A stretch of DNA of 64,000 bases from Candidatus Woesebacteria bacterium RBG_16_42_24 (lineage in GTDB: Bacteria > Patescibacteriota > Microgenomatia > UBA8517). The first letter of the stretch is position 1, and every line of letters begins with the position of its first letter. The stretch lies in contig MGFX01000007.1 in assembly GCA_001792115.1 (NCBI GenBank), positions 5,265 to 69,264 of the forward strand. Reading direction: 5' to 3'. Positions 1-64,000 of the stretch are shown here, piece by piece. The translations under genes and the position numbers were made by a program. The notes beneath the pieces are model-generated. The model was not told the DNA's origin. It was given only the letters and a program-made list of their open reading frames with translations, and did no database searches.

Positions 1-457
1 GTGGCGTAGGTATATGGACTATGGGGTTTACGCCTACTCCTTTTGCAAGATACTCAATCCACCTGTATGGTGGAATACTTTGCGCAAGAGCTCCGACTTT
101 TGTTACTGCCATTGATACTGCTAGAATTGCATTTGCTCCGTATTTTGACTTATTTTCAGTTCCGTCTATTTCTATCAACTTGGCGTCAATTTCATAAAGA
201 TGTATAGGGTCAAGGCCAGAAACTCCCGGACCCAAAATGTCATTGACATTCTTTACTGCCGTTAATACCCCTTTTCCTCTATACCGGGTATTTTTAATGT
301 CTCTTAACTCTAACGCCTCGTGTGTTCCAGTTGATGTACCTGCAGGAACCGACGCGACAGAAATCATCCCATTGGTTAACTGGCAGGCTGCTTCAACCGT
401 AGGTATTCCTCTTGAATCAAGGATTTCTCTTGCCCATATTTTCGAGATAGTTGCCAT
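1..457 (-). CDS. eno: Enolase, N-terminal 152 aa (gene continues beyond the window start)
   Basis: Hand translation of the minus strand from an ATG at 457..455 gives MATISKIWAREILDSRGIPTVEAACQLTNGMIS...VPAGTSTGTHEALELRD...GKGVLTAVKNVN..., the canonical enolase N-terminus. It overlaps the ppsA stop by 1 nt (TAATG). Confidence 0.8.
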   Translation of the reverse strand, partial: MATISKIWAREILDSRGIPTVEAACQLTNGMISVASVPAGTSTGTHEALELRDIKNTRYRGKGVLTAVKNVNDILGPGVSGLDPIHLYEIDAKLIEIDGTENKSKYGANAILAVSMAVTKVGALAQSIPPYRWIEYLAKGVGVNPIVHIPTP

Positions 458-2727
458 TATTTCCTGCCCAATTTTTTCTCTGCGTTATGAATTAGAAGTC
501 TGGCGCGCTCTATAGAATCGGGATTTACAGAAATACTGGTTATTCCGTAACTAACCAGTTTTTCAACTAAATCGTCATACTGCGAAGGTGCCTGTCCGCA
601 AATTGAGGACGTAATTCCATGCCTATGACATGATTTTATAACCCGCTCAAGGGCCCATAGAACGGCCGGTGTTCTCTCGTCAAAAGCTGAAGCAACCTCT
701 GCGTTATCCCGATCTGTTCCTAAAATAAGCATAGTTAAGTCATTTGAACCAATGGATATTCCGTCTATTCCTACTTTAGCAAAGTCATCAAATTGGATAA
801 TGTTTACAGGAAGCTCAACCATCATCCAAAACTTAAAACTCGGGGATTCAAGTAATCCCTCTGATGCAACAATCCTTTTTACTTTTGAGAGTTCCTCAGG
901 TGAGCGTACGAAAGGAATCATAAGCCATAGGTTCTTGTGTTTTTCTCTAACCTTTTTAATAGCGGCAAGCTCAAGTCCAAAAACCTCCGGGTTTGATATG
1001 TAGCGAAATGCTCCACGGTACCCTAACATTGGATTTGATTCTTCCGGTTCCCATGCTTCTCCTCCGGGAAGAGATCTATATTCGTTAGTTTTAAAATCTG
1101 TTGCCCGATATACAACAGGTCGTGGGTTAAAAGCATCACAAAAGGTGGTCAAATGACTCGCCAGCTTATTAATAAACTCTCCTTGGGTTTTATGTTTTAT
1201 CGCTTCTTTTGGGTGAATCCCAATGTCTGCTATCATAAACTCGGCCCTAAGAAGCCCCACCCCTTCTACGTTCATTTTGGCAATCTCTTTTGCGCGTTCA
1301 GGTTCAGCAAGATTCACATATACTCGTGTTGCAGTTCTCAATTTCTTAGAAGATTTTTGCGGAGCAATCTTAACTTCGGTTTTTGAAACTGCACTGCCCA
1401 TAAACACCATTCCTTTCTTTCCGTCAACCGTAACAACCTGGTCGTCTTTGAGTGTTGAGGTTGCTTTTTTTGTTCCTACAACACAGGGTATTCCCAATTC
1501 CCTTGAAACAATAGCCGCATGAGATGTCTGCCCTCCTTCGTCGGTGATAATCGCCGCTGCCTTTTTCATCGCAGGGACAAAATCAGGTGAGGTCATTATG
1601 GATACTAATACGTCTCCTCGGCCGACTTTGCCTATTTCTTTGGGAGTTTTGGCGATTCTAACGGGGCCGGTGCCAATACCAGGACTAGCCCCGCTACCAG
1701 TGAGAATTGGTGCCTCGGCTATCTTATATTCCCCTTTATCTCCTTTTAATATCTCGCCGGCCTTTTTGATAGTTGTTATTGGTCTAGTTTGAACGATATA
1801 TATTTTCCCTTTTTCCTTAGCCCATTCAACGTCCTGCGGAAAGTAATAATGTTTTTGGAGTTTCGCTCCTATTTTTGCAACGGCTATAATTTCTTTATCG
1901 CTAATTTTTTGTAAATGTTTTATTCTCTCTGAAACTCCAGTTTCTATGGTTGCTCCTTTGACCCGAATGAGCTGTATTGATTGGTCAACTACCTGCTTTG
2001 AAAGAACGTCAAACGTATCTTTTTGAACAACGTAATGATCAGGAACAACTGTCCCTTGAACAATCAGCTCTCCCAATCCCCAAATTGCCTCAATAACAAT
2101 TCTGTCTTTCTCATTAGTCACTGGATCTTGAGTAAACATAACTCCCGAAACCTCCGACTGGATCATTTTTTGTACTATTACGGAAATTTTGACTTTTTGG
2201 TATGGTATTTTATTTTGTTCTCGATAAAAAATTGCCCGGGCAGTAAAGAGTGAAGCCCAACACTCACGGGTATAAGTTAAGAGGTTAGCCTCTCCCTTAA
2301 CATTCAAAAAGGTCGCTTGTTGCCCTGCAAATGAGGCATTTGGAAGATCCTCGGCTGTAGCTGAAGAGCGAACTGCTACGAGAGCATTTCTAAAAATCCC
2401 CGATAGTTTTTTGTAAGAGCGCACAATTTCGGTGCCAACTGCTTCGGGTATTTCAGAAGTTTTTATCTTCTTTTGTATTTTTAAGGCTGCGCTTTCAAGT
2501 TCCTGTGTATTGGCAACATTTGTAATCTTAATAATTTTCGCAATACCATCTACGATTTTGTTATGCTCCATAAAAACATCATATGCCGGAACCGTGATGG
2601 CAAATCCATTTGGAACAGGAAAACCTGCCTTTACCATTTCTCCTAAATTGGCGCCTTTGCCACCAACGAGTGGTAAATCTTCTTTGTCTATATCTTTGAA
2701 GAAAACGGTTAAGGGTTTGGCAGGCAT
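457..2727 (-). CDS. ppsA: Phosphoenolpyruvate synthase (pyruvate, water dikinase)
   Basis: N-terminal ATP-grasp region (VGGKGANLGEM), PEP-utilizer swivel domain (GGQTSHAAIVSRELGIPCVVG) and C-terminal TIM-barrel PEP-binding domain. Start reassigned to the internal MPAKPL (ATG at 2727) to remove the overlap with the upstream gene. Confidence 0.85.
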   Translation of the reverse strand: MPAKPLTVFFKDIDKEDLPLVGGKGANLGEMVKAGFPVPNGFAITVPAYDVFMEHNKIVDGIAKIIKITNVANTQELESAALKIQKKIKTSEIPEAVGTEIVRSYKKLSGIFRNALVAVRSSATAEDLPNASFAGQQATFLNVKGEANLLTYTRECWASLFTARAIFYREQNKIPYQKVKISVIVQKMIQSEVSGVMFTQDPVTNEKDRIVIEAIWGLGELIVQGTVVPDHYVVQKDTFDVLSKQVVDQSIQLIRVKGATIETGVSERIKHLQKISDKEIIAVAKIGAKLQKHYYFPQDVEWAKEKGKIYIVQTRPITTIKKAGEILKGDKGEYKIAEAPILTGSGASPGIGTGPVRIAKTPKEIGKVGRGDVLVSIMTSPDFVPAMKKAAAIITDEGGQTSHAAIVSRELGIPCVVGTKKATSTLKDDQVVTVDGKKGMVFMGSAVSKTEVKIAPQKSSKKLRTATRVYVNLAEPERAKEIAKMNVEGVGLLRAEFMIADIGIHPKEAIKHKTQGEFINKLASHLTTFCDAFNPRPVVYRATDFKTNEYRSLPGGEAWEPEESNPMLGYRGAFRYISNPEVFGLELAAIKKVREKHKNLWLMIPFVRSPEELSKVKRIVASEGLLESPSFKFWMMVELPVNIIQFDDFAKVGIDGISIGSNDLTMLILGTDRDNAEVASAFDERTPAVLWALERVIKSCHRHGITSSICGQAPSQYDDLVEKLVSYGITSISVNPDSIERARLLIHNAEKKLGRK

Positions 2728-2752
2728 TCTTATTATGTTCGCAGATATTTCA

Positions 2753-3829
2753 TCACTTCGCAAGCTCGTTTTTGAAGTAATCGACCCAGGGAATCGGGGA
2801 GGGATCAATGCCGTAGAGCATTGCAAGATAAAAGCTGATATACGAACCGAGAACCAAAAGTTCATAAACCTGATCAATCTTCGTCTGTCCTTTAATTTTT
2901 AAAACGTCACACGCAACACCATTTTTTTCAGTAACATCTATTGTTATTGGATACCTCTTTTTAATCTCTGTAGGATAAAGCTCTGAATCTAAGAAAAGAA
3001 AATGTATAAAACTTTTAGCGCTAGCCGGATTTCTTAAACCTTCTAATAAGTGATGATTGAGCTCAGGAATATCAAAGAAAAGAGCAAATGCTTTAGAATT
3101 TTCGTTCAGCTGGTTCTTAAAGGCATGCGCAATTCCTACTAAATGTGAGCTCGCTATAAGAACTGGAATTTTGTCCTTAAGCTTGGCAGCGTAGAGTTTC
3201 GCTAAGTTATCTTTTATAGGAGTTCTAGCTCCAAATGCCGAAACCGCACTTTCCATATCTTTAACTATTTTTTCAATATCCACGTTGCTAACCTGTGTAA
3301 AACCCAGCTTGTTGAGCAACGCTAAATTGGCCGTTATTGAGTAGCCTAATGCCATTCTAGGCTGCCCCGAAGGGTTTTGTTTGGCTTCAAATATATAAGA
3401 ATTGATATTGTTTTCTTTAGCTAACTCGGCCAACTTTCCGCCGGTTGCTACGATAAAAACCCGGGCTCCTTTAGACATAGCGTCATGGGCCGCCGAAACC
3501 GTTTCCGCTGTATTTCCTGAATACGAAGATAAAATAACGAGAGTGTCGTCTTTTACATAATAAGGTAAGCTGTAGTCCGTTACGACTTCGATTGGCGCGA
3601 GATTAGACGATGATAACAGTGAATGGAGTATTCTCCCAGCAAGTGCGGAGCCTCCCATCCCAGAAACCACGATATGAGATACGCTACGATACTCATCGGG
3701 GAGAGCAATTGCAATTTCTGATACTTCTTGCCAAGCTTGTGCGACTTGCTTGGGTAGGGCTTCAATCGAACCTAAAACATTCCCTTTATCAAGTTCTGCT
3801 ATTTTTGACAGATCATCAAGGTTATCCAT
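2753..3829 (-). CDS. Bifunctional phosphoglucose/phosphomannose isomerase (archaeal-type, SIS domain)
   Basis: 358 aa; SIS-domain motifs (VVSGMGGSALAGRIL, ILSSYSGNTAETV); length and sequence typical of archaeal-type PGI/PMI. Confidence 0.65.
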   Translation of the reverse strand: MDNLDDLSKIAELDKGNVLGSIEALPKQVAQAWQEVSEIAIALPDEYRSVSHIVVSGMGGSALAGRILHSLLSSSNLAPIEVVTDYSLPYYVKDDTLVILSSYSGNTAETVSAAHDAMSKGARVFIVATGGKLAELAKENNINSYIFEAKQNPSGQPRMALGYSITANLALLNKLGFTQVSNVDIEKIVKDMESAVSAFGARTPIKDNLAKLYAAKLKDKIPVLIASSHLVGIAHAFKNQLNENSKAFALFFDIPELNHHLLEGLRNPASAKSFIHFLFLDSELYPTEIKKRYPITIDVTEKNGVACDVLKIKGQTKIDQVYELLVLGSYISFYLAMLYGIDPSPIPWVDYFKNELAK

Positions 3830-5174
3830 TTGGGGTAGAAATCAGCTCCTTCACAAAAGATATTCCATCCTCAAGAAGTTTCCCAGCTTTTTTCTCATCC
3901 TTACTTTCAGCAAAGACCCTAAATTCAGGAGCATTAGCGCTTGATCTAAAAAGAATCCACGTATTTTCGTCCACCCATATTTTGAGTCCATCAAGCTCTT
4001 CTACTCTTACACCTTTGAAATTCTTTTTTGCTTCGGATAGGATTTTATCCTTTAGTTCCCACTTATAATCGATCTTAGTTCTAAACATATAAAACTTGGG
4101 GAGTGTAGCCACAAGCTCTGAAAACTTACCCCCAAATTCGAATAAAAGATTCAGCAACTTCATAGTCATAGTTCCTCCGTCTCGCGTGTACATTATTTCA
4201 GCAGAGATTCCGCCACCGTTTGACTCAAACCCAAATACCGCCCCTACTTCTTTCATCTTGCCCACAACAAACGGGGAGCCAACTTTGGTTCTAATAACTT
4301 TTTTGCCTAAAGTATCGACAACGGATGAAGCGCTAATAGTTGTAACTACTGTATCTCCCGGGGCTTTTTTGGCAATTAAAGAGCATGAGTATTCCCCGGG
4401 GACAAATTCTCCCTTTTCGTTAACGAAAACCACTCTATCACCGTCGCCGTCAAAGGCTATTCCAAAATGTACGCCCTCTTTCTTAACAGTTTCTTTGAGT
4501 GTCTCGATCGCTGCTTTGTCATCGGTATCGGTGTCTCTTGCTATAAAAGGTTCTTGCGGGTCGCAATTGACCTCGATTACATTAAGACCCAGTCTTCGAA
4601 GTAAAGCCGGCATAACGACAGACTGAGAACCATTGGCGCAGTCAAGGCCTACACTCCAGCTCGGGAAGGGACCTACGGCTAAATTAAATAACATGTCGGA
4701 ATAAAGCTCTTGGGCTCTTGACTCTATTTTTACATTCACGGGAATGCTATCGGGTTTTCCTTTCCCCTTAATCTGGTAATAAATGGACTCTATCTCTTTC
4801 TGATCATCAACGGAAACTTCCTCGTCGTGGGCGTAAAATTTTACCCCATTTAGTTCTGGGGCTATATGGCTACCTGTAATCATTATCCCTGCAACAACCG
4901 GCGTGTTGATAATGAGCCAGTTCATAGAAGGAATGGGCGTAACTCCTTCGTCAAAAAGCTCAACGCCACCCGTTGAAAGTCCTGTTAGAAGTTCGTTTCT
5001 TATTCTGGGGCTCGACTCTCTGGGGTCCATACCTATAGCGATAGGCCCCAGACTTTCATGCCGCCTTAAGAATTCTATGAAAGTTCTGCCTATATCAAAA
5101 CAAAACTGTTTTGTAAAAAGGGTGTCTGCAGATCCTCTTATTCCGCTCGTGCCAAAAAGGGATTTTTCTACCAC
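3822..5174 (-). CDS. Phosphohexomutase (phosphomannomutase/phosphoglucosamine mutase family)
   Basis: GTSGIRG N-terminus, active-site TGSHIAPE-like loop (ITGSHIAPELNG) and metal-binding FDGDGDR motif. Confidence 0.75.
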   Translation of the reverse strand: MVEKSLFGTSGIRGSADTLFTKQFCFDIGRTFIEFLRRHESLGPIAIGMDPRESSPRIRNELLTGLSTGGVELFDEGVTPIPSMNWLIINTPVVAGIMITGSHIAPELNGVKFYAHDEEVSVDDQKEIESIYYQIKGKGKPDSIPVNVKIESRAQELYSDMLFNLAVGPFPSWSVGLDCANGSQSVVMPALLRRLGLNVIEVNCDPQEPFIARDTDTDDKAAIETLKETVKKEGVHFGIAFDGDGDRVVFVNEKGEFVPGEYSCSLIAKKAPGDTVVTTISASSVVDTLGKKVIRTKVGSPFVVGKMKEVGAVFGFESNGGGISAEIMYTRDGGTMTMKLLNLLFEFGGKFSELVATLPKFYMFRTKIDYKWELKDKILSEAKKNFKGVRVEELDGLKIWVDENTWILFRSSANAPEFRVFAESKDEKKAGKLLEDGISFVKELISTPNG

Positions 5175-5177
5175 AGC

Positions 5178-5843
5178 TTATTCTAGTTCGGTGGCAATTA
5201 GAAGGTCAAGGGAAGAAACGAGACTTTCTTTTGAAGTTTTTACGCTAACGTCTATCTCGGCTAACTTATTAATCAATCTGCTAAGTTTTTTTTGAGTAAA
5301 CTTTTCCGACTGACTCTCAAGTTTCAACATTCTCCATTCGGGGTAACCCAAGAAAACCCCGTCTATTTTAAGTAGGTATAGATCGCGAAGAAAGCGGGAA
5401 AGAAGATGCAGAATCAATTCTTCAGGTTGGCTACTTGCGATCTGGTGAAATAAATTCAATGCGTTTTTTACATTTCCTGGATAAAAAGAATCCAGAAATT
5501 TATAAATCAGATTGGGGAGCTTAAATTCTTCCAACGACGCGGTGTCCGGAAGAGCGCTTATTAGTGTTTTGGAGATAAACCCTGATTGAAAAAGTATTAT
5601 GTTTCCTTCCCTCCGCGAGAGCAACATCTCAAGTTCTTTTTTTTTCAATCTTCCGGCGTTATCGATTAACAAGACACTTTCTCCAAAAAGACCTCGATTA
5701 AGGGCTACGTCACTTATTGAGGAGGAAGCATCAAGTGAAATTTTCTGTATGTCGATACCTTTCTCTCGGGCTTGAGCAATTAAGACCGCAAGCCTCTTTC
5801 TTGAAGCAACTTCATTGTCGCCGTTTACGACAAAAACCTTCAT
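5178..5843 (-). CDS. holA: DNA polymerase III delta subunit-like (short HolA)
   Basis: 221 aa; N-terminal region with LFGESVLLI motif and helical C-terminal region resembling HolA. Shorter than the canonical protein. Confidence 0.45.
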   Translation of the reverse strand: MKVFVVNGDNEVASRKRLAVLIAQAREKGIDIQKISLDASSSISDVALNRGLFGESVLLIDNAGRLKKKELEMLLSRREGNIILFQSGFISKTLISALPDTASLEEFKLPNLIYKFLDSFYPGNVKNALNLFHQIASSQPEELILHLLSRFLRDLYLLKIDGVFLGYPEWRMLKLESQSEKFTQKKLSRLINKLAEIDVSVKTSKESLVSSLDLLIATELE

Positions 5844-6259
5844 TTAAGACTCCTAAAGTATTGTGCGACCAATACTTCCAATTTACGGTGAAAGTTTCTC
5901 GGTCCACGTCGGATATGCGGCGCTAAAGCGCCTGAAAAATTTCTGGGAATATGTGTGATTTCATGAAGAATAACTTTATCCTTCTCTACTTCGGGAAGTT
6001 TATCATATTTCTCTGAAATTACTTCGACTATATATGCCGCTTCAACTTGAAGTACACCTTGCCAAATTTTTCCCAGTCCCCAAATTCTGGCTATTGCGTG
6101 AGTCTTTGCATTAAACGACCGAAGGCAAAAAACTCTAGTGGGTTTTACCCAGGAGATATCAAGCGAAGTTACAAGGTGAGAAAGTCTTTTTTTTACGTCA
6201 GGAGCTACTTCCCAAACAATACCCCTGCCCCTTTTATGATTCTTTATATACTTCTGCAC
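5840..6259 (-). CDS. Small HExxH-motif putative zinc metallohydrolase (WLM/SprT/YgjP-like)
   Basis: 139 aa containing VILHEITHIPRNF. No further family assignment is possible by eye. Overlaps both neighbours (operon). Confidence 0.35.
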   Translation of the reverse strand: MQKYIKNHKRGRGIVWEVAPDVKKRLSHLVTSLDISWVKPTRVFCLRSFNAKTHAIARIWGLGKIWQGVLQVEAAYIVEVISEKYDKLPEVEKDKVILHEITHIPRNFSGALAPHIRRGPRNFHRKLEVLVAQYFRSLK

Positions 6260-6497
6260 CTTCTTTTACCTCCGAATCGACTTTTAGACCAACAATTTCT
6301 CCTTTTTTGGCTGATTCCTTCTTTTCGTGTTCGACCTGCATGGACGAAACAGTTTGGGTGAAAAGGTCCTCCCCTCCCCTAGAAAATTTAATTTTATCTC
6401 CCACTGCAAGATCTCCTGAAAGTTCTAAAACCGCAACCCCAATTTTATCGTAATAATGTGTTATTTTACCTACTTTATAATCTGCCAAATTCTTCAC
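6234..6497 (-). CDS. Small beta-barrel protein (EF-Tu domain-2-like fold suspected)
   Basis: 87 aa: KVGKITHYYDKIGVAVLELSGDLAVGDKIKF...GEIVGLKV. Sits in the operon between ruvC and the HExxH gene. Confidence 0.3.
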   Translation of the reverse strand: MKNLADYKVGKITHYYDKIGVAVLELSGDLAVGDKIKFSRGGEDLFTQTVSSMQVEHEKKESAKKGEIVGLKVDSEVKEGAEVYKES

Positions 6498-7000
6498 CCC
6501 CCTCCACTAAAAACGTGACATAATGCTATGGCCAAAGCGTCCGCTTCGTTGTCAAAGTGAGTTTTCTTTTTAACTTTACTCCTTATTTTAGCACCTAAGT
6601 GGCCTCGTAGCGCCTGCTGCATCTTTTTTTTGTCAGCGCGTCCATCTCCGGCCACTACTTTTTTTATAGTACCTGGCGCATATTCTGAAACTTTTACCTT
6701 TGATTTGGCGGCAGCCAAAAGTATCACGCCTTGAGCTTGCCCCACGCTTATTGCTGTTTTGGCGTTTGTGGCAAAAAATATTTTCTCCATAGCCATAACG
6801 TCGGGTGAGAATTTTCGAAGCAACCCAAGCATTTCCTTATAAATATGGCTAAGTCTTTTTCCTGTAACACCATTTTTCTCGGTTTCAATAAGTCCCCAAT
6901 CAATAACCTCAAATCCCTTTTTTTCTTTTTTAATGAGTCCGAAACCAGTTGTGGCTGTACCTGGATCTATACCCAAAACAAGCATAGAGTTATTATACAC
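6494..7000 (-). CDS. ruvC: Crossover junction endodeoxyribonuclease RuvC
   Basis: LGIDPGTATTGFG N-terminus and ADALAIALCH C-terminal motif. Confidence 0.85.
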   Translation of the reverse strand: MYNNSMLVLGIDPGTATTGFGLIKKEKKGFEVIDWGLIETEKNGVTGKRLSHIYKEMLGLLRKFSPDVMAMEKIFFATNAKTAISVGQAQGVILLAAAKSKVKVSEYAPGTIKKVVAGDGRADKKKMQQALRGHLGAKIRSKVKKKTHFDNEADALAIALCHVFSGGG

Positions 7001-7009
7001 CCCAACTGC

Positions 7010-7225
7010 CTACTTCTTTCCCTTCTTTTGGAAGAAAGATAAATAAACTATCTCAAGAACCCCAAGTGTATTAATAACCAATAAACCGAAAAACCAATAT
7101 TTCTGGTTATTCCTTGCACTTCTCCAAAGAGCGATGCCTTTCCAAAATAAAGTCCAAACAAGGGCGATTACGACCAGAATTTTTGGCAAACCCGATATTG
7201 GGCCAAGAAGTAGCTCTTTATACAT
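7010..7225 (-). CDS. Small two-helix membrane protein, unknown function
   Basis: Hydrophobic 71 aa product from the internal ATG (MYKELLLGPISGLPKILVVIALVWTLFW...). The longer ORF upstream would run toward the tRNAs. Confidence 0.35.
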   Translation of the reverse strand: MYKELLLGPISGLPKILVVIALVWTLFWKGIALWRSARNNQKYWFFGLLVINTLGVLEIVYLSFFQKKGKK

Positions 7226-7458
7226 AAACTTATCACCCCCAATTAATATTACATAAAAAGAGCAGGGCGGGTCTAGAGTCGTAGGATTTTTGTGTTGAAG
7301 AGGCGAGGTGCCTCCCATCCTTCGATTCTAATTCTGACCCGCCCTGTGCGCTCCTTTACCAGGGGATGCAGACTTGCCGCTTGCTTGGCTACTGCTCTTT
7401 ACCCCCTGGTTCGGCCAGTTGGTATTCACCCGCGGAGAGTTTCCTTGGGTCTGGCCTA

Positions 7459-7533
7459 AGCCAACGGAAGGATTCGAACCTCCAACCCTCCAGGCTATGA
7501 ACCTGGCGCTCTGCCATTGAGCTACGTTGGCGC
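7459..7533 (-). tRNA. tRNA-Met (anticodon CAT), elongator-type or possibly Ile2
   Basis: Cloverleaf read on the minus strand: acceptor GCCAACG/CGTTGGC, anticodon stem CCAGG/CCTGG with loop TTCATAG, T-arm GGAGG-TTCGAAT-CCTTC. CCA is not encoded. Confidence 0.7.
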
Positions 7534-7540
7534 AAACCAT

Positions 7541-7611
7541 GCGCGGTGAGGGATTCGAACCCCCGTACTCCGGCACTCCCTGCCGATGCTCTACCACTGA
7601 GCTAACCGCGC
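7541..7611 (-). tRNA. tRNA with an atypical anticodon loop (AGGGAGT; GGA/GGG-like reading, assignment uncertain)
   Basis: Minus-strand sequence GCGCGGTTAGCTCAGTGGTAGAGCA-TCGGC-AGGGAGT-GCCGG-AGTAC-GGGGG-TTCGAAT-CCCTC-ACCGCGC. Acceptor, D and T arms are perfect but the anticodon loop lacks U33. Confidence 0.5.
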
Positions 7612-7653
7612 GACAGAACTGATATTTTATTTTGGGCTTGTAAAAAAGTCAAG

Positions 7654-8280
7654 CTAGAATGTTACGAAGTAGTTTATGGAGGCACCCGCTTTCAATTCCG
7701 TAATCCAACTTTGATAAGCTGATGAGAGCTTAGTCTGAGCCAGTTGATTTTTAATGTCATCCGCAACGTCCTCGAGCTTGGTCCCATCCTCATAAAGATC
7801 GCCATTTTTCTCGAAATAGTCCTTTACTTCCTCGTCAGATACTACAATTTTATCGGAAAGGATTTTCTCAACCGTCTTTTGAATTTTTATTTGTTCTAGC
7901 AAGTCCTTTTTCGACTGGTTTTGTAAAGAAAGTGCTTCATCGAGGGTCATCCCCTGCTCACTAACAATTTGCTCAAGCCTCGAAAGCTCCGAGTCGATTT
8001 CACTTTGTGAAACTTCCACTCCCTTTTTCTTTGCTTCCTGAAAGATTAATGATTTGACTACCAGATTGTCTAAAGTTTGACTCCCTCCCTGTTTTTCGAG
8101 TTCTTTTACTACCGTTAAACGACTGATGGGCATTCCATTAACTAATGCCGCAACAAATAGCCCTTTACCCAAGTACCCCAATGAGATGGCAGCAATAAGA
8201 GCTGCAATTAGAATGATTTTCTTTCTATTGAAAGATTTTAATTTCGAAAGAAGTTTTATTCGTAATTGCTTAATCTTCAT
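7654..8280 (-). CDS. Membrane-anchored SurA N-domain-like chaperone / PPIase-associated protein
   Basis: N-terminal TM helix followed by a helical region resembling the SurA/PpiD N-terminal domain. No parvulin domain seen. Confidence 0.4.
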   Translation of the reverse strand: MKIKQLRIKLLSKLKSFNRKKIILIAALIAAISLGYLGKGLFVAALVNGMPISRLTVVKELEKQGGSQTLDNLVVKSLIFQEAKKKGVEVSQSEIDSELSRLEQIVSEQGMTLDEALSLQNQSKKDLLEQIKIQKTVEKILSDKIVVSDEEVKDYFEKNGDLYEDGTKLEDVADDIKNQLAQTKLSSAYQSWITELKAGASINYFVTF

Positions 8281-8900
8281 TTTGTTTTTTTCTTCTTAAG
8301 GGCTTGGGTGTAGAGATTTTCTACCTCTTCCCAATTTACCACATTCCACCAAGCGTCGATATATTCGGCGCGTCTATTCTGATAGCGAAGATAGTATGCG
8401 TGCTCCCAAACGTCAAGAGCTAAAATGGGGGAAAGGCCCAAAGAAAGAGGAGAGTCCTGGTTAACGGTATCCACAACCTCGAGCTTCCTGCCGTGAACGA
8501 CAAGCCACACCCAACCACTCCCAAATCTTCCCATAGCGGTTGCGCTAAATTCTTCCTGAAATGTTTTAAAGTCTCTAAAGTTTTTTTTGATTAAGGACAT
8601 TAGTGAATGGGATGGAGCTTTTGCCGGCTTCGGTGCCATTAACTTCCAGAACAGTGAGTGGTTTAAGTGCCCACCACCTTGATTTCTAACTCGGGTTTGG
8701 AGTTCGGCGGGAATTTTTTTTAGACTCCCGATAAGGTCAAAGATATCCGTGTCCAAAAGCTCATCTCTCCCTTTTAAAGCGTCGTTCAGGTTTTGAACAT
8801 AAGCAGCGTGGTGTTTAGTGTGATGAATACGCATGGTTTCCGTATCGATAAAGGGTTCAAGTGCTGCGTAGTCGTAAGGAAGAGGAGGAAGAGTAAACAT
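8277..8900 (-). CDS. sodA: Superoxide dismutase (Fe/Mn family)
   Basis: LPPLPYDYAALEPFIDTETMRIHHTKHHAAYV, and metal ligands in DVWEHAYY. Confidence 0.9.
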   Translation of the reverse strand: MFTLPPLPYDYAALEPFIDTETMRIHHTKHHAAYVQNLNDALKGRDELLDTDIFDLIGSLKKIPAELQTRVRNQGGGHLNHSLFWKLMAPKPAKAPSHSLMSLIKKNFRDFKTFQEEFSATAMGRFGSGWVWLVVHGRKLEVVDTVNQDSPLSLGLSPILALDVWEHAYYLRYQNRRAEYIDAWWNVVNWEEVENLYTQALKKKKTK

Positions 8901-8902
8901 TA

Positions 8903-9298
8903 TTAATTCTCGTTTATGACATCCTCCGCATTTTTTGTCTTTAACTTGACAACCACGGGTCTAGCAAGAAGGGCCCCTAAAGAACCTATTTTATATCCTA
9001 CACTTGCGATAAATCCCATGAGGAGTAGGTGGGCAAGGGTATTCGAGGTCTTGTTTAATATGTCAGCCGGTACGAGCTCGAGCATTGGCGCTTGGCCGGA
9101 TGCCTTAAGTGCGTCACGCGCTTCCGGTGGAGCGTCGCTTCCAATTAAGCTTGAGGCATCCAACGAAATTGCCGGAAAATTAAAAAGCGCAAACGGCTTT
9201 GATTTCCCCGAAAAAACGCTGTAGACAGAAAATGCCGCTAAAACAATAATCACAATCCCGAGGATAATAAGGGCAAACCCGCTCACTCTTTCTGTCAT
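8903..9298 (-). CDS. Hypothetical membrane protein
   Basis: 131 aa with N- and C-terminal hydrophobic helices; no recognisable motif. Confidence 0.35.
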   Translation of the reverse strand: MTERVSGFALIILGIVIIVLAAFSVYSVFSGKSKPFALFNFPAISLDASSLIGSDAPPEARDALKASGQAPMLELVPADILNKTSNTLAHLLLMGFIASVGYKIGSLGALLARPVVVKLKTKNAEDVINEN

Positions 9299-9306
9299 AA
9301 CTTATA

Positions 9307-9948
9307 TTACACAAAATTAGAGTTTTTCAAAAGTACTCTTAAGGCCCCGATGGATGAATCCTCACCGTGGCCACTATAAACCTTGGTCTCGCTCGGGAGT
9401 TTTAGAATTTTTCTCAAACTATTTAAGAGATTGTCTTTTTCGGAATATCTAAAGTCGTACCTACCGATACTTCCATCCGAAAATACTAAGTCTCCGACAA
9501 ACACCAATGATCCCTTCATAGAGTAAAGGCTTACACTCCCAGGTGTGTGCCCGGGCGTAGCAAGGACTGAAAAAAAACTATTCCCAATCTTAATCTTGTC
9601 TCCATTTTTAAGATATTTAGTTATTATCGGCGGCAAGTCCTCTCCAACGCCCGTAGCAAGTTTTGAAGAACTTATCATTCTAGCCAGTAAAAATTCGTCC
9701 CTTTTATTCATAAGAAATGGAATGTCTAAAGCAAGCATAAGGTGGGTCGCCGCCAAAATATGGTCAAAATGTCCGTGGGTTGCGACAATTGCCAGAGGTT
9801 TTAATTCCCTTCTTCCTATTTCCTGCAAAATAAAATCGGGTGCGTCTCCCGGATCAATTATTATTGCCCCGCGGCTGCCCTTATCGAAGGCAAGATAACA
9901 GTTCGATTGCAAAGGGCCCAAAGTAAGAGTTATTACGGTCAAACCCAT
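9307..9948 (-). CDS. MBL-fold metallo-hydrolase (hydroxyacylglutathione hydrolase-like)
   Basis: HGHFDH motif (VATHGHFDHILAA), downstream TPGHTPGS and SGHGEDS motifs. Confidence 0.8.
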   Translation of the reverse strand: MGLTVITLTLGPLQSNCYLAFDKGSRGAIIIDPGDAPDFILQEIGRRELKPLAIVATHGHFDHILAATHLMLALDIPFLMNKRDEFLLARMISSSKLATGVGEDLPPIITKYLKNGDKIKIGNSFFSVLATPGHTPGSVSLYSMKGSLVFVGDLVFSDGSIGRYDFRYSEKDNLLNSLRKILKLPSETKVYSGHGEDSSIGALRVLLKNSNFV

Positions 9949-10317
9949 TTAATCAACAGTGATTATTTTAGCTTTTGTTACTCGTTCTTCACGAACTTCA
10001 ATTGCTACTACTTCGATGAGCAGTTTTTTGGGTAAATTCGAATTTAATAAAGAAAAATACTCGGCTGTCCTTTTTATTCTTTGAAGTTTCCAGGGAGTAA
10101 CGGCCTCCTCGGGTTTCCCAAATTTTTCACTCCAACGAGTTTTAACCTCAATAAAGACTAAGACTCCGTCTTTAAGGGCTACTATATCGATTTCGCCAAA
10201 CCGGCAGCGAAACTTTGTGGTGAGTATTTTATAACCACGCTCATAAAGAAACTTTTTCGCGAATTTCTCACCTTTATCCCCAAAATATCTTGTCGGGAAT
10301 TTTGCTCTCGCAGACAT
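9949..10317 (-). CDS. YraN-family (UPF0102) endonuclease
   Basis: GEKFAKKFLYERGYKIL...GEIDIVALKDGVLVFIEVKTR signature. Start placed at the internal ATG (MSARAKF) to avoid overlap with rplS. Confidence 0.65.
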   Translation of the reverse strand: MSARAKFPTRYFGDKGEKFAKKFLYERGYKILTTKFRCRFGEIDIVALKDGVLVFIEVKTRWSEKFGKPEEAVTPWKLQRIKRTAEYFSLLNSNLPKKLLIEVVAIEVREERVTKAKIITVD

Positions 10318-10318
10318 T

Positions 10319-10669
10319 TCACTTGGAGACCTTCGTCGAACCTCTGGTGTAGATCTTCTCAATCTCCCTTGGAGATTTTTCCCTTAGATAGAAAAGTTTT
10401 GCCCGTCTTACACCGGAAGTACCTTTTTTTATGATTTCAATCTTTTCTATGGTTGGAGCCTCTAACGGAAATATTTTTTCGATGCCGACCTTAGCTTCAC
10501 CAATTCTTCTGACGCAAAAACTATGGTTTCCGGCATCCCCCCTAATTGAAATTACTAATCCTTCGAAACTTGTGCTTCTTTGTTTCTGCCCTTCATTGAT
10601 TCTCTGATTGACTCGAATTTTATCGCCAACGCCAAATTCTACTTCTTTATGCTTAATTATTAGTGCCAT
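10319..10669 (-). CDS. rplS: 50S ribosomal protein L19
   Basis: 116 aa; FCVRRIGEAKVGIEKIFPLEAPTIEKIEIIKKGTSGVRRAKLFYLR matches the L19 core. Confidence 0.85.
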   Translation of the reverse strand: MALIIKHKEVEFGVGDKIRVNQRINEGQKQRSTSFEGLVISIRGDAGNHSFCVRRIGEAKVGIEKIFPLEAPTIEKIEIIKKGTSGVRRAKLFYLREKSPREIEKIYTRGSTKVSK

Positions 10670-10675
10670 AGGCGC

Positions 10676-13600
10676 CTATTCTACACGAGATGGCTCGCCG
10701 ACATCAAGGACATTCGAGATTTGTTTGGCTAAAGTTTCATCCCAGGATATCTTAAAGGGGAGCGTCAGTTTATGAGCGTTTCCAGCGAAAACTAGTACAA
10801 CTTCGTGTTCTCCCTGAGATGCCACCAGAAGCTTTTTCAAATCCCTTAACTTACTTAGGGAAATGTTCTTTGGCACTTTAATAAAAACTTGTTTTGTCCC
10901 TTCCCCAATAGTCTCAAGCGTATCAATTGCTTCAGCAATTAGAGAAGGATTATCCTCACGGCTGTCAACCTTACCGGTTACTAGAACGGGTTTGTAATCA
11001 ACCCAGTAATTTCTGGTTTTATCGAATATCCTTGGAAAAACGACAACTTCTATAGAACCCGTGTCGTCCTCAACCCGAACAAAAGCCATCTCCTGCGAGG
11101 TTCTTTTTGTAACTATTATTCTCACGTCAGAGACAACTCCGGCGACGCGTACGGTTTCACCAAAGGTTTGATTAGGAGAAATTTCGAAAATCTTGTGGGT
11201 TACTTCGTGAGACAAAGGTCCGATAAGTTCCCCGACGGGTCGGGCCGAAAGGGAAAAACCTAAAAGTTGTCTCTCGAGTGCCTGAAGCTCTTCGTCCGAA
11301 AACTCAGCTACGTTACCGAGAAGTCCCTTCACCTCAATTTTTTTGACAGCATTTTCTTCCCTTACATTAAATAAATCTTGCTGCCCGGATAGGCGCGCTG
11401 GCTTTGTAGTTTTTCCTCTAACTTCATCCAAAACCGAAAGAAGCGCTGCCCGGTTACCAAAAGCCTCAAGCCCACCAACCTTTATTAAGCTTTCTAATAC
11501 TTTTTTATTCACCCGCCGCGCGTCGACTCTACCGCAAAAGTCTGCCAGAGACGAAAAGGGCCTTTCCTTACGTGCGGAGAGAATTGCCTCTATTGCAGCA
11601 ACGCCCACATTTTTAATTGCCGATAGACCAAACCTAATGCCTCTTTTGGTTAAAGATTGCCTGTCAGAAGTTATACTAAAACCTACATTGCTTTCATTGA
11701 TATCAGGTGGTAAAACTTTTATTCTCATTCTTCGGCATTCGGATATGGCTGCTGAAATCTTCTCGCTATCTTGGCTTTCGGCAGTTAAAAGAGCGTTCAT
11801 GTATTCGACCGGAAAATTTGCTTTCATGAAAGCTGTTTGATATGCAACCATTCCATAGCTCGCTGCATGTGCTTTATTAAATCCGTATCCTGAAAATGGC
11901 TCTATCAATTTGAATAGCTCTTCTGCTCTTTCCCTCTTCATACCCTTTCTTACGGCTCCATTGATAAATTTCTCCTGTTGTTTCTTCATCTCGGCTGGAA
12001 TTTTCTTTCCTACCGCTTTTCTAAATTTGTCTGCCTCCTCCCAAGTGTAACCTGAAATTTTTATGGCGGTCATAAACACGTCATCCTGATAAACGATGAG
12101 TCCATACGATTTCCCTAAATACTCTTTCATTCTCGGGTCGAAAAAAATTACTTTCTTGGGATTATTTTTACGCTCAATATATTCAGGAATGACCGCCATT
12201 GGGCCAGGTCTATATAGAGCAACCATGACCATCAGATCTTCTACCCTTGTCGGCTTAAGTTCTCTTAGATACCTCGTCATACCCGAACCCGATAGTTGAA
12301 AGACCCCCATGGTTTCACCTCGTGACAACATTTCAAAAGTTTTCTTATCATTAACAGGAATTTGATGAAGATCGATACTCACCCCTCTAGTTTTTTTAAC
12401 TATCTCTATGGAGGCTCCTAAAATAGAAAGATTCCTAAGACCAAGCAAGTCAAATTTAAGAAGTCCTACTGCTTCACCAGGAGAAACATTAGGGTCCAAA
12501 GCGTCCATGTCGTATTGGGTGATTACTTTTTTTCCTTCCGGGTCAAGCTGAATAGGGGTAAATTCGGTAATATCTGAAGGTGCAATAACAAGTCCTGCCG
12601 CGTGCACCGAAACGTGGCGCGCGTTACCTTCTACTTGCTTAGCCAAATCAATTATTTTCTTAGTGTCGCCATCCGAATCATAAAGATTTTTTAGGTCGGG
12701 TGAGACGCTTAATGCCTTATCGATACTCATGGGAAATCCTTGAGATCCCAGAGGAATAAGTTTCGATATTCTATCTCCAGAGGAATAGGGGTACCCTAAA
12801 ACTCTTGCGGTGTCTCTTACTGCTGCCCTTGCCAACATTCTTCCAAATGTGCAGATTTGGGCTACCCTGTCGTGTCCGTATTTTTCTCCCATATAGTTGA
12901 TTATCTCCTCACGTCTGTCGTCGGCTATGTCGAAATCAATATCCGGCGGGGAAGGCCTCCAAGGAGTCAGGAATCTTTCGAATGGGAGGTCATAAGTTAA
13001 AGGGCTGATGTTTACAATTCCTAACGCATAGGCCACCAATGAGCCTGCCGTTGAACCCCTGGTATTTGTCACAATAGCCTGCTCTGCTGCCCACCTCGCC
13101 ATGTCGGAAACAATTAAAAAGTAGGTAGAATATCCCTTATTTTTAATCGTATCAAGCTCATTCTCGAGTCTAAGTAGCTCTTCTTTTTTTGGTTTACCTA
13201 CCTTTGAAGAAAGGCCCGCTCTCGCTCTAATCGCCAGTTCCTCTTCTGGCGTTTTACCTTCAGTGAGGGCGTATTTAGGAAAGTACCATCTAGTCAGTTC
13301 CAAGCTAACTTCGCATTTATCAGCTATTTTAACCGTATTATCCAGGGCCTCCGGCAAGTCTGAAAATAAGTCAGCCATCTCAGCTTGCGTCTTAATATAA
13401 AAGGATGGAGAGTCGATAAAGCGTAGGCGCTTTACCTCGCTTACATTTTTCCCTGTTGCTATGCAAACAAGTGAATCTTGGGCCATAGCGTCTTCCTTTT
13501 TGATGTAGTGGGCGTCGTTAGTGGCAACTATTGGAATCCCCAAGTTTCTACTTAACCGTTTAACTCCGGCAAAAATCGTCTTTTCATTCTTCGCCATACC

Positions 13601-14191
13601 AGATAACTGTTCCTTCAACTCGGGATTGTCCGTTTCGTTGATAAAGCTGTCATATTGGTGTCTCTGGACTTCCAGATAATAATTTTTTCCAAAAACATCC
13701 AGGAACCATTTTGAGATTTGCTTTGCTTTATTAAAATCTTCTGAAATTAAGGCTTGGGCGATTTCGCCTTGGGCACACGCTGAGGTAACTATCAAACCCT
13801 TTGAATACTTAGCCAGAGTTTCCCTGTCTACTCTGGGGCGATAGTAATAGCCTTCAATATGCGCGATGGAGCTCAATTTCATCAAGTTTTGATAACCTTC
13901 ATTATCTTTGGCCAGAAGTAGTAGATGATAATTCTGAAATTTCCCCCTTTCTGGACGCTCTTTAAGAGGAACATTTGTCGTATAGCCTTCCATTCCTATT
14001 ACGGGCTTTACTCCTTCTTTGATACACTTTTTGTAAAAATCTATAACACCGTACATCGCTCCATGGTCGGAAATTGCTATAGCTTCCATCTCCAACTCTT
14101 TTATATATGAAAGTAAATCGCTAATTTTTGAGAGTCCGTCAAGAAGTGAATACTCGGTATGGACGTGAAGGTGTACGAATTTCTTGGCCAT
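10676..14191 (-). CDS. dnaE: DNA polymerase III alpha subunit
   Basis: 1171 aa; PHP domain (FVHLHVHTEYSLLDG), polymerase core, and an OB-fold region near the C-terminus. Confidence 0.9.
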   Translation of the reverse strand: MAKKFVHLHVHTEYSLLDGLSKISDLLSYIKELEMEAIAISDHGAMYGVIDFYKKCIKEGVKPVIGMEGYTTNVPLKERPERGKFQNYHLLLLAKDNEGYQNLMKLSSIAHIEGYYYRPRVDRETLAKYSKGLIVTSACAQGEIAQALISEDFNKAKQISKWFLDVFGKNYYLEVQRHQYDSFINETDNPELKEQLSGMAKNEKTIFAGVKRLSRNLGIPIVATNDAHYIKKEDAMAQDSLVCIATGKNVSEVKRLRFIDSPSFYIKTQAEMADLFSDLPEALDNTVKIADKCEVSLELTRWYFPKYALTEGKTPEEELAIRARAGLSSKVGKPKKEELLRLENELDTIKNKGYSTYFLIVSDMARWAAEQAIVTNTRGSTAGSLVAYALGIVNISPLTYDLPFERFLTPWRPSPPDIDFDIADDRREEIINYMGEKYGHDRVAQICTFGRMLARAAVRDTARVLGYPYSSGDRISKLIPLGSQGFPMSIDKALSVSPDLKNLYDSDGDTKKIIDLAKQVEGNARHVSVHAAGLVIAPSDITEFTPIQLDPEGKKVITQYDMDALDPNVSPGEAVGLLKFDLLGLRNLSILGASIEIVKKTRGVSIDLHQIPVNDKKTFEMLSRGETMGVFQLSGSGMTRYLRELKPTRVEDLMVMVALYRPGPMAVIPEYIERKNNPKKVIFFDPRMKEYLGKSYGLIVYQDDVFMTAIKISGYTWEEADKFRKAVGKKIPAEMKKQQEKFINGAVRKGMKRERAEELFKLIEPFSGYGFNKAHAASYGMVAYQTAFMKANFPVEYMNALLTAESQDSEKISAAISECRRMRIKVLPPDINESNVGFSITSDRQSLTKRGIRFGLSAIKNVGVAAIEAILSARKERPFSSLADFCGRVDARRVNKKVLESLIKVGGLEAFGNRAALLSVLDEVRGKTTKPARLSGQQDLFNVREENAVKKIEVKGLLGNVAEFSDEELQALERQLLGFSLSARPVGELIGPLSHEVTHKIFEISPNQTFGETVRVAGVVSDVRIIVTKRTSQEMAFVRVEDDTGSIEVVVFPRIFDKTRNYWVDYKPVLVTGKVDSREDNPSLIAEAIDTLETIGEGTKQVFIKVPKNISLSKLRDLKKLLVASQGEHEVVLVFAGNAHKLTLPFKISWDETLAKQISNVLDVGEPSRVE

Positions 14192-14193
14192 TT

Positions 14194-14769
14194 TTAAATA
14201 ACCTGCCCTTTTTTTCCTTGCTTAACACCGTACATAGCTTTTTCGGCTAACTCCAAAGTTTGCTCAAAACTTAAGTCTCCGGAATTGTAGGCAAACCCTC
14301 CGCTTATTAAAAAACTAGGTTTAAAACTCCTCTCAATATTTCTCCAAGCTATTTTCGCGTCTTCCTCATACCCTCCCGGTAGGAACATTATAAACTCATC
14401 TCCCTGAGTCCATCTGCCGTATAAGTCGCGCGCTCTAGCCGAGAAACGAAGGGCATTAGCCGCCAGCTTCACCCAATAATTTCCTTCCTCATGGCCCACC
14501 AAGTCATTAATTTGACCCAAATAGTTTAGGTCTAAAAAGAGAACCGAGTAGGGTCCCCCTCGGGTTTTTTTTAGCTCTTCTCCAACCCTGTTTGTGAAAC
14601 CTCTCTTGTTTAATATTCCTGTTAGGGCGTCGCGCTCGGCTTCCGCTTCTTTTTGGGCCAGCATATCTCCGACTACCTCTGGAGATTTGCCTTTCACCCA
14701 ATTTTTCCAAAAGGTCCTTCTTCCTTCCACCCGGGGATCTTCTTGTGGGACTATTTCCGTCTCGTCCAT
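14194..14769 (-). CDS. Stand-alone GGDEF-domain protein (diguanylate cyclase-like, variant TQGDEF motif)
   Basis: LTGILNKRGF, VLFLDLNYLGQINDLVGHEEGN (the DxDxFKxINDxxGH block), RWTQGDEFIMFLP, and C-terminal AEKAMYGVKQGKKGQVI (the ADxALYxAKxxGRN block). No sensor, EAL or HD-GYP domain. Confidence 0.65.
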   Translation of the reverse strand: MDETEIVPQEDPRVEGRRTFWKNWVKGKSPEVVGDMLAQKEAEAERDALTGILNKRGFTNRVGEELKKTRGGPYSVLFLDLNYLGQINDLVGHEEGNYWVKLAANALRFSARARDLYGRWTQGDEFIMFLPGGYEEDAKIAWRNIERSFKPSFLISGGFAYNSGDLSFEQTLELAEKAMYGVKQGKKGQVI

Positions 14770-14771
14770 TT

Positions 14772-16082
14772 TTATTCCTTTATTTTATCTAGAAACAAAC
14801 TGTTAATCAGACTAGGATTTCCTTTCCCTTTCAGTTTAGCTTGCACCTGGCCGATGAGAAAACCTAAAACCTGGCCCTTTCCTTTTTTGTAATCATCTAC
14901 GGCTTTCTTTTGTTCTTCAAGAACTTCGCTGACTGCCTTTTGGGTTTCTTCCCTATTTGCGTATTCTACTCCGGTTAATTCTAATATTTTCTTAATCAGA
15001 CCTTCTGGTTCCGGAAATTCTCTATCGAGATTTTTATTCACCATAAGCTCAGCAATAAGTCCGGGGGGGATGTTTTTGGTCTTTCCCACCTTTACCGCTT
15101 TATCGAAATACTGAACTCTTTCCTTTTCTAAAACAATAATTTGCGTATAGTCATTCCTTAGACCGTATTCTTGGGTTAGGCGATTTCGAACCTGGGAAGG
15201 AGATTCTGGGAGCGCCTTTTGCACCTCTTTTATTTCCTCGTCTGAAAATCTCAAAGGAGGAATGTCTGGTTCGGGAAAATAGCGGTAGTCTTGGGCCTCT
15301 TCCTTTGTTCTTTGGGAAAAAGTTGTCCTTTTGGTCTCATCGTAGCCTCTTGTTTCTTGAACAACCTTTTCTCCCGAGGTGATCAGTTTTATTTGTCTAG
15401 CAATTTCCGAAACGATCGCTTTGTCTAAAAACTTAAAGGAGTTGATATTCTTGAGCTCAACTTTGTAGTTTGGAACTTGAGCGTCTTGGGAAACGGAAAC
15501 GTTAGCTTCAAGTCTCATCGAACCTTTCTCCATATCAGCACTTGATATACCCAGATATCTAACTATCATTTGAATCTCTTTCAAAAACTTTATAACTTCT
15601 TCTACACTTGCAAAGTCCGGTTCGGTAACCATCTCAAGGAGTGCTACGCCGCTTCTATTAAAGTCAATCAGGGTCACCTTTTTTCCATTGACCTCGGTAT
15701 GTTGGAGTTTCCCGGTATCTTCTTCAATATGAATTCTTCTTATCCTAATTTTCTTGCCGATAGGACTCTCCCACACGCCCCCTAGGCAAAGGGGTATGTC
15801 ATATTGGCTTATTTGATAAGCTTTGGGCAAATCAGGGTAAAAGTAGTGCTTTCTATCAAATTTGGAAAAGGAATTTATCCGACAGGAAAATGCCAAACCT
15901 AGGGAAATTGTTGAGTCTATGGCTTTTTTGTTCACATATGGAAGCGCACCGGGAAGACCCAAACATATCGGGCAAACCTGGGTATTTGCTTTTTTGCCAA
16001 AATGATCAGACGAGCACCCACAAAACATTTTTGTTTTTGTGCTTAATTCTATATGTACTTCTAATCCTATAACCGGTCTCAT
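14772..16082 (-). CDS. gatB: Asp/Glu-tRNA(Asn/Gln) amidotransferase subunit B
   Basis: [24 protein letters not shown]-terminus and GatB catalytic core, with a shortened C-terminal tail. Confidence 0.85.
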
Positions 16083-17335
16083 ACACTCTCCTTATTGGTT
16101 AAAAATTTATCCCCATAATTTCGGGAAAAGAAAAAGGCCGAAAAAGTTAGTGTGACGAATACAAAAAGTAAAAGTCTGACACCGAAAAGCTCGCTAACGG
16201 CTCCTGAAAAAAGTACAGGAAAAACAGTTGCAATGGTTGCTAAAAACCAGAAATTACCAAAAACCCTCCCCCTTAAACCTCCCGGCGTATTCTCCTGCAA
16301 AAAAGTCTGGGATGGAATTACAATGCCTATTGCGGAAAATCCCGCCAAAAAAATTGCTCCTCCTCCAATTAATGTCTTCATTATTATTCCCAACTCAGGA
16401 ACTAAAAAGGTGAAAAAGAGAAGCGAGAGGGAAAGAAGTAATAGAGAATTCTCTATAACCAGTTTCTTTCGAAAACCCCTCCTAAGAAGTTTGCTGATAA
16501 GAAGCGAGCCCGTTACTGCACCCAAGACAGCGCTAATGACGATAAATATGATTCCGGAATTTAAATTGAATCGAAAAATATCCACAACAATGAGTGGGGT
16601 ATTAATAAGAATGGTAGCCATGGTAATTTGGAAACCCAAAAGAAACAGGAAAGGAACAAGAACGTGTCTATTTTCCTTTATAAATTTATAACCTTGAAAT
16701 ATCCTTTCGAAAAAATTTACAATACCTTCTTCAAAACGTACAGGTAATTCCTCGCTCGGCTGTATTTTAGGCAGAAGGCTGACTGACACAAAAGCCAGAA
16801 AAAGGAAAAAGGAAGCCACAAAAAGTGTAGTTGCAAACCCCAGTAAATGGTTCAAAATACCGGCTGTTAAAAACCCGACTATAATCGAGCCCTGTTGGGT
16901 CATGAAAAATAAGCTGTTTGCAAAAGGTAGGTGCTTTTTCTCGACTAAGGAGGGTAAAGAGGCAGCCTCTGCGGGTACATAGAATTGATTTAAAAACGCA
17001 TAGCCTACAGTTGCTCCGTATAGAAGAAATATGCCCTTTGTGTAATTTAAGGCATAGAGAAAAATAACAAGAGACTGCAGTAAATTTGTAATTATTAAAA
17101 CAGAACGCCTATCCACCATATCTACAATGGCTGCGCCGAAAGGCCCGACGACAATTGCCGGGAGTGCATAAGAGACCCAAAGCAGTGAAGTAGCAATTGA
17201 AGAGCCGGTAGTAGAGAAAAGTTTAATTAAAAGAACAAAATTTGTCAGATTAATTGTGATCTGGGAAAAGATTTGGGAAATCCAAAGGTACAAAAATTTA
17301 CTATTTTTGACGACCGGCCTAAATTCTTTCAGCAT
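16079..17335 (-). CDS. MFS transporter
   Basis: 418 aa with ~12 predicted TM helices; the MFS D-R/K-x-x-R-like loop is seen as VDMVDRRSV. Confidence 0.65.
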
Positions 17336-17337
17336 GC

Positions 17338-18741
17338 TTATATTTCTCTCACGTTCGGTTTATAGTCGACGGCTCTCTCGTAAAGCTTTCCTAATTCAAA
17401 AAGTACGTATTCAGAAAATCTGGGGCCCAAAAGCTGAAATCCTAACGGAAGTCCGGCTTTTGTAAAACCGGAAGGCAGAGCCAATCCGGGTATTCCGGCT
17501 AGATTTCCTGCCACGGTCAAAATATCTGCGAGGTACATTTGTAAAGGGTCTGAAGCTTTCTGGCCCAATTTGAATGCCGGAGTTGGCGAAACCGGTGCGA
17601 TTATCAAGTCCACTTTTTTAAAAGCCATTTCAAAATCTTGAATGATTTTTGAACGAACTTGCATGGCCTTGAGATAATACGCATCATAATATCCTGCCGA
17701 AAGGACATAGGTGCCCAACATTATCCTACGCTTGGCCTCTTCCCCGAAACTTTCGCGTTGGTTTCCGTACCTAATTCCATCATAACGACCCAGGTTGGAA
17801 GAAACTTCTGCCGGCTGGATTATGTAGTAGACTGATATTGCGTATTTAGTATGAGGAAGTGACACTTTAACCAATTCGATTCCTTCACTTTCAAAAACTT
17901 TGGCTGCTTTCCTTACATTTTCTTCAACCTCTTTATCAATACCTCCTATAAAATATTCCTCCGGAATTCCTAACCTTAACCTGGCATTCGGCATCGTAAA
18001 TTTGGCATTTTTTACCGTCCCATCTTTCCCGTCCTCTCCCTTGGTTACATTAAATATTCTTTCTGCGTCATCCACACACTTCGTAAAATGGCCCATTGAG
18101 TCCAATGATGAAGCCATTGCAACCACTCCGTACCTTGAAACTGCTCCATACGTCGGTTTAAATCCGACAACGCCGCAAAAATTCGCAGGTTGGCGTATTG
18201 ATCCTCCCGTATCGGTTCCCGAGGCCCAAAGAGTTAAGTTCGAAGCTACACTGGCAGCCGATCCGCTTGAGGAACCCCCCGGAACATAATCCAAATTCCA
18301 AGGATTCTTAGTCGGACCAAAATCCGAATTCTCTCCGGATGCCCCGTGCGCCCAAGCATCACAGTTTGTCTTGCCTAGAGTAATTCCTCCCGCTTTATTC
18401 ACCCTATCGACATAAGTAGCCGAATATGCGGGTACAAAAGACTCTAATACTTTCGAGCCAGCTGTAGTTCGAATTCCCTCTGTCAGAAAAAGGTCTTTGT
18501 AGGAAACACAAGTTCCCAGTAAGGGGTAATCGTCAAATGCCTTTTCTTTAAAATCTTCAATTAACTTGTCTACCTTTCTGGCTTTTGTGTATGCCGACTC
18601 CTCAGAAACCGTCAGGAAGCAGTTTAGCCTGGAATTGAGAGAATTTATCCTTGCCAAATAAGCATCAACGAGCTCAACTGCCTTAATTTTCTTCCTTTTC
18701 AGGGCCTCTTGAGTAGAACTAATTGTTAAAGGAATTTCCAT
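17338..18741 (-). CDS. gatA: Glutamyl-tRNA(Gln) amidotransferase subunit A
   Basis: Amidase signature GGSSSGSAASVA, and the catalytic serine context (GTDTGGSIRQP). Confidence 0.9.
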   Translation of the reverse strand: MEIPLTISSTQEALKRKKIKAVELVDAYLARINSLNSRLNCFLTVSEESAYTKARKVDKLIEDFKEKAFDDYPLLGTCVSYKDLFLTEGIRTTAGSKVLESFVPAYSATYVDRVNKAGGITLGKTNCDAWAHGASGENSDFGPTKNPWNLDYVPGGSSSGSAASVASNLTLWASGTDTGGSIRQPANFCGVVGFKPTYGAVSRYGVVAMASSLDSMGHFTKCVDDAERIFNVTKGEDGKDGTVKNAKFTMPNARLRLGIPEEYFIGGIDKEVEENVRKAAKVFESEGIELVKVSLPHTKYAISVYYIIQPAEVSSNLGRYDGIRYGNQRESFGEEAKRRIMLGTYVLSAGYYDAYYLKAMQVRSKIIQDFEMAFKKVDLIIAPVSPTPAFKLGQKASDPLQMYLADILTVAGNLAGIPGLALPSGFTKAGLPLGFQLLGPRFSEYVLFELGKLYERAVDYKPNVREI

Positions 18742-18743
18742 TT

Positions 18744-19043
18744 CTACTTTTCTTTGGTTATGACCTGGGGCACAACAAAATAATTGTTATGAATTTTTTC
18801 TGTTCCTGAAAGAGCCTTCTCGGTGCTTAATGACTCCCCTTCCTCACTATCTTCCCGAAATACATTCGTTAACCCAGTTGTCTGACTTGTAGGTTCAACG
18901 TCTCTAGTATCGACCTCGCTTAGCTCGCTTACGTAACTTACAACGTCTGAGAGTTGTTTCTCGAACGTGGAAATTTCGGAAGGACTGAGACTAAGTTTCG
19001 CCAACTTCGCAACGTGTAGTACGTCCTTTTTAGTGAGCTTCAT
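18744..19043 (-). CDS. gatC: Glutamyl-tRNA(Gln) amidotransferase subunit C
   Basis: 99 aa; the N-terminus (VLHVAKLAKLSLSPSEISTFEKQLSDVVSYV) is typical of GatC. Confidence 0.8.
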   Translation of the reverse strand: MKLTKKDVLHVAKLAKLSLSPSEISTFEKQLSDVVSYVSELSEVDTRDVEPTSQTTGLTNVFREDSEEGESLSTEKALSGTEKIHNNYFVVPQVITKEK

Positions 19044-19085
19044 TTCACACTATGATAACTCTGGATACATAGGGGGCGCAAGGTG

Positions 19086-20012
19086 TTAAGCCATAGCTTT
19101 CAGTGCTTTTATTCTTTCCTCTAGGGGAGGATGTGTATTAAATAGGCTTGCGAACCAGTCTACGGCTCCATGGCCTTTCTCTTTAAATGGATTAACTATA
19201 TAGAGGTGTGCCGTTGCCTTATTGGCTGCCTCAAGAGGTTCGTGGTCAGAAGCAATCTTTTCTAAAGCCGATATTAAACCGATGGGCTGTCGGGTAATTG
19301 CGACGGAAGAGGAATCGGCAAAAAATTCGCGTCTTCGGGAAACCGCGAGTTGGATAAGTTGGGCAATTATTGGCGAGACTATAGCGAAAACAAGTCCCAA
19401 AAGTAAGAAGATTGCCCCTGATTCACCTTTACGATTTCCCCTCCCTCTAATGCTAACCCTAAGAAAGATATCCGCCAGGAGTGCGACCATACCCACTAAA
19501 ATAGCAACTATTGCCATAAGACGTGTGTCGAAGTTTTTTACATGCGAAAGTTCGTGGGCTATCACCCCCTCGAGTTCGGTACGATCGAGTTTTTCGAGTA
19601 ACCCGGTTGTTGCGCAGATAACTGCGTGATCAGGGTCTCGGCCTGTTGCGAAAGCATTCGGAGCGGAATCTTCAATTACATAAAGTTTTGGTTTAGGAAT
19701 TCCACTTGCAATACTTAAGTTTTCAGAAACTGTATAAAACAAGAAGTCTTTCTTTCTGTCTGCCGGGTGGGCACTTGAGATAGTCAGAATTATTTGATCG
19801 CTAAAATAGTAGCTCCCGAAACTTAATAAACCCGAAATTATTAAAGCCAAACCCGCAACTCCCAAGCCCCCTGGTTCATAGCCATAATATACGCCCAAGG
19901 CTTGGGAGATAATATACACAGCCGAGGTGACAAAAAGAATAAAAAGCACAATAATCGCTATACTCTTGCGCTTATTTGCCGCCTGTGCTTCGTAGATATT
20001 GACCATCTTCAA
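19086..20012 (-). CDS. htpX: HtpX-family M48 zinc protease
   Basis: Four TM helices, a HELSHVKN zinc motif and a downstream glutamate. Confidence 0.8.
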   Translation of the reverse strand: MKMVNIYEAQAANKRKSIAIIVLFILFVTSAVYIISQALGVYYGYEPGGLGVAGLALIISGLLSFGSYYFSDQIILTISSAHPADRKKDFLFYTVSENLSIASGIPKPKLYVIEDSAPNAFATGRDPDHAVICATTGLLEKLDRTELEGVIAHELSHVKNFDTRLMAIVAILVGMVALLADIFLRVSIRGRGNRKGESGAIFLLLGLVFAIVSPIIAQLIQLAVSRRREFFADSSSVAITRQPIGLISALEKIASDHEPLEAANKATAHLYIVNPFKEKGHGAVDWFASLFNTHPPLEERIKALKAMA

Positions 20013-20590
20013 AGGTTGATTTTGGGCGTCTTTGTTTCAGAAGCTGAAACTTCGACATGCTCTCCTTTTTCAGGAGCAATTATCCCAGGAAGCTCGGCAA
20101 ATCCGAACATACCGGCTATTAAATTAGATGGCATTGAAACTCTGCGCACATTGTAGTCAGCGGTAAGATCGATTACCAAACGCCTTGCATACATTATTTT
20201 GTCCGCAGTATCTCTTAATTCGTCCATCAATTTGCCAACCACTTCCGAAGCTTTGAGTTCTGGATTATCCTCAACCGCAATTCTAATACTAGGTAAAATA
20301 TTGGCAAGTTTGGTTCCAGCGTCGGCCATTTTCTGAACGTCCCCGGATTCAACTGCTTTGGCAATTTCCCGCCTCGCGTTGGCAAGATCCTCAAATATAC
20401 CCTTTTCGTGTTTCAGGTAACCTTTGGTACTCGCCTCCAAATTCGGAATCAAGTCTGATTGTCTCTTTAATTGATTCCCAATTTCCTGAACAGCCGCTTT
20501 AATTCTAGCCTTAGCCGAAACAAAGAAGTTGTAGTTTGAAATAACCCAAAAAACCAAAATTAGTAGTAGTATTAATAAAACATAACCCAT
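20009..20590 (-). CDS. lemA: LemA-family membrane protein
   Basis: N-terminal TM helix and LemA core (YARRLVIDLTADYNVRRVSMPSNLIAGMFGF). Start set at the ATG preceded by GGAGGAGGTGA. The lemA-htpX pairing is a known conserved arrangement. Confidence 0.75.
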   Translation of the reverse strand: MGYVLLILLLILVFWVISNYNFFVSAKARIKAAVQEIGNQLKRQSDLIPNLEASTKGYLKHEKGIFEDLANARREIAKAVESGDVQKMADAGTKLANILPSIRIAVEDNPELKASEVVGKLMDELRDTADKIMYARRLVIDLTADYNVRRVSMPSNLIAGMFGFAELPGIIAPEKGEHVEVSASETKTPKINL

Positions 20591-20618
20591 TTTGCTATCA
20601 CCTCCTCCACACCACAAT

Positions 20619-22388
20619 TTACAATATCACTTTCTCAAATTCTTTCAAGCTTAAGGTGTTAAGTACATCTTTTTTTGTCGCCCAGCCGCGTCTGGCAACG
20701 CTTACCCCAAACACCATGTTCTGCAAGCCGTCTTTATGGTGGGCGTCTGTTCCGAGGGTCAGCTTAACTCCCGTTTTCACGGCCTCCTTAACTAGAACGT
20801 CGGGTAAATCTAGCCTCATGGGGTCTGCATTTATTTCAAGAAATTTGTCATTTTTTACACAAAATTCAAAAATTTGGGGCCAGTCTAATTCAACGCCTTC
20901 CCTTTGAGTAAGTTTTCTAGCAGTCGGGTGAGCGAATATTTTTATTTTAGGATGGTCTAGGGCTAAAAGGACACGTTTTGTCATTTGAGCTCTATCAAGG
21001 TCGAAGGCTGAATGTATTGAGACTAAGGCAAAATCCAAATACTCAAGTCCCTTCTCGGGTATAGCAAGCTCACCAGTGGGAAGAATATCAATTTCTAAGC
21101 TATTGAACACTTTTTTTACGCTTCCTTCAGCTCTTTTCACGATTGAGGAATTAATTTTCTCAATAGCTTCAAGTTTACGCTTGAGTATATCTAAAGCTTC
21201 ACGCTCGCTGTGCTTACTTTTACTCGGATTGTGCTCTGTAAACGCGAGGTATTCATATCCCAATTTATCTGCTTCATCTACAATCTCTTGCATCGAAGAC
21301 TCTCCTATATCATGGCTTGTCTCTATGTCAAAATCGGAATGAATCTGTAAATCAGCCCTTATATCTTCCGTCTCGACTAAATTAGGAAGCTTATGCTTTA
21401 AGGCCGCCTCAATCTCTCCGGAATCTTCTCTAAGTTCGGGTGGAATTAAGTCCATACCCATACTTTTATAGAAGGCTTCTTCCGAAGGGTATTTGCTAAG
21501 CTTTCCATGCCTTTTTATTCCGTACTCTGACAGGCTCATTCCGTGCTTGATTGCGTATTCGCGCAATGCTATATTGTGGTGTTTTGAACCTGTAAAGTGT
21601 TGGAGTAGTGCTCCGTAAGCATTAGGAGGCTGGACCATCAAATCGACCTGGACGTCTCCTGGAAGCATTAAGGAGGCTGTGTGATCACCCTTTTCCAAAA
21701 CTCGCACCTTTTTAGGGTACAAGGTAAAGTGCTCTATAACCTCTTTGGCCTCATTTGAGGCTACGGCAATATCGATGTCTCCAACCGTCGCAGCCTGGCG
21801 CCTCAAGCTGCCTAGGGGATCAGCACGCTCTACATTCTTGTCTCTTAGCAGCCACTCAATGACTTCATTTGCATATAAAGCGGCATAAGGAAGCAGATGT
21901 CTTTTAGTTCTACCTTTTGTCTCCTCTATTGATTTTAAAATGTCAGCTTGCGATTGTTCACCAAATCCTTCTAGTCTGGCAATTTTACCGGCCTTGGCCC
22001 CCCTTTCAAGCTCAGCTAGGCTCTTTATCCCAATTTTTGTGACTAATTTGTAAGCCGTCTTAACTCCAATTCCAGGAATCTCCATGAGCTCAAACATACC
22101 TGCTGGAAGGCCTTTCATCACTTCTTCGAAGTGTTCAGAAGTTCCAATTCTAAAAAGCTCATCAAGGTGCGAGGCAATAGATTCGCCTATACCTGGTACG
22201 TCTTTGAGCTTTCCATCGTCCCAGAGGTCTTTAAGCTCGCTTGTAGAATGCTCAACAGCATCTGCCGCCCTCTGGTAAGCTATTATCCTAAACCTATTCT
22301 TTTCTTCGTCTTTGAGCTGATATGAAGCCGCAATTGCCCTCAAAAGCTCGGCAATCTCCAAATTGGACATATTTCTGTGAAGTCTCAT
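20619..22388 (-). CDS. Family X DNA polymerase with C-terminal PHP domain (PolX)
   Basis: N-terminal Pol-beta-like helix-hairpin-helix region (NRFRIIAYQRAADAV...VPGIGESIA) and C-terminal PHP motifs (HSDFDIETSHD...FTEHNPS). Confidence 0.8.
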   Translation of the reverse strand: MRLHRNMSNLEIAELLRAIAASYQLKDEEKNRFRIIAYQRAADAVEHSTSELKDLWDDGKLKDVPGIGESIASHLDELFRIGTSEHFEEVMKGLPAGMFELMEIPGIGVKTAYKLVTKIGIKSLAELERGAKAGKIARLEGFGEQSQADILKSIEETKGRTKRHLLPYAALYANEVIEWLLRDKNVERADPLGSLRRQAATVGDIDIAVASNEAKEVIEHFTLYPKKVRVLEKGDHTASLMLPGDVQVDLMVQPPNAYGALLQHFTGSKHHNIALREYAIKHGMSLSEYGIKRHGKLSKYPSEEAFYKSMGMDLIPPELREDSGEIEAALKHKLPNLVETEDIRADLQIHSDFDIETSHDIGESSMQEIVDEADKLGYEYLAFTEHNPSKSKHSEREALDILKRKLEAIEKINSSIVKRAEGSVKKVFNSLEIDILPTGELAIPEKGLEYLDFALVSIHSAFDLDRAQMTKRVLLALDHPKIKIFAHPTARKLTQREGVELDWPQIFEFCVKNDKFLEINADPMRLDLPDVLVKEAVKTGVKLTLGTDAHHKDGLQNMVFGVSVARRGWATKKDVLNTLSLKEFEKVIL

Positions 22389-22427
22389 TAAAACATTATA
22401 TAGCGAAGACTAAAGAGGAAAAACTAG

Positions 22428-22501
22428 CGAGGCTGAAGGGACTCGGACCCTCGACCTCTTGGTTGACAACCAAGCGCTCTAACCAACTGAGCTACAGCCC
22501 C
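22428..22501 (-). tRNA. tRNA-Asp (anticodon GTC)
   Basis: Minus-strand cloverleaf: acceptor GGGGCTG/CAGCCTC, anticodon stem CTTGG/CCAAG with loop TTGTCAA, T-loop TCCGAGT. Confidence 0.85.
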
Positions 22502-22555
22502 ATTCCGATGGAGATGCTATAGAAATTCCTATTTCTCTACAGCCCCATTCCGATG
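22492..22555. repeat. 19-bp direct repeat (ctacagccccattccgatg) spanning the tRNA-Asp 5' end and its leader
   Basis: Copies at 22492..22510 and 22537..22555. The first copy overlaps the first 9 nt of tRNA-Asp. Confidence 0.6.
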
Positions 22556-22593
22556 CTGAATTTTAGCACATTAGGAAAACAAACAAAATCCCC

Positions 22594-22628
22594 TTGACAT
22601 GAGCTACCTCATAGTTTAAATTCCAGAT
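22594..22628 (+). promoter_or_regulatory. Candidate sigma70-type promoter for the LysM gene (TTGACA, 17 nt spacer, TAAATT)
   Basis: Read directly: cccTTGACAtgagctacctcatagttTAAATTcc. It is followed by a ~100-nt leader with two hairpins (ccgac-caatt-gtcgg and cgctga-gct-tcagcg). Confidence 0.35.
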
Positions 22629-22732
22629 ACAAATTCTTCTGCCTTGCCTCGTCGCTCCGACCAATTGTCGGAGAAGGCGGGCCCTGCCTCTGAAATACTT
22701 GTCCGCTTTCGCTGAGCTTCAGCGAGATAAAG

Positions 22733-23299
22733 GTGGTGAGTAGATTGAACTTAAAATCAATTCTTAAAGCACTAAAATTAAACGAATCGACAATTAGTAT
22801 GGTTTTGGGAGCTTTGGTGATAGTGGTGGTCGGAGTTTTGGTAATCAACTACTTCAAGGGAAAAGAAACCGGCACTACTCTTCCTACAGGTGTAACAACG
22901 GAGAGAGAATCCCTATCGCTTCCGCGCACTCACACGGTAGTCGCTGGTGAAACCCTCTGGTCTATATCTGAGAGGTATTACGACTCTGGATATAATTGGG
23001 TTGATATTGCGAAGGAGAATGACCTCGCAAATGCTGGGCTCATTGAGGTGGGGCAAAAACTTTCAGTCCCGGATGTTCCCGCAAAGGCCGTAACTGTCTC
23101 GGAAGGTAAAGTAGTAAGCGAAACTTCCGGCAGTGCTATTTCTGGCTCAACTTACGAAGTCGTTAAAGGAGATTCTCTTTGGGACATTTCCGTTAGAGCA
23201 TATGGAGATGGATATCGCTGGGTAGAGGTTGCAAAGGAAAACAAATTAGCAAACCCTAATATCATCCACGCCGGAAACATTCTTATACTACCTAGGTAA
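22733..23299 (+). CDS. Membrane-anchored protein with two LysM peptidoglycan-binding domains
   Basis: GTG start after an AAAGG site; N-terminal TM helix; two LysM repeats (HTVVAGETLWSISERYY...VGQKLSVP and YEVVKGDSLWDISVRAYG...AGNILILP). Confidence 0.75.
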   Translation: MVSRLNLKSILKALKLNESTISMVLGALVIVVVGVLVINYFKGKETGTTLPTGVTTERESLSLPRTHTVVAGETLWSISERYYDSGYNWVDIAKENDLANAGLIEVGQKLSVPDVPAKAVTVSEGKVVSETSGSAISGSTYEVVKGDSLWDISVRAYGDGYRWVEVAKENKLANPNIIHAGNILILPR

Positions 23300-23334
23300 G
23301 AAATACTGGGAGTGATATAATTAATCCCATAAAA

Positions 23335-23405
23335 GCGGGATTAGTTGAGCGGCTCAATACTACCTTCCCAAGGTAGGGAGACGGGTTCGACTCCCGTATC
23401 CCGCT
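23335..23405 (+). tRNA. tRNA-Gly (anticodon CCC)
   Basis: Acceptor GCGGGAT/ATCCCGC, anticodon stem CTACC/GGTAG with loop TTCCCAA, T-arm ACGGG-TTCGACT-CCCGT. Confidence 0.8.
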
Positions 23406-23465
23406 CACAAGCGGAATCCGCAGCCGCGAGTTCGTGCGGGTTAGGGTTTGGGGGGAAGAGTAGGA

Positions 23466-24857
23466 CTAGAGCTTTGTAACTTGCCCCTCGATTGCATCAA
23501 CAAGTACTTTATCTCCATTCTTTAGTAGGAAAGTTGCATTGTTGGTTCCGACCACACAAGGAATTCCAAATTCTCTCGCAATAATTGCAGCGTGGGAAGT
23601 AATCCCACCAGAATCTGTAACAATTGCGGCGGCCTTAGTCATTGCAACAACATATGCTGGCTGGGTCTGAAATGCAACAAGTATTTCTCCCTTTTTAAAT
23701 TCTTTTAAGTCATCGTAGACTTTAATTATTCTTACTCTTCCCTCAACTTTTCCTCGACAAGCAGCAGTTCCTTTGATTTCTTGAGTTTTTGGTCGCTTAC
23801 GTTTTATTAATTTTTGGATTTTTTTAAATTGTTTTTGGTCTTTGAAGTAATAGAAATGAAGTTTGCCTTTCTCTGGCCAGACCAGCCTCAATTGGTTATT
23901 GTACCTTTCTTCATATTTCCTTATCTTTTTTGGGTTTTCGCTTACTTCAATGAGCTCTTCAAAAGTCAAGTTTTGGATAATTCCTTCGACATAGTACATA
24001 CCCATCTTTTTCTTAAGATAATTTTTAAATAGGAAATCAAGTTCGACTTGCTTGTCCGCGGCCCGATTATCGTACGAGTTAATCTTAACAAAAGTATTTA
24101 TTAGGTTTTTATCCTTGGCTGAAACTTTATCAATAAACATGAGTTCTTTATTTTGTTCTTTCTCCTTAACTAAGCCTTTTAGCTGATCTAGAAAGCTTTG
24201 TGGACCCCAGGGCTTGAGTCCTCTTTCGCTTGTGCTTATCCAGCCGTAATTTTCTGTGTGTCTTACCAATAATATTTTGATTTTTGGATCCAATTCTTCA
24301 AAGTTAAAATCAACTTTCTCAAACTCTTTTTGGAAATTTTTGTAAATTTCTAAAAGGTTATTATTGCTTTCCGTTAATTTAGTTTCTGAAGAATTTTTAA
24401 GAATGTAATTTATAATATCTGCTTCTGGAACTGATTCCTCTTTTGAAATTTCGGAAACCCCATGAGGGATAATCTCGTCAAATACCAGTGAAACAGAGCT
24501 CATAAGAAGAGATAAATTTTCCTGTATTTTAATGTACTTTTTAGAATCAAATTTTTGGTCATTAAGTTCAAAAATTAGTTTATCAGCAGATACACAGATA
24601 TCTTCAAAATCTTTTAAGAGTTTTTTAGTCTTTTGGCTGTCTTTGAAAAAATCTCTAAATCTTTCTAGGATCTCAGCTTCTTTATAAAAATCCAGGTACT
24701 CATCCCCGAAGACAGGCACCTTGTATCCTAGATAAATTGGATATTTGCCAAAAGACATTGTCTTGGCAAAAAGAAGGTGAATATACCAATCCCATTGCCA
24801 AACGCCTCCCCTGGTCCAATAGCCTTTTTTGACTTTTCTAATAAAACTTTCAAGCAC
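23466..24857 (-). CDS. Orphan PEP-utilizer swivel (phosphohistidine) domain protein with an uncharacterised lysine-rich N-terminal ~360 aa
   Basis: The C-terminal ~100 aa (RVRIIKVYDDLKEFKKGEILVAFQTQPAYVVAMTKAAAIVTDSGGITSHAAIIAREFGIPCVVG) matches the mobile His domain of PEP synthase and PPDK. No ATP-grasp GGKGANL motif and no PEP-binding TIM barrel. Markedly AT-rich. Confidence 0.55.
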   Translation of the reverse strand: MLESFIRKVKKGYWTRGGVWQWDWYIHLLFAKTMSFGKYPIYLGYKVPVFGDEYLDFYKEAEILERFRDFFKDSQKTKKLLKDFEDICVSADKLIFELNDQKFDSKKYIKIQENLSLLMSSVSLVFDEIIPHGVSEISKEESVPEADIINYILKNSSETKLTESNNNLLEIYKNFQKEFEKVDFNFEELDPKIKILLVRHTENYGWISTSERGLKPWGPQSFLDQLKGLVKEKEQNKELMFIDKVSAKDKNLINTFVKINSYDNRAADKQVELDFLFKNYLKKKMGMYYVEGIIQNLTFEELIEVSENPKKIRKYEERYNNQLRLVWPEKGKLHFYYFKDQKQFKKIQKLIKRKRPKTQEIKGTAACRGKVEGRVRIIKVYDDLKEFKKGEILVAFQTQPAYVVAMTKAAAIVTDSGGITSHAAIIAREFGIPCVVGTNNATFLLKNGDKVLVDAIEGQVTKL

Positions 24858-24909
24858 AGTATGATTATACAGTGAGAATGTGGAATTTGGGTGGAGTTTA
24901 GCCTCTAAA

Positions 24910-25119
24910 GGGAGTAAAATGTGTCTTTAATTGTCCGCGCACGGGTTGGGCTTGCCCTAAAAATTGCGCATTCAATTTTCAGGGTGAAGGGCAAGGACAA
25001 TTTGTTCCTGTCTTAACGCGCGCAAAAAATAGCGGAGGCGAGGCTGTTAGGCCGAGCCGGAGCTGCGACAATTAGGGTGTGCGACAAAAGTTAGTTCGAG
25101 CTTTTTCAAAAACGAGCTC
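24910..25119. repeat. Intergenic repeat element, copy 1 (~210 bp)
   Basis: Near-identical blocks shared with 29666..29929: gggagt...cgcacggg, gaagggcaa.gacaatttgttcctgtcttaacgcgcgc, caaaaaat, agcggaggcgaggc, ggccgagccgg, ttcgaRctttttcaaaaacgagctc. Ends 5 nt before the GTG start of the 25125 gene. Confidence 0.7.
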
Positions 25120-25124
25120 CATAA

Positions 25125-25847
25125 GTGACAAAAATAAACATTAATGACAAAAAAGTTACAATAATGGATAATGGTTTTATGAATAAATACGTGGTGTTGC
25201 TTCGTAGTAACATATTTAAAATCACGACGCTTGTTTTGTTTCTGATTGTTCTTGTTGTCAGCTTTGTTAACATCAGCTTCCAGCAAAAACTTAAGGATAC
25301 AACCCAAAAATTGGCATTTAAAAGCGAGGAATATGAGCTGTGCATAGATGACAAAGCAAAAATAATAGAAGAATCTAAGCAAACTTATTCTCCTCAGGAA
25401 TTTAAGATTTCTTCTCCTTTGTTTGAAGGAAAAGAAATGACCGTAAAAATGTTGGGTTATAAAGGCACTGAGATAAAAGAGATGACAATTGATCTTCCGC
25501 AAAGTGATCAGCTGGGTCATCCGATTAATATTAAAGTCTGGGATTATATTAACGTTCCTAATCCAAAAATGGCAAGATTCGACCAGTATTACAATGCCTT
25601 TCCACTTTGGGCAGAAACAGTAAATGATAATCTGACAAATTATTTTACATATAAGACGACTAGTGGATTTTCTATGAATCGCGCTTGTGGAGAATTAACC
25701 ATTTCGAGAAGCATCACCAGCATTCACAGCATTTATGTATTGATATCAGGCTATCAATGTACTGGAATATTTCCAGGAAAAGAGGAAGAAACAATCAGGG
25801 AGTCAACAAAGTTTCTAGAGGAAGTAGCAGACACTATTAATTTTTAG
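25125..25847 (+). CDS. Hypothetical membrane-anchored protein
   Basis: 240 aa; TM helix at ~30-50 then a soluble domain without recognisable motifs. Very AT-rich. GTG start with no obvious RBS. The antisense ORFs in this region look like low-complexity artefacts. Confidence 0.4.
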   Translation: MTKININDKKVTIMDNGFMNKYVVLLRSNIFKITTLVLFLIVLVVSFVNISFQQKLKDTTQKLAFKSEEYELCIDDKAKIIEESKQTYSPQEFKISSPLFEGKEMTVKMLGYKGTEIKEMTIDLPQSDQLGHPINIKVWDYINVPNPKMARFDQYYNAFPLWAETVNDNLTNYFTYKTTSGFSMNRACGELTISRSITSIHSIYVLISGYQCTGIFPGKEEETIRESTKFLEEVADTINF

Positions 25848-25942
25848 CTTTACTCTAGCGTGGCAAAATCATCAACACCTAAGAGTTCTTTCAAGGCCAA
25901 AAGCTGAACACCCAACTCTGGTGTGATATACTTTGATAGGCT

Positions 25943-25966
25943 TGTCCTGAGTGAAATCGAAGGGTT
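25943..25966. repeat. Short repeat fragment (gtcctgagtgaaatcgaagggtt) related to motifs inside repeat copy 2
   Basis: Matches the inverted copy ccttcgatttcactcagga at 29794..29812 and the direct copy gtcctgagcgaagtcgagggg at ~29874..29894. Confidence 0.5.
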
Positions 25967-26022
25967 CGAGCCCAGTACGGTATCCAGCTCAAAACGTGAG
26001 TGTACGTGCGTAAACCAGGATT

Positions 26023-26793
26023 ATGCAGATAGATTTCTTCGAGGAGTTCCCCAACGATGATAGTTTATCTAAGTTGCGCATTATTAAATTTCGAACAAAT
26101 CTCTATGTCGCTGCTAAAAGTGTAAAAGAATTCTTAGTTTTAAAAACTAAAATTAAGAAGTTTTATAGAAATGTAGCCGAGGTAATTTACTGGCCTATTC
26201 TAGAGGTGAATGAAGGTTATTGGCTATCAGCATTCTCCAAAACATTGGCAATTAAGCGAATTCTAAACGAGCTTAAAAATACAAACGAGAAGTTCTCAGT
26301 ACTTTGGGATGCAGAACTGCCAATATTAGCTAAAGAACTTTTCGTGACTCAATTACCAAATTTCTTAAGAAATCGGAAAATTATAAAAAAAGTAACATTG
26401 CATCAAGACTCAAATCATCCTCTTATAATAACGGCATTTCCCAAAAGCGGAATAAATAAATTCTTCTCGAGTCTGGCGTGCACTTATTTTTCTTCTGGAA
26501 GTTTTCCCTATATCGATATGCTCTATACCTCTTTACTGAGGGTAAAAGATAAGTCTAGGTATGTACGTAGTGCCATAAAAAGAAATAAAAATAAATTTCA
26601 GGAATACTCTGTTGCACTTGGACTTATTGGGCGAGGGGTAGAAGATTACTCAACACCACTAATTTCTCCTCTTGGCTTAAAAATGGATTTAGGTATCGCA
26701 CAGAAAGAAGGGGTAAAAAATGTAGTACTTTATCGCCTAGGAGGCTTAAATAAAAATTATCTCGGAGTGCTTGAGGAATTTGTCAGTAAATAG
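26023..26793 (+). CDS. Hypothetical protein
   Basis: 256 aa, AT-rich, no recognisable motif. Confidence 0.4.
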   Translation: MQIDFFEEFPNDDSLSKLRIIKFRTNLYVAAKSVKEFLVLKTKIKKFYRNVAEVIYWPILEVNEGYWLSAFSKTLAIKRILNELKNTNEKFSVLWDAELPILAKELFVTQLPNFLRNRKIIKKVTLHQDSNHPLIITAFPKSGINKFFSSLACTYFSSGSFPYIDMLYTSLLRVKDKSRYVRSAIKRNKNKFQEYSVALGLIGRGVEDYSTPLISPLGLKMDLGIAQKEGVKNVVLYRLGGLNKNYLGVLEEFVSK

Positions 26794-26909
26794 CCCACAA
26801 AAAGTGTTAATTTATTAAGTTGTACTTTATTATGTATTTTTTAGTTCTAAAGCATAAACTAAATCAGGTAATAGGCCGTCTTGATAGAATAATCTGATAA
26901 AATCTAACT

Positions 26910-27386
26910 ATGATTAAAGATTTGAACAAACTAGCCAGGAAAATTATTCAGGAAAACCAATATGTAACAATTGCCACATCAGACAAAAATGGCAATCCTT
27001 GGATTTCTGCAGTGGTTTATGCATATGACAAAGACTGGAATTTTTATTTCATTTCAATCCCTTCATCTAAACACTGCCAGAACATAAAAAATAATAAAAG
27101 GGTTGTGGTTGCAATTTTCGATTCACATCAGCTTTTGGGTGAAGGAGTCGGTTTACAAATAGAGGGTGAAGCGATTATGGTGGATATTAAAGACACGCCT
27201 AAAGTAGCTACAATTTATTTTGGAAGAAAATACCCATATGGCAAGGTGGCGCATAATGCCGGTCAGTATATCAAAAGATTTATGAAGAAAGGAGAACTAT
27301 ACAGATTTTATAAAATTCGACAGACAACGTTTTGGATGAACGACCCAAATAGCAAAATTGATTTAAGAGTTGAAGTAAAATTATGA
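26910..27386 (+). CDS. Pyridoxamine 5'-phosphate oxidase-like FMN-binding split-barrel protein
   Basis: YVTIATSDKNGNPWISAVVY...NKRVVVAIFDSHQ pattern typical of the PNPOx/general-stress-protein-26 family. Paralogous to the 28102..28578 product. Confidence 0.55.
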   Translation: MIKDLNKLARKIIQENQYVTIATSDKNGNPWISAVVYAYDKDWNFYFISIPSSKHCQNIKNNKRVVVAIFDSHQLLGEGVGLQIEGEAIMVDIKDTPKVATIYFGRKYPYGKVAHNAGQYIKRFMKKGELYRFYKIRQTTFWMNDPNSKIDLRVEVKL

Positions 27387-28105
27387 ATATGGATTTTCAG
27401 AATAAAGTAGCAGTTATCACAGGAGCAAGTAGAGGACTTGGCAAAGAAATTGCGATACTTTTGGCTGAGCAAAAAGCCAAACTTGCACTGGTTTCCCGAT
27501 CAGAAAATGAGCTAAATAAAGTCAAAGAAGAAATTGGCCCCAATGCGGAATATTTTGTCTGCGATATTTCAAACTCAAAAGCAGTTGAGAAAACCATCGT
27601 TGAGATTCATCAAAAGTTCGGCAAAATAGACATTCTCATCAATAATGCCGGTATTTGGTTTGAGGGGCTAGCAGAAAAACACCCTCCAGAAAAGGTTAAA
27701 GAATTATTCGACGTAATCACGTTGGGAACTATTTATGTAACAACAAGCGTGCTACCAATTCTCAAAAAACAGGCTGAAGGGCAAATATTAAATGTCGTTT
27801 CTGTCGCAGGGATAGAAACTCCCGGAGCTGAAATGGGTCCTTACTCGCCGTATACTGCCGCAAAATATGCTGTAACCGGGTTCACGAAATCATTAGAGGA
27901 AGAACTCAAAGGGACAAAAATAAAAGTAATGGGAATTTATCCAGGCGGAATGAATACACCTCTATTCAAGAAAGCTGGTTTTGATTATACAGAAAACGAA
28001 AATTGGATGATGGATAAGAAAGATGTCGCCAAAATTATTTTATTCATGCTCTCACAACCAAAAGACGTAATTATTGACCACTTAGTTGTAAGAAAATTTA
28101 GTTAA
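27383..28105 (+). CDS. Short-chain dehydrogenase/reductase (SDR)
   Basis: TGASRGLG cofactor-binding motif, NNAG, and a YxxxK active-site region (YTAAKYAV). Confidence 0.8.
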   Translation: MNMDFQNKVAVITGASRGLGKEIAILLAEQKAKLALVSRSENELNKVKEEIGPNAEYFVCDISNSKAVEKTIVEIHQKFGKIDILINNAGIWFEGLAEKHPPEKVKELFDVITLGTIYVTTSVLPILKKQAEGQILNVVSVAGIETPGAEMGPYSPYTAAKYAVTGFTKSLEEELKGTKIKVMGIYPGGMNTPLFKKAGFDYTENENWMMDKKDVAKIILFMLSQPKDVIIDHLVVRKFS

Positions 28106-28578
28106 GCCTTCCAAATTCCGTATTCTTCAGGTGAATAAAGTTCTTTGTTGAAAAACTTTAAATACTTTGGGGTAATCTTCCAAACGTTAGTGTCAGCAAA
28201 TTTTATAACCTCCTTTATCGTTATCTCCTTTTCTACTCCAGGGTTTTGCTTATGCCAAAGTGCTAATGCCTTAGTTAGATTGATAATTCCTTTAACCTTC
28301 TCGATTGTGCCGGATCCTTGGAGCCCCTTCTTGGGTTCAAAAATCTTTTGGTGAGAATCGAAAATATTAAATGCGATTTTGTTGTTCTTAGTCATATCTT
28401 TGCCGTGAATTGAGTTCGGGTCGGTAACAATGTACAGATTCATATCTTTGTCAATTCCATAATAAACAGTGCAAACCCAAGGGCCTTTTGAGGATTGAGT
28501 AGCCAACGTCATGATTCCCTTCTTTTTAAGAAACTTGAAAATATCTTGCCCGATTAGAACGTTTGTTCTTTTACCCAT
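28102..28578 (-). CDS. Pyridoxamine 5'-phosphate oxidase-like FMN-binding protein (paralog of the 26910..27386 gene)
   Basis: IMTLATQSSKGPWVCTVYYGIDKDMNLYIVTDPNSIHGKDMTKNNKIAFNIFDSHQ aligns with the 26910 product. Start placed at the internal Met to avoid a 90-nt overlap with the pyrD-like gene. Confidence 0.5.
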   Translation of the reverse strand: MGKRTNVLIGQDIFKFLKKKGIMTLATQSSKGPWVCTVYYGIDKDMNLYIVTDPNSIHGKDMTKNNKIAFNIFDSHQKIFEPKKGLQGSGTIEKVKGIINLTKALALWHKQNPGVEKEITIKEVIKFADTNVWKITPKYLKFFNKELYSPEEYGIWKA

Positions 28579-28599
28579 CAAGGCTATAATATCACTGGA

Positions 28600-29664
28600 G
28601 TGAATAAATTCAAAATTGAACACTGGGTCTATAAAAATATTCTCAGGCCATATTTGTTTGCTATTGATTCCGAAAAAATCCACGACCAAATGATTAGGTT
28701 TGGGGAACTCACGGAAAATGCAGGCTGGTTTTTAGAAGCCCAATACTCATATAAAAGCGATAGGTTAAAAAGGTCGTTTTTAGATGTAGATTTTGAGAAT
28801 CCAGTGGGGCTTGCTGCCGGGTTTGACTACGATGGACATTTAGCCAAAACAATGAAACATCTCGGGTTTGGATTTAATACCATTGGCACAGTTACGGCTA
28901 AGCCTTACGGAGGTAACCAGAAGCCTAGGTTGCTAAGACTTGTGAAGTCTCGAGCGATTCTTGTAAACAAAGGCTTCAAGTCAGAAGGTGCGACCAAAGT
29001 GGCAAAAAGGCTAGACGCAAAAAATCTTCAAGGACACACTGTCGGAATCAGTGTCGGAAGCTCAAACATTCCAGAAGTGAACACAATTGACAAAGCGATC
29101 AATGACTATGTCTTTACTTTCAATGTTTTTAAAAACAAGCCTTACGTTAAATATTTTGAACTTAATATCAGTTGTCCTAACACAGCGATGACTGAGTCAT
29201 TTACTACACCACAAAATTTTGAAAAGTTGGTATCCGCCGTAAGTAAGCTGAATTTGAAGCAACCAATCTTTGTGAAAATGCCAAACGAAATAGTCAGTAA
29301 AGAAGCAGAAAGCTTAGTAAGAATTGGTTTGAGGTATAGAATAAATGGCTATATTTTCTCTAACCTTGTTAAGGATCGGGGAAATAAATACTTTGTAAAA
29401 AGCGAGATCGAAAAGATGGAAGGCTACAAAGGTAATTTTAGCGGGAAACCCTGCACGGAGAACTCTAACAAACTTCTGGCGCATGTTAAGACAAAGTTCG
29501 GTAATAAGGTTGTCCTGATTGGCCTTGGCGGAATTTTCAATGCGAAAGACGCAATCCAGATGTTTGAAAGTGGGGCCGATTTAGTACAACTTATAACAGG
29601 AATGATTTTTGAAGGACCTCAAATAGCAGGAGAGATAAATTATCAACTTTCTATTGGTAAGTAG
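28600..29664 (+). CDS. pyrD: Dihydroorotate dehydrogenase-like, class 2 (quinone-type) architecture
   Basis: N-terminal extension YKNILRPYLFAIDSEKIHD, ENPVGLAAGFDYDG, GFGFNTIGTVTAKPYGGNQKPRL, NISCPNT, and C-terminal LGGIFNAKDA...GADLVQLITGMIFEGPQI all match class-2 PyrD blocks. Confidence 0.7.
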   Translation: MNKFKIEHWVYKNILRPYLFAIDSEKIHDQMIRFGELTENAGWFLEAQYSYKSDRLKRSFLDVDFENPVGLAAGFDYDGHLAKTMKHLGFGFNTIGTVTAKPYGGNQKPRLLRLVKSRAILVNKGFKSEGATKVAKRLDAKNLQGHTVGISVGSSNIPEVNTIDKAINDYVFTFNVFKNKPYVKYFELNISCPNTAMTESFTTPQNFEKLVSAVSKLNLKQPIFVKMPNEIVSKEAESLVRIGLRYRINGYIFSNLVKDRGNKYFVKSEIEKMEGYKGNFSGKPCTENSNKLLAHVKTKFGNKVVLIGLGGIFNAKDAIQMFESGADLVQLITGMIFEGPQIAGEINYQLSIGK

Positions 29665-29665
29665 A

Positions 29666-29929
29666 GGGAGTGTGTTTAATATATTTTACGTTGGCACGCA
29701 CGGGCAGGGCTTGCACTAAAAAATTTCCGGAGGAATTTTTCAGCGTGAAGGGCAAAGACAATTTGTTCCTGTCTTAACGCGCGCGCAAAAAATCCTTCGA
29801 TTTCACTCAGGATAAATAGCGGAGGCGAGGCCACATTCGGCTTAGCTCAGTGTAAACTTGGCCGAGCCGGCGAAGTCCTGAGCGAAGTCGAGGGGAGCGA
29901 AGCGGTTCGAACTTTTTCAAAAACGAGCT
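29666..29929. repeat. Intergenic repeat element, copy 2 (~265 bp; carries extra internal segments relative to copy 1)
   Basis: Shares the blocks listed for copy 1. It also carries an internal imperfect inverted pair (ccttcgatttcactcagga ... tcctgagcgaagtcgagg) separated by ~60 nt. Confidence 0.7.
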
Positions 29930-29958
29930 CAAGTTATTAGTTGTGCTAAGCTAGGATT

Positions 29959-30678
29959 ATGAAGTTTAAGCTTGTTGATAAGAAGGCAGAGGCGAAGGGG
30001 ACGAAGTCTTTCTTTTGGGAACCTGACAAAAGGTTTGAATTCTTACCCGGACAGTATCTTTATTACACTCTTCCAAAGCTTGAGTTTCCGGATCCAAGAG
30101 GCGCTACGCGGCACTTTACTATTTCAGCCTCACCTACGGAATCTCCCCCCGTCAGGTTGACTACTAGGATTCGTGAGGAGTCTGGTTACAAAAAAACTTT
30201 AGATTCGCTACCAATTGGCAGTTTTGTTGAAGCAGAAGGCCCTGACGGAACTTTTATTTTAGATACTGGCGATGCGGGACCCCATATCTTTATTGCGGGA
30301 GGAATCGGCATTACTCCTTTCAGAAGCATGATTAAGTTTGTCCTTGACAAAAATCTGGGTTACGAGATGCATTTAATTTATTCAAACTCTCTTCCCGAGG
30401 AAATTGCTTTTAGAGAAGAGTTTGACCATTACGCTGACCTTATTCCCAATTTTAAGATTACCTCAACTGTGACTAAGAAAGACGAAATAAAAACGCCCTG
30501 GGTTGGACTGACCGGGAGAATTGATGTCAACTTAATTTCGAAGGTTGCAAGCTCTTACCAAAATCCCACATTTTGGGTTTGCGGTCCACCTCCGATGGTC
30601 GATGCGATAGAGAAAGCTCTTTCCGAGCTCAAAATCTCTTCGAGCCAAATAAGGACAGAAAAATTCACGGGTTATTAG
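29959..30678 (+). CDS. FAD/NAD(P)-binding ferredoxin-NADP reductase-like oxidoreductase
   Basis: RHFTIS (RxYS flavin motif), GGIGITPF, and a C-terminal VCGPPPM NAD-binding motif. No Cys cluster for a 2Fe-2S centre. Confidence 0.7.
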   Translation: MKFKLVDKKAEAKGTKSFFWEPDKRFEFLPGQYLYYTLPKLEFPDPRGATRHFTISASPTESPPVRLTTRIREESGYKKTLDSLPIGSFVEAEGPDGTFILDTGDAGPHIFIAGGIGITPFRSMIKFVLDKNLGYEMHLIYSNSLPEEIAFREEFDHYADLIPNFKITSTVTKKDEIKTPWVGLTGRIDVNLISKVASSYQNPTFWVCGPPPMVDAIEKALSELKISSSQIRTEKFTGY

Positions 30679-30716
30679 CTTCAGATGTCTTCGCAATGAT
30701 ATAATTCCAATTGATC

Positions 30717-30788
30717 GCCGATGTAGCTCAATGGCAGAGCAGTCCCTTCGTAAGGGAAAGGTTAGGGGTTCAAGTCCTCTCATCGGCT
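30717..30788 (+). tRNA. tRNA-Thr (anticodon CGT)
   Basis: Acceptor GCCGATG/CATCGGC, D-arm GCTC-AATGGCA-GAGC, anticodon loop TTCGTAA, T-arm AGGGG-TTCAAGT-CCTCT. Confidence 0.85.
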
Positions 30789-30794
30789 CCCTAA

Positions 30795-31510
30795 ATATGA
30801 GAAATTATTCCAGACTTGTGAGATTCGAGGAAAGGAGAAACCTAAGAAGTGCGGTACTATTGGGACTGTTAACTTTGGGGCTCATTCTATTTTTTATATT
30901 TTTTGGCCTACCTCTCATGGCTAAATTTGCGGGGTTCTTGGCAGATTTGAGAAAAACATCTACACCTGTCGAGAGTGCCGACACAACTCCTCCTGCACCC
31001 CCAAGACTTGATACACTGCCAGAGGCTACAAATAAGCTAAGTATAAATATAACTGGGTCGACCGAACCTGGTGCCACAGTTATTCTTAGTTTAAATACTA
31101 AAGAGGAAGAGATTCTAGCCAACTCCGAAGGCGAATTTACCTTTAATTTTGAACTACTTAATGGAGAAAACTCCATCTTGGCGAAGGCACGAGACGACGC
31201 CGGCAACGAAAGTCAAAAGACCCAAACAGTCAAAATTATTTTCGACGATGAAGCTCCAAGTTTAGAAATCACCGCTCCTCCCGATGGAGCTTCTTTTTTC
31301 GGCTCAAAGCAAAGGCAAATAGTCGTTGAAGGGAAGACCGAAGAAGGAACCTCCCTTACTATAAATGACCGTTTTGTTTTGGTTGAAAACGACGGAACGT
31401 TCGCCTTTACAACCACTCTCGGAGAGGGAGAAAATTCTTTCAATCTTAAGGCTAAAGACAAGGCTGAAAATTTAACTGAAAAAACTATTAAAGTATCCTT
31501 TACTCCTTAA
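30795..31510 (+). CDS. Membrane-anchored surface protein with two Ig-like (BIG-type) repeats
   Basis: Start moved downstream of the tRNA (MRNYSRL...). TM helix, then two ~70-aa repeats (GATVILSLN...NSILAKARDDAGNES and GTSLTINDRF...NSFNLKAKDKAENLTE). Confidence 0.5.
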
Positions 31511-32663
31511 GGATTGCCAAAATAGCCATAAAACCCAGCACCCAGGGGTAAAAAAGGGAATTAACAAAGAAAGAATGGATAATAAGGGCGGCCGAGCTTC
31601 CAAGAAAAGCCGTTGAGTAAAGATTCCGTCCAGAACCCTTTAATAGGTCGTAAGCAAATTTAATGAACGCCAAGGTTCCTAATACCCCAGTAGTGGCAAA
31701 AATTAGAAGGAGGCTTGAATCCGAACCGCTGCAGGCGTGTGAGGTTGTTTCTCTATCTCCCAGATATTTTTCTCTTGCCAAGCACATATTGTTAAATCCA
31801 ACGCCAAAAAGGGGTACTTCCTTGATAATATTCAGCGTTTGCCCATAATTGGTTAGCTTTGCATAGATACTATGAGTTCTTTCTAGCATTACTCCGTAAC
31901 CTGCGGGGCGCGGTAAAAAAAGCGTCAACGCCAATAAAAACAAGGAAGTAATTAAAAGTGGCCGAAAATTGCCTTTCATTTTGGAGATTACATAGACACC
32001 GCCTAAAAGCGCAACATATGCCGCCCTCGCGTACGTAAAAGTCACGCTTAGCAAAAGCAGCATTGAAAGCAGCAAAAAGATTTTCTTCTTTTCCTCAATA
32101 AACTTAACTGCCGCAAGCAAAAATCCAAAAACCAAAATAATACTAGTAAAACCGGGGTCCAAAAATGTACCGATTAATCGGTACAAATGGTCGTCCCAAC
32201 CGATATAAAATAGACTTCTTAGGTCGGGGAATCGAAAATACTGAATCCACCCGAAGATTGCTGAAATAGCCGCAACTGCAATTAGCAAATTGTATATAGT
32301 ATTTTTTGCTTCTTTGCCCTTTACCACATTAAAAAGAGCTACGAAGAAAAACAGATATGAAATAAGTCTAAGTAGATAAAACGCCCCTTTAATAACCTGT
32401 GCGACACCAAAAACTGAGGTAGAGAAAAGCAAAGAAAACACGGCCACTGTTAAAAAAGAAGTCATACTTTTGTAAAATTGGGGTTTACTAAATGGTCCGG
32501 AAATTGTGGTTAGAAAGATTAAAACAATCACTACATCGATGGGGTGAATTGTGATATTTGTGCCAAAGAACACTACTTCACTTCTAATAAGTTGTCCAAA
32601 GGGGAAAAGTATCAAAAAAAGAAGTGTAAACGCCTTAATTATCTTTGATTTTGTCTTATCCAT
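31500..32663 (-). CDS. O-antigen ligase/polymerase-like polytopic membrane protein
   Basis: 387 aa with ~10 TM helices and a large periplasmic loop. Its position among GT2 and flippase genes supports a Wzy/WaaL-like role. Confidence 0.45.
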   Translation of the reverse strand: MDKTKSKIIKAFTLLFLILFPFGQLIRSEVVFFGTNITIHPIDVVIVLIFLTTISGPFSKPQFYKSMTSFLTVAVFSLLFSTSVFGVAQVIKGAFYLLRLISYLFFFVALFNVVKGKEAKNTIYNLLIAVAAISAIFGWIQYFRFPDLRSLFYIGWDDHLYRLIGTFLDPGFTSIILVFGFLLAAVKFIEEKKKIFLLLSMLLLLSVTFTYARAAYVALLGGVYVISKMKGNFRPLLITSLFLLALTLFLPRPAGYGVMLERTHSIYAKLTNYGQTLNIIKEVPLFGVGFNNMCLAREKYLGDRETTSHACSGSDSSLLLIFATTGVLGTLAFIKFAYDLLKGSGRNLYSTAFLGSSAALIIHSFFVNSLFYPWVLGFMAILAILKE

Positions 32664-33385
32664 TGTTTGCTCCAGGCCAGGAACGAGTGGAAACTCATCA
32701 AAATTGCGATAACAAATCCGTAAACCCCGTCTAATATTCCCAACCTTAATAAGGTATCCCGGAAAAATTTTAGCTTCGGCCAGAGAATAATTTTAGCCAG
32801 GCTTGAGTGTTTTCCTTCCCCCATATTTTCTTCGGCGTGAAGTGTTGAATAAAAATTAACTTCGTCAATAAATTTAGATAGGTTCTGGTGCGGATAATGA
32901 ACGACGGGATTTATGAGAGTCTGTTTATAACCCCCGACTTCCCAAAACTCGTGAACTTTTCTCTTCCAGTCTCCCGTACCTTTTCTAACAACTCTCAGAA
33001 GTTTTATATTCGAGTTTTCTCCGAAGCGAAATCTCTTTCCCCAAATAATGTCGACACGTTTTATATAGTAGGCTTTTATTTGAGATGGCTTACTAATTTC
33101 TGCAACAATCTCTTGGCGCAACTTTTCCGATATTCTTTCGTCGCAGTCGAGAAACAAAACCCACTCTCCTTTAGCTTTTTCTAAGCCAAAATTCCTTTGG
33201 CCTGCGAAGTTATCTTCGAGGCTCCTCGTAAAAACTTTTGCACCAAGACTTAAGGCAATTTCAACCGTCTTATCGGTGGAATTATCATCAATAACTATGA
33301 CTTCATCACAAAAATCTACACTCTTTATGGCATCTCCAATATTTTTCTCTTCGTCTTTAGCCAAAATAACAGCTGAAATTCTCAT
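32639..33385 (-). CDS. Family 2 glycosyltransferase
   Basis: ISAVILAKDEEKNI...VIVIDDNSTDKT...LFLDCDE (DxD) motifs. Start at the internal MRISAVI. Confidence 0.8.
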   Translation of the reverse strand: MRISAVILAKDEEKNIGDAIKSVDFCDEVIVIDDNSTDKTVEIALSLGAKVFTRSLEDNFAGQRNFGLEKAKGEWVLFLDCDERISEKLRQEIVAEISKPSQIKAYYIKRVDIIWGKRFRFGENSNIKLLRVVRKGTGDWKRKVHEFWEVGGYKQTLINPVVHYPHQNLSKFIDEVNFYSTLHAEENMGEGKHSSLAKIILWPKLKFFRDTLLRLGILDGVYGFVIAILMSFHSFLAWSKQWIRQNQR

Positions 33386-33491
33386 AACAGTTTCAAGGAT
33401 ACCACGGATCACACAATCCGTGGAGGAATTGAACCTGATATATAATCCTCGCTCAGGCGTGAAACCGACGAGTTTGACTCGGCGGAGGATT

Positions 33492-34718
33492 TTATTTAAC
33501 TTCCTCCAAAGACTTTCTTAGGGCGTAAATAGCAGCGGGAATTGCGACAATTGCCCCAATTAGAGCCGAAATTCCGGCTCCGACAATGCCGTAGGCTCTT
33601 ACCAAAGGTAAAATACTGACTCCCAAGCCTAATATTCCAACGAAGGTTATTAGTGTGACATATTTCTGTTTACCTAAGGATAAAAGCACTGCAAAAACAG
33701 TATTTGATATTGCCTTAATTACACCAAAAATCGCCAAAACTTTTAGCACGGAAGCTGCTTCTAACCAGTTAGAACCCAGAGTCACATTAATTATTTCGCG
33801 CGGAAAAAGAAAAAGTAAAGCTCCAAATGGAATTACTAAAAGACAAACCCCCCCCAGTGTCTTAAAAAATGCCTGGGTCAATCTTTTTTTCTCCCCTGAG
33901 ATTTTTACATAGACTGGGAATGTGACCTTCCCAACTACGTCTGAAACTTCGGTTATGGGAAGGGTCGAGATTCTATAGGCAACCTGATAAATTCCCAAAG
34001 GGTAAGTCCCCAAAATTCGACCTACAACGATATCGTCACCGTGTTGAAAGAAATAATTGAAAATTCCGGCACCTGTCAACCACTTACCCCTATTGACTAT
34101 CTCTTGCAATTTTTCCTTCTCAAAAGTAACTCTGGGCCTGGGTTTAACAATGATATACGATAGGATTACTTCAAGAATGGCTCCGGCGATTAAACCATAG
34201 ATTATACTCGCCGCGGAATGTGTTATAAGAGCGGCTGATACGGCAACCAGAGTATCGAAAATAAATATCGATAGTCTAAAAGTAAATTCCCTTTTGAACT
34301 TAAGTTCCTTGACAAGCTTAACCACCGAAGGGTTAATAAATCCCCGAATAATCGGAACAACCGCCATTAAGTATAGAAGCCGGTAAGCATCGGGAGACTT
34401 AAAGAACACAACTATTACGGGTGAGGCTAACAAAATAACTATCGAAATAAGAAAACCCCGGGCAATAGAAAAAATCCAGGCTGTGTTGATATAGGTATCC
34501 ATGTTTTTCTTCTCCTGCATTAGAACCACATTTACACCCGTTTCTGTTAAAATCTCAAGAAGTTCTAAAACTAAAGAAGCTATTCCAAAGAGTCCGAATT
34601 GAGCAGGAATAAGAACTCTCGCAAGAATCGCTGTCTTAGCAAAGGCAATTGCTCGCGAGATGGCCTTGAGTCCACCAAGCCAGGAAACCCCTTTTACAAT
34701 GTCTCTTAAATACCCCAT
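33492..34718 (-). CDS. Polysaccharide flippase (Wzx/MOP superfamily)
   Basis: ~12 TM helices; N-terminal LGGLKAISRAIAFAKTAILARVLIPAQFGLFG is typical of Wzx-like polysaccharide biosynthesis proteins. Its start overlaps the upstream stop as TAATG. Confidence 0.7.
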   Translation of the reverse strand: MGYLRDIVKGVSWLGGLKAISRAIAFAKTAILARVLIPAQFGLFGIASLVLELLEILTETGVNVVLMQEKKNMDTYINTAWIFSIARGFLISIVILLASPVIVVFFKSPDAYRLLYLMAVVPIIRGFINPSVVKLVKELKFKREFTFRLSIFIFDTLVAVSAALITHSAASIIYGLIAGAILEVILSYIIVKPRPRVTFEKEKLQEIVNRGKWLTGAGIFNYFFQHGDDIVVGRILGTYPLGIYQVAYRISTLPITEVSDVVGKVTFPVYVKISGEKKRLTQAFFKTLGGVCLLVIPFGALLFLFPREIINVTLGSNWLEAASVLKVLAIFGVIKAISNTVFAVLLSLGKQKYVTLITFVGILGLGVSILPLVRAYGIVGAGISALIGAIVAIPAAIYALRKSLEEVK

Positions 34719-35668
34719 TATTTTCCTATTATACCTTTCAAAAACCCTGCCATTACGGCAAAATCCGATGAAATTTGAATCACCGGTCCCCAAATACTAA
34801 TCTCCCAATCTTTAAATTCTAAATTGACCTTCTTATAAGCCCACAGAAGGTAAAGTATGACAAGTATCAAAAGTATGACGGGGAGTGAAGGGTTTGCAAA
34901 AGATAAAATTAATATTAAACAACCAAATATATATCGCCCGAAGATTGAAAGAACATGGATATTGTGCGACGAAAGCTTTTGGGTTGGGTGCCACCAATTT
35001 CCGTATCGGGCGTCCCATCTGGCATAATCCTCCATAGTTTTTAACCCCTCCCTTAAAGTCCCCGGTGTCCCCCACTCCACTATCGCATCTTTCACGCGTG
35101 AATACTTTAGCCCCAGCTTAATTGCCTTTGTGTTGAATTCCGAATCTTCAGCCGAATTCTCCTCCCTTTCCGGGAATCCCCCAACAGTCTCCCAAGCTTC
35201 TTTTCTAAAAGCCATCGACCTTGCCGTGGGTAGAAAATCTTTGTCGAATTTTGAGGCAGGAAATCCAAGAAAGCAGCCTAAAGCTTTTTGCATAGGGCTC
35301 TCCCCTATCATCTCGTATAATCCAGCAACAATATCTACGTCTGGGTCGTTAAAAGGTGCTGTAATCTTTTCCAACCAATCCTTTTTAGCAATACAACCAG
35401 CGTCGGTCATAGCTATTATCTCGCTATCGGCAATTTCAACGGCCAAATTTCTGCCTCTTGCCCTTAAACAATTCTCAAGGAGAAGCTTAATTCTCCCATC
35501 TTTCTTTTGATAATGTTTCAGAATCTCAATAGTTTTATCCCTAGATCCCCCGTCAACCACCACTATTTCTTCTGTTCTTTTAGTTTGTCCTAGTAACGAA
35601 TCCAGAAGTGGACTTATTATTTTCTCTGCGTTTAAGACGGTTAAGCAAATTGACACCTTCATTGCCAA
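34718..35668 (-). CDS. Family 2 glycosyltransferase with C-terminal membrane anchor
   Basis: VSICLTVLNAEKII...VVVDGGSRDKT...AMTDAG GT2-A motifs and a hydrophobic C-terminus. Confidence 0.75.
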   Translation of the reverse strand: MAMKVSICLTVLNAEKIISPLLDSLLGQTKRTEEIVVVDGGSRDKTIEILKHYQKKDGRIKLLLENCLRARGRNLAVEIADSEIIAMTDAGCIAKKDWLEKITAPFNDPDVDIVAGLYEMIGESPMQKALGCFLGFPASKFDKDFLPTARSMAFRKEAWETVGGFPEREENSAEDSEFNTKAIKLGLKYSRVKDAIVEWGTPGTLREGLKTMEDYARWDARYGNWWHPTQKLSSHNIHVLSIFGRYIFGCLILILSFANPSLPVILLILVILYLLWAYKKVNLEFKDWEISIWGPVIQISSDFAVMAGFLKGIIGK

Positions 35669-35739
35669 ATTATAACAATCTTTTAGGGCGGGGAGAACGT
35701 CATTGCACTTTTACGGCAGTCTAACTAAACTGAATTTAT

Positions 35740-36330
35740 ATGGCACAAACCCCCAAAGAGAAGGACCCTCCGATTGTCGATGTTAAGGTAAGAAACCCAA
35801 TAACCTACATCAAAAAGTGGTGGAAAAAGGTCATTGAGAATGAAGGAATATTTTTCAGTTTCCGGGTGCGTCCCCTCACGGCCATTGCGGTCGCTTTGGT
35901 TGTCACAAGCTTAACACTTGGGCTAGGTAAATTTGTATTGCCATTTACTATCCCATTTTTCCAATATAACCCCGAACCGGCTACGCCTCTCGTTCCTACC
36001 CCTGAGGTTTGGAAAGAAACCGCCTATACAGGGACTTTACGCTATTCGGAAGCAACAGGTAAATACTATTTGGTGACGACCGCATCTGAAGCAATCACCC
36101 TTCAAGTACCAGAAAACATAAAGCTTTCCCCTTATGTCGGAAGAAGAATTTTTGCAACTGGAAAGTATTACAAGGCAACACGTACATTAGTGGTAGCCAG
36201 CGCTAACGACACAGAACTTTTACCGTCAGCCTCCAACCCTATTCCTACAACATCTCCTACCCCGTCGCCATCTCCCACTCCCACTTTTGAGCCGGCCTCA
36301 GGTACCGACACAATCACACCGTCTCTTTAG
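35740..36330 (+). CDS. Hypothetical membrane-anchored protein with Pro/Thr/Ser-rich C-terminus
   Basis: TM helix at ~45-65; C-terminal PTTSPTPSPSPTPTFEP low-complexity tail. Confidence 0.4.
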   Translation: MAQTPKEKDPPIVDVKVRNPITYIKKWWKKVIENEGIFFSFRVRPLTAIAVALVVTSLTLGLGKFVLPFTIPFFQYNPEPATPLVPTPEVWKETAYTGTLRYSEATGKYYLVTTASEAITLQVPENIKLSPYVGRRIFATGKYYKATRTLVVASANDTELLPSASNPIPTTSPTPSPSPTPTFEPASGTDTITPSL

Positions 36331-36333
36331 CTC

Positions 36334-36990
36334 CTAAACGTATTCTTTCTTGGGAAGAAAATATTTTCTATAAAGTCGTCTTAAAATTGTCAAGCCTACT
36401 ATTAAAACAGCAAACCAATAAAACCACGAAAAGGGGGGCGTCCAGGCATCTGTTCCAGTGAAATAGGCGTGGACTGCGACGAAAAGGAATGCAACATAAT
36501 TGAGGATGTGCAAACTCCTCCACTTTTCTCTAAAAAAGGGTTTTGTTCGAAAATAACCAGCGGCAACTCCGACAGTAAGAAGTAAAAAAGCGAATCTGCC
36601 AAAGCTTATCCAAAGCTCTCTTCCTGTCAGTGACATCGGGAAAATTGTAAATAAAGGATTAAAAATGCCCAAATTAAAGTAGTTGAAAAGTGTATAGAGC
36701 ATTGGGTGGATAAGAATTAATCCGTATATAAAAAGCCCTTGGGTCGTATGAAACTTAAAGACCCAACCCCCTAATTTTTCTGTTAATAAAGTCATATATG
36801 AGCCCAGTATTATTTGCCAAAACAAGAGTATAAATGCGGCTAATCCCGTTAGTCTTTGGAAAAAGTTGGTAATTAAAGTTGGGTTATCGATGGAACCGGG
36901 AGGGGTAAGACTAAGGATTGTCAAAGGGGCAATTAGAAGTGTCACAAACCAGAGAAACAAAAAGAGGGGCTTTCCAACACCGATACTCAT
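36334..36990 (-). CDS. Ferric-reductase-like / YedZ(MsrQ)-like haem-binding membrane protein (tentative)
   Basis: ~6 TM helices with paired conserved His residues in TM helices (HTTQG...LILIHP and HILNY...FVAVHAY), the pattern of bis-haem ferric reductase domains. Confidence 0.35.
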   Translation of the reverse strand: MSIGVGKPLFLFLWFVTLLIAPLTILSLTPPGSIDNPTLITNFFQRLTGLAAFILLFWQIILGSYMTLLTEKLGGWVFKFHTTQGLFIYGLILIHPMLYTLFNYFNLGIFNPLFTIFPMSLTGRELWISFGRFAFLLLTVGVAAGYFRTKPFFREKWRSLHILNYVAFLFVAVHAYFTGTDAWTPPFSWFYWFAVLIVGLTILRRLYRKYFLPKKEYV

Positions 36991-37297
36991 CTATAAAAGT
37001 ATATCAAAAAAACTACTTGACTTTCAAAAGTGTCTTGTTAAGCTAAATGAGGTGTCATATCCTGAAAACCGGGCAGGCCAAGCCGGACAAATAGGCCGAA
37101 GTATAGGAGTTATTGAACCAGATCACCCTTCTTTTAAAGTTGATACCCCATTACAAACTGGAAGACCCGAGTGGATGGACAATAAAGTTTTAGCGGTTAA
37201 AGACGGAAAGACTATCGAAATTCCCATCGGTGTTTGGCTCAGAGATAATATTTCTCCTCATGCCCGCGGCACCTAAAAAAGTGCTATCATCTTGTAA

Positions 37298-37861
37298 ATG
37301 TTAGAGTATTTCGGGTTAAAAATCTGTGGTCTAACTCGCAAACTTCCCCTAATCCCCATTTCCAAGAACACCAAAATTGCTAGCTTTAACATTTTGGGGG
37401 ATGCAGAGCTGACCGAAAAAGTGGCTACTGAACTTTCAAAAAGACTAAAAAAATATAAATTTGATTATCTCGTGGGACCCGAAGTAAAGGTGGTTCCACT
37501 TATTCATGAACTGGCAACTAAATTAAGACACAAAAAATATGTAATATGCAGAAAGAGCGTCAAACCTTATATGGCCTCCCCAACTATTCTCAAGCCTCTT
37601 TCCCACTTCCCCAAACACGTAAGGCCCCTTGTTATTGACGGGGCTGATAAAGAAATGCTCTCTGGAAAAAAAGTTGTAATTGTAGACGATGTGGTCTCAA
37701 CCGGAGTAACGATAAGAATGATTAAATACCTGATGGATAAAATTGGAGCAAAGGTTGTGGCAACTGTTGCAATCATAAGGCAGGGAGAAAAACAATTTGA
37801 CGAAATTGAGAATTTTATTTACTTGGCCGAACTTCCAATTTTCAAAGAGACCACAATATAG
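37298..37861 (+). CDS. Type I phosphoribosyltransferase (purine/pyrimidine salvage PRTase)
   Basis: PRPP-binding motif KVVIVDDVVSTGVTI. Confidence 0.7.
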   Translation: MLEYFGLKICGLTRKLPLIPISKNTKIASFNILGDAELTEKVATELSKRLKKYKFDYLVGPEVKVVPLIHELATKLRHKKYVICRKSVKPYMASPTILKPLSHFPKHVRPLVIDGADKEMLSGKKVVIVDDVVSTGVTIRMIKYLMDKIGAKVVATVAIIRQGEKQFDEIENFIYLAELPIFKETTI

Positions 37862-37989
37862 GACATTTCTTCTTCTTGACAGGGGTAAGGGCAATTGCTA
37901 AGGTTAATATGTTTTCACAACAGCGCAATATCTCAGATTAAGCCGGAGAAAAATATAAGAAACAGGGCTTAAAAAAGGTACCCGGACTG

Positions 37990-39111
37990 TTGTGTTCGGG
38001 TTTTTTAGTTTTAATGAGTGTAGAATTTCGAGTTACCTCCGATTTTCGGGAACTTGCCGAAATAGCAGAAGCTAGAAACGCCTCTCCAGAATGGCGCGGA
38101 GTTTTAGAAATTAAGCCTTCAGTAAATAGAGTCTTCCGTCTTCGTGGAAGACCTCCCAATAAGGGTGATATAAACGACATCTACTACGACTTGGTAGATT
38201 TTTCCCAAATAACGATATCTTTTAATGAGCTTGCTCGGCGACTTTCACAAATGGCAGAGTTAGAAGGTACTTATTACCCTCTAGCCGAAAATTTCGCCCT
38301 TCGTGTCGCTCGAGATACAGGTCGTTACGAAAGAATCCCGGATTTTATAGATGCAGGCAAAGACCTGGTTGCTCACGCCGTCTGGTACTTATGGAGACCG
38401 GAAAGAGGGGAAGATTTTACAACCCTAAACAGTATAAATAAAGCTCAACTAAACAGGGCCCTAAAATCTTTTTGGTACCGCTCAAATTTCCACCAATCCT
38501 TCTCGGGCGTGGCAATCCATGAACTGCATACGGCCAAGCCTTTGGATGAAAATGACGCGACTGCCGTACGATCAAAGCCTAGAACAAGACTCAAGCAAGC
38601 CACTCTACATCTTTCTCTGCCCTCTGTTATCGCAACTGTTGATGAATGTGACCCGATCGAAAAGATAGCCTCCCTTGCCGTAATGGGATATTACCCCGAC
38701 GGGAGAGGGCTCATGGGAGTAGCCAAACAAATTAGGGTGGATCGAATCAAGTTGGGATACGCCTTAAACCGAGCGATTGAAAAACTTATACAGACTCGAA
38801 ACGGAGCAACTCCCGAAAGGTCAATTAGAGAAATTGTTGACGAGCTCCTACGAGACGGAAAATACCGCTACGCCTCCGGAGCAGCAGTGGTAAGAAACTC
38901 TCCGAGATACTTACTTCTAAGAATGAGGAAGTTACCCCAAGGACTATCTGAACCAGAAAGGAAAATCGTGGAATTAGCACTCATGAGAAACGGCAATACG
39001 CTCTTGTACTCTAACAATGAGGAAATAGGACAACAACTCGGAGTAGACAAGAATATGATTTTCAACGTAATCCGAAACGTCACGAGTAGTCTTCAGCAGG
39101 ATACACTTTAG
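37990..39111 (+). CDS. Hypothetical regulator with sigma-70 region-4-like C-terminal HTH
   Basis: The C-terminus (LSEPERKIVELALMRNGNTLLYSNNEEIGQQLGVDKNMIFNVIRNV) fits the sigma-70 region-4 / LuxR-type HTH pattern. N-terminal ~300 aa unrecognised. The real start may be the ATG at 38014 (MSVEFRV). Confidence 0.4.
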   Translation: MCSGFLVLMSVEFRVTSDFRELAEIAEARNASPEWRGVLEIKPSVNRVFRLRGRPPNKGDINDIYYDLVDFSQITISFNELARRLSQMAELEGTYYPLAENFALRVARDTGRYERIPDFIDAGKDLVAHAVWYLWRPERGEDFTTLNSINKAQLNRALKSFWYRSNFHQSFSGVAIHELHTAKPLDENDATAVRSKPRTRLKQATLHLSLPSVIATVDECDPIEKIASLAVMGYYPDGRGLMGVAKQIRVDRIKLGYALNRAIEKLIQTRNGATPERSIREIVDELLRDGKYRYASGAAVVRNSPRYLLLRMRKLPQGLSEPERKIVELALMRNGNTLLYSNNEEIGQQLGVDKNMIFNVIRNVTSSLQQDTL

Positions 39112-39242
39112 GAAAAACCTTGAGACTATCCTGCTGCAGTCTACCTTTTCTAGGTCCCGAAGGTAGAAAATCCTAGCAGCAAAAAGGAGGATTGCCCTTT
39201 TACAAATAGGGACCGCTTACACTCAAACTGGAGGAAGCAACA

Positions 39243-40259
39243 ATGTCTCGCAAATGGAGGGTCCTGTTCGTGCTGGGAATCCTGGCGGTACTTACTGCCG
39301 GATGCGGAGCCTCTGCTCAACCGCAAGCCCAGCCGCCTGTGCAGGTGGAGGTTATCGTTGTCTACCCTACTCCGATGCCTACCCAGATTCCTGCACCAAC
39401 AGCCGTACCGTTGAAGCTCGATGACACCCCTCGTATCGCCCTGATTTCTGCCTTTGACGGCGAACTCTACGCTTTCAGGGACGAGGGCAACATCGAGGAA
39501 ACCCTAGTCGTCGACGGCCGAACCGTGTACATGGGAACGCTTGCTGGGCACGACGTTCTCATGACGATCAGTGGGGTTTCGATGGTCAACGCAACGCAGG
39601 CGGTGACCACGCTGATCGAGCGGTTCAACATCACACACATCGTGTTTTCGGGTATAGCGGGCGGCGTCAACCCGGATCTTCGAATCGGCGACGTGGCTGT
39701 GCCTGCGAGGTGGGCTGAGTACCAAGAGAACTACTTCGCCCGAGAGACGTCCGGCGGCTTCGCTCCCCCGCCCTGGGTCACGCCGATAGCACCCAACTTC
39801 GGGATGATGTTTCCCAGCTGTCCCGATGTCGTTCTGCCAGGGTCTCCGCCCGACCTCGAGACTACGATGTGCTGGTGGAACGCCGACCCAACCATGCTCC
39901 AAGTCGCCCAACAGGTGGCCACCAGCATCGAGCTCGAACGGTGTGTCGATGCAGACCACTGTCTCAGTGAAACGCCGGTCGTCAGGGTCGGTGGAAACGG
40001 CGTAGCCGGGCCCACTTTCGTGGACAATGCGGAATACCGAAGCTATGTCTGGGACGTCTGGCGGGCTGACTCCCTGGACATGGAAAGCTCAGCCGTTGCC
40101 CACGTGGCTACCGACAAGCATGTTCCGTTCATCATCTTCCGGAGCCTCTCCGATCTTGCCGGAGGCGGCCCAGGAGAGAACGAGATCGGGACATTCTTCG
40201 GCATCGCGGCCACCAACAGCGCCAGGGTCATGCTCGCCTTCCTGGAAGCCTGGCCGTAA
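39243..40259 (+). CDS. Lipoprotein of the PNP/UDP phosphorylase family-1 (MTA/SAH nucleosidase-like), strongly GC-rich
   Basis: Lipobox LTAGC after a signal peptide; GHDVLMTISG, FSGIAGGV and DMESSAVAHVA match family-1 nucleoside phosphorylase/nucleosidase motifs. GGAGG RBS 7 nt upstream. 60-nt spot counts give ~63% GC, against ~35-45% for neighbouring genes. Confidence 0.65.
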   Translation: MSRKWRVLFVLGILAVLTAGCGASAQPQAQPPVQVEVIVVYPTPMPTQIPAPTAVPLKLDDTPRIALISAFDGELYAFRDEGNIEETLVVDGRTVYMGTLAGHDVLMTISGVSMVNATQAVTTLIERFNITHIVFSGIAGGVNPDLRIGDVAVPARWAEYQENYFARETSGGFAPPPWVTPIAPNFGMMFPSCPDVVLPGSPPDLETTMCWWNADPTMLQVAQQVATSIELERCVDADHCLSETPVVRVGGNGVAGPTFVDNAEYRSYVWDVWRADSLDMESSAVAHVATDKHVPFIIFRSLSDLAGGGPGENEIGTFFGIAATNSARVMLAFLEAWP

Positions 40260-40346
40260 GCACCGTACGGGGAAAGAAATTTAAGTCCCCAAAGGGGGGG
40301 TCGAAGTGGACAATCGTCCATCAGGCCCCCTCTGGTACTTTAAAAG

Positions 40347-40418
40347 TGGTCGCTGCAGGGATCGAACCTGCGACCTCTTCGATGTGAACGAAGCGCTCTA
40401 CCACTGAGCCAAGCGACC
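40347..40418 (-). tRNA. tRNA-Val (anticodon CAC)
   Basis: Minus strand: acceptor GGTCGCT/AGCGACC, anticodon stem CTTCG/CGAAG with loop TTCACAT, T-arm GCAGG-TTCGATC-CCTGC. Confidence 0.85.
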
Positions 40419-40500
40419 AATATGCATATTTTACCACGCCAGTGGGCCATTCTCATTTAACCCCTTGTAACTTAAGTTTGGACACGAATATAATTAATTC

Positions 40501-41067
40501 ATGTTTCTAAAACGTCTGGGAGCTTTTTTTTTGGACTTTTTGGAGGTAATTGTTTTTGCCGTAGCAATATTTCTTTTCTTTTATCTTCTGATCTTGCAAC
40601 CCCATAGAATTGACGGCAACTCCATGCAACCCAATTACCCAGACAACGAACTACTTTTGACCGACAAAGTAAGCTACAGATTCAATGAACCCCAGCGAGG
40701 TGATGTGATTGTTTTTGAAGCTACAGCACCAACCGATAAAGGAAAAGAATTCATTAAAAGAATAATGGGTTTACCCGGGGAGAGGATTATGGTAAAAGAC
40801 GGCCTTTTTTGGGTAAATGGAAAGGTAGTGAGAGAGGATTATTTAGCTTCCGGCACCCAAACCTTTTCAGGAGTTTTCCTTAAAGATGGGGAGGAAAAGG
40901 AAGTTCCAAGCGGAGAATACTTTGTCATGGGAGATAATCGTGGCTCCTCGTCCGATTCAAGAGCCTGGGGATTTGTTCCCAAGGAGGCTATTACCGGAAA
41001 GAGCTGGTTCATCTATTGGCCACCTAAAAACTTGGGAATAGTTGCAAAAGTTGAATATTCTATCTAA
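40501..41067 (+). CDS. lepB: Signal peptidase I
   Basis: TM helix, catalytic Ser box (DGNSMQPNY), RIMGLPGERI and GDNRGSSSDSR boxes. Confidence 0.85.
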   Translation: MFLKRLGAFFLDFLEVIVFAVAIFLFFYLLILQPHRIDGNSMQPNYPDNELLLTDKVSYRFNEPQRGDVIVFEATAPTDKGKEFIKRIMGLPGERIMVKDGLFWVNGKVVREDYLASGTQTFSGVFLKDGEEKEVPSGEYFVMGDNRGSSSDSRAWGFVPKEAITGKSWFIYWPPKNLGIVAKVEYSI

Positions 41068-41070
41068 AAG

Positions 41071-41919
41071 TTAAATCGAGGTAATGGCTCTATGAACTTT
41101 TTGAAGCCTTTCCTCTGTTTCCTCCAAACCACCCTTAAATACGATACTGATTTTTGTTTCGCGCCTTGAGCGAACTAATTTAACGGTTGATTTCCTAATA
41201 TCTTCGGAAATTCCGTCGTTCAATTTCTTTTGCATCTCCTCCTGCATTTTGTCTAGCTCCTCCGAGACTACCCTTAACTGGTCTTGTCTAACCCCAACCG
41301 TTTTTGTCGACTGTTGAGACTTTGCTTTCATTCTCCTCGCTAATTCCTCAGCCCGCCTCACAGACCCACTTTCCCGCAAAATTATCTTATAAGCCTCAAG
41401 CATAAGCCCCTGGTCATCCACGGCCGCCAGGGCTCTTGCGTGACCCTCCGATATTAAACCAGAAAGAAGACCATCCTTCAGGGCGTCTGGCAAAGAAAGA
41501 AGCCTTATTGAGTTTGAAACGTAAGCAACGCTCTTTCCGATTCTTACTGCAATCTCGCTCGTTGTGAGACCAAACTCATGAATTAATCTTTCGAATCCCT
41601 TCGCCCGATCGAGTGGATTAAGGTCAATCCTCTGAACGTTTTCAACTAGTGCCATCTCAAGCATCCCCTTGGGCGATGTTTCCCTTATTAGTGCTGGGAC
41701 AAACGGTAATCCCGCCAACTTCGAAGCGCGCCATCTTCTCTCCCCCGCAATTATTTGATATCCGGCTGGTGTCTTAGCAACAACCAGGGGCTCAAGTATT
41801 CCGTGTTCTTTAATAGAATCAACTAGATCTACCAGGGATTCTGGAGTAATTGCACCACGCGGCTGGAGAGGATTTGGTTGGAGCTCGTTTACGTCTATCT
41901 GAACTACTTCTTCTGCCAT
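41071..41919 (-). CDS. parB: ParB/Spo0J chromosome partitioning protein
   Basis: ParB box GILEPLVVAKTPAGYQIIAGERRWRASKLAGL, followed by an HTH. Confidence 0.85.
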   Translation of the reverse strand: MAEEVVQIDVNELQPNPLQPRGAITPESLVDLVDSIKEHGILEPLVVAKTPAGYQIIAGERRWRASKLAGLPFVPALIRETSPKGMLEMALVENVQRIDLNPLDRAKGFERLIHEFGLTTSEIAVRIGKSVAYVSNSIRLLSLPDALKDGLLSGLISEGHARALAAVDDQGLMLEAYKIILRESGSVRRAEELARRMKAKSQQSTKTVGVRQDQLRVVSEELDKMQEEMQKKLNDGISEDIRKSTVKLVRSRRETKISIVFKGGLEETEERLQKVHRAITSI

Positions 41920-41920
41920 A

Positions 41921-42166
41921 TTATGTTATTGAAATTATGCCTTTCCCATATTTTTGGCTCATTTTCACTTTCCCAACCCGCACCGAATAAATCGTGTGGT
42001 CTCGACCTTTTTTGGCACCGGTACCTGCATGAAATTTAGTACCTCTTTGTCTAATCAATATTTCTCCCGCTCCAACACTTTCTCCATTTGACACTTTCAT
42101 TCCAAGCCTTTTTCCAGCTGGGGAAACGTGTTGAGATGCTTTACCGCCTTGTTTATGCGTAGACAT
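41921..42166 (-). CDS. rpmA: 50S ribosomal protein L27
   Basis: Start MSTHKQGGKAS..., then RLGMKVSNGESVGAGEILIRQRGTKFHAG...GKDHTIYS, the L27 core. Start moved to the internal ATG. Confidence 0.8.
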   Translation of the reverse strand: MSTHKQGGKASQHVSPAGKRLGMKVSNGESVGAGEILIRQRGTKFHAGTGAKKGRDHTIYSVRVGKVKMSQKYGKGIISIT

Positions 42167-42248
42167 AGTAATTTTTTGAAATTGCAATCAATATAATGGA
42201 TATTTTCACAGCTGTCAAGAGACTAGAAAGAGGCAATTTGATATATTT

Positions 42249-42551
42249 TCAGAGAGATATTTTCTCTACAAGTAGCCTTGAGAATTGGGGACGAAATCCT
42301 ATATGTTTCCTGTATCTTGATTTAGCTCTGAATTTTATGACGTCAATTTTTTCTCCTTTAACGTCTGCAATCTTTTTTAGAGCTACCTTTGCGCCGACGA
42401 CTTTTGGTTTTCCGACGGAAACTTTTTCTGAATCCACAACCAACAAAACCTCAGGAGCGACCTCATCCTCTATCCTATCGACTAAAATTTCTTCTTTTTC
42501 CGAAACTTTATATTGATGACCGCCAAGCCGTATTACTGCATATTTAGCCAT
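42249..42551 (-). CDS. rplU: 50S ribosomal protein L21
   Basis: MAKYAVIRLGGHQYKVSEKEEILVD...KIDVIKFRAKSRYRKHIGFRPQFSRLLVEKI matches L21. Start at the internal ATG. Confidence 0.8.
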   Translation of the reverse strand: MAKYAVIRLGGHQYKVSEKEEILVDRIEDEVAPEVLLVVDSEKVSVGKPKVVGAKVALKKIADVKGEKIDVIKFRAKSRYRKHIGFRPQFSRLLVEKISL

Positions 42552-42586
42552 ATTCATCGCAATTTTAACCTGAAGGGCAGGCAAAC

Positions 42587-43648
42587 TCAAGATTGAATTT
42601 GTTTCCGACAGGAAGTTACTATCGCAAGCGAAATGCTGGTGGCAAGAAGCGACGATCCTCCTCCTGAAACAAGTGGTAAGGGAACACCGGTTATGGGTAG
42701 AATACCCATATTCATCCCGATATGCACAAATGTTTGGGCAAAAAGAGTTAAAAAAATTCCTGCCGTATACGCCCTCGCCGCAAAACTTCTAGGATCTGAA
42801 ATTACGCTTGAAATCCTCCAAAAAACCGCAAAAAGGCCTACCAGGATTAGTCCTGCTCCAACTAGACCCATCTCCTCGGCAATTGAAGCAAAAATAAAGT
42901 CCGTGTGCCGCTCGGGCAGGAATGCTAGTTGTGTTTGAACCCCCCGCCCCAATCCCCTACCGGTAAGCTTTCCAGAGCCAACAGAAATCATCGCTTGCAA
43001 GCTATTGTATCCCGCTCCATAGGGGTCGCTGCCGGGATTTATGAAAGTAATTATTCTTGCTTTTTGATAAGGGGCAAGAGCCTGCCAGGCAAGCGGCACG
43101 ATTACTATAAGTATTAGTCCCCCAAAAAGCAACAATTTTTTGTTTATTTCCGAAGCTAGTACTACGCCTATAAAGCCAACTAGTGTCAATATCGCCACCC
43201 CGAGTGAGGGTTGTACCAAAATAAGAAAAGCGGGCAGGGTAAGTAAGATTAGAGTATTTATAAATCTTTTTAAGTCAATCTTCTGGGATGTTAGGTAGTT
43301 GGCGAAATAAATAATTAAAAGCGGTCTAACTATTTCCGCCGGCTGAATAGTAAGAGGTCCAATTGGTATCCAACGAATTGCACCCCTGGTAACTTGTCCA
43401 ATCAAAAGCGGAGCCAAAAGAAGAAGAATCGAGAGTATATACAGATGTTTTGAAAAAAGCGAGAGAATTTCAAAATCGATATGAGAGAATATAATAAAGG
43501 CAACCACCGCGAGTGCCAAATATAAAAAATATACAGGGAAAAGAGAAGGAGCCAGAGAGCGAAGGTTAACCACACCAAAGACTACCAAAAAAATTGCTGC
43601 GAATAAGAGGATATAGTCAAAGCGGCGTGAGATTGAAAAACCTTTCAT
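42587..43648 (-). CDS. rodA: SEDS-family peptidoglycan glycosyltransferase, RodA-like (second SEDS paralog in the window)
   Basis: 10-TM FtsW/RodA/SpoVE signature region (ERHTDFIFASIAEEMGLVG...GILPITGVPLPLVSGGGSS). Called RodA because a separate ftsW lies next to murG. Confidence 0.75.
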   Translation of the reverse strand: MKGFSISRRFDYILLFAAIFLVVFGVVNLRSLAPSLFPVYFLYLALAVVAFIIFSHIDFEILSLFSKHLYILSILLLLAPLLIGQVTRGAIRWIPIGPLTIQPAEIVRPLLIIYFANYLTSQKIDLKRFINTLILLTLPAFLILVQPSLGVAILTLVGFIGVVLASEINKKLLLFGGLILIVIVPLAWQALAPYQKARIITFINPGSDPYGAGYNSLQAMISVGSGKLTGRGLGRGVQTQLAFLPERHTDFIFASIAEEMGLVGAGLILVGLFAVFWRISSVISDPRSFAARAYTAGIFLTLFAQTFVHIGMNMGILPITGVPLPLVSGGGSSLLATSISLAIVTSCRKQIQS

Positions 43649-43649
43649 C

Positions 43650-46580
43650 CTAACTCAATTTGCTTACCTTGAAATCTCCTTTTGTCAATTTGCCAATTAT
43701 AGCTTTAGATGTTACTCTTTGAATAAGATATTTGTTCATTGGCAGCCATGGTGTAGAAACGTTTATCTTTTGGGTAAGATCCATACCCATTTTTTTCCTT
43801 TCTTCCTGAATATCTCTAATAAGTTCTCGAGTTTTAGCTTCCTCTTCGAGTTCAGGTGTTATTTTAGTATCTAGTTTGTTATTTAACGTTTTCCCCTTCT
43901 TTAAGGTCCATTTTTTTATATTTAACTCATCTAATAAATAAGTCCTGAGATTATTACCAATTTCGAATGGAGCAGAAGTTTCTAAATAAGCTAATGGTTG
44001 TCTAACTGGAATTCCCTTTTCTTTTCTAATTGAGTGAACTTTCTCTACGACTAGCCTAAGATTCTGCATATCACTAATTAATTTGGCGTCAACATCAGCG
44101 GCTTTTGGCCAATCCGACAAATGGACCGATTCTTCCTCTGACAAATTTTTATAAATTATTTCAGCAATGAAAGGGGTAAATGGAGCAAGAAGTTTGGTTA
44201 AGGTAACAAGTAGCAAGTGACAAGTTGTATAGAATATATCTTTATCTTTTTCGGACTCCGCGGCTGGACCTATTCTATCTCGGGAACGCCTAACGTACCA
44301 AAGAGATAAATCATCGACAAATGCCTCAATGGCCCCACTCGCTTGATAAGCATCATATTTCTCAAGGGATTCTGTTACTTCCTTAATAGTTTGGTTGAGT
44401 CTCGAGAGGATCCATTTATCAAGTGGCGTCAGATTTGAGTTTTTCCCGCCTGCCGGCGGGGCAGGGAGTTTTCTAGTTTTTGATGGCTTCCATCTATCAA
44501 GATTCGCATAGGTGACAAAGAAGTTATAGACGTTCCAGAGTTTTAGATGAAATCTCCTTCTTGTTTCATCAGCAACATGATATCCGAATATAAGATTCTC
44601 TGATGGGTTCTGTCGAACATACATCCAGCGCATGACATCGACTCCAATTTTGTCTGCGCCTTCATTGAATTCGATTGCATTCCCCCATGATTTATGCATT
44701 GGACGGCCGTCTTCTCCAAAAAGCGTCGCAAAACCCAAAACGGATTTAAAGGGTTCACGATTTTCTAAGACAGTACTCATCGCCAAAAGTGAGTAAAACC
44801 AATTTTTAAACTGTCCCGGAAAGCTTTCTGTGATAAAGTCAGCCGGATACCACTTCTCAAACTCTTTTTTGTCTGTTAAGTAAAGCGGGGCACTTTTATT
44901 GTCAACCGAAACCGTGGAGAATGAAACAATCCCCGCGTCAAGCCATGGATTTCCTACATCCTGTATTCTTTCCATAACCTCCCCACACTTTGAGCACTTT
45001 ATTTTCACTTCGTCGATCCACGGCTTGTGAGGAGATTTGCCCTCAAATTTATCCCAACCCTCTGTCGCTTTTTGCCTTAATTCATCCTTTCCGCCAATCA
45101 CTTCAAAGTTTCCACATTTGCCACATACCCAAATGGGAAGAGCCAAACCCCAATAACGCTTTTTTGATATAAGCCAATCGTGCATATTTTTCAACCAGTC
45201 TAATTCCCTATCCAGTCCGAATTTTGGCAACCAGTTTATTTTCTTTGTGACTTCCATCATTTGCTCTCTCAACCCATCCATCGCGATGTACCATTCATCC
45301 ACCACCCTCCAAACAAGCTCGGTCTTGCAGCGCCAGCAGGCCGGGTATCTGTGTCTGTAAGAAACAATGTCGAAAAAGTACCTGCCTCCTTCTTTATCTT
45401 TGATGTAATCAAGAATTACTTCAGGGTGCTCTTTTGCATTTTTACCCGAGAATTCGCCCAAATCCGAAAGATAAGTTGCTTCCTCGTCTATAAGCTCGAT
45501 CACCGGAAGTTTTAGTTTCTTTCCAAGTTGAAAGTCTTCGCTTCCGGCTCCAGGGGCAACGTGCACAAGGCCTGTTCCTTCCTCTTCGCTGACCGGCAGA
45601 ATTTTTTCATCGGTCGCAACTACTTCATGAACATATTTTCCAAGTGATTTTTTTACCCTGACTAAACTATCGAATGGAGATTCATATTTGAATCCAGCTA
45701 ACTCTCGACCTTTCAATTTCTTTTCTAGAGTAAGCCCTAATCGCTTCGCCGCAAATTCAAGGAGATAATATTTATTTCCCGCAACTTTCCCAGTTGCAAC
45801 GACATAATCTTTGTCAGCGTCGATTGCGACAGCTACATTTCCTGGAAGGGTCCAGGGAGTCGTAGTCCAAACTAAAAGATACTCATTTCTCCTGCCCTTG
45901 ATCGGATATTCGATGTAGACGGAATCGTGAGTTGCCTCTTTATAATCTTCTGTGAGCATCTCGTGCTGGGAAATTGCGGTCCCGCAACGGGGACACCAGG
46001 GAACTGAATCTCGTCCTTTATAAATAAGACCGCGTTCATGGCACATTTTAAGAAAGTGCCAAATCATGTAGTTATTCTCATCCGAGAGGGTGTAGTAGGA
46101 GTTATCCCAATCCATAAAATAGCCCAAGCGTTTTGATTGCTCGGTTTGAATTCCGGCATATTTTTTTGCCCTCTCCTTACAAAGCTCTACAAAGCGCGCA
46201 ATTGAAGCTTTCTTGTCACCGGATACTAAATTCTCTATATCTCTTTTATTCTTTAACCCTAATTCTTTTTCAACTTCTACCTCAACCCAAAGACCTTGAC
46301 AATCAAAACCATTCTGAAATCTTTGCTTAAATCCCCGCATGTTATAGAAACGCTGCCAGAGATCTTTATAGGTCCTCCCCCATGCATGGTGAACTCCCAT
46401 GGGATTGTTGGCTGTAATGGGTCCGTCCAAGAAAGAGAAGTTTTTAGTAGAGTTTTTGTTTCTTTCTCTATACTTCTTAACCATTCCCGTAGTTTCCCAT
46501 TCTTTCAGGGTCTCCTTCTCCAAAGAAGGAAAGTCTACCTTGGGGTCAACAGCATCAAAAAAAGGCTTTTTGGCGGCCAT
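43650..46580 (-). CDS. ileS: Isoleucyl-tRNA synthetase
   Basis: Class I HIGH region (PITANNPMGVHHAWG), editing-domain insertion, NGFDCQGLWVEV, KMSKS-like PMHKSWGN, and C-terminal zinc-finger cysteines. Confidence 0.8.
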   Translation of the reverse strand: MAAKKPFFDAVDPKVDFPSLEKETLKEWETTGMVKKYRERNKNSTKNFSFLDGPITANNPMGVHHAWGRTYKDLWQRFYNMRGFKQRFQNGFDCQGLWVEVEVEKELGLKNKRDIENLVSGDKKASIARFVELCKERAKKYAGIQTEQSKRLGYFMDWDNSYYTLSDENNYMIWHFLKMCHERGLIYKGRDSVPWCPRCGTAISQHEMLTEDYKEATHDSVYIEYPIKGRRNEYLLVWTTTPWTLPGNVAVAIDADKDYVVATGKVAGNKYYLLEFAAKRLGLTLEKKLKGRELAGFKYESPFDSLVRVKKSLGKYVHEVVATDEKILPVSEEEGTGLVHVAPGAGSEDFQLGKKLKLPVIELIDEEATYLSDLGEFSGKNAKEHPEVILDYIKDKEGGRYFFDIVSYRHRYPACWRCKTELVWRVVDEWYIAMDGLREQMMEVTKKINWLPKFGLDRELDWLKNMHDWLISKKRYWGLALPIWVCGKCGNFEVIGGKDELRQKATEGWDKFEGKSPHKPWIDEVKIKCSKCGEVMERIQDVGNPWLDAGIVSFSTVSVDNKSAPLYLTDKKEFEKWYPADFITESFPGQFKNWFYSLLAMSTVLENREPFKSVLGFATLFGEDGRPMHKSWGNAIEFNEGADKIGVDVMRWMYVRQNPSENLIFGYHVADETRRRFHLKLWNVYNFFVTYANLDRWKPSKTRKLPAPPAGGKNSNLTPLDKWILSRLNQTIKEVTESLEKYDAYQASGAIEAFVDDLSLWYVRRSRDRIGPAAESEKDKDIFYTTCHLLLVTLTKLLAPFTPFIAEIIYKNLSEEESVHLSDWPKAADVDAKLISDMQNLRLVVEKVHSIRKEKGIPVRQPLAYLETSAPFEIGNNLRTYLLDELNIKKWTLKKGKTLNNKLDTKITPELEEEAKTRELIRDIQEERKKMGMDLTQKINVSTPWLPMNKYLIQRVTSKAIIGKLTKGDFKVSKLS

Positions 46581-46602
46581 ATTGAACTTATTCTACAACA
46601 AA

Positions 46603-46640
46603 CCTAGTGGATTTTGCGAAGGAGAGCGGAAAATTTCGTT
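46603..46640. repeat. Tail-module repeat copy A (within the Nudix 3' end; encodes ...FSALLRKIH-stop)
   Basis: Minus-strand aaattttccgctctccttcgcaaaatccactagg shares a ccttcgcaaaatccactagg core with the ftsZ 3' end (copy C) and tccgctct/ccttcgcaaaatccac with copy B. Confidence 0.7.
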
Positions 46641-47125
46641 ATCGTTTCTAATATTCCCCTCTTAAAATTTTCAGGGTGAGCTTTAGCCATAGCAGTAATT
46701 GTAACTACATCCAACCATTCTAGTTTGTCGATTTCCTGTTTATTAAATTCTCCGATATCGTCGGCAATGTCGACTCTGTAAACCATAGCAAAACACCCAA
46801 CACCGTCTTTTGGAGTCATTTTTCCCAATTCCTGAATCTTAGCTTCTTTAATACTCAATTCCTCGTTTAACCCCCGCTTGGCTGCCTCAAGATAACTCTC
46901 TCCCGAACGAACATGCTCTCCGCACGAAAAGTCGTAACATCCGGGAAAGATTTTTTTCTTCATTGACCGTGTCGGTAATAATATTTTATTTTCGGCGTTT
47001 AAAACAAAAATATTAACCACCCGGACATTATGCTCAAGCCCCCTCTTCCAGATATTGTTCCTTGTATCACGACCGACGACTTTATCGTTCCTATCTACAA
47101 TATCTAAATATTCTTCGTCTTCCAT
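46604..47125 (-). CDS. Nudix hydrolase carrying an FtsZ-type C-terminal tail (LLRKIH)
   Basis: Nudix box GEHVRSGESYLEAAKRGLNEELSI. The last 9 codons are encoded by the repeat module shared with ftsZ. Confidence 0.75.
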   Translation of the reverse strand: MEDEEYLDIVDRNDKVVGRDTRNNIWKRGLEHNVRVVNIFVLNAENKILLPTRSMKKKIFPGCYDFSCGEHVRSGESYLEAAKRGLNEELSIKEAKIQELGKMTPKDGVGCFAMVYRVDIADDIGEFNKQEIDKLEWLDVVTITAMAKAHPENFKRGILETITKFSALLRKIH

Positions 47126-47149
47126 AGGCTAACTATATTATATACGTCA

Positions 47150-47190
47150 ATTTTGTGGATTTTGCGAAGGAAGAGCCGGGATCTATTTGA
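47150..47190. repeat. Tail-module repeat copy B (just after the stop of the 47183..47572 gene; frameshifted and degenerate)
   Basis: Minus-strand ttcaaatagatcccggctcttccttcgcaaaatccacaaaattga matches atcccggccttccttcgcaaaatccac of ftsZ except for a 1-nt indel and loss of the terminal cactag. Confidence 0.7.
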
Positions 47191-47572
47191 AAGCAACCAT
47201 ATGTTTTTCCAATACCTCATTAAAATCCAACGCTGCGTCGGTCTCCGAGGCGCCTATCTCTGCCAAAGCATTCAATCTCGGTTGTACCTTGGGATACTCC
47301 TCGTAAAAATATGGATTATCCGGATTCAAACCCCGGGTGGTTATCGTTGAAAAGCGGGATACGAGAAGAATGCTTATCGCTTGCCCTTTGTCAATCAAGA
47401 TTTTCCCGGAATCGGGGTCCGTATGGCTTCGGATATACAAATCCAGAGCATCCGATGGGGCTAGAACAAAAGTTTCGTCCGTTTGGGGATTACGGAATCC
47501 TATTTTTCCCCCTTCAACTGGGAATACCTGGTATTCTCTAAGCTCAGCATTCGGAATAAATTCATGAGTCAT
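47183..47572 (-). CDS. Hypothetical protein
   Basis: 129 aa, no recognisable motif; lies between ftsZ and the Nudix gene on the same strand. A degenerate tail module follows its stop codon. Confidence 0.4.
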   Translation of the reverse strand: MTHEFIPNAELREYQVFPVEGGKIGFRNPQTDETFVLAPSDALDLYIRSHTDPDSGKILIDKGQAISILLVSRFSTITTRGLNPDNPYFYEEYPKVQPRLNALAEIGASETDAALDFNEVLEKHMVAFK

Positions 47573-47574
47573 AG

Positions 47575-47615
47575 CCTAGTGGATTTTGCGAAGGAAGGCC
47601 GGGATTTCAAATTTC
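47575..47615. repeat. Tail-module repeat copy C (ftsZ 3' end; encodes the conserved FtsZ C-terminal peptide [10 protein letters not shown]-stop)
   Basis: Minus-strand gaaatcccggccttccttcgcaaaatccactagg. IPAFLRK is the canonical FtsZ C-terminal partner-binding peptide. Confidence 0.75.
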
Positions 47616-48760
47616 TCGCCAAACATATCTTGTTCTTCTTCCTCCTCCGGTGGCTCCTCTGGCGGCCTTTTTTCTTCTTCCTCTTCCTCGTCCCCCTGGG
47701 CCTCTAGGGCTTGCGGGCCGGGAGCTTCCCGCCTCTCACTCACTACCCCCTGAATTACCGGAGGTTCTGGTTTTGGCTGGGAGATTTGTGCAAGTCGTGC
47801 TCTTGTTTCGTCAAACCCAGTGGCAATTACCGTAATTCTTACCTGGTCAACAAGTTCGTCTTTAATAACGGCCCCGAAAATAATATTGGCGTCAGCGTCA
47901 GCCGAGCTTGAAATAATCCTTGCAGCTTCGTCCACTTCAAACATTGTTAAGTCGGCACCCCCCGCAACATTAAAGAGTACCCCTCTTGCTCCCTCGATAG
48001 AGAGGTCAAGAAGCGGCGAGGATACCGCGGCACGTGCGGCCATTTGAGCTCGATTTTCTCCAACACCAGTTCCAATTCCCAGAAGAGCTGTTCCAGCATT
48101 TTGCATGATGGTTCTAACGTCAGCAAAGTCGACGTTAATTAGCCCCGGAGTCGTAATAATATCGGCAATCCCGCCAACCGCCTGCCCCAGAACCGAGTCA
48201 ACCACTTTAAAGGCTTCAAGAAGTGTCATTTTCCTATCAATCACATCCATCAACCTCTGATTTGGAATAACAATTAATGTGTCAACCGACTCTCTCAATT
48301 TCTCAACACCGTCCTCGGCGATTACCATTCTTCTTGTACCTTCAAAAGCAAAAGGTTTAGTTACAATACCCACAGTTAGGGCTCCGGACTCCTTTGCTAG
48401 TTTTGCGATAACAGGAGCCGCCCCCGTCCCGGTTCCTCCTCCCATTCCTCCCGTAATAAAAACCATGTCGGAGTCTAATAACAGTTCTTTTATTTTTTCG
48501 GTCGATTCTTCTGCTGCCTGTTGACCCTGCTGCGGGTCTCCCCCTACCCCTAACCCCTTAGTCAGCTTTTCTCCAATTTGAAGTTTTGTCGGAGCTTTAT
48601 TGGCAAGAAGAACCTGCGCGTCGGTATTAACTGCAATAAACTCCACGCCGTTAACGCTATTTGTCTCAAGCATTGAGGAAACGGCGTTTCCCCCACCACC
48701 GCCAACTCCAATTACTTTAATCTTCGCAATTCTTGCTGAATCTGGTTTAACGAGCGCCAT
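47576..48760 (-). CDS. ftsZ: Cell division GTPase FtsZ
   Basis: Tubulin signature GGGTGTG ([16 protein letters not shown]), T7 loop, acidic linker and C-terminal peptide IPAFLRKIH. Confidence 0.9.
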
Positions 48761-48817
48761 GAATATCTAAAACTAAGTCAGACGATTGTATACAAGGCAG
48801 GGAATTTTTACAAGTAC

Positions 48818-50089
48818 TTAGGGCAAGAGGTTTTTGATAGCTTCGACTAACTTTCCAGCTATCCCTTTTGTGGGTAGTTTTATTCTTTTGCCTATACTTG
48901 TCAAGCCCTCTTTTCCCGGCTCGTTAGCTCCATAAAGAATCAAGCCAACGCAAGTCGAAAAAGAAGGATTAATTACGTCATCAATGAGGCCTCCAATACC
49001 TTTTGGTTTCCCAATTCTAACAGGCAGTGAAAGCATTCGACGTGCTGCATCTTCTATGCCTACGGTTTCTGCTCCTCCGCCCGTTACCACAACTCCAGAG
49101 GGAACTCTATTGGCAACGTCCGCTTTATCAAGCTCAAGTCGCACCATTGTAAAAATTTCATTCAAGCGCGGCCTTATAATTCCATCTACCAGGGTTCTTT
49201 TTGAAACATTCTTTACCTCGGGAACACCTAAGCTTTCTAAATCCAAAGTGTCTCCTTCTTCCTTTGTCTTCTTGTCTTTTTTTGCCGAATCCGAAAGAAA
49301 AACTTTAATTTTTTCCGCCGACTCCAAGGACACCCTTAAACCTATAGCTAAATCATTGGTTACATTCTTGGCACCAATCGGAATAACTCCAGAATAGGTA
49401 ATCGCTCCGTCGATAAATGCAGCTACCGAAGTCGTTCCACCACCAATATCGACTACCACGCACCCCAACTCTTTCTCGGTACTCGAAAGAATAGCTTCAG
49501 CTGATGCTAAAGCGGAAAAAACCAATCCTTCTGTCTCTATTCCAACCTCTTTAGCCGCCTTCCTCAAATTTTTGATGGCTGCAAAGGACGCTGTAATTAT
49601 GTGGGTGTCGACTTCAAGTCTCACTCCGCTCATTCCAATCGCGTCTTTCACTCCAGCCTCTCCGTCAACAATAAACTCGCGGGGAACCACATGAATGACC
49701 TCTCGAGAAGAAGGAAGCGAAACTGCCGAAGCTCCTTCAATCACACGGTCAACGTCGTCTTGGGTTATCTCCCCATCAGGATCCGAAACAGCAACGACTC
49801 CGTGGGAATTTTGTGATGCCATATGTGCCCCGGAAACGGCAATATATGCACTGTCGAGATTGTATCCCGCCATCCTCTCAGCCGCCTCAATAGAAGCAAT
49901 TGCCACCTCAACAGTCTCTTCAATATCAACTATCTGGCCTTTTTTCACTCCACGAGAGGGAACCGCTGCAACCCCTACGATATTAATACTTACCTCAAAG
50001 GTGGTCGGGTCGGTAACGACTTGAGCAATCAAAGTCGCCACTTTAGAAGACCCGAGCTCAACTGCCGCGACTATTCGATTTTTAGCCAT
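48818..50089 (-). CDS. ftsA: Cell division protein FtsA
   Basis: Actin-fold ATPase with SHS2 insertion: VAAVELGSSKVATLIAQV N-terminus, phosphate-2 VVDIGGGTT, and C-terminal GGGAE-like VVTGGGAE. Confidence 0.85.
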   Translation of the reverse strand: MAKNRIVAAVELGSSKVATLIAQVVTDPTTFEVSINIVGVAAVPSRGVKKGQIVDIEETVEVAIASIEAAERMAGYNLDSAYIAVSGAHMASQNSHGVVAVSDPDGEITQDDVDRVIEGASAVSLPSSREVIHVVPREFIVDGEAGVKDAIGMSGVRLEVDTHIITASFAAIKNLRKAAKEVGIETEGLVFSALASAEAILSSTEKELGCVVVDIGGGTTSVAAFIDGAITYSGVIPIGAKNVTNDLAIGLRVSLESAEKIKVFLSDSAKKDKKTKEEGDTLDLESLGVPEVKNVSKRTLVDGIIRPRLNEIFTMVRLELDKADVANRVPSGVVVTGGGAETVGIEDAARRMLSLPVRIGKPKGIGGLIDDVINPSFSTCVGLILYGANEPGKEGLTSIGKRIKLPTKGIAGKLVEAIKNLLP

Positions 50090-50111
50090 ATTTAATATTG
50101 TAGATTATTTT

Positions 50112-50783
50112 TCACTCCCGTAGAACTGGATTTTTGAATCTTAAGTCTATCTCTCTTGGCTTGACGTCTACCCCCTCGTATCTTTTTAGAACTAAAGCTA
50201 AAGATGAAATTAGTATTTCACGATCACCTTCAAGAGGAAAGATTACTTTTGTTCCGTCATTAAGGAAAATATATAACGCCCCATTCTCGACGACACCAAC
50301 TTTAACCTGATAGAAAGAAAATAAGTCAGCCAAAATTAAGAGTGCAAAAAAGTTCTCTTGACTAACTTTCTCTCCAACACTCCCGATGCCTTCCGGAATT
50401 ACGATTTGGGGCAGATTTGACGCCTCTTCAATAGAAACTATATACCCTTCCGCATCAACTAACGCAAGAGCTTTCGTGTCAGATCTTACGACTGCGAATT
50501 GGGGCTTCCTTTCTATTAAGTTAACACTTAGGCGATTTGGTAGATAAAATTGGATAGAAAAATCTTTGACTAAGACCTCGTGAGCTAATATTTCGGATAT
50601 CCCAACTTTCGCCTGGTGAAACGGTAGGCCCTCGAGATTCTCAAGTTTAGCAAAGATGGTTACGTTGCAAGGTCCAAATTGACTACTACAGGTTATATCC
50701 CCAATTTTCAGAATTCTTGATACAAAGATGGTTAATACTATAAGAACAAGAACTCCTAAAATTAGCTTTATAACAGTCTTCAC
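50112..50783 (-). CDS. ftsQ: Cell division protein FtsQ/DivIB-like
   Basis: Single N-terminal TM helix followed by a POTRA-like and beta domain. Its position between ftsA and murG is conserved in dcw clusters. Confidence 0.55.
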   Translation of the reverse strand: MKTVIKLILGVLVLIVLTIFVSRILKIGDITCSSQFGPCNVTIFAKLENLEGLPFHQAKVGISEILAHEVLVKDFSIQFYLPNRLSVNLIERKPQFAVVRSDTKALALVDAEGYIVSIEEASNLPQIVIPEGIGSVGEKVSQENFFALLILADLFSFYQVKVGVVENGALYIFLNDGTKVIFPLEGDREILISSLALVLKRYEGVDVKPREIDLRFKNPVLRE

Positions 50784-50784
50784 T

Positions 50785-51915
50785 TTAAACGTACTCCTTA
50801 ATCAGATCGACCAATTTCTTGGAGGCGCCCGTATCCGGGCTAATTTTGTGTCTAGTTTTTAGAGCGAAATAGTCCCAATTCCTGACCATATATAGAACCT
50901 CTTTAAAAAGAATATTAGACGTTAGGGTGTCTTGTCTTAACACCTTGGCAATTCCAAATTCCTCGGCGAACTTGGCGTTCTTCGTCTGTTCATCTTCATA
51001 GCTCCAGGGAATCGGGATAAGAATTGAGGGAATTTTTGTAATCATAATCTCGGAAACTGTATTTGCACCAGCCCGGGCAATAACTAGATCCGCACGCTTG
51101 TATACTTCACCCATTTGCATAGGATCTATTTGGGCAAATATTTGATATTTTTCCTTTAATTCCCCGGGTAAGTCGTGCTTTAACCTTGAAAACTTTTTGT
51201 AATCCATCGGCCCTGTGTGGTGAATCAGTTTAAACTTGGTAAGGAGTTTGGGTAGAACTCCCTCAATTAGGCTATTTATTGTTAGCGATCCTCTTGAACC
51301 TCCAGTTACAAATATTGTCGGGGGGGACACTAACTTATTTTTGGGAGTAACTAGCGAAATTTGGGCCATAGTAGGATTGCCCGTCACAATACACTTTTCT
51401 TGGGGGAAATATTTCATACTCTCAACTCTCGCCAGTGCAATCCTCTGTGCAAAATATGCCGAGTACTTATTGGCTCTACCTACGGCTACTGTTTGTTCAT
51501 GAACAATAACCGGTATCCTCCTTAGATATCCGGCCAAAACTACTGGGAATGCTGCAAAACCTCCGAATGAAAGAATTACATCGGGATTAATTTTAGATAA
51601 TTCCCAAAACGCAAAGAAAAAACCTAGAGGAATTTTAAAGAACGACGGAATTGTCCAAGATGTAAATCGCATCTGTAGCCTCCCGCTAATAATCGGGCGA
51701 AGTTTTACTCCCATTCTGGGGAAAATCGACTCTTCAATAGGCACAACTTTTTTTCCCTCGATGGCACTTTTTGGCCCTATCCAGTAAATATCCCAAAAAT
51801 TAGTTTGGGGGCCTTGCTTATTTAGTTCTTCGATAACCGAAAGTGCCGTCGTTGCCGCGTGTCCACCCGTAAGGACAATCTTTACAATTTTTCTTTCTCC
51901 TTCAGTTTTTGGCAT
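50785..51915 (-). CDS. murG: Undecaprenyldiphospho-muramoylpentapeptide beta-N-acetylglucosaminyltransferase
   Basis: GT-B fold; N-terminal GGHAATTALS (G-loop) and C-terminal GANTVSEIMITKIPSILIP. Start placed at MPKTEG. Confidence 0.8.
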   Translation of the reverse strand: MPKTEGERKIVKIVLTGGHAATTALSVIEELNKQGPQTNFWDIYWIGPKSAIEGKKVVPIEESIFPRMGVKLRPIISGRLQMRFTSWTIPSFFKIPLGFFFAFWELSKINPDVILSFGGFAAFPVVLAGYLRRIPVIVHEQTVAVGRANKYSAYFAQRIALARVESMKYFPQEKCIVTGNPTMAQISLVTPKNKLVSPPTIFVTGGSRGSLTINSLIEGVLPKLLTKFKLIHHTGPMDYKKFSRLKHDLPGELKEKYQIFAQIDPMQMGEVYKRADLVIARAGANTVSEIMITKIPSILIPIPWSYEDEQTKNAKFAEEFGIAKVLRQDTLTSNILFKEVLYMVRNWDYFALKTRHKISPDTGASKKLVDLIKEYV

Positions 51916-52993
51916 GTTTAGAAATATTAAGTAGTATACCAGCTGCAACCAAGATCATGGTTAGGGCGCTCCCCCCATAAGAAAAAAAAGGCAAAGGTAC
52001 ACCAGTAAGGGGGGTCAGGGCGACCATTGAGCCAATATTTAAAAATATTTGACCCCCAATCCAGGAAGCTATACCAATTGTAAGTAGCTGGGAAAATTTG
52101 TCCGGAGCATTTTTGGCAATAATAAGGACCTTTATAACAAATGCTGCTAAAAGAAAAATAACGACCAAGGCTCCGACAAAGCCTACTTCCTCGGCGACAA
52201 CCGCAAACACCGAATCCGTCGCCGCCTCTGGCAGAAAGAGATATTTCTGCCGAGACGCCCCCAAGCCCACTCCGAAAAGACCACCTGAACCTAGCGCAAG
52301 GAGTACCTGCCTTATATGATAGGATTTACCTAAAGGGTCCTGAGTTTGTTCGAAAAAGGTTAGCAGCCTATCTCGTCTATACTGCGAGGTGAGTACAAGA
52401 ATCAAGCTTGCTGTTACCCCTAAGGCCAACGCTCCAAAAAAGTAGAGTAAACTAATCCCTGAAACGAAAATTTGCGCCATTGAGGCGGCACCTACGACCA
52501 GGAAAGTGCCCAGGTCTGGCTGAAGCATTATAAGCCCCAAAACAATTACAAGCGGCAAAAAATAAGAAAGCGGTCCCTTGCCTTTGCTATAAGCTTTCGC
52601 CAAATAAATGGCCAGGCTAAGCTTCACAAACTCCGAGGGTTGAATCGAAACCGTACCAATTACTATCCACCTCCTTGCTCCCAGGGCCGAAACTCCGAGC
52701 GAAGGAAAAAGAACAGCAACAAGTCCTAAAATGCTTAGAAAAAGTAATGGGAGAGCCAACTTTTCCCAGAAAGAGTAATGAATTTTTGAAACAATAAAAA
52801 GAAGAACGAGACCTATCCCCCCCCAAACAATTTGCTGTTTTACAAAATAAAATTTGTCGTTAAAGGCGCTTAATGCCTGGGGCGCTGAAGCATCGGCAAC
52901 AGCAATAAGACCCAAAGCCGTTAAGCTTAGAGTAAGAACGAGAAATGTCCTGTCCCAAACTTTCTTTTGTCTGGATAGACGCAGTTTTCTCAC
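51902..52993 (-). CDS. ftsW: SEDS-family peptidoglycan glycosyltransferase FtsW
   Basis: 10-TM SEDS signature (ATDSVFAVVAEEVGFVGA...LTPLTGVPLPFFSYGGSA); located between mraY and murG. Confidence 0.8.
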   Translation of the reverse strand: MRKLRLSRQKKVWDRTFLVLTLSLTALGLIAVADASAPQALSAFNDKFYFVKQQIVWGGIGLVLLFIVSKIHYSFWEKLALPLLFLSILGLVAVLFPSLGVSALGARRWIVIGTVSIQPSEFVKLSLAIYLAKAYSKGKGPLSYFLPLVIVLGLIMLQPDLGTFLVVGAASMAQIFVSGISLLYFFGALALGVTASLILVLTSQYRRDRLLTFFEQTQDPLGKSYHIRQVLLALGSGGLFGVGLGASRQKYLFLPEAATDSVFAVVAEEVGFVGALVVIFLLAAFVIKVLIIAKNAPDKFSQLLTIGIASWIGGQIFLNIGSMVALTPLTGVPLPFFSYGGSALTMILVAAGILLNISKHAKN

Positions 52994-52994
52994 T

Positions 52995-54050
52995 TCAAAT
53001 TGTAGCCAGCCAGAGTCCGAAAATTGCCAGCATGAGTCCTGCCAACCAAGCTCTGATTACAATTTTTGGCTCTTCCCAACCTATTGCCAAGAATGTGTGG
53101 TGAATAGGAGCTAATGGAAAAATAGGTCTTTTCATAAATTTCCAGCCGAAAATCTGAATAGCGGAAGACGCAGCCTCGATTACGAAAATTCCCCCAATAA
53201 CTACTAAAGCGACCAAGCTTCCTGTTAATAATCCGATAACAGCCAGCGTCGCTCCAAATGAAAGGGCTCCTGCGTCACCCAAAAAGAGTCTCGCCGGCCA
53301 GACATTAAAATAAAGAAAGGCCATCATTATCCCTATCCAGATGGAGATGAATATCGAAAGCGGGGTATCGAGTCTCCCCTGGGTAATTATCAGGAATGCT
53401 AAGAGACAAATGACCAAAAGTCCCGAAGCCAAACCATCAAGCCCGTCTGTGATATTAAAAGCATTCGAAAACGATACTATTACAAAAGCGGTGAAAGGAA
53501 TATACCATATTCCCAAATCGTAAACCCTATCAAATAGGGGAATATGTAAAATATGAATCCCAAGATACCTATAGATCACGTAGCCTATTGAGAGTCCCAA
53601 AATCCACTGCAAAATGAATTTGTGCTTCCTGCCTAGACCAAATGAAAGACCTAAAATTCCTGCGTGGCTCTTCCCAAAAATTTTTACCAGGTCGTCTGAG
53701 AGTCCCAAAAGGCCAAAAGATAAGAAGGTGAGAAATATGATGAAAAGCTCTGTCTTTAGTTCAAAGGAACTTCTGATAAAAACTCCCAAGTAGGAAGCTA
53801 GGGGGAATACCAAGGCAAAAAGCAGACAAACAAGGACAATAATCAAAATTCCACCCCCGACTGGGGTCCCGGCTTTAATATCGTGCAGCTTGTCAAAAAG
53901 CGGTACTTTACCCTTCCTCGGCGCTTCCTTTTTCCTGGTAAGTTTAAATTTATAAAGAAGGTCAATAAAAGGAATTACCAAAACCGAGGCTATGGAAAAC
54001 GAAAATATGATTAGCCCCAGGCCGAGCGATAAGTAGCTTGAAGAACCCAT
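52995..54050 (-). CDS. mraY: Phospho-N-acetylmuramoyl-pentapeptide transferase
   Basis: NAFNITDGLDGLASG and DDLVKIFGKSHAG motifs, ~10 TM helices. Confidence 0.9.
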   Translation of the reverse strand: MGSSSYLSLGLGLIIFSFSIASVLVIPFIDLLYKFKLTRKKEAPRKGKVPLFDKLHDIKAGTPVGGGILIIVLVCLLFALVFPLASYLGVFIRSSFELKTELFIIFLTFLSFGLLGLSDDLVKIFGKSHAGILGLSFGLGRKHKFILQWILGLSIGYVIYRYLGIHILHIPLFDRVYDLGIWYIPFTAFVIVSFSNAFNITDGLDGLASGLLVICLLAFLIITQGRLDTPLSIFISIWIGIMMAFLYFNVWPARLFLGDAGALSFGATLAVIGLLTGSLVALVVIGGIFVIEAASSAIQIFGWKFMKRPIFPLAPIHHTFLAIGWEEPKIVIRAWLAGLMLAIFGLWLATI

Positions 54051-54077
54051 CTTTAGAATTATATTGTACCTAGGATT

Positions 54078-55331
54078 TTAAGACAACCTTGCAATAAGAT
54101 TATCGAGGCCAACACTCCGTGAGCCTTTAACTAAAACTATTATTCCTTCTCTTAAAAGTTTCTTTGCCGGTTTCACTGCCTCTTTCCAATTTGGTACAAC
54201 CAAAACTCTTTCTTGGCCCAAAATTCGAGCAGCCGTGCGAGCCGTAACTTCTGAGGCATGCCCTACACAGATAAGGTTTGCCACGCCAGCCTTTCCAATA
54301 TATTCGCCCAACTCCCTGTGGTATTTCTCCTCCCACCTTCCTAGCTCTAACATGTCTCCAAAGATTATGACTTTCTCTCCTTGGAGCTCCTCAAGAGTGG
54401 AGAGCGCCTCTATGGCAGCCCTGGGGCTACTATTATAAGAATCGTCAATAATGATCGCCCCGGAGGCGTGTTTTATTACTCTCATTCTATGAGGCGGGGC
54501 GTCGTAATTTGTGAGACCATTCCTGATTTTGTCTACATCGACCCTTAAAGCATAGGCTACAGCTGCCGCGGCTAGGGCATTGCCGATAAATTGTTTCCCA
54601 AAAACTGGGAGCGAAATTTTGATTTTTTTTCTAGAGTTTTGATCAAGGATTAACAAAAACTCTGTCTTAAAATCACTAGTAAACTTTTCTTGAGACGACA
54701 TCACGTGAGTATCATTACCAAACCAAAGAGTTTTAGTCTTTGCCTTTCCTTTTAGTTTGGTCAAAAACTTGTCCTCATTATTAAGAACCGCTATCCCCTC
54801 TTTAGAAAGACCATTTACCAGTTTACTTTTCTCTCTGAAGACCCCTCCGGTATCGCCAAAAAAAAGTGTATGGGTGGGATAGATATTGGTAATTACGCCG
54901 ATATCAGGTCGGGAAAGCCACAAGTAAAAATCCATCTCTCCAAGATACTCTACCGACATTTCAAGAATTAGAAATTTTGCCCCCCAAGGTATTCTTAAAA
55001 TTGTGTTTGGAATATTGTAAACAGAGTCTACGCCTTCTTTCGACCAAACAGTTTTCCCAGAAAGATTCAAAATTGATGCGAGCATTTGAATAGTGGTCGT
55101 TTTACCAGCACTTCCGGTAACTGCAATAACTTTAATATCTGTATACCTTTGAAGAATTTTTAAATACCCCCTAGCCAGCCTTCTTTTAACGGGGTGAGCT
55201 AACCATTGCGATATGACGTGTCGAACTATTCCAAAAATATTTTTATTCTTGAGAAATGGAAGTTCAAAAACGTCGTGATATGGAAGTTTCGGTGTTACCC
55301 ACCACTTTAGTATTGGATTAATTGTATTCAT
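54078..55331 (-). CDS. murF: UDP-MurNAc-tripeptide--D-alanyl-D-alanine ligase
   Basis: Mur ligase P-loop VIAVTGSAGKTTT and central/C-terminal Mur ligase domains. Assigned MurF from its position next to mraY. Confidence 0.75.
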   Translation of the reverse strand: MNTINPILKWWVTPKLPYHDVFELPFLKNKNIFGIVRHVISQWLAHPVKRRLARGYLKILQRYTDIKVIAVTGSAGKTTTIQMLASILNLSGKTVWSKEGVDSVYNIPNTILRIPWGAKFLILEMSVEYLGEMDFYLWLSRPDIGVITNIYPTHTLFFGDTGGVFREKSKLVNGLSKEGIAVLNNEDKFLTKLKGKAKTKTLWFGNDTHVMSSQEKFTSDFKTEFLLILDQNSRKKIKISLPVFGKQFIGNALAAAAVAYALRVDVDKIRNGLTNYDAPPHRMRVIKHASGAIIIDDSYNSSPRAAIEALSTLEELQGEKVIIFGDMLELGRWEEKYHRELGEYIGKAGVANLICVGHASEVTARTAARILGQERVLVVPNWKEAVKPAKKLLREGIIVLVKGSRSVGLDNLIARLS

Positions 55332-55333
55332 TA

Positions 55334-56485
55334 TTATCTAACTAACACTCTGGGAATCCTTTCATTTATCCTTGCAATCATTTCATAATTAATTGTACCG
55401 CTTCTTTCAGCCAATTCTTCTGCCGAAATTGACTCCTTCCCACTTGGCCCCATTAAGAGAACCTCGTCCTCAACATGAACATTTTTAATATTGGTTACAT
55501 CCACAACTATCATATTCATCGCGACCCTGCCGACGAGAGGAGTGAATTTGCCTTTTATAAGAACTCTTGAATTATTCGACAACCCCCTATCGTACCCATC
55601 GGAATAACCGACCGGAACAACCGCAATTTTAGTTTTTCTGTGTGCAAACCAGCTCCTGCCGTAGCCTACCGATTCGCCAGCCTCTATCTCCTTTACCTGG
55701 GCAACTATACTCTTCCAAGAAAGAACGGGTTTAAGAATTAATTTCTTTTTTCTAGTAGCAAGGGCTATTTTAGTTTCTCGCGAGGGCCAAAGACCATAAA
55801 GGGCTATTCCAATTCTTACCATTTTGAAATGGGTCTTGGGGTAAAGAATTGCCCCTGCGCTTGCTGCCGAATGAATTAAAGGGGGATGGATTCCATTTCG
55901 CTTCAACGCGGCAATTGCTTTATTTAAATTCTTTAATTGCAGATTAGCAAAACTCGCATCAAGCGTATCCTCGATATTGGCAAAGTGTGTAGATACACCC
56001 TCCAAAAACATCCTCTTTTCATTTTTAAGAATGTGTTTTGATAGCGTAAGCAAAGCTTCTTTCCCCACTCCCTGTCTATTTAATCCGGTTTCAATTTTAA
56101 TGTGCAATTTAGCCTTTATAGGAAGATTTAGATTTACAATCTTATTTATACTTTCTCGGTTATATACGACCATTGAAATGTTTTTTTCTATAGCCTCTTT
56201 CATACGAGAAAGTGGGGTGTAACCCAAAATTACAATTGGTTTATTGGAAAGCTCTCTAACTATTAGGGCTTCCTCGATATTGTCCACGCAAAACCAATCG
56301 GTTGTATCTTTAAGGATTTCAACGACTTCACGGATTCCGTGTCCATAAGCATTTGCCTTGATCACACAACCAATTTTCGTTTTTGCTCCTACGATTCCCT
56401 TTATTTCACTTAAATTGTGAAGTAATGAAGACCTAGAAATCTCAATCCAAGTCTTGAAAGGAAGCGAATTATTTTTCGAGTGCAT
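55334..56485 (-). CDS. alr: Alanine racemase
   Basis: PLP-binding VIKANAYGHG, TIM barrel plus C-terminal beta domain. Confidence 0.85.
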   Translation of the reverse strand: MHSKNNSLPFKTWIEISRSSLLHNLSEIKGIVGAKTKIGCVIKANAYGHGIREVVEILKDTTDWFCVDNIEEALIVRELSNKPIVILGYTPLSRMKEAIEKNISMVVYNRESINKIVNLNLPIKAKLHIKIETGLNRQGVGKEALLTLSKHILKNEKRMFLEGVSTHFANIEDTLDASFANLQLKNLNKAIAALKRNGIHPPLIHSAASAGAILYPKTHFKMVRIGIALYGLWPSRETKIALATRKKKLILKPVLSWKSIVAQVKEIEAGESVGYGRSWFAHRKTKIAVVPVGYSDGYDRGLSNNSRVLIKGKFTPLVGRVAMNMIVVDVTNIKNVHVEDEVLLMGPSGKESISAEELAERSGTINYEMIARINERIPRVLVR

Positions 56486-57497
56486 ATTTAATAATTCTTT
56501 CCAAAAGTTTTGGATAAGAAATTCCTGCGGCGGCTGCCGCTTTGGGTAGAAGGGACATTGGTGTAAGCCCCGGTATTGTGTTAATTTCTAAAACGTAAGG
56601 ATATTTGTTTTCTTTCAAGATGAAGTCCACCCTCCCAAAACCACTTGTCCCAATAGCTTTATAAACCTCAATTGCCAATTGCTGAACTTTCCTAGTAAGT
56701 TTTTTAGATAAACGTGCTGGGACAATTTCCTTAGCTCCGCTTTCGCTATATTTTGATTCATAGTCGAAAAATTCTCCTTTGAGTGGCCTAATTTCAATAA
56801 CGGGGAGAGCTTTTGGATCCTCGTTTCCTATCACACTGACTGTTAACTCCTTACCCTTGAGGTATTCATCGACAAGGGCGATATTCCCGTATTCGAATGC
56901 TAACCTGAGGGCATTCTTAAGTTCGGATTTTTTCCTTGCAATAGAGGCGCCCACCGAGGAACCCAAGTTATATGGCTTTACGAAATAGGGGGGTCTTCCC
57001 AACTCCTTAAGGTTCCGAACCTTCTCACCCCTTTTTACAACGATGTACTTGGGAATAGGAATACTCCTCCCCTTAAGAAGCTCTCGAAATTTTATTTTGT
57101 CCATTCCCAAAGCGCTTGCAAGAACTTTAGAGCCGGTATATTTAACTCCTGAAAGTTCAAGCATCCCTTGAATTGTTCCGTCTTCACCGTATGGACCATG
57201 CATAGCAATAAAAGCTACATCTACCCCACGGGATAAATTATTTGCCCCGGTTATTTCTTTATAGGAAAGTGGTACTATTTCCTTTTTCTTTGACCTCGCT
57301 TTTATAGGGTCCGGTAATGAAAAGATACTTTTTGCATCCGTGAGTCTCCATTTGCTTCCGTCTCTTGAGATAACTACGGGGAGAGGGGTGTATTTTGATT
57401 TATCGAGATTCCTTACTACTTCGCGACCTGAAATCAAAGATATCTCATGCTCGGGTGATTTCCCACCCATCAATACGGCGACTTTCACTTTTCTCAT
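56469..57497 (-). CDS. ddl: D-alanine--D-alanine ligase
   Basis: N-terminal Ddl domain (KVAVLMGGKSPEHEISLISG), ATP-grasp with GSSVG, and C-terminal EINTIPGLTPMSLLPK. Confidence 0.85.
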   Translation of the reverse strand: MRKVKVAVLMGGKSPEHEISLISGREVVRNLDKSKYTPLPVVISRDGSKWRLTDAKSIFSLPDPIKARSKKKEIVPLSYKEITGANNLSRGVDVAFIAMHGPYGEDGTIQGMLELSGVKYTGSKVLASALGMDKIKFRELLKGRSIPIPKYIVVKRGEKVRNLKELGRPPYFVKPYNLGSSVGASIARKKSELKNALRLAFEYGNIALVDEYLKGKELTVSVIGNEDPKALPVIEIRPLKGEFFDYESKYSESGAKEIVPARLSKKLTRKVQQLAIEVYKAIGTSGFGRVDFILKENKYPYVLEINTIPGLTPMSLLPKAAAAAGISYPKLLERIIKYALEK

Positions 57498-58291
57498 AGA
57501 CTTACCTTCTTAATCGAACCACTAATTCTTTCTCCCAAAAACATTTCTGCAACTCCTATAAATCTACTCGTTAAGTCCGTGACAAAATATATTCTTTTTG
57601 CTTTTGGGTTTTCGGGCGCCAAAAGATTCTTTTCCTCTAAATATAAGGAAAGGGAGGCTGCGATTTCTTCGGCGGGATCTATAAGGGCTACCCCCTGCCC
57701 CATAAAGCGTTTTATTTCTTTTTTGATAATGGGATAATGGGTGCAGGCTAAAATTAGCGAGTCAATTTTTTCCTTTTTAAGAGGAGTCAGATATTTCCTG
57801 ATGAGCGCTCTTATTAGTTGCCCCGACGTTTCCCCTTCCTCAATTGCCGGCACCAAAAGGGGACAGGCAAGTTCTATGATCTTACTTTTTGCATTCAGTT
57901 TCTTTATCGCATCCCTATATGCATGGCTTCCTATTGTGCCTCTAGTTCCTATCACACCCGTTTTTCTTAAGGAGAGGGTAGCTACTTTCTTGACTGTAGG
58001 AGAAATTGCATCAAAGACAGGAACCGGTGAAATTTTTCTTACTTCACTCGCCCCCAAGGCAGAGGAAGTATTACAGGCAATTACCAAACATTTAACTTTT
58101 CTTGTGATAAGAAATATTGCATCCTCTAAAGAAAACTTTTTGACGACTTCCTTGCTTCTAGTTCCATACGGAACCCGGGCCGTATCTCCCAAATAAATTA
58201 TGTCTTCATAAGGCAAGGCTTTCTTTATCTCATTTACTACTGTAAGGCCTCCAAGTCCGGAGTCAAAAACACCGATTGGTCGAGCATTCAT
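57494..58291 (-). CDS. murI: Glutamate racemase
   Basis: VFDSGLGGLTV, ACNTSS and CTHYP catalytic cysteine motifs. Confidence 0.85.
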   Translation of the reverse strand: MNARPIGVFDSGLGGLTVVNEIKKALPYEDIIYLGDTARVPYGTRSKEVVKKFSLEDAIFLITRKVKCLVIACNTSSALGASEVRKISPVPVFDAISPTVKKVATLSLRKTGVIGTRGTIGSHAYRDAIKKLNAKSKIIELACPLLVPAIEEGETSGQLIRALIRKYLTPLKKEKIDSLILACTHYPIIKKEIKRFMGQGVALIDPAEEIAASLSLYLEEKNLLAPENPKAKRIYFVTDLTSRFIGVAEMFLGERISGSIKKVSL

Positions 58292-58292
58292 A

Positions 58293-59591
58293 TCAGCCGA
58301 GGGCTTTCACGGCAGATTTAAACTTTCTTCCTCTATCCTTGTAATCTCTAAACATATCAAATGACGCCGCGGCAGGAGAAAGAAGTATAACCCCTCCATT
58401 AGGCGTATTCAAAAATGCCTCCCGAACAACTTCTTCCATAGATGAATTTCCTTTATCGATTATCTTTCCTTTATACCCCGCATTCTTAATAGCAATTCTT
58501 ATTTTTTGCCTTACCTGACCTATCAAAATTACAAATTTTACATTTTTTGCTTTAGAAATTTCTTCCCCCAAACCCTTGTAGTCAAGGAACTTCTCTGACC
58601 CTCCCAAAATTACAGTCAATGGCTCATCAAACGACCTAATGGCGGCAATTGTTGGCTGGGGACCCGTTGCAAATGAGTCGTTATAGAAAGTTATTCCTTT
58701 GACCTTCCCAACCAGTTCGAGTCTGTGCTCCAGTCCCCTAAAAGTCGTTAAAACCTTAAGGACGGCCTCGTCGCTAACTTTAAGAATATCGGAAACGGCG
58801 ACGGCCGCCGCCACATTTTCCCAGTTATGTTCTCCCTTAAGAAGTAGGCTCTTTTTATACCTATCAGCAAGTTGTCTTTTGGAGAAAAAGACTACCTTAG
58901 CTTTGGTTTGCTTCGAAAAACTTTTTGGGGGTTCGTAATCGGAATTAATAACTGCAAAATCGTCTTTACCCTGAAATTTGACAATATTTTTTTTGGCACT
59001 TACGTATTCGCTTAAATCTTTATGCCAGTCGAGATGATCCTGGGTGATATTAAGAACTACGGCGATGTGGGGACTTTCGTCCATATCTATAAGCTGAAAT
59101 GAGGAAAGCTCAAGCACAACCAAACTTTCTTTTTTAAGCTTGGGGATGAGTTCAAGAAAGGGTTTCCCAATATTTCCTGCCAAATAGACATCGTATCCTG
59201 CCTTTCTAAGAATTTCATAAATTAATGTAGCGGTTGTTCCTTTTCCTTTAGTTCCAGTAACGCCAATTATTTTTGCAGGAGATAGGTCAAAAAAAAGTTT
59301 AATCGCGCTTGAAATTGTTACTCCCTCACTCTCGGCTTTAACAATCTCGGGAATATTTCTATAAACCCCAGGAGATCTAAAAATGGTATCGAAATTCCCC
59401 AGTCCGTCTCTTAGATAATCCTTTCCGCAAATTAGAGTCAAATTATTTTTGGCCACACCCTCAAAATTCAAATCCCCCTCATTTTTCCTATCAAATACGA
59501 AAATTTTGGCCCCTTCCCTTAAAAGGTAGTTTGCCAAGTCTTTGCCCTCCATACCAAAACCCAAAATTGCTATCTTTTTATCCTTAAACAT
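58293..59591 (-). CDS. murD: UDP-N-acetylmuramoylalanine--D-glutamate ligase
   Basis: Rossmann N-domain (IAILGFGMEGKDLANYL), P-loop GVTGTKGKGTT, MurD C-domain. Confidence 0.85.
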   Translation of the reverse strand: MFKDKKIAILGFGMEGKDLANYLLREGAKIFVFDRKNEGDLNFEGVAKNNLTLICGKDYLRDGLGNFDTIFRSPGVYRNIPEIVKAESEGVTISSAIKLFFDLSPAKIIGVTGTKGKGTTATLIYEILRKAGYDVYLAGNIGKPFLELIPKLKKESLVVLELSSFQLIDMDESPHIAVVLNITQDHLDWHKDLSEYVSAKKNIVKFQGKDDFAVINSDYEPPKSFSKQTKAKVVFFSKRQLADRYKKSLLLKGEHNWENVAAAVAVSDILKVSDEAVLKVLTTFRGLEHRLELVGKVKGITFYNDSFATGPQPTIAAIRSFDEPLTVILGGSEKFLDYKGLGEEISKAKNVKFVILIGQVRQKIRIAIKNAGYKGKIIDKGNSSMEEVVREAFLNTPNGGVILLSPAAASFDMFRDYKDRGRKFKSAVKALG

Positions 59592-59593
59592 CT

Positions 59594-60550
59594 TTAGTTA
59601 AAACCAATGAGCTGTACTTCGGGTTCTAACTTTATTCCAAATTTTTTCTCTACTTTGTCTCGGTAAAAGTTCGCTAAATCGATAAAGTCTTTCGCTTTTC
59701 CTCCACCTAAGTTTATTATTAGGTTTCCGTGATACTCGGCTATTTCCACCCGGCCTTTGCGAGCTCCGATTGCTCCAACCGATTGCATAAGATACCCGGA
59801 GGGGATTTTACCAAAAATGATTTTATCTTCCGGAATTCTCTTTAGGGACTCCGCCGAAACGTCCTTTAATAGGACATTTTTAAAAAAACTACCCGGGCAC
59901 CTAACTCCTTCTGGATATTTACCCGCCCTCATGGCAATAATTTCTTTACTTTTTGAGACGAGCTCTGAGGATTTTCCCTTGGGAAACTGAAACGTCGCCG
60001 AAAGTATTATCCAACTTTTGTGTCCTTTAAAGACGCTCTCTCTGTAGGAAAACCTAAGTCTTCTTTTTTTCCAAATTACGACCTTGCCGTCTTTAAAAAA
60101 CTTAACACTTTTTAAATGGTCACATATTGCTTGGCCATATGCGCCTGCATTTCCATAGATCGCCCCACCCACAGTTCCGGGAATACCAGCCATGCTCTCT
60201 ATTCCTTGACTGCCTGAACGATTAACGAAATCTATAAACTCCGCTAAAGAAGTCCCTGCCTTGACTTCAAAATGGCCGTTTTCTTTGCTTATTCCCTCTA
60301 CACGATTCACGATTACGACTCCGTCGTAGCCTTTATCACTAACTAGTAGGTCGCTCCCCTCCCCTATGACTATAAATTTTTCTTGGGGGATAAGCTCTTG
60401 CAAAAGTTTTAGCAAAGTTTCTTCTCCACTTACTTCAATAAGCATCTTTGAGGGCCCGCCAATTTGAAGAGTAGTATGCTTACTCATTGGCTCGCTCTTG
60501 AACCCTTTTAGTCTATTTTCTTTAATAAACTCCTCAAGTTTTTTCATCAT
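59594..60550 (-). CDS. murB: UDP-N-acetylenolpyruvoylglucosamine reductase
   Basis: FAD-binding PCMH domain (IGGPSKMLIEV...GEGSDLLVSD), and MurB C-terminal domain with catalytic Ser/Glu context. Confidence 0.8.
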   Translation of the reverse strand: MMKKLEEFIKENRLKGFKSEPMSKHTTLQIGGPSKMLIEVSGEETLLKLLQELIPQEKFIVIGEGSDLLVSDKGYDGVVIVNRVEGISKENGHFEVKAGTSLAEFIDFVNRSGSQGIESMAGIPGTVGGAIYGNAGAYGQAICDHLKSVKFFKDGKVVIWKKRRLRFSYRESVFKGHKSWIILSATFQFPKGKSSELVSKSKEIIAMRAGKYPEGVRCPGSFFKNVLLKDVSAESLKRIPEDKIIFGKIPSGYLMQSVGAIGARKGRVEIAEYHGNLIINLGGGKAKDFIDLANFYRDKVEKKFGIKLEPEVQLIGFN

Positions 60551-63345
60551 TTAATTAAAGCTTCGTGTAAATAAAAAATGTCGCCAGCGCCAAGTGTCAA
60601 AAGCAGATCTCCCCTCCTTAGATTCTTTTCAAGCCAGTTAGCCGCCTCTTCATGCCCTCCTATATAATAGGCCTCCTTATTATGCCTCCTCGTTTCTTTA
60701 GCCAAATTAAGCGAGTTTACCGTGGGATCCTTTTCTTCCCTGGCCGAGGAGTAAATGTCCATGAATGCCACAACGTCTGCGTCGTCAAAAGAGGTGGCAA
60801 ACTCGGCAAAGAGAACCTTTGTCCTAGTGTACGTATGAGGTTGAAAAACGGCGACAATTCTTCTTTCGGGGAACCACTGCCTAGTCGCCGCAAGAACCGC
60901 CCTAATCTCGAGTGGGTGATGTGCATAATCGTCATAGATTTTAGCTCCTCCAACCTCTCCTACGAACTCGAATCTTCTTTTTACTCCAACAAATGCCGCC
61001 AGTCCTTCTTTCGCCACATTTGGAGAAATTCCAAAAAGTTTGGCTACGATAAATGTGGCAGTGGCATTGAGGACATTATATTGTCCCGGAATATTAATTC
61101 TTATATTTTTTACGATATCTGTTTTATGTTTAAGAGAGAATTTTGTAGAACTGGGGGAGAAAGTAACGTCCGTAATTCTCCAGTCGGCGTCAGGGGAAAA
61201 GCCAAATGTAGCCTTGGGTACGTCTATGTCGGAAATTAAGTCCCTTATATTCTTATTATCAACGTTAGCAACCAACCATCCATCACTTGGTACTTTTTGG
61301 AAAAATTCTTTAAAAGCTCTCTTAGTATCGGCAATTGTCGGGTAAATATCTGGGTGATCGTGCTCAATGTTTGTTACGACCAATACTTTAGGGGAAAGAA
61401 GAGAAAATCTGGGGTTATCGTTCACCCCGGGTGAAATTGCAAATTCATCTCCCTCGCAAACAAAGTATTTTCCCTCCTTATTAAACTTTCCAGGAGTATT
61501 TAGGGGGAAAATATTGCCAACCCCTATTGCAAACGATGGGGCTAGATTGGCGCTTTCAAGAAGATGCGCAATTAAAGAGGAGGTGGTGCTTTTGCCTCCG
61601 ACCCCACATACGCAAATTGTATCTTTGCCCTGTGAGAGCATGGCTAAAGCTTCTGCGTGGGTCATAACGGGGATTCCTCGCCTGCCTGCCGCCAAAACCT
61701 CCGGATTATTAAGGCCGCCATGCGCTCCGGTGGTAATCAACAAATTGCATTCCTTGTCAATATTTTTTCCCGAAAAACCAACTTTCCATTTGATTTTTCT
61801 TTTTGCGAGAATCTCGTCGGTAACAAATACTTCCTTCGTATCGCTTCCCGTAACTTTTGTTCCTTCATCGTCAAAACAAAGGGCAAGCGATGTCATTCCT
61901 ACCCCCTTTATTCCGGTAAAATGCACAAGCTTTAGACTCTCAAAATCAAATCCTCTCTCGACTGTCTTAACTTTTCCTTTGAGAGCATCTGCCACCGCCT
62001 CCTGATCACTCCATGGATATTCTTTTGACCCATAAGCCATACTTTTTTCGTGACCCTTTCCTAGTATTGCGACAATATCCCCTTTTCTAGCTAATTTATT
62101 AATAGCATAAAAAATTGCCTCACCCCTTTCTTCAATCTTGTAAATGTCCGTACCCTCCTTCGCTCCTCGGGAAATTGCACCGGATGCCATTTCATTTATT
62201 ATTTTTCTAACTGATTCGCCTCTTGGATCCTCTGCGGTGAAGACGGATATATTAGCTAGCCGTGCCGAAATATCCCCCATCATAGGCCTTTTTTGCTTAT
62301 CTCTCTCACCCGCGCATCCGAATATGGCAATTAATCTTGCACCATGACTTATCCTTACCAGCGCTCCCAGAGACATTTCTAAACCATTGGGAGTATGGGC
62401 AAAGTCTATAAATACCCTAAAACCTCTATTTGTTTTTATCTCTTGCATCCTTCCAGGGAGTTGGGGAAGAGTTTTAACTGCCTTCACTATTTCCGCTTCT
62501 TTTACCCCACACTCTTTTGCAACTGAAATCGCTGCTTGAGCATTTAAGTGGTTGTAATCCTCGGGAAATCTGTTTTCTATCGCTTCCGTCAGCCTTTTAC
62601 TAAGGGAAACGGGGTAATTTACTATCCTCACATTTTTATTTATGAGAGGTTTAATTTTGTTGTAAGAAGCGTCCCTCAGATTAAGAATAGCAACTCGGAC
62701 ATCCAAAAAAAGTTTGGATTTTGCTAAAATGTAGGCGTCGAAAGACTTGTGATAATCAAGGTGCTCATGCGTAATATTGGTTAATACCCCTATATCAAAT
62801 TTAATCCCTGCCGTCCTTTTTTGATCTAGACCGTGTGAAGTTATTTCAAGAACTGCGTATTCACATTCTGCGTCAACCATTTGTGAAAGAATTCTTTGAA
62901 GGTTAACTGTGTCTGGATTCGTAACGTGGAAACCCGTATCGAGAACCTTTCTCCCGACTTTTGCGTCAATTGTTGAAACAAGGCCAACTTTCTTCCCGGC
63001 ACACTTTAGCATCCAGTAGATAAGGCTTGCGGTTGTAGTTTTTCCGTCCGTACCCGTCACCCCTATTACCTTCATTTTGGCCGAAGGATTATGATAAAAG
63101 TTAGATGCGAGCACCCCGAGAGCTTCTCGAGAATCGGGGACTCTTATGTAGGTCGCATCCGGAATAATATCATACTCTCCAACGACTATCGAAGCTCCCC
63201 GGGAGATTGCGTCTTCTATAAAATCGTGTCCGTCGTGATTTATTCCTTTGACCGCAACAAAGATATAACCTCCCTTCACCTGCCTTGAATCGCTAGTTAT
63301 CCCCGAGTATTTTCCAAGTTCCTGAAGTAATTCGTCGAGCTGCAC
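60547..63345 (-). CDS. murE/murC: Fused MurE (UDP-MurNAc-L-Ala-D-Glu--diamino acid ligase) and MurC (UDP-MurNAc--L-Ala ligase) polypeptide
   Basis: The N-terminal half has MurE motifs (ITSDSRQVKGGYIFVAVKG..DGHDFI; VIGVTGTDGKTTTA; HEHLDYH). The second half restarts with a MurC N-domain (HFTGIKGVGMTSLALCF..GTKVTGSD), a second P-loop (GVGGKSTTSSL) and a MurC C-domain. There is no stop or frameshift between the halves. Confidence 0.75.
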   Translation of the reverse strand: MQLDELLQELGKYSGITSDSRQVKGGYIFVAVKGINHDGHDFIEDAISRGASIVVGEYDIIPDATYIRVPDSREALGVLASNFYHNPSAKMKVIGVTGTDGKTTTASLIYWMLKCAGKKVGLVSTIDAKVGRKVLDTGFHVTNPDTVNLQRILSQMVDAECEYAVLEITSHGLDQKRTAGIKFDIGVLTNITHEHLDYHKSFDAYILAKSKLFLDVRVAILNLRDASYNKIKPLINKNVRIVNYPVSLSKRLTEAIENRFPEDYNHLNAQAAISVAKECGVKEAEIVKAVKTLPQLPGRMQEIKTNRGFRVFIDFAHTPNGLEMSLGALVRISHGARLIAIFGCAGERDKQKRPMMGDISARLANISVFTAEDPRGESVRKIINEMASGAISRGAKEGTDIYKIEERGEAIFYAINKLARKGDIVAILGKGHEKSMAYGSKEYPWSDQEAVADALKGKVKTVERGFDFESLKLVHFTGIKGVGMTSLALCFDDEGTKVTGSDTKEVFVTDEILAKRKIKWKVGFSGKNIDKECNLLITTGAHGGLNNPEVLAAGRRGIPVMTHAEALAMLSQGKDTICVCGVGGKSTTSSLIAHLLESANLAPSFAIGVGNIFPLNTPGKFNKEGKYFVCEGDEFAISPGVNDNPRFSLLSPKVLVVTNIEHDHPDIYPTIADTKRAFKEFFQKVPSDGWLVANVDNKNIRDLISDIDVPKATFGFSPDADWRITDVTFSPSSTKFSLKHKTDIVKNIRINIPGQYNVLNATATFIVAKLFGISPNVAKEGLAAFVGVKRRFEFVGEVGGAKIYDDYAHHPLEIRAVLAATRQWFPERRIVAVFQPHTYTRTKVLFAEFATSFDDADVVAFMDIYSSAREEKDPTVNSLNLAKETRRHNKEAYYIGGHEEAANWLEKNLRRGDLLLTLGAGDIFYLHEALIK

Positions 63346-63350
63346 AGAGA

Positions 63351-64000
63351 CTAGTTCTCCCTCCTTATTTCCGCCCCTAACGCCCTCAATCTTTCCTCAA
63401 GTCGTTCATACCCTCTTTCTATCATTTCTACATTATCAATTACGCTTTCCCCTTCTGCTGCCAGGGCAGCCAAGACCAAAGACATTCCGGCCCTAATATC
63501 TTTTGAGTAAAGAAAGTCAGCAGAAAGTGGCGTTGGGCCGCTTACTATTACTCTGTGAGGATCTGCAATAAAAATATTTGCACCCATGGAAATTAAATCG
63601 TCGACAAAAAACATCCTCCATTCATACATCCAGTCGTGGCATAGAACTACCCCAGTAGTTTGTGTCGCCAAGACGATAAATGGGCTCATCAAGTCTGTTG
63701 GGAAACCAGGCCAAGGCCGAGTTTGAAACTTTCGCTTAAGGGCAACTAGCTTGGATGGTAGAACTTCCAAAGAGTCTTTTTCCTCACGAAACTCCACCCC
63801 CATATTCCTAAAATAATGAAGGATCATTTTATAATGTCCCGGAATATAATCCTTTATCGTCACTCTACCTTTGGTAATAGCCGAAGCAATTATAAAAGTT
63901 CCGCCTTCTACGTGATCCGGTATCACTTTATGGGTAGCTCCTTTCAACTTTCTTTTGCCTTTTATTGTCAGAATATTTGTACCTTCCCCTGAAATGTCTA
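63351..64000 (-). CDS. murA: UDP-N-acetylglucosamine 1-carboxyvinyltransferase, C-terminal part (gene continues beyond the window end)
   Basis: C-terminal EPSP-synthase-fold blocks (VIDNVEMIERGYERLEERLRALGAEI). Confidence 0.75.
   Translation of the reverse strand, partial: DISGEGTNILTIKGKRKLKGATHKVIPDHVEGGTFIIASAITKGRVTIKDYIPGHYKMILHYFRNMGVEFREEKDSLEVLPSKLVALKRKFQTRPWPGFPTDLMSPFIVLATQTTGVVLCHDWMYEWRMFFVDDLISMGANIFIADPHRVIVSGPTPLSADFLYSKDIRAGMSLVLAALAAEGESVIDNVEMIERGYERLEERLRALGAEIRREN

Follow-up and report, generated by a model that had tools for sequence, protein, structure and literature searches.

A recombinase-less island beside tRNA-Gly in a groundwater Candidatus Woesebacteria genome, likely derived from large serine recombinase elements

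Is the AT-rich DNA lying between tRNA-Gly(CCC) and tRNA-Thr(CGT) in this groundwater Woesebacteria (CPR) genome a mobile island and, if so, where does it end and what moved it? The window, here, is the whole 64-kb stretch of DNA analyzed. Both tRNA genes were found where an earlier note had placed them, at 23335-23406 (Gly) and 30717-30790 (Thr), each on the forward strand. The same note had described the intervening DNA as AT-rich and compositionally shifted, and our GC and tetranucleotide calculations agreed. The GC content of 23407-30716 is 37.7% versus 42.4% in the remaining window, which ranks third lowest among 567 sliding 7.3-kb windows (the minimum, 37.6%, is at 23600), and the tetranucleotide distance in 5-kb windows is maximal at 24001-29000 (z = 3.3), the strongest outlier of the window, all measured against a background of only 64 kb of the genome. 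Gene by gene, the GC content is 34.6% for a PEP-utilizer gene, 34.0% and 34.5% for the genes of unk1 and unk2, 34.2% and 36.1% for two genes encoding PNPOx-like flavoproteins (PNPOx1 and PNPOx2), 37.8% for an SDR gene and 38.6% for pyrD. The FNR-like gene has a core-like value of 43.1% and three intergenic stretches have values of 46-48%.

Variable DNA begins at 23407, the first base past tRNA-Gly, and the alignments with two relatives (L007 and L004) end at the tRNA 3' end. In other relatives recombinase-bearing islands are joined to that 3' end, and tRNA-Gly anchors the variable region on its proximal side. The other side did not conform to the earlier picture of a segment framed by two tRNAs: on the right, at 29931-29958, the segment stops shortly before the FNR-like flavin reductase gene. 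This gene (29959-30678, forward strand; FAD_binding_6 and NAD_binding_1 domains) had been counted as part of the variable segment, but it has core-like GC and adjoins tRNA-Thr in L007, L004, L009 and at least seven metagenome loci. Both it and tRNA-Thr are conserved core, and tRNA-Thr is no island boundary. The island is an AT-rich segment of ~6.5 kb beside tRNA-Gly that extends from 23407 to about 29958.

Synteny with relatives, of which three to four are informative for the exact locus, showed that the slot between tRNA-Gly and FNR lacks the segment in L007 and holds other cargo elsewhere. In L007, the closest relative found, tRNA-Gly is followed by 285 nt, FNR and tRNA-Thr. The L007 PolX protein is 82% identical to that of the window, and its flanks (65-88% amino acid identity) are closer than those of L009. 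The L004 slot encodes a 649-residue surface protein. In L009 the island spans 11 kb and includes an RHH/PIN pair as well as additional small genes, and the slot bounded by LysM-tRNA-Gly and FNR carries different cargo, or a longer one, in L039, L018 and L035. Defence-like cargo was seen in relatives, consisting of DUF3800, RHH/PIN and type I R-M-sized genes (the last judged by size alone).

Island blocks of the window and L009 are 89-95% identical in nucleotide sequence and 88-94% in amino acid sequence, whereas the flanks show 65-69% nucleotide and 47-80% amino acid identity (47-72% for PolX, LysM, FNR, Big and Wzy). Intergenic DNA within the island is ~89% identical. A third genome, L035, has PNPOx1, PNPOx2 and pyrD at 88-94% identity and LysM at 68.5%. 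The region of high identity to L009 is a mosaic of three blocks, broken by an unk1 insertion and an SDR swap, and the blocks end 41 nt past the tRNA and 40 nt past pyrD, outside the flanking core genes. As the island proteins of the window and of these two more distant Woesebacteria are 88-94% identical while those of the core flanks are 47-80% identical, these pairwise values, on which the discordance with the core genome rests, indicate recent lateral exchange, apparently among Woesebacteria lineages or from a common donor. The proposal of an integrated or exchangeable island beside a tRNA was upheld by the composition shift, the absence from L007, the differing cargo of relatives and the discordance in identity.

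The cargo is metabolic or of no known family, and Pfam and NCBIfam agreed with the gene content given previously. The first gene (23466-24857, reverse strand) encodes a 463-residue protein having only a C-terminal PEP-utilizers (phosphohistidine swivel) domain; its N-terminal ~340 residues matched no family. The protein shares 90% identity with its L009 ortholog, and homologs of ~460 residues are widespread across CPR and DPANN. The unk1 gene (25179-25847, forward strand) encodes a protein of 222 residues (240 if GTG at 25125 is the start) for which a membrane anchor is predicted at the N terminus and which matched no Pfam or NCBIfam family. It is missing in L009, where 33 nt stand in place of window positions 25084-25984. 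The 256-residue unk2 protein (26023-26793, forward strand) is 88% identical to its L009 ortholog, and neither a Pfam or NCBIfam family nor a PDB relative was found. PNPOx1 (26910-27386, forward strand; 158 residues, PNPOx_N) is 89% identical to its L009 and L035 orthologs and is followed by the SDR oxidoreductase assigned by Pfam and NCBIfam (27383-28105, forward strand; 240 residues). At the SDR position L009 and L035 have another SDR of 33-34% identity encoded on the opposite strand, making this a non-orthologous replacement in situ. PNPOx2, a YhbP-like flavoprotein (28102-28623, reverse strand; 173 residues, PNPOx_N), forms a divergent pair with pyrD, a pair also present in L100, there in a core context. 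The pyrD product (28600-29664, forward strand; 354 residues) is a class-2 (quinone-type) dihydroorotate dehydrogenase (NF003652, 285 bits; cutoff 267). PNPOx2 and the dehydrogenase each share 94% identity with their orthologs in L009 and L035; among other CPR homologs of the latter the closest are 57-75% identical, and another Woesebacteria pyrD only 58%. The statement that the segment carries no housekeeping genes is debatable, in that pyrD encodes a pyrimidine-synthesis enzyme and sits among translation genes in other CPR genomes.

The two repeats reported earlier are present in the same orientation at 24907-25120 (copy A) and 29667-29930 (copy B), both on the forward strand. They are not a local duplication; the copies are members of an element family that is widespread and associated with large serine recombinases. 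Copies A and B have common blocks of 85-96% identity (0 of 100 shuffles by chance), copy B having extra inserts. Copy A contains an imperfect palindrome, AGCGGAGGCGAGGC..GGCCGAGCCGG, at 25031-25060 and a 3' arm, GTTCGAGCTTTTTCAAAAACGAGCTC, at 25094-25119. In copy B the palindrome (29818-29870) has a 28-nt central insert, and the 3' arm (29905-29930) ends 28 nt ahead of the FNR start codon. The two copies have in common a private 3'-arm variant. A 21-nt mini-motif, GTCCTGAGYGAARTCGARGGG, at 25944-25964 (forward strand) recurs as two inverted copies inside copy B, at 29793-29813 (reverse) and 29875-29895 (forward). Within the window the element is confined to the island, and it is absent from L007 and L004, which have the slot without the island. 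The conserved element occurs in 85 groundwater metagenome stretches, in close linkage with such recombinases, although these loci were chosen by an exact 25-nt core pattern and so core conservation is partly by construction; the 91 matches to the pattern are 63 unique sequences, several loci being one organism sampled repeatedly. In four genomes the junction of pyrD with the element is followed by a different gene each time. Rfam covariance models gave only tRNAs at the gathering score over the whole window, and nothing relevant at E values up to 5 on 22300-31000. RNAalifold returned the invariant palindrome only, with 0 compensatory pairs, and the predicted folding of the variable stretch past the palindrome is no more stable than that of shuffled sequences (mean z = 0.03). 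Single-copy folds gave z values of -1.25 and -2.56, and a few variant copies retain a hairpin with a different inner stem.

In L039, L018 and L035 the gene next to the same LysM-tRNA-Gly(CCC) encodes a large serine recombinase (LSR), recognized by its Resolvase, Recombinase and Zn_ribbon_recom domains. In L039 an element copy closes the island, and FNR comes next. An LSR gene is present in 24 of 86 element-bearing loci. In all nine loci where it abuts a tRNA the LSR gene is bracketed by an inverted repeat, R, of 45-137 nt (105-137 nt in eight of the nine) with copies 80-95% identical. In eight of nine loci the R copies open with the last 4 nt common to tRNA and element (GCTC, CGAC, TTGC or GCAC). 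L018 departs from this pattern: its R measures only 45 nt, with copies 80% identical, and the common part begins a few nt beyond GCTC. Past these last 4 nt the similarity between tRNA and element arm consists only of a GTTCRA motif at -19 to -23. An element copy ends 136-190 nt upstream of the LSR gene, on the same strand, for 19 of 23 LSR genes. These parts recur in a fixed order: tRNA|R, recombinase, R'|element, cargo, element|host gene.

The window itself lacks the enzyme. No recombinase gene or pseudogene was found in its 64 kb (tblastn of three LSRs matched only tRNA antisense), no Pfam recombinase domain in the island ORFs and no direct repeats flanking the island. Exact tRNA-Gly or tRNA-Thr fragments of at least 12 nt were absent elsewhere in the window, except for a match of the Thr D-arm to tRNA-Met. 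Thus, the suggested search for integrase remnants and att-like tRNA duplicates found neither in the window, and all evidence for a recombinase comes from relatives. Directly at the tRNA, however, 23403-23441 (forward strand) is an R-like stub, GCTCACAAGCGGAATCCGCAGCCGCGAGTTCGTGCGGG, that resembles the first ~39 nt of R as it follows tRNA or element 3' ends in recombinase-bearing loci. Its local alignments with the R sequences of L093, L044 and L047 and with a solo R of L009 score 33-40, values attained by 0 of 300 shuffles, although an R profile (nhmmer) did not detect it. In the L009 island interior the solo R is preceded by a degenerate tRNA-Gly 3' fragment. By sequence comparison the window junctions tRNA|R-like (23403-23441) and element 3' end|host (29930/29931) match the junction types of LSR loci. 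With modest support, the stub is probably either the vestige of a recombinase module that has since disappeared or else an attB arm native to the site. It could equally be the latter, in which case the tRNA-adjacent site would be unoccupied, with the cargo lying beyond it.

We consider it likely that the DNA at 23407-29958 represents a genomic island, that it occupies a slot, hypervariable among Candidatus Woesebacteria genomes, extending from the tRNA-Gly(CCC) 3' end to the FNR-like gene, that this slot is a hot spot for LSR elements and that the island is a non-autonomous derivative with recently moved cargo. The slot would serve LSR-carrying elements as an integration site. In the relatives, a full element begins with the tRNA 3' end joined directly to R (105-137 nt), followed by an LSR gene on the opposite strand and then by an inverted R copy doubling as the LSR 5' leader; next come an inward-facing copy of the conserved ~110-260 nt element, the cargo and an outward-facing copy abutting the host gene. 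The window retains the tRNA, the 39-nt R-like stub, the cargo and two outward-facing element copies; the LSR, R' and an inward-facing copy either disappeared from it or were never acquired. Given that these three parts are missing, the island appears to be a non-autonomous, probably decaying derivative. The moved cargo would comprise the PEP-utilizer-like protein, unk2, PNPOx1, PNPOx2 and the class-2 dehydrogenase, later remodeled when unk1 was inserted and the SDR exchanged. We infer that the junctions are att sites (attL = tRNA|R and attR = element|host) and that the element 3' arm is an LSR half-site mimicking the tRNA 3' end. The conserved element core may also act as portable homology for cassette swapping, and the island could be mobilized in trans by an LSR encoded elsewhere.

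A possible though doubtful alternative is a replacement-type flexible island exchanged by homologous recombination through the flanks (tRNA-Gly and FNR) and the element core, the relatives' recombinases being mere co-residents of the hot spot. A window without recombinase or att repeats, the three-block mosaic with its insertion and swap, and the joining of pyrD|element to four downstream genes all fit this mechanism, and the private 3'-arm variant of both copies points to gene conversion or recombination inside the element. However, flanks only 65-69% identical to those of L009 are a poor substrate, the high-identity blocks stop short of the core genes on either side, and the strict tRNA|R-LSR-R'|element geometry in nine of nine loci argues that the slot originated by site-specific events. 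Homologous recombination is partly compatible with an LSR-derived island, as a second route of movement.

That the segment is ancestral and was differentially lost in L007 and L004, its low GC reflecting local mutational bias or low expression, is very unlikely. Many CPR genomes have the class-2 dehydrogenase and the PNPOx-pyrD pair, elsewhere among housekeeping genes, and the ~460-residue PEP-utilizer homologs are widespread, as this model would have it, but vertical descent is incompatible with 88-94% identity in the island versus 47-72% in PolX, LysM, FNR, Big and Wzy. Nor does it explain why the closer relative is without the segment, and the high identity of the intergenic DNA and the 58% identity of another Woesebacteria pyrD also count against it. 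A prophage or phage-satellite remnant, to which the tRNA-adjacent position, AT-richness and two proteins without known function might point, is extremely unlikely, as PHROGs gave no structural, replication or lysis matches to the island proteins, only generic ones (kinase, FabG-like, DHODH-like and ferredoxin-reductase-like), PADLOC found no defence systems among eight proteins and the element core had no exact match in viral contigs. The chance that the segment is an artefact of assembly or binning, in which part of a foreign contig was joined on at repeats or tRNAs, is close to negligible: the source is a metagenome-assembled genome, and repeats and tRNAs are classic chimera points, but a 14-kb stretch recurs with 100% identity in one assembly and with 99.97-100% identity in a second from a different sample (differing by scaffold N-gaps only), and the same module lies between LysM-tRNA-Gly and FNR on the independent contigs L009 (plus JGI copies) and L035.

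In the classical model of tRNA-adjacent islands a tyrosine integrase generates attL and attR from a duplicated tRNA 3' segment. The Woesebacteria island resembles these in lying directly past a tRNA 3' end and in its shifted composition, variable presence, neighbour-unrelated cargo and core-incongruent signal. It differs in lacking an integrase, in that the site enzymes of relatives are large serine recombinases rather than tyrosine integrases, and in having no long tRNA-derived direct repeat, the element end having just the last 4 nt of the tRNA. Tycheposons, and the tRNA-seeded islands of Prochlorococcus generally, are likewise seeded by a tRNA, with tRNA-proximal integration and metabolic cargo; most Prochlorococcus islands have no active element, remnants and left-behind cargo accumulate and strain heterogeneity peaks beside the tRNA (bioRxiv 10.1101/2020.12.28.424599). 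Of 501 tycheposons, 474 have a tRNA-associated tyrosine recombinase, with partial-tRNA flanks (bioRxiv 10.1101/2020.12.28.424599). Here, in contrast, a large serine recombinase is bracketed by 105-137-nt inverted repeats, and a conserved element of 110-260 nt, instead of a partial tRNA, forms the distal end. Neither the window nor the relatives inspected had a tyrosine recombinase, a replication module (primase/helicase) or partial-tRNA flanks, and the likeness is limited to island dynamics.

Mobile elements that use large serine recombinases include serine-integrase phages, SCCmec/Ccr, Tn4451/TnpX and Tn5397/TndX. Serine integrases usually target ORFs, not tRNA genes, and crossover at a dinucleotide means that long direct repeats are not expected. 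The relatives' loci agree with these elements in the Resolvase, Recombinase and Zn_ribbon_recom architecture, in placing the recombinase at one end of the integrated element and in having element ends that form inverted repeats. They depart from them in that the target is the tRNA 3' terminus, with at least four amino acid specificities, and in the unusual length of the inverted repeats, which double as the 5' leader of the recombinase. The conserved accessory element with its 33-35-nt imperfect palindrome and the lack of the enzyme in the window are further differences. Integron arrays differ in their IntI-type tyrosine recombinase and R'/R'' attC consensus, neither of which is found here; moreover, the modules described here are multigenic and on both strands, and the element is 5' of the following gene rather than at a cassette 3' end. 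What the two have in common is a conserved imperfect-palindrome element that recurs between gene modules, with differing genes after the same junction across genomes.

ARAGORN and Rfam agree in placing tRNA-Gly(ccc) at 23335-23406 (+) and tRNA-Thr(cgt) at 30717-30790 (+), the positions that the earlier note had given them. The interval between the two genes has a GC content of 37.7% versus 42.4% in the rest of the window and ranks third from the lowest among 567 sliding 7.3-kb windows. Measured over 5-kb stretches, tetranucleotide distance from the window average is also greatest there (z = 3.3 at 24001-29000), and thus the AT-rich, compositionally shifted segment that had been claimed was borne out. 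Its gene list was also matched by Pfam and NCBIfam: a 463-aa PEP-utilizer protein (PEP) in which the C-terminal swivel domain is the sole recognizable part (GC 34.6%), two proteins to which no family was assigned (unk1, 34.0%; unk2, 34.5%), two PNPOx_N flavoproteins (PNPOx1, 34.2%; PNPOx2, 36.1%), an SDR (37.8%) and a quinone-type (class 2) dihydroorotate dehydrogenase (DHODH; pyrD, 38.6%), which exceeded the NCBIfam cutoff and aligned end-to-end with solved class-2 enzymes. The last gene, which encodes an FNR-like FAD_binding_6/NAD_binding_1 reductase, has a GC content of 43.1% and is therefore core-like in composition.

Candidatus Woesebacteria relatives were retrieved by scanning genome collections with the neighboring PolX protein. 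In the closest relative found (L007; PolX 82%, flanking proteins 65-88%) tRNA-Gly is followed by 285 nt, FNR, tRNA-Thr, a Big-domain protein and Wzy, and the island is absent. A second relative (L004; PolX 74%) has an unrelated 649-aa surface protein ahead of FNR and a 161-aa ORF between FNR and tRNA-Thr. As the alignments of both to the window end exactly at the tRNA-Gly 3' end and restart at the FNR start codon or 17 nt before it, the variable segment runs from 23407 to about 29958, and FNR and tRNA-Thr are conserved backbone. Hence, of the two tRNAs that had been proposed to frame the island, tRNA-Gly is a true border and tRNA-Thr is not. A third relative, Woesebacteria GWA1_41_8 (L009), was found via its 90%-identical PEP homolog and has about 11 kb ahead of FNR, composed of seven small unknown genes, PEP, unk2, PNPOx1 and a different SDR on the other strand, followed by PNPOx2, pyrD, an RHH/PIN pair and a 73-aa ORF. 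The suspicion that the content is exchangeable was therefore upheld by synteny, given that L007 lacks the island and L004 and L009 hold other or larger content before FNR. A pyrD protein identical to that of the window is encoded in two MAGs from Rifle groundwater (NCBI GCA_001793175.1 and GCA_001792155.1, one contig each), in which the 14 kb around the island is 99.97-100% identical to the window, scaffold N-gaps being the sole differences.

In comparisons of the window with L009 the flanking core is 65-69% identical at the nucleotide level versus 89.0%, 89.9% and 94.8% for the island blocks. The corresponding protein identities are 70% (PolX), 72% (LysM), 63% (FNR), 63% (Big), 48% (Wzy) and 47% (GT2) for the flanking core, and 90% (PEP), 88% (unk2), 89% (PNPOx1), 94% (PNPOx2) and 94% (pyrD) for the island. 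The L007 core is closer to that of the window than is the L009 core, yet L007 lacks the island. On another contig, L035, PNPOx1, PNPOx2 and pyrD are 88-94% identical to the window proteins versus 68.5% for LysM. Among other CPR pyrD proteins identity to the window protein does not exceed 75%, and for another Woesebacteria pyrD it is 58%. Vertical inheritance with differential loss cannot yield this discordance between island and core, and an assembly artefact is dismissed by the presence of the same locus on four independent contigs. The island region common to the window and L009 is a mosaic. Window 25084-25984, which covers the last ~37 nt of repeat copy A, unk1 and most of the unk1-unk2 spacer, stands in place of 33 nt of L009. 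The window SDR (27383-28105) is only 33-34% identical to those at L009:7651-8379 and L035:1978-2706, which are on the opposite strand, and is an in-situ swap for a non-orthologous SDR between two conserved PNPOx genes, inside a module that is 89-95% identical.

The two repeat copies that had been reported are real and lie in the same orientation, copy A at about 24907-25120 and copy B, which has extra inserts, at 29667-29930. Their common blocks are 85-96% identical and are found nowhere else in the 64 kb (chance expectation none). The repeat is not confined to this locus: the core of this element, AGCGGAGGCGAGGC followed after 4-5 or 28 nt by GGCCGAGCCGG, was found in 85 groundwater metagenome stretches (63 distinct sequences), and a profile search gave 127 copies in 86 loci. 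Viral contigs gave no exact matches to the core. The element consists of a variable 5' part, a 33-35-nt imperfect palindrome (AGC GGA GGC GA GGCC / GGCC GA GCC GGA GCT) and a 3' arm containing GTTCRA, which ends 2-100 nt ahead of diverse start codons. Within the window it is confined to the island, and the empty-slot relatives L007 and L004 have no copy. The FNR-tRNA-Thr-Big-Wzy backbone has a copy upstream of it in at least seven further Woesebacteria loci; this copy adjoins the FNR gene in L044, L047 and L090 and is separated from it by one small ORF in the remaining backbone loci.

Integrase or recombinase remnants, which an integrated island might have retained, were found in the window neither among ORF domains (the island ORFs have no recombinase domain) nor by tblastn, which gave no gene or pseudogene of a large serine recombinase (LSR); an apparent 26-aa match was the antisense of the tRNA. 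We conclude that the window segment is a true island that has been exchanged horizontally and has no recombinase, its borders being those corrected above. In practice it is best regarded as accessory DNA acquired by horizontal transfer, with FNR and tRNA-Thr counted as core.

The LysM-tRNA-Gly(ccc) locus is also present on three metagenome contigs (L039, L018 and L035), in each of which an LSR of 517-565 aa, having Resolvase, Recombinase and Zn_ribbon_recom domains, is encoded on the opposite strand and abuts the tRNA-Gly(ccc) 3' end. Thus, the slot is a recombinase-served integration hot spot. The cargo is dissimilar among the three. In L018 the genes encode 1000, 400 and 596 aa and, judged by size alone, could form a type I restriction-modification system. 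Seven other genes are found in L039, whose island ends with an element copy, an 81-aa ORF and FNR, and L035 has DUF5677 and DUF3800 proteins followed by the same PNPOx1-SDR'-PNPOx2-pyrD module.

The element and LSRs are tightly linked: LSR genes occur in 24 of the 86 element-bearing loci, and an element copy ends 136-190 nt upstream on the same strand in 19 of the 23 LSR genes having enough upstream sequence. All nine loci in which a tRNA abuts the LSR have one layout, tRNA(+)/R, LSR(-), R'/element(-), cargo, element(+), where R and R' are inverted repeats bracketing the LSR gene. The tRNAs are Gly-ccc, Gly-tcc, Pro-tgg, Pro-cgg, Trp and Leu-tag. This count leaves out L033 (tRNA Pro-ggg by ARAGORN) and L086, in which the recombinase-to-element sequence is the same as in L021. 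In eight of the nine loci R and R' are 105-137 nt long, 83-95% identical and start with the 4 nt (GCTC, CGAC, TTGC or GCAC) that end both the tRNA and the element. The exception is L018, with a repeat of 45 nt (80% identical) whose common part begins a few nt past GCTC. Beyond the last 4 nt, global alignment scores of tRNA arms with element arms gave no separation of cognate from non-cognate pairs. In nine loci (L039:9055-10608, L018:1186-2883, L035:5395-6951 and six others) the LSR ORF reads through R into the antisense of the tRNA gene, such that its final ~20 codons (e.g., ...ERDRGVEPLFLPWEGSVEPLN) are reverse-complementary to the tRNA, and R', the LSR 5' leader, is an inverted copy of the DNA at the gene's own 3' end.

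Next to tRNA-Gly in the window is an R-like stub (23403-23441; GCTCACAAGCGGAATCCGCAGCCGCGAGTTCGTGCGGG), which resembles the start of the R-type sequences of L093, L044 and L047 and of a solo R within the L009 island. The pairwise scores of 33-40 over ~39 nt were reached by none of 300 shuffles. The R profile matched nothing in the window, stub included. In L009 a degenerate tRNA-Gly 3' fragment (GCGGTTCAAAT...CCCGCTC) precedes the solo R. An att-like tRNA duplicate of the sort that the earlier note proposed to look for is seen in this relative and not in the window, where there are no other exact copies of 12 nt or more of either tRNA-Gly or tRNA-Thr. L044, another Woesebacteria contig, has a full-length R copy at 290-420 and, in the slot upstream of FNR, a 341-aa ORF (663-1688) whose N-terminus has, by eye, the look of a retron or group-II-type reverse transcriptase.

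Four steps make up the most economical model: (i) LSR elements would integrate at the tRNA 3' end, (ii) the recombinase modules would decay, (iii) the cargo would stay behind, and (iv) the conserved element cores would permit further cassette swapping. We infer that attL is the tRNA/R junction and attR the junction of the element 3' arm with host DNA. The swapping step fits with two findings: in four genomes what comes after pyrD and an element copy is FNR, RHH-PIN, a 222-aa gene or another ORF, and the two window copies have a private 3'-arm variant in common. More tentatively, the repeat could be the terminal module of undescribed CPR (Microgenomates) integrative elements in which tRNA genes (Gly, Pro, Trp, Leu) are targeted at their extreme 3' end by an LSR rather than by a tyrosine integrase, recombinase-less islands such as that of the window being satellites that keep both junctions. 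The inverted repeats of 105-137 nt bracketing the LSR gene would then be its own leader, and the distal end would have the 33-35-nt imperfect palindrome plus an arm copying the 3'-terminal nt of the target tRNA. A cognate LSR would move the satellites in trans, which would explain near-identical metabolic cargo, DHODH included, despite core genome identity of ~65-70%. A disfavored alternative is that R-LSR-R' alone is the mobile unit and inserted into a site formed by a tRNA and an inverted element, but the empty site this requires, a tail-to-tail tRNA/element pair, was absent among 121 element matches. Crossover at the palindrome centre was rejected, as the LSR-upstream copies taken as 'half elements' have complete, diverged palindromes.

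What the element itself might be was approached in several ways. No Rfam family matched it. We make no claim of a structured RNA: RNAalifold (62 and 81 copies) returned only the palindrome selected by the search pattern, with no covariation, and the stretch after the palindrome folded no better than shuffles (mean z = 0.03). A sigma-70 promoter is speculation: by eye, a TTGAAG/TATGTT-like pair is seen in the 3' arm of some copies elsewhere, with TGGTATAAT upstream, and a consensus scan gave no promoter-like site in either window copy and no enrichment over shuffles. In a few diverged copies a hairpin is retained, either with an inner stem that is different and fully complementary or with Watson-Crick pairs in place of G.A, which makes a hairpin, a cruciform or a symmetric protein site plausible.

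Several element copies have additional features. At L072:6652-6763 there is no gap (0 nt) between the end of a copy and the 5' end of tRNA-Pro(tgg), which has the same orientation, and 160 nt separate a second copy from tRNA-Gly(tcc) downstream of it (from the 3' flanks of the L072 and L014 elements); therefore, the element can be followed by a tRNA gene and not only by a protein gene. A ~21-24-nt motif, GTCCYGAGCGAAGTCGARGGR, resembles a tiny insertion in its behavior. It is present in the window at 25944-25964 (+), 29793-29813 (-) and 29875-29895 (+), as an inverted pair in copy B, as well as at L008:2313-2336 and in L026, L034, L053, L077, L092, L095 and L096. In some copies it comes right after the palindrome, and in another MAG it lies in frame within an HtpX (Peptidase_M48) ORF, encoding ...YPERSRRS.... 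A 28-nt insert (ACATTCGGCTTAGCTCAGTGTAAACTT-like) occupies the exact palindrome centre of copy B (29832-29859), and also that of metagenome copies in L034, L053, L069 and L077, a position corresponding to the loop of any hairpin that the palindrome might form.

The function of the cargo can be assigned at the family level only. PEP has neither the ATP-grasp domain nor the PEP-binding domain that PEP synthase and rifampicin phosphotransferase possess. There are fused homologs of 701 aa with PPDK_N, and neither unk1 nor unk2 is the missing ATP-grasp half, as they have no similarity to the N-terminus of the fused proteins. A divergent PNPOx2-pyrD pair is also found in a core context (ThrRS ... 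IF3-L20-PheRS) on another CPR contig (L100:4395-5991), which suggests a functional flavoprotein partnership. At L098:6760-7821 a class-2 pyrD lies among GreA-AspRS/Lon housekeeping genes. DHODH is therefore core in some lineages, as in L100 and L098, and island cargo in that of the window. As the organism lacks quinones, the PNPOx partner and the FNR-like reductase would be candidates for the DHODH electron acceptor. No defense or phage families were found in the island cargo.

Prochlorococcus tycheposon islands are tRNA-seeded and additive (bioRxiv 10.1101/2020.12.28.424599). The present islands resemble them in tRNA-proximal integration, in being mostly element-free and in degenerate remnants, but differ in enzyme class and in element ends. 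The literature searched gave no account of recombinase-driven islands in CPR bacteria, LSR/tRNA islands included, nor of this element, which is absence of evidence only. CPR/Patescibacteria have tiny genomes and, to our knowledge, little has been written on their gene exchange. The locus is a concrete, testable case of a tRNA-seeded Woesebacteria hot spot in which metabolic genes are exchangeable cargo, among them a class-2 DHODH that is 'core' elsewhere, and in relatives the same slot holds LSRs, a stereotyped layout and a conserved unannotated DNA element. The main interest is this previously unannotated element together with the LSR architecture in relatives. If the att assignment is right, these would be a new set of serine recombinases with predictable tRNA-end target sites, and the element would be a marker for flexible islands in CPR metagenomes.

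Two other sites in the window deserve mention. The 38-43 kb stretch is a second compositional outlier, on the high-GC side (GC up to 56%, tetranucleotide z = 3.0), in which Rfam found no rRNA. It contains a gene encoding a 338-aa PNP_UDP_1 nucleoside phosphorylase (39243-40259), directly upstream of tRNA-Val(cac) (40346-40418), which may be another acquired gene beside a tRNA. At 36334-36990 (-) is the gene of a 218-aa membrane protein, also present in L007, with a weak match to the transmembrane haem domain Ferric_reduct (27 bits versus a cutoff of 28). It lies 6 kb from the FNR-like reductase gene (29959-30678, +), and the two proteins could be a split ferric-reductase or NOX-like pair.

Follow-up and report, generated by a model that had tools for sequence, protein, structure and literature searches.

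The gene and its locus

The window, by which we mean the whole 64,000-nucleotide stretch of Candidatus Woesebacteria DNA that was analysed, carries a complete reverse-strand gene for a 463-aa protein (Table 1). The open reading frame was found exactly where the preliminary description of this DNA had placed it, and the Trp-rich stretch remarked on there, WQWDWY, lies at residues 20–25 of the protein. In public data a homolog search retrieved P0001, whose sequence is identical, and P0002 from Candidatus Woesebacteria GWA1_41_8, which is 90% identical. Compared with this syntenic ortholog the gene has a dN/dS of 0.157, with 0.16 in both of its domains, and is thus under purifying selection.

The GC content is 0.33 in the part of the gene encoding the N-terminal domain and 0.39 in the part encoding the C-terminal swivel domain, as compared to ~0.42 for the window, with values of 0.34–0.38 along the 24–29 kb stretch. 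While the gene had been described as lying on an AT-rich island, and its GC content is indeed below the window average, the island itself is not supported: GWA1_41_8 is syntenic with the window for the gene together with its surroundings (DHODH, two PNPOx-like genes, SDR, a 256-aa ORF, LysM, PolX, LemA and HtpX), and we therefore regard the region as a conserved chromosomal locus with no evident foreign island. The low GC of the gene is largely due to its helical N-terminal domain being rich in Lys, Asn and Ile. The neighbourhoods of the orthologs vary and provide no clue to the substrate.

Table 1. Features of the 463-aa gene and of the PEP synthase gene in the window
Feature	Position	Strand	Remarks
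Acceptor-subunit candidate gene (RPH/HpeH-like dikinase)	23466..24857	-	complete, GTG start, 463 aa + stop
Phosphohistidine swivel domain	23466..23822	-	aa 346–463; Pfam core aa 387–458 = 23484..23699
GGITSHAAI stretch	23583–23609	-	translation
His422 codon, predicted phospho-carrier	23592..23594	-	motif T414-x-x-G-G-I-T420-S-H422
Linker: helix plus beta-hairpin	23823..23978	-	aa 294–345; homologous to C-terminal tail of PpsA ATP-grasp
Putative acceptor-substrate-binding domain, RPH RIF-binding-domain-like fold	23823..24857	-	aa 1–345, helical
Y262-D-N-R-A-A-D268 helix segment	24054..24074	-	aligns with RPH-Lm Y665-R666-E667-Y-P-K670
PEP synthase PpsA (context)	457..2877	-	PPDK_N + PEP-utilizers + PEP-utilizers_C (Pfam)

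A swivel domain in a chain that lacks an ATP-grasp

The only significant Pfam domain of the protein is PF00391 (PEP-utilizers; E 3.6e-27), which at 94.2 bits lies above the cut-off of 23.1 and is covered over profile positions 1–72 of 72, well in keeping with the C-terminal PEP-utilizer mobile domain that had been proposed. The chain stops five residues past this domain. The position of His422 is invariant in 41 homologs (alignment A1) and in 162/162 related split modules, and the equivalent residues in HpeH (His581) and in RPH (His825) are essential (PMC12167813, PMC4844700). Among solved structures the swivel is closest to those of the PEP synthases 8a8e, 9dae and 2ols; it shares 47–48% identity with PpsA swivels and 36% with that of RPH-Lm. 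The same PEP-utilizers domain is indeed present in the PpsA of the window, which carries all three domains of a PEP synthase; residues 322–491 of this PpsA align with residues 294–460 of the 463-aa protein at 38% identity (BLASTP), and the alignment with the PDB PEP synthase 8a8e begins at query residue 289 and chain residue 309.

Neither PF01326 (PPDK_N) nor PF02896 (PEP-utilizers_C, the PEP/pyruvate TIM barrel) matches the protein in Pfam, in agreement with the earlier observation that both the ATP-grasp and the TIM barrel are missing. A grasp HMM applied with its filters off found nothing in the gene and matched only the separate PpsA gene. Together with a helical structural model of the N-terminus (see below), these results rule out a divergent ATP-grasp. 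The preliminary description had itself allowed for the N-terminus being nothing but a divergent PPDK_N, and had proposed modelling as a way to uncover a cryptic ATP-grasp; the first idea falls because the N-terminus is helical and invisible to the grasp HMM, and the AF2 model shows a helical domain instead of the second. The protein does not score as a PEP synthase or PPDK (NF005057 / TIGR01418) either, reaching 123 bits against 598 for NF005057 and 112 bits against 740.

The N-terminal domain resembles the RIF-binding domain of RPH

The N-terminal ~345 residues match no family in Pfam, NCBIfam, PADLOC or PHROG, and defence-system and phage libraries match the protein in the swivel only. The AF2 model of the whole protein (pLDDT 92.7, pTM 0.91) is helical over residues 60–320, and the N-domain modelled alone reaches a pLDDT of 95.6. 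Searched against the PDB with Foldseek, the whole model matched RPH-Lm with a TMq of 0.51–0.58 (E ~1e-12), as compared to ~0.2 for swivel-only matches. The N-domain alone, for which the preliminary description had proposed such a search, has a sole credible match, again RPH-Lm (5fbs), with a probability of 0.98, an E-value of 0.055 and a TMq of 0.45 across 386 columns; no other hit exceeds a TMq of 0.18. As modelled, the N-domain thus matches the central RIF-binding domain of RPH in fold, the match being a distant one.

A phmmer search with the N-domain against 1.84 billion representatives returned only 24 matches, with 15 representatives of 50%-identity clusters at E <= 1e-30, and the homolog search yielded 26 full-length homologs of 42–90% identity. 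An HMM of the close family has no match to RPH by sequence alone, and one of the broad family has a marginal match (E 0.018). A long alignment of the close family with RPH was carried by the swivel score, and a sequence-only tie between the N-domain and RPH was accordingly rejected. The earlier statement that the N-terminus matches nothing therefore stands for family profiles, but not for the fold, nor for relatives, some of which are fused to an ATP-grasp or share an operon with one. The suggestion that the protein acts in the manner of rifampin-phosphotransferase-like enzymes is the best-supported reading.

The phosphotransfer site is altered

Arg666, Glu667 and Lys670, which in RPH hold the phosphate, are essential in RPH-Lm (PMC4844700). 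In two independent alignments (MAFFT and HMM) these residues correspond to D263, N264 and A267 of the 463-aa protein, respectively, although the sequences are so distant that the placement could shift by one or two residues. Within the clade of the protein this helix holds no conserved Arg or Lys, and the Arg/Glu/Lys set of RPH is absent from the site. These replacements imply that the second phosphotransfer may differ or not happen. In the wider family found in CPR and DPANN genomes the equivalent position reads W-x-D-x-R-K (D in 62%, R in 81% and K in 64%). The DNxAAD motif is, in turn, kept across the clade, including in the grasp-fused and operon-linked proteins described below, and this clade-wide conservation argues, as far as sequence goes, that the site still works, with another chemistry.

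Relatives are fused to, or encoded beside, an ATP-grasp

Two relatives, P0027 and P0028 (701 and 702 aa), consist of a PPDK_N ATP-grasp (residues 1–235) followed by a region that is 42% identical to the whole 463-aa protein. A Levybacteria homolog of the same clade (locus L024; 35% identity, motif DNxA[AS]D) comes from an operon with closely spaced genes, in which three modules of 439, 465 and 355 aa precede an ATP-grasp that stands alone in a 277-aa protein. More module genes adjacent to a grasp gene were found at L066 (Woesebacteria), L037, L033, L073, L013, L007 and L005. Stand-alone PPDK_N-only proteins that match two grasp queries number in the thousands (~8000 with the Levybacteria operon grasp as the query); among the matches listed they are ~240–350 aa long and many come from CPR or DPANN organisms. 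In the 120 listed of these ~8000 grasps, most of which are nameless, none of the named ones is from Woesebacteria GWA1_41_8.

A separate ATP-grasp gene linked to the module, as expected of a two-component dikinase, is thus seen in L024 and L066, and in P0027 and P0028 the two parts are fused, but the 64-kb window holds no stand-alone ATP-grasp gene by tblastn or six-frame HMM, and the 8–10 kb flanks of the close orthologs (L001–L004, L088/L091) hold no PPDK_N at all. The sole PPDK_N-type ATP-grasp in the window is that of PpsA, a possible candidate for a donor in trans. Two local candidates were considered and rejected: a degraded grasp pseudogene upstream of the gene (24858–25850), where both tblastn and the six-frame HMM came out empty, and the divergent 256-aa neighbour (26023..26793) as a hidden grasp, which reaches a chance-level E of 2.6 and matches no Pfam family. 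The 256-aa ORF, although conserved in GWA1_41_8, is not kept beside more distant orthologs. A metagenome scan added two close relatives only, one of them seemingly a copy of the L088 contig.

Possible roles of the 463-aa protein

Because relatives carry a fused or operon-linked ATP-grasp, the protein is most likely an acceptor subunit of a split dikinase of the RPH/HpeH type. We consider it rather probable that the gene product is the acceptor half of such an ATP-dependent enzyme and is charged in trans, and we infer that the protein acts as a kinase in this organism. ATP would be bound by a separate protein with a PPDK_N-type ATP-grasp, and its beta-phosphate would be attacked by His422 of the mobile swivel, with release of AMP and Pi; the phospho-His domain would then return to the helical N-domain of the same chain, where a bound small molecule would receive the phosphate. 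HpeHI, PpsAB and RPH provide the mechanistic precedent (PMC12167813; PMC4844700).

As to the source of the phosphate, the housekeeping PpsA encoded 20 kb away could charge the protein instead, either through its ATP-grasp or, with PEP, through its PEP-binding domain, making the protein a phospho-relay branch from central metabolism. The lack of any other PPDK_N in the window, or of a dedicated grasp near the close orthologs, speaks for this, as does the likeness of the swivel and its linker to PpsA, down to the Thr at His-2, a position taken by Met in RPH (PMC12167813). However, every informative relative has a dedicated short grasp, be it fused (P0027/28) or in the operon (L024, L066 and others), and the 8–10 kb ortholog flanks contain no PpsA. 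No case is known to us in which PpsA charges the swivel domain of another protein. All in all, we hold charging by PpsA to be quite unlikely, and judging from their sequences the relatives point to a dedicated small ATP-grasp partner rather than to housekeeping PpsA.

As to function, the protein may no longer be a small-molecule kinase, and may serve as a phosphohistidine carrier, a sensor, a regulator or a binding-only pseudo-enzyme. The clade-wide D/N/A reading of the site, at which the broader family keeps D-x-R-K, and the solitary position of the gene with no partner gene nearby would both fit such a role. Since DNxAAD is itself conserved, also where a grasp is fused or follows in the operon, and since neither His422 nor the swivel motif varies and purifying selection acts on the N-domain as it does on the swivel, we consider such a loss of kinase function unlikely. 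That the gene encodes a true rifamycin-inactivating phosphotransferase, that is, an antibiotic-resistance gene, is very improbable. RPH-Lm is the best structural match, the NCBIfam model RIF_Ptrans_rph does match the swivel region, and screens of CPR resistomes have reported rph-like matches in Microgenomates (PMC8651080); but with the RPH model NF041857 the protein reaches 74 bits where the cut-off is 999, and residues 351–460 alone are matched, the polypeptide has no ATP-grasp, its N-domain has 345 residues as compared to ~430 in RPH at 13–16% identity, and neither the catalytic nor the RIF-site residues are conserved. Finally, the gene could be what is left of a PEP synthase or PPDK gene after truncation or decay, which would account for PEP synthases being the top sequence matches and for residues 294–345 resembling the tail of the PpsA ATP-grasp. 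This explanation is effectively refuted by the low dN/dS, by the full-length homologs and cluster representatives counted above, and by an N-domain that is confidently folded and helical, with no trace of a degraded grasp.

A family of putative acceptor modules in CPR and DPANN genomes

Modules composed of an N-domain and a swivel (~340–520 aa) occur in CPR and DPANN genomes in tandem arrays of up to nine genes and in polypeptides with up to eight swivel modules behind one grasp, and for each grasp there are tens of paralogs of such modules. This survey of arrays drew on a genome-collection scan with swivel patterns, the listed matches of which were of mixed kind and included no close ortholog. 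The module swivels are ~47% identical to that of the 463-aa protein, and the N-domains, very divergent, are matched by an N-domain HMM at E values of 1e-8 to 1e-28; between paralogs the N-domains are ~18% identical and the swivels ~55%. Most of these modules have the W-x-D-x-R-K site, equivalent to that of RPH, and lie in arrays that frequently include a grasp gene, whereas the window clade has DNxAAD and is solitary. In the literature searched we found no earlier description of such arrays, and the 463-aa gene apparently belongs to a large expansion of modules in ultra-small bacteria and archaea that is undescribed there.

Tentatively, the gene could be a solitary outlier of a modular CPR/DPANN system in which one grasp acts as the charger of many fast-diverging acceptors, perhaps trapping or neutralising host-derived small molecules of many kinds; the acidic DNxAAD that its clade has in place of the Arg/Lys site of the RPH type would then imply another acceptor chemistry or a non-kinase role. 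A striking share of the small coding capacity of CPR and DPANN genomes goes to acceptor modules. If these phosphorylate different small molecules, obligate symbionts would have in them a so far unexplored means of capturing or detoxifying metabolites, and new kinase specificities could be drawn from them. In annotation, 'phosphoenolpyruvate synthase' and 'rph' are the wrong names for such genes.

Comparison with known systems

In HpeHI, CreHI and PpsAB, a subunit with a substrate-binding domain and a swivel works with a separate ATP-grasp subunit, and in the case of HpeHI the complex is transient (PMC12167813). These split RPH-type dikinases are a recently recognised subfamily, and so far only free-living bacteria that break down phenolic compounds were known to have them (PMC12167813). 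The 463-aa protein is built like HpeH, CreH and PpsA alpha (the alpha subunit of phenylphosphate synthase, not the PEP synthase of the window): an RPH-like substrate-binding domain is followed by a C-terminal swivel, with no grasp in the chain, and the swivel motif T/S-x-x-G-G-x-x-x-H is common to all. However, these proteins have ~600–650 residues, ~45% mutual identity and Met at His-2, as compared to 463 residues and Thr here, and their genes lie beside a grasp gene in aromatic-catabolism clusters, neither of which holds for the 463-aa gene. The PRK08296-type NCBIfam models NF006149–NF006153, which we take as presumed proxies for HpeH, CreH and PpsA alpha, match residues ~338–463 (the swivel) only, at 83–118 bits against cut-offs of 578–730, so that by these proxies alone the protein does not belong to them in sequence.

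RPH-Lm (PDB 5FBS/5FBT/5FBU/5HV1; PMC4844700) is the sole solved structure matching the fold of the N-domain, it too has its swivel at the C-terminus, and its order of grasp, middle domain and swivel is that of P0027/28. It is, however, an 867-aa protein that includes the ATP-grasp in one chain, only 13–16% identical overall to the 463-aa protein, and its swivel has Met where the latter has Thr. By sequence the closest swivel is that of PpsA (8a8e, E 9e-24), with which GGxTSHAAI and its regulatory-type Thr are shared and with which homology runs into the last ~50 residues of the ATP-grasp, but the 463-aa protein has neither the grasp core nor the TIM barrel. The split-dikinase layout is now seen in genome-reduced Woesebacteria, in a smaller form that combines a PpsA-like swivel with an altered phosphotransfer site and no linked ATP-grasp gene.

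Domain architecture of the window protein

The sole significant Pfam domain in the 463-residue product of the window gene, which is encoded by a member of Candidatus Woesebacteria (CPR/Patescibacteria), is the mobile or ‘swivel’ domain of PEP-utilising enzymes (PF00391, residues 387–458). It is matched along the full length of the profile (1–72 of 72) and, at E = 3.6e-27, passes the profile threshold that the preliminary description had set as a check. The same description had the swivel standing without an ATP-grasp and without a TIM barrel, and this is borne out: Pfam finds neither PPDK_N nor PEP-utilizers_C in the protein. The longest PpsA ORF of the window (457..2877, minus strand; TTG start, 806 aa) has PPDK_N, PEP-utilizers and PEP-utilizers_C, all three, yet its PPDK_N match runs only from residue 69 on; translation probably begins at a later codon, and the shorter ORF reported earlier (457..2727) fits this match.

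NCBIfam models for PEP synthase, PPDK, RPH (rifampin phosphotransferase), prodigiosin ligase, PTS enzyme I and others match the C-terminal ~110–150 residues only, and all fall far under their cut-offs. The nearest solved sequences are the PEP synthase swivels 8a8e, 9dae and 2ols. With 47–48% identity to PpsA swivels as compared to 36% to the Listeria enzyme RPH-Lm, and with a Thr of the PEP-synthase type in place of the Met that RPH and HpeH carry two residues before the His, at His-2 (PMC12167813), the swivel is, as judged by its sequence, PpsA-like rather than RPH-like, and PpsA could therefore still serve as the phosphate donor, as initially proposed.

Coordinates of the window gene, its catalytic motif and the grasp–swivel fusions found at other loci
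Feature	Locus	Coordinates	Strand	Remarks
Window gene	window	23466..24857	-	GTG start, 463 aa ORF
GGITSHAAI motif	window	23583-23609	-	from translation
His422 codon	window	23592-23594	-	predicted phospho-carrier, from translation
Giant grasp + 8-swivel ORF	L048 (Woesearchaeota)	473-11758	+	3761 aa, one N-terminal grasp; no N runs in the DNA
Fusion	L069	5565-11624		about 2000 aa, one grasp + four swivels
Fusion	L083	6938-12922		about 2000 aa, one grasp + four swivels
Fusion	L084	6851-11050		one grasp + three swivels; four more split modules after
Fusion	L054	384-4319		single ORF, N-terminal grasp + several acceptor modules
Fusion	L032	7871-11572		single ORF, N-terminal grasp + several acceptor modules
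Fusion	L067	6878-10342		single ORF, N-terminal grasp + several acceptor modules

The N-terminal domain has a distant RPH-like fold

An AF2 model of the window protein built on 41 homologues is confident (pLDDT 92.7, pTM 0.91) and shows residues 60–320 as nearly all long helices, followed by a β-hairpin (324–337) and the swivel fold. This rules out that the N-domain is an ATP-grasp, including the divergent PPDK_N that the preliminary description had considered. When the whole model is compared with the PDB using Foldseek, RPH-Lm ranks first (5fbs, 5fbu, 5fbt and 5hv1; E 1e-11 to 1e-12, query-normalised TM 0.51–0.58, 525–560 columns), while all other matches cover the swivel alone (TM about 0.2). 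To take away the contribution of the swivel, we re-modelled the N-domain by itself (pLDDT 95.6): RPH-Lm is the only credible match (probability 0.98, E 0.055, TM 0.45, 386 columns), the runners-up reaching probabilities of ≤0.09 and TM of ≤0.18. Because of these two sets of results, we consider the modelled fold kinship with RPH to be real but distant. RPH is likewise the sole solved structure that aligns with HpeH past the swivel (PMC12167813).

By sequence alone the link is weak: an HMM of the close-family N-domain does not match RPH, one built from 117 wider-family modules matches it at E 0.018, and the profile search owes its long RPH alignment to the swivel score. The earlier statement that the N-terminus matches nothing recognisable needs amending, given the RPH-like fold. 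A single-sequence N-domain search of 1.84 billion cluster representatives returned only 24 proteins; this N-domain subfamily is small, and N-domains of the superfamily diverge fast.

ATP-grasps in fused and operon-linked relatives

Two homologues of 701 and 702 residues (P0027 and P0028) match the entire window protein at 42% identity and bear an extra N-terminal PPDK_N ATP-grasp of 235 residues; as read from their sequences, they are Rosetta-stone fusions with the domain order of RPH. Searching with this type of grasp yields thousands of stand-alone PPDK_N-only proteins (about 240–350 aa among the matches listed, the named ones including CPR bacteria and Woesearchaeota), whose genes often adjoin those of PEP-utilizers proteins. 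The closest genome-collection homologue of the window protein among the matches listed, from Levybacteria (35% identity, with the DNxA[AS]D motif of the window clade), belongs to a compact operon in which three acceptor modules, each an N-domain plus swivel (439, 465 and 355 aa), precede a 277-aa ATP-grasp; this grasp type is 59–72% conserved among the homologues listed, the named ones being from Levybacteria, Daviesbacteria and other Patescibacteria. At another Woesebacteria locus (L066), a 494-aa module is followed by a 310-aa grasp. The 64-kb window holds no PPDK_N other than that of PpsA, and no grasp lies within 8–10 kb of the close orthologues (loci L001–L004 and L088/L091).

The helix and β-hairpin preceding the swivel (residues 294–345; 23823..23978, minus strand) share homology with the stretch that closes the PpsA ATP-grasp domain at its C-terminal side, and P0027 has this tail motif twice, once where its own grasp finishes and once ahead of the swivel. 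Residues 294–460 of the window protein share 38% identity with the PpsA of the window. The sequences hint at descent of the acceptor modules from a PpsA-like ancestor.

When separate HMMs for grasp, N-domain and swivel were run over 87 fetched loci, split acceptor modules were the most numerous (153), followed by ordinary PpsA-like genes (25) and stand-alone grasps (14). Tandem arrays of 6–9 modules are found at L012, L018, L021, L023 (Taylorbacteria), L031, L044, L055/L056, L058 and L059, in CPR/DPANN genomes plus a few MAGs labelled otherwise. Each array gene (about 340–520 aa) encodes a divergent helical N-domain and a conserved swivel, with same-locus paralogues sharing 55% identity in the swivel as compared to 18% in the N-domain; arrays L021 and L031 contain a single stand-alone PPDK_N ATP-grasp gene. 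Our full-text literature searches found no description of such arrays or of the fusions listed in the table. The gene layouts suggest a ‘one charger, many acceptors’ system, of which the window gene would be a solitary, divergent member.

Selection and genomic context

In public data, P0001 is identical to the window protein, and P0002, from Woesebacteria GWA1_41_8, is 90% identical; the GWA1_41_8 locus is syntenic. Since dN/dS against this syntenic ortholog is 0.157 (0.163 for the N-domain, 0.134 for the swivel), the gene is, by this measure, a working gene and not a fragment. GC content is 0.33 in the N-domain part and 0.39 in the swivel part as compared to about 0.42 for the window, a reduction that appears to accompany the Lys-rich helical domain. 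As the locus is syntenic, low GC is no evidence for a foreign island. Overall, the initial observation holds, and its interpretation finds partial support.

Upstream of the gene, a gap of 6 nt separates the GTG start from a perfect TATAAT hexamer (24864..24869, minus strand), which, having no -35 match, was omitted by the promoter scan. No Shine-Dalgarno-like sequence lies between the two, and the mRNA may have little or no 5' leader. A 240-aa ORF of no family with a hydrophobic N-terminus (25125..25847, plus strand), located between the window gene and a conserved 256-aa neighbour, is missing from the GWA1_41_8 locus (L088). On the other side, only tRNA-Gly(CCC) separates the gene from a LysM gene, where L088 has small unannotated ORFs over a stretch of about 4 kb (11463-15733); both flanks look like indel hot spots. 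Two PNPOx-like (pyridoxamine-phosphate-oxidase-fold) genes flanking an SDR and adjoining a DHODH gene (26910..28689) are also found beside the ortholog in L088, and no functional link between this block and the swivel protein could be shown.

Elsewhere in the window, a 338-aa ORF of the PNP_UDP_1 nucleoside phosphorylase superfamily (39243..40259, plus strand) forms the only GC spike (0.56 vs about 0.42), adjoins a tRNA at 40347-40418 and may be horizontally acquired. A 932-aa ORF (60547..63345, minus strand), matched twice each by Mur_ligase_M and Mur_ligase_C, would seem to be two Mur ligases fused into one chain.

Proposed mechanism and the altered phosphotransfer site

On balance, we favour with some reservation a reading in which the window protein is an orphan: the acceptor subunit of an RPH/HpeH-like dikinase whose parts are split between proteins. 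Drawing on layout homology with RPH and the two-component dikinases HpeHI, CreHI and PpsAB (PMC4844700; PMC12167813), we propose a cycle in which an ATP-grasp protein would present ATP, His422 would attack the β-phosphate, AMP and Pi would leave, and the phospho-His swivel would go back to its own N-domain and phosphorylate a small molecule bound there. The data above show the architecture, the catalytic motif, the fold, the selection and the relatives with a fused or operon-linked grasp; charging in trans in this organism, the kinase activity and the acceptor are inferred.

In RPH-Lm, the phosphotransfer helix reads Y665-R666-E667-Y-P-K670, with R666 and E667 essential (PMC4844700). The wider CPR/DPANN family has W-x-D-x-R-K at this helix (62% of its modules carry the D, 81% the R and 64% the K), and the clade of the window gene has Y-D-N-x-A-A-D (residues 262–268), kept in fused and operon-linked clade members too. 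In the alignment, small and acidic residues stand in this clade for the phosphate-holding basic residues of RPH. Because the clade conserves this variant under selection, we take it as a sign not of decay but of a different site chemistry, for instance a cationic acceptor or transfer assisted by a metal; a non-kinase role is a conceivable alternative. Under the acceptor-subunit reading, this protein gains in interest through its changed active site, the partner it lacks and the expansion seen more widely in CPR/DPANN.

Comparison with known families

The window protein does not qualify as RPH, as it has no grasp, falls short of the 999-bit cut-off with a score of 74 bits and misses the catalytic residues, nor as a PEP synthase, being without grasp and TIM barrel. 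The label ‘rph’ is used in resistome screens (PMC8651080), and for such genes either this label or ‘phosphoenolpyruvate synthase’ would mislead. One contig that bears an ortholog also encodes, 7 kb away from it, a second and distant paralog of 441 aa (L004:64-1389, plus strand); the precomputed Pfam entries of this paralog are a weak Rph_4th (PF27448), also present on P0096, and PEP-utilizers, and P0001 lists PF00391 only. While the window protein is no sequence-level member of the HpeH/CreH/PpsA-alpha group, as the PRK08296-type NCBIfam models, assumed proxies through which the comparison was made rather than with those sequences, match the swivel alone, by analogy it would work like an acceptor subunit of this kind.

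Follow-up and report, generated by a model that had tools for sequence, protein, structure and literature searches.

Probable mosaic intergenic repeats in a hypervariable tRNA-Gly island of Candidatus Woesebacteria

Two look-alike intergenic stretches in the window, a 64 kb stretch of a Candidatus Woesebacteria (CPR) contig from the Rifle aquifer, are mosaics of small, GC-rich, imperfectly palindromic modules. With slightly better than even confidence, they are read here as copies of a new, lineage-specific kind of mosaic intergenic repeat, comparable to REP, BIME, and BOX sequences and placed at cassette junctions. This reading is favored because the copies form a modular family, are restricted to a single low-GC island and its cassette junctions, turn modules over, keep the fold of one hairpin (M2), and match no known RNA family. 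Copies also occur in other genomes, and the element is absent from orthologous gene contexts.

Copies and their genomic setting

A preliminary description of this DNA had reported two structured, repeated intergenic stretches accompanied by scattered sub-fragments. This is supported: both are found where they had been placed, all of the shared blocks quoted for them are present, and the element is built of pieces also found on their own. The main features are as follows.

23407..29930, unstranded: low-GC island with all copies, from tRNA-Gly(CCC) (23335-23406) to the FNR-like gene (GC profile)
24864..24871, minus strand: putative extended -10 (TGTATAAT) of the PEP-utilizers gene, a consensus match only, conserved in Woesebacteria GWA1_41_8 (L029), outside the element
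24910..25119, unstranded: copy 1 of the mosaic repeat (pairwise alignment; model R1, 228.7 bits)
25135..25162, plus strand: putative promoter of the 240-aa gene (TAAACA-16-TACAAT), outside the element
25943..25990, unstranded: partial copy "frag3," with a 19-nt unit (25945-25963) running directly into an H0-type hairpin (25964-25990)
29666..29930, unstranded: copy 2 of the mosaic repeat (pairwise alignment; model R1, 291.5 bits)

Copy 1 lies between a divergent PEP-utilizers gene (minus strand) and a gene for a hypothetical 240-aa protein (plus strand); copy 2 marks the right-hand boundary of the island, flanked by the DHODH stop codon (29664) and the FNR-like gene (ATG at 29959); and frag3 is upstream of a 256-aa gene starting at 26023. 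The fragment noted earlier at 25943 is indeed related but longer than the 24 nt assigned to it, and takes in the terminal hairpin module, here in its third copy. Copies 1 and 2 are in direct orientation, 4.8 kb apart, with a mean column identity of 76% in the pairwise alignment, and share exact blocks of 28, 19, and 18 nt plus several of 8–11 nt. In the 64 kb every long block has exactly two occurrences, where shuffles would give 0–0.12, so chance does not account for the sharing. In the GC profile the copies stand out as GC-rich, structured sequence within an AT-rich genome. The remaining 58 kb of the window contain no element blocks, units, or model R1 matches, and across the ~190 kb of sequence compared, the H0, M2, and 19-nt unit motifs occur in island copies only.

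Module anatomy and folding

The modules are a hairpin (H0), a variable linker (M3), a hairpin with a U/A run (M2), an optional domain (M1), and insertable 19-nt units, which are mini-palindromes.

24936..25024, minus strand: M1 of copy 1, closed by a (GC)n helix, P1 (24936-43 with 25017-24; RNAalifold)
25031..25064, unstranded: M2 of copy 1, hairpin GGC GA GGC / GCC GA GCC (25037-25058) enclosed by an AGC/GCT outer stem
25094..25119, unstranded: H0 of copy 1, GTTCGAGC-N12-GAGCTC, an imperfect palindrome (alignment and regex scan)
29695..29786, minus strand: M1 of copy 2 (P1, Pa, Pb), predicted fold
29794..29812, minus strand: 19-nt unit, left arm of an inverted pair, an insertion into the U/A-run linker of copy 2
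29824..29868, unstranded: M2 of copy 2, loop extended by 27 nt
29876..29894, plus strand: variant 19-nt unit of copy 2, right arm of the inverted pair
29905..29930, unstranded: H0 of copy 2, GTTCGAAC-N12-GAGCTC (alignment and regex scan)

M1 of copy 1 encloses hairpins Pa (24996-25012) and Pb (24955-24984), and M1 has G.U pairs on the minus strand. A plus-strand A-run (25024-25030) precedes M2 in this copy, equivalent to a U-run after M2 on the minus strand. The regex scan found three H0 sequences in the window, three in L029, and one in L025, all in island copies. The inverted pair noticed earlier inside copy 2 is real, and consists of the 19-nt unit TCCTGAGYGAARTCGARGG in opposite orientations on either side of the central hairpin. 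Its linker unit is missing at that spot from copy 1 and all L029 copies, and among the full copies read side by side only copy 2 has 19-nt units at all. With the one in frag3 (plus strand) there are three matches in the window, against 0.09 expected, and another is found in L022 (3264-3282).

All eight copies compared keep the 2x2 internal loop of M2, with hairpin loops of 3–27 nt; L024 and L028 have A-U as the outer pair where one clade has G-C, and the inner stem forms a C-G / U.G / U-A series among copies. By these substitutions and loop lengths, M2 is a genuine, conserved hairpin fold. The absence of clean compensatory changes between copies, as first reported, did not hold up: a hairpin with UUG/CAA at its top in copy 1 has UUCC/GGAA in copy 2, where its base also changes from C-G to G.U, and there are compensatory changes in M2 and Pb. 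Overall, 93% of cells are paired and 12 pairs have double changes, with none of 500 shuffles as good, in an alignment that had been fitted to the structure of the model and is biased toward pairing; such statistics could come from a functional RNA as well. Whole copies have only slightly better folding energies than shuffles (z = -1.5 to -3.5), and M2 still less so (z = -0.6 to -1.3); RNAalifold gives near-equal values for the two strands (-36.6 vs. -34.9 and -23.1 vs. -22.0 kcal/mol). No Rfam family matches the element, even at E <= 10.

Copies in related genomes and exchange of the island

Further copies do exist beyond the window: one related genome has three, and other lineages have more diverged versions. 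Model R1, built from the two window copies only, matches L029, which carries the same island, at three places (E = 2e-24, 4e-16, and 1e-12); the L029 copies are designated L029a, L029b, and L029c. There is a local match in L024 (E = 4.8e-4), comprising the Pb hairpin and a CCCUUYAC motif, and a weak one in L028 (E = 0.055). Two of the L029 copies are at orthologous positions, 9769-9928 corresponding to copy 1 and 5857-6053 to copy 2, and the third is at a non-orthologous site; frag3 is homologous to L025 at ~2900-3000. Contigs L026 and L027 terminate within the repeat, as is typical of multi-copy sequences.

Read side by side, the copies have the same module order and different content. Pb is deleted in L029a, L029b has two different hairpins in place of the M1 interior, and M1 is missing from L029c, L028, and L022a. 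H0+M3 is just 64% identical between orthologous copies, while copies within L029 are 82–94% alike, suggesting concerted evolution together with module swapping between copies. M2-P1-Pa is 90% identical between genomes, compared to 83–93% for island third codon positions. The orientation of the element relative to neighboring genes varies among genomes.

The island is missing from the closer relatives L012, L014, and L016, and its proteins are 88–94% identical to those of L029, vs. 49–76% for flanking genes. Genomes whose island genes are ~90% identical differ by an H0-bracketed gene, a toxin-antitoxin cassette (RHH/PIN), and the exchange of an SDR gene. The first of these is the 240-aa gene, present in the window between two H0 copies and missing from L029, where a single H0 is joined to the same downstream sequence. 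By these comparisons the island next to tRNA-Gly is hypervariable and laterally exchanged between Woesebacteria lineages. Neither genome showed an integrase, a tyrosine or serine recombinase, or a Y1 transposase among its island ORFs.

Promoters and alternative explanations

Copy 1 does end 5 nt before the GTG at 25125, as had been noted; the true start of the 240-aa gene is probably further downstream, however, because a promoter-like -10 (TACAAT, 25157-25162), conserved at homologous loci, follows this GTG. The context of this -10, AAAAGTkAyAwTAATGG, is common to L022, L025, and L028, and the promoters of both genes flanking copy 1 likely lie between the element and the genes. This bears on the proposal, raised in the preliminary description, that the element is a cis-regulatory 5' leader or riboswitch common to the downstream 240-aa protein and FNR-like reductase genes. 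Both copies do end just before plus-strand genes, H0 in plus orientation is followed by a co-oriented gene or tRNA in seven of eight copies across genomes, and the element, in an AT-rich genome, is like such leaders in being GC-rich, structured, and upstream of genes. It is nonetheless hardly credible, because FNR orthologs in the three closer relatives that lack the island (86%, 79%, and 66% identity) have no upstream element, the promoters of the copy 1 genes are probably outside it, and its orientation varies. The L029 ortholog of copy 2 precedes the RHH/PIN operon, not FNR; a distant PEP-utilizers ortholog, 78 nt after groEL, showed no element motif; and the genes downstream of copies belong to no one family (membrane protein, reductase, antitoxin, tRNA-Gly). 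The domain that folds best can be dispensed with, as its interior is deleted or replaced in orthologous copies, and, unlike known riboswitches, the element matched no Rfam model. It is highly improbable that the element is a functionless, neutral remnant of a local duplication, within the island, of intergenic DNA upstream of promoters. The direct orientation and 4.8 kb spacing of the window copies would fit, as would homology running into the ribosome-binding region (TGCKTAARCYAGGATTATG is common to the FNR and 256-aa gene upstream regions) and M2-P1-Pa divergence between genomes not clearly below that of third codon positions. Yet M2, H0, and linker modules are recognizable in L024, L028, and L022, where neutral DNA should be unrecognizable because the adjacent protein is just 56–61% identical, and neither the compensatory changes in M2 and Pb nor the third L029 copy at a non-orthologous site would be expected.

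Mobility raises two further possibilities. That the copies are non-autonomous transposable elements (MITE or REPIN-like), with a transposase supplied in trans from elsewhere in the genome, is very unlikely: copies 1 and 2 have no terminal inverted repeats or target-site duplications, their ends are ragged, with gene-side homology extending over promoter and ribosome-binding sequence, two genomes retain the copies at orthologous positions, no transposase is nearby, the 19-nt unit has no GTAG or CGTC head, and phage and plasmid collections gave no match. On the other side are several copies that are dispersed and, from genome to genome, found in either orientation, the two assemblies that break within the repeat, and the 19-nt unit, which looks inserted in the copy 2 linker, forms an inverted doublet around M2 as in REPINs, and also occurs alone in the window and L022. 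Correia/NEMIS MITEs of Neisseria are likewise non-coding intergenic repeats of 100–260 bp near promoters and can alter neighboring expression, as by analogy this element might, but it differs in lacking signs of recent insertion. The earlier label "MITE-like" is only loosely apt: terminal inverted repeats, target-site duplications, and a transposase were not found, and all copies are in one island. REP, BIME, and BOX mosaics offer a closer analogy. Alternatively, the modules could be recombination sites similar to integron attC, with single-stranded DNA folds used by a putative recombinase for cassette insertion and excision. Like the attC sites of sedentary chromosomal integrons (e.g., Vibrio VCRs), they are species-specific structured repeats at cassette boundaries in a hypervariable array that includes toxin-antitoxin cassettes, with structure kept more than sequence, strand-asymmetric folding, and conserved unpaired bases; the island varies even between genomes with ~90% identical island genes. 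Copies are more alike within a genome than between orthologous positions, as is also the case in chromosomal integron attC arrays. This too is quite unlikely, since the element ends, read directly, have no attC core sites (R''/R'; RYYYAAC ... GTTRRRY), the element is a string of short hairpins rather than one long one, several genes in both directions and up to 3.7 kb separate the repeats, and no integrase, recombinase, or Y1 transposase is found among island ORFs in either genome. Also unlikely, though less so, are small non-coding RNA genes on the minus strand of the window, divergent from the adjacent cassette gene. Such an RNA would start near H0, pass through M3, and end at M2 and its U-run, for a length of ~105 nt in the minimal copy L029c; where present, M1 would lengthen it at the 3' end. 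Upstream of H0 on this strand, promoter prediction gave no sigma-70-like site, and the sequences there are unrelated among copies. In six of eight copies, the H0 end of the element directly adjoins the 5' end of an oppositely pointing gene. The minus strand of the model structure has 20 G.U vs. 5 A.C cells, and minus-strand-only pairing is kept by A-U to G.U changes in L029a Pa and C-G to G.U changes in Pb and H0; against this, RNAalifold energies are near-equal on both strands and the plus strand would better accommodate the conserved GA/GA mismatches. Terminator-like UAUUUUUU follows M2 in most copies, but the M2 stem is weak, broken by internal loops, 7 nt from the U-run, and missed by the terminator scan.

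Comparison with known intergenic repeats

The closest parallels to the favored reading, a mosaic intergenic repeat, are in other bacterial groups. BOX elements of Streptococcus pneumoniae consist of boxA, boxB (repeated), and boxC modules in ~100 copies chromosome-wide. Like the window element they are non-protein-coding and intergenic, near gene starts, with predicted stable hairpins and a few short modules in fixed order that may be present, absent, or repeated; they differ in having no sequence similarity to it and in copy number, with only two or three copies seen here, all in one island of a CPR bacterium with a small genome. Classical REP, BIME, and BOX families are genome-wide, with tens to hundreds of copies, and the finding of two to three copies per island and none elsewhere in the compared DNA counts against a repeat family. 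The REP, BIME, and REPIN sequences of enterobacteria and pseudomonads are GC-rich imperfect palindromes of 20–40 nt (PMC3337134, PMC3733652). They share with this element the occurrence of single palindromes or inverted doublets around a spacer, which join other short motifs in mosaics (the paired 19-nt units of copy 2 resemble a doublet), and homogenization of copies within a genome. The 19-nt units have neither the GTAG nor the CGTC head, however, no RAYT (Y1 transposase) was seen among the island ORFs, copy number is very low, and the modules exceed REP in length and variety.

If these are mosaic repeats, they may have spread and been homogenized by recombination or gene conversion among copies, with no transposase involved, and could act as homology patches for cassette gain and loss. 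Any effect on expression would come from hairpins in DNA or read-through RNA, by insulation or transcript-end stabilization; ligand sensing would play no part. A "generic repeat" label does not explain why M2 and H0 have been long retained in lineages where the neighboring protein is just 56–61% identical, or why the M2 loop is conserved, which counts against it. The strict conservation of this non-complementary 2x2 loop, together with the retention of M2 and H0, hints at a specific partner, either protein or RNA.

Repeat Copies in the Window

Copy 1 (24910-25119) and copy 2 (29666-29930), the two look-alike intergenic stretches of the preliminary description, are confirmed as such by alignment, exact blocks and shuffle counts. 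Mean column identity across the entire length is 76% in pairwise alignment, with exact common blocks of 28, 19, and 18 nt and several more of 8–11 nt. Each of the long shared blocks occurs exactly twice in the window, against 0–0.12 expected from shuffles. The extra length of copy 2 consists of a 27-nt loop extension in the central hairpin and two 19-nt units (TCCTGAGYGAARTCGARGG), the latter an insertion in its linker relative to copy 1 and to all copies in Woesebacteria GWA1_41_8 (locus L029). The unit, TCCTGAG..CGAAGGA, forms an inverted doublet in copy 2 and is found singly at 25945 and in a related locus, L022 (position 3264).

Occurrences of the 19-nt unit in the window
29794-29812, minus strand: left arm in copy 2, inverted relative to the right arm
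29876-29894, plus strand: right arm in copy 2, inverted relative to the left arm
25945-25963: third unit, running directly into a copy of the terminal hairpin (25964-25990)

Because the third unit continues into a terminal hairpin, the window contains two full copies and one partial (25943-25990). One 29-nt stretch at 2748-2776 matches the end of copy 1 in inverse orientation (79%) and is attributed to chance; it lies where a minus-strand gene ends (...YFKNELAK, then stop). Coding potential was rejected because indels between the copies are not multiples of three. The window was matched to contig MGHK01000020.1 of GCA_001793175.1, a Candidatus Woesebacteria genome from the Rifle aquifer. In ten near-identical assemblies from the same population the copies are identical, without variation; the single apparent deletion is a run of N rather than a real difference.

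All of these copies lie within a low-GC stretch (0.29–0.38 in the GC profile, vs. 0.42–0.49 outside) that spans from tRNA-Gly(CCC) (23335-23406) to an FNR-like gene. Its genes encode a PEP-utilizers-domain protein, two hypothetical proteins, two PNPOx-like proteins, an SDR, and a dihydroorotate dehydrogenase (DHODH).

Module Structure and Folding

Compared side by side in the plus orientation of the window, the copies consist of module M1, an A-run linker, and modules M2, M3, and H0. The order H0-M3-M2-linker-M1 is kept in eight copies from five lineages, with modules gained, lost or replaced. As in BIME- or BOX-type repeats, short non-coding modules in fixed order vary in presence and copy number at intergenic positions; the low copy number in the single contig covered per genome (two plus one fragment in 64 kb, all within the island, and three to four in the L029 island) and the restriction to the island differ from the classical REP, BIME, and BOX families.

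H0 is an imperfect palindrome, GGTTC-N3/4-N12-AGCTC, which a pattern scan found only in island copies (three in the window, three in L029, one in L025). M2 is a plus-strand hairpin, GGC GA GGC(C) - loop - (G)GCC GA GCC, whose 2x2 internal loop shows no variation in eight of eight copies, which hints at a specific binding partner. Around it, the outer pair is G-C in the window and L029 clade vs. A-U in loci L024 and L028, the inner stem is of variable length and shows a C-G / U.G / U-A series, and the loop may be as short as 3 nt or as long as 27 nt. Two (GC)n tracts close the M1 domain, inside which are hairpins Pa and Pb. The latter differs at its top between copies in compensated fashion (UUG/CAA, UUCC/GGAA, CGC/GCG). 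M1 is also dispensable, its P1-closed domain being deleted, truncated or internally replaced in five copies: L029a has lost Pb, L029b has the M1 interior swapped for two unrelated hairpins, and L029c, L028, and L022a are missing M1 entirely.

The whole element is a string of three to five separate hairpins. When five copies are aligned by fitting to the model, 93% of cells are paired, 12 pairs have double changes, and none of 500 shuffles is as good; since such an alignment leans toward the model structure and the copies are related, these figures support the hairpins without proving a functional RNA. Single-copy folds are only modestly better than shuffles (z −1.5 to −3.5). The L024 and L028 copies were compared by eye, with no second covariance model, because MAFFT misplaces the 5′ arm of M2 in both.

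Four more specific identities were considered and dropped: a tRNA-like reading of GGTTCGAGC, where the stems do not pair; an RNase P-like reading of AGGGUGAAGGGC, which has no Rfam support; a hammerhead-like core, for which the motifs are absent; and an intrinsic terminator made of M2 and a U-run, where the stem is weak and set apart from the U-run.

Related Loci in Other Genomes

Rfam gave no family match: with gathering thresholds for the full window, with E ≤ 10 for the two copies, and in the related loci L022, L024, and L025, only tRNAs came up. Gapped patterns (GTGAAGGGCAA ... CTTAACGCG) run against GTDB species genomes and JGI metagenomes gave one chance match each, in a high-GC genome. 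Their anchors are in the dispensable M1, which even the L029 copies lack, so these collection scans underestimate the family and say little about its spread. Three scans of viral contigs yielded nothing but one GC-rich chance match, and BLASTN against phage and plasmid collections no real match.

Synteny was more productive. Homologues of the 240-aa protein encoded next to copy 1 (56–61% identity) led to four loci. L024 has a diverged copy (2990-3170) in reversed orientation relative to the homologous gene, L028 a shorter one (1148-1262) between the homologue and tRNA-Gly, L022 partial copies in addition to its 19-nt unit, and L025 an H0 hairpin upstream of the homologue. The covariance model built from the two window copies only makes a local match in L024 with E = 4.8e-4. 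L029 was reached through a homologue of the PEP-utilizers protein with 90% identity, and there the same model finds three copies (E = 2e-24, 4e-16, and 1e-12); another locus, L030, has the same sequence over the element region.

Copies in Woesebacteria GWA1_41_8
L029a: between the 256-aa gene and the PEP-utilizers gene, orthologous to copy 1
L029b: beside the 3′ end of the DHODH gene, orthologous to copy 2
L029c: at a new site, between two small ORFs

Two short contigs, L026 and L027, break off inside the repeat (2855-2923 and 1405-1473, respectively; ...CGTGTCGGCTCGAACTTCTTTTT), just past the terminator hairpin of the homologous gene, as expected if the repeat is multi-copy in those genomes.

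Exchange and Turnover of the Island

Closer relatives, with FNR proteins 86, 79, and 66% identical to that of the window, have LysM, tRNA-Gly, a small ORF, and FNR in succession, without the island or the element. It follows that the stretch from 23407 to 29930 is an island that was inserted, and that FNR genes do not have the element as a conserved leader. In comparison with L029 (4815-15340), proteins of the island are 88–94% identical and those of the flanking core 49–76%; with island identity so far above that of the core, the island has been exchanged laterally.

Within it, gene content has changed at several points. The 240-aa gene, absent from L029, is bracketed by two H0 modules in the window; at the corresponding point in L029 a single H0 runs into the same downstream sequence. 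L029 alone has an RHH/PIN pair and several small ORFs, and the SDR gene has been replaced by a 31%-identical version between the two. Orthologous copies are just 64% identical over H0 and M3, as against 83–93% at third codon positions of the island and 90% over M2-P1-Pa, and the copies within L029 are 82–94% alike in these parts. This combination is a signature of module replacement or gene conversion among the copies of a genome. No integrase, recombinase or transposase was found among the island ORFs of the window or L029.

L029 also has two repeated intergenic segments, one of 45 nt (4850-4894 and 13364-13408, 89% identity) and one of 55 nt (5821-5875 and 14137-14191, 84% identity). The latter includes half of H0, pointing to cassette flanks held in common and to a fourth copy, a partial one.

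Possible Roles of the Repeats

On balance, though by no wide measure, we think it probable that these are a lineage-specific family of mosaic intergenic repeats whose roles are structural or recombinational. Such a family would have been spread and reshuffled by recombination, with its members located at cassette junctions that they probably help to create. The suggestion of the preliminary description that the element is a miniature mobile repeat survives in this modified form: a modular family is supported, while the terminal inverted repeats and target duplications of a MITE are not seen. Neither end (AGGGAGT... or ...GAGCTC) is an inverted copy of the other, and direct repeats common to the flanks of copies 1 and 2 do not exceed 3–4 nt. 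The 19-nt unit, single and as an inverted doublet, resembles the 20–40 nt GC-rich imperfect palindromes of REP and REPIN sequences, but it has neither a GTAG nor a CGTC head, and no Y1 transposase was found among the island ORFs. A MITE or REPIN-type mobile element is quite improbable. Neutral duplication we consider more improbable again. Cassette recombination sites are somewhat less doubtful than either, if still unlikely. Integron attC sites are single imperfect hairpins of 57–141 nt, with the core sites R″ (RYYYAAC) and R′ (GTTRRRY) at their ends; here the ends are ...GAGCTC / GGTTCGAGC and AGGGAGT, without core sites, and there are separate hairpins rather than one. Nor was an integrase found in either the window island or L029, and genes between the copies are in both orientations.

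The other suggestion, of a regulatory leader or riboswitch-like RNA, is not supported, and a cis-regulatory leader is the explanation to which we give least credence. The element is absent from FNR orthologues in three relatives (L012, L014, L016); the PEP-utilizers orthologue of L031 (49% identical) begins 78 nt after groEL, with no motif found there. Genes downstream of the various copies are unrelated (a membrane protein, a reductase, an RHH antitoxin, small ORFs, a tRNA), orientation relative to neighbors varies between genomes, and the best-folding domain, in which a riboswitch would keep a conserved aptamer architecture with covariation, is the one lost. A family of small RNAs from the minus strand is a more credible alternative, if an unlikely one, and here the strand evidence is split. 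In the model structure the minus strand has 20 G.U cells vs. 5 A.C cells, and several substitutions preserve pairs on that strand only. Tandem sheared G.A pairs could form on the plus strand from the GA/GA positions that are never paired, which lie in M2, the 19-nt unit, and the window H0 read in the L029 register. RNAalifold energies of the two strands are nearly equal.

There is also a small chance, slightly below that of the minus-strand RNAs, that the repeats are working parts of an undescribed CPR cassette-exchange system, or a family of divergently transcribed small RNAs accompanying each cassette. In an exchange system, folding of the junction elements would be single-stranded and leave GA/GA (or UC/UC) bases unpaired and conserved, and at these elements genes would be inserted, deleted, and swapped in an island beside tRNA-Gly that moves between Woesebacteria lineages.

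CPR/Patescibacteria genomes are small and streamlined, and to our knowledge are not known for dispersed structured repeats; a literature search found no description of any in this group. Here a repeat family is tied to a hypervariable, laterally exchanged island, with genes gained and lost at repeat modules. A role at cassette junctions is what would make the family notable: repeats that promote the turnover of cassettes would help to explain the flexible gene pool of reduced genomes. If they are passive mosaic repeats their value is smaller and practical, in accounting for assembly breaks, in mimicking riboswitch leaders, and as sequences to be masked in regulatory-RNA screens.

Candidate Promoters and Gene Starts beside the Repeats

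Promoter-like −10 boxes matching the consensus lie between copy 1 and each flanking gene, and are conserved across genomes.

Candidate −10 boxes flanking copy 1
25157-25162: TACAAT, for the 240-aa gene; consensus match, conserved
24864-24871, minus strand: TGTATAAT, for the PEP-utilizers gene; consensus match, conserved

If these boxes are the promoters, the element would lie outside the transcripts of both genes, which would count against a leader. The longest-ORF GTG starts at 24857 (PEP-utilizers) and 25125 (240-aa gene) probably overcall them; conserved −10-like boxes are found at or beyond these codons, and in other assemblies the products called are shorter, at 430 and 222 aa. The stretch 29931-29958, upstream of the FNR-like gene, resembles 25991-26022 upstream of the 256-aa gene (TGCTAAGCTAGGATTATG vs. 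TGCGTAAACCAGGATTATG), so the homology of the repeats extends into the ribosome-binding region. This upstream region of the FNR gene is unlike those of its orthologues.

Other Repeats

A second structured motif (AAAUGGYRCAACCGGUGGAcUCA ... GUCCGAuUGCgCCAUuAAAAAAGAGAUUC) is found upstream of different genes in three lineages, at L022 3790-3880, L024 3250-3330, and L028 215-300. It has compensatory changes in two places (AUGGUGCAU/AUGCACCAU vs. AUGGUGCAA/UUGCGCCAU and GAAUCGUC/GACGAUUC vs. GAAUCUC/GAGAUUC), has no Rfam match, and does not occur in the window. The window has a 21-nt repeat of its own, CCTAGTGGATTTTGCGAAGGA, at 46603-46623, 47151-47171, and 47575-47595 (and 6134-6154). The three tandem minus-strand genes with this repeat at their 3′ ends are probably paralogues sharing a C-terminal peptide.
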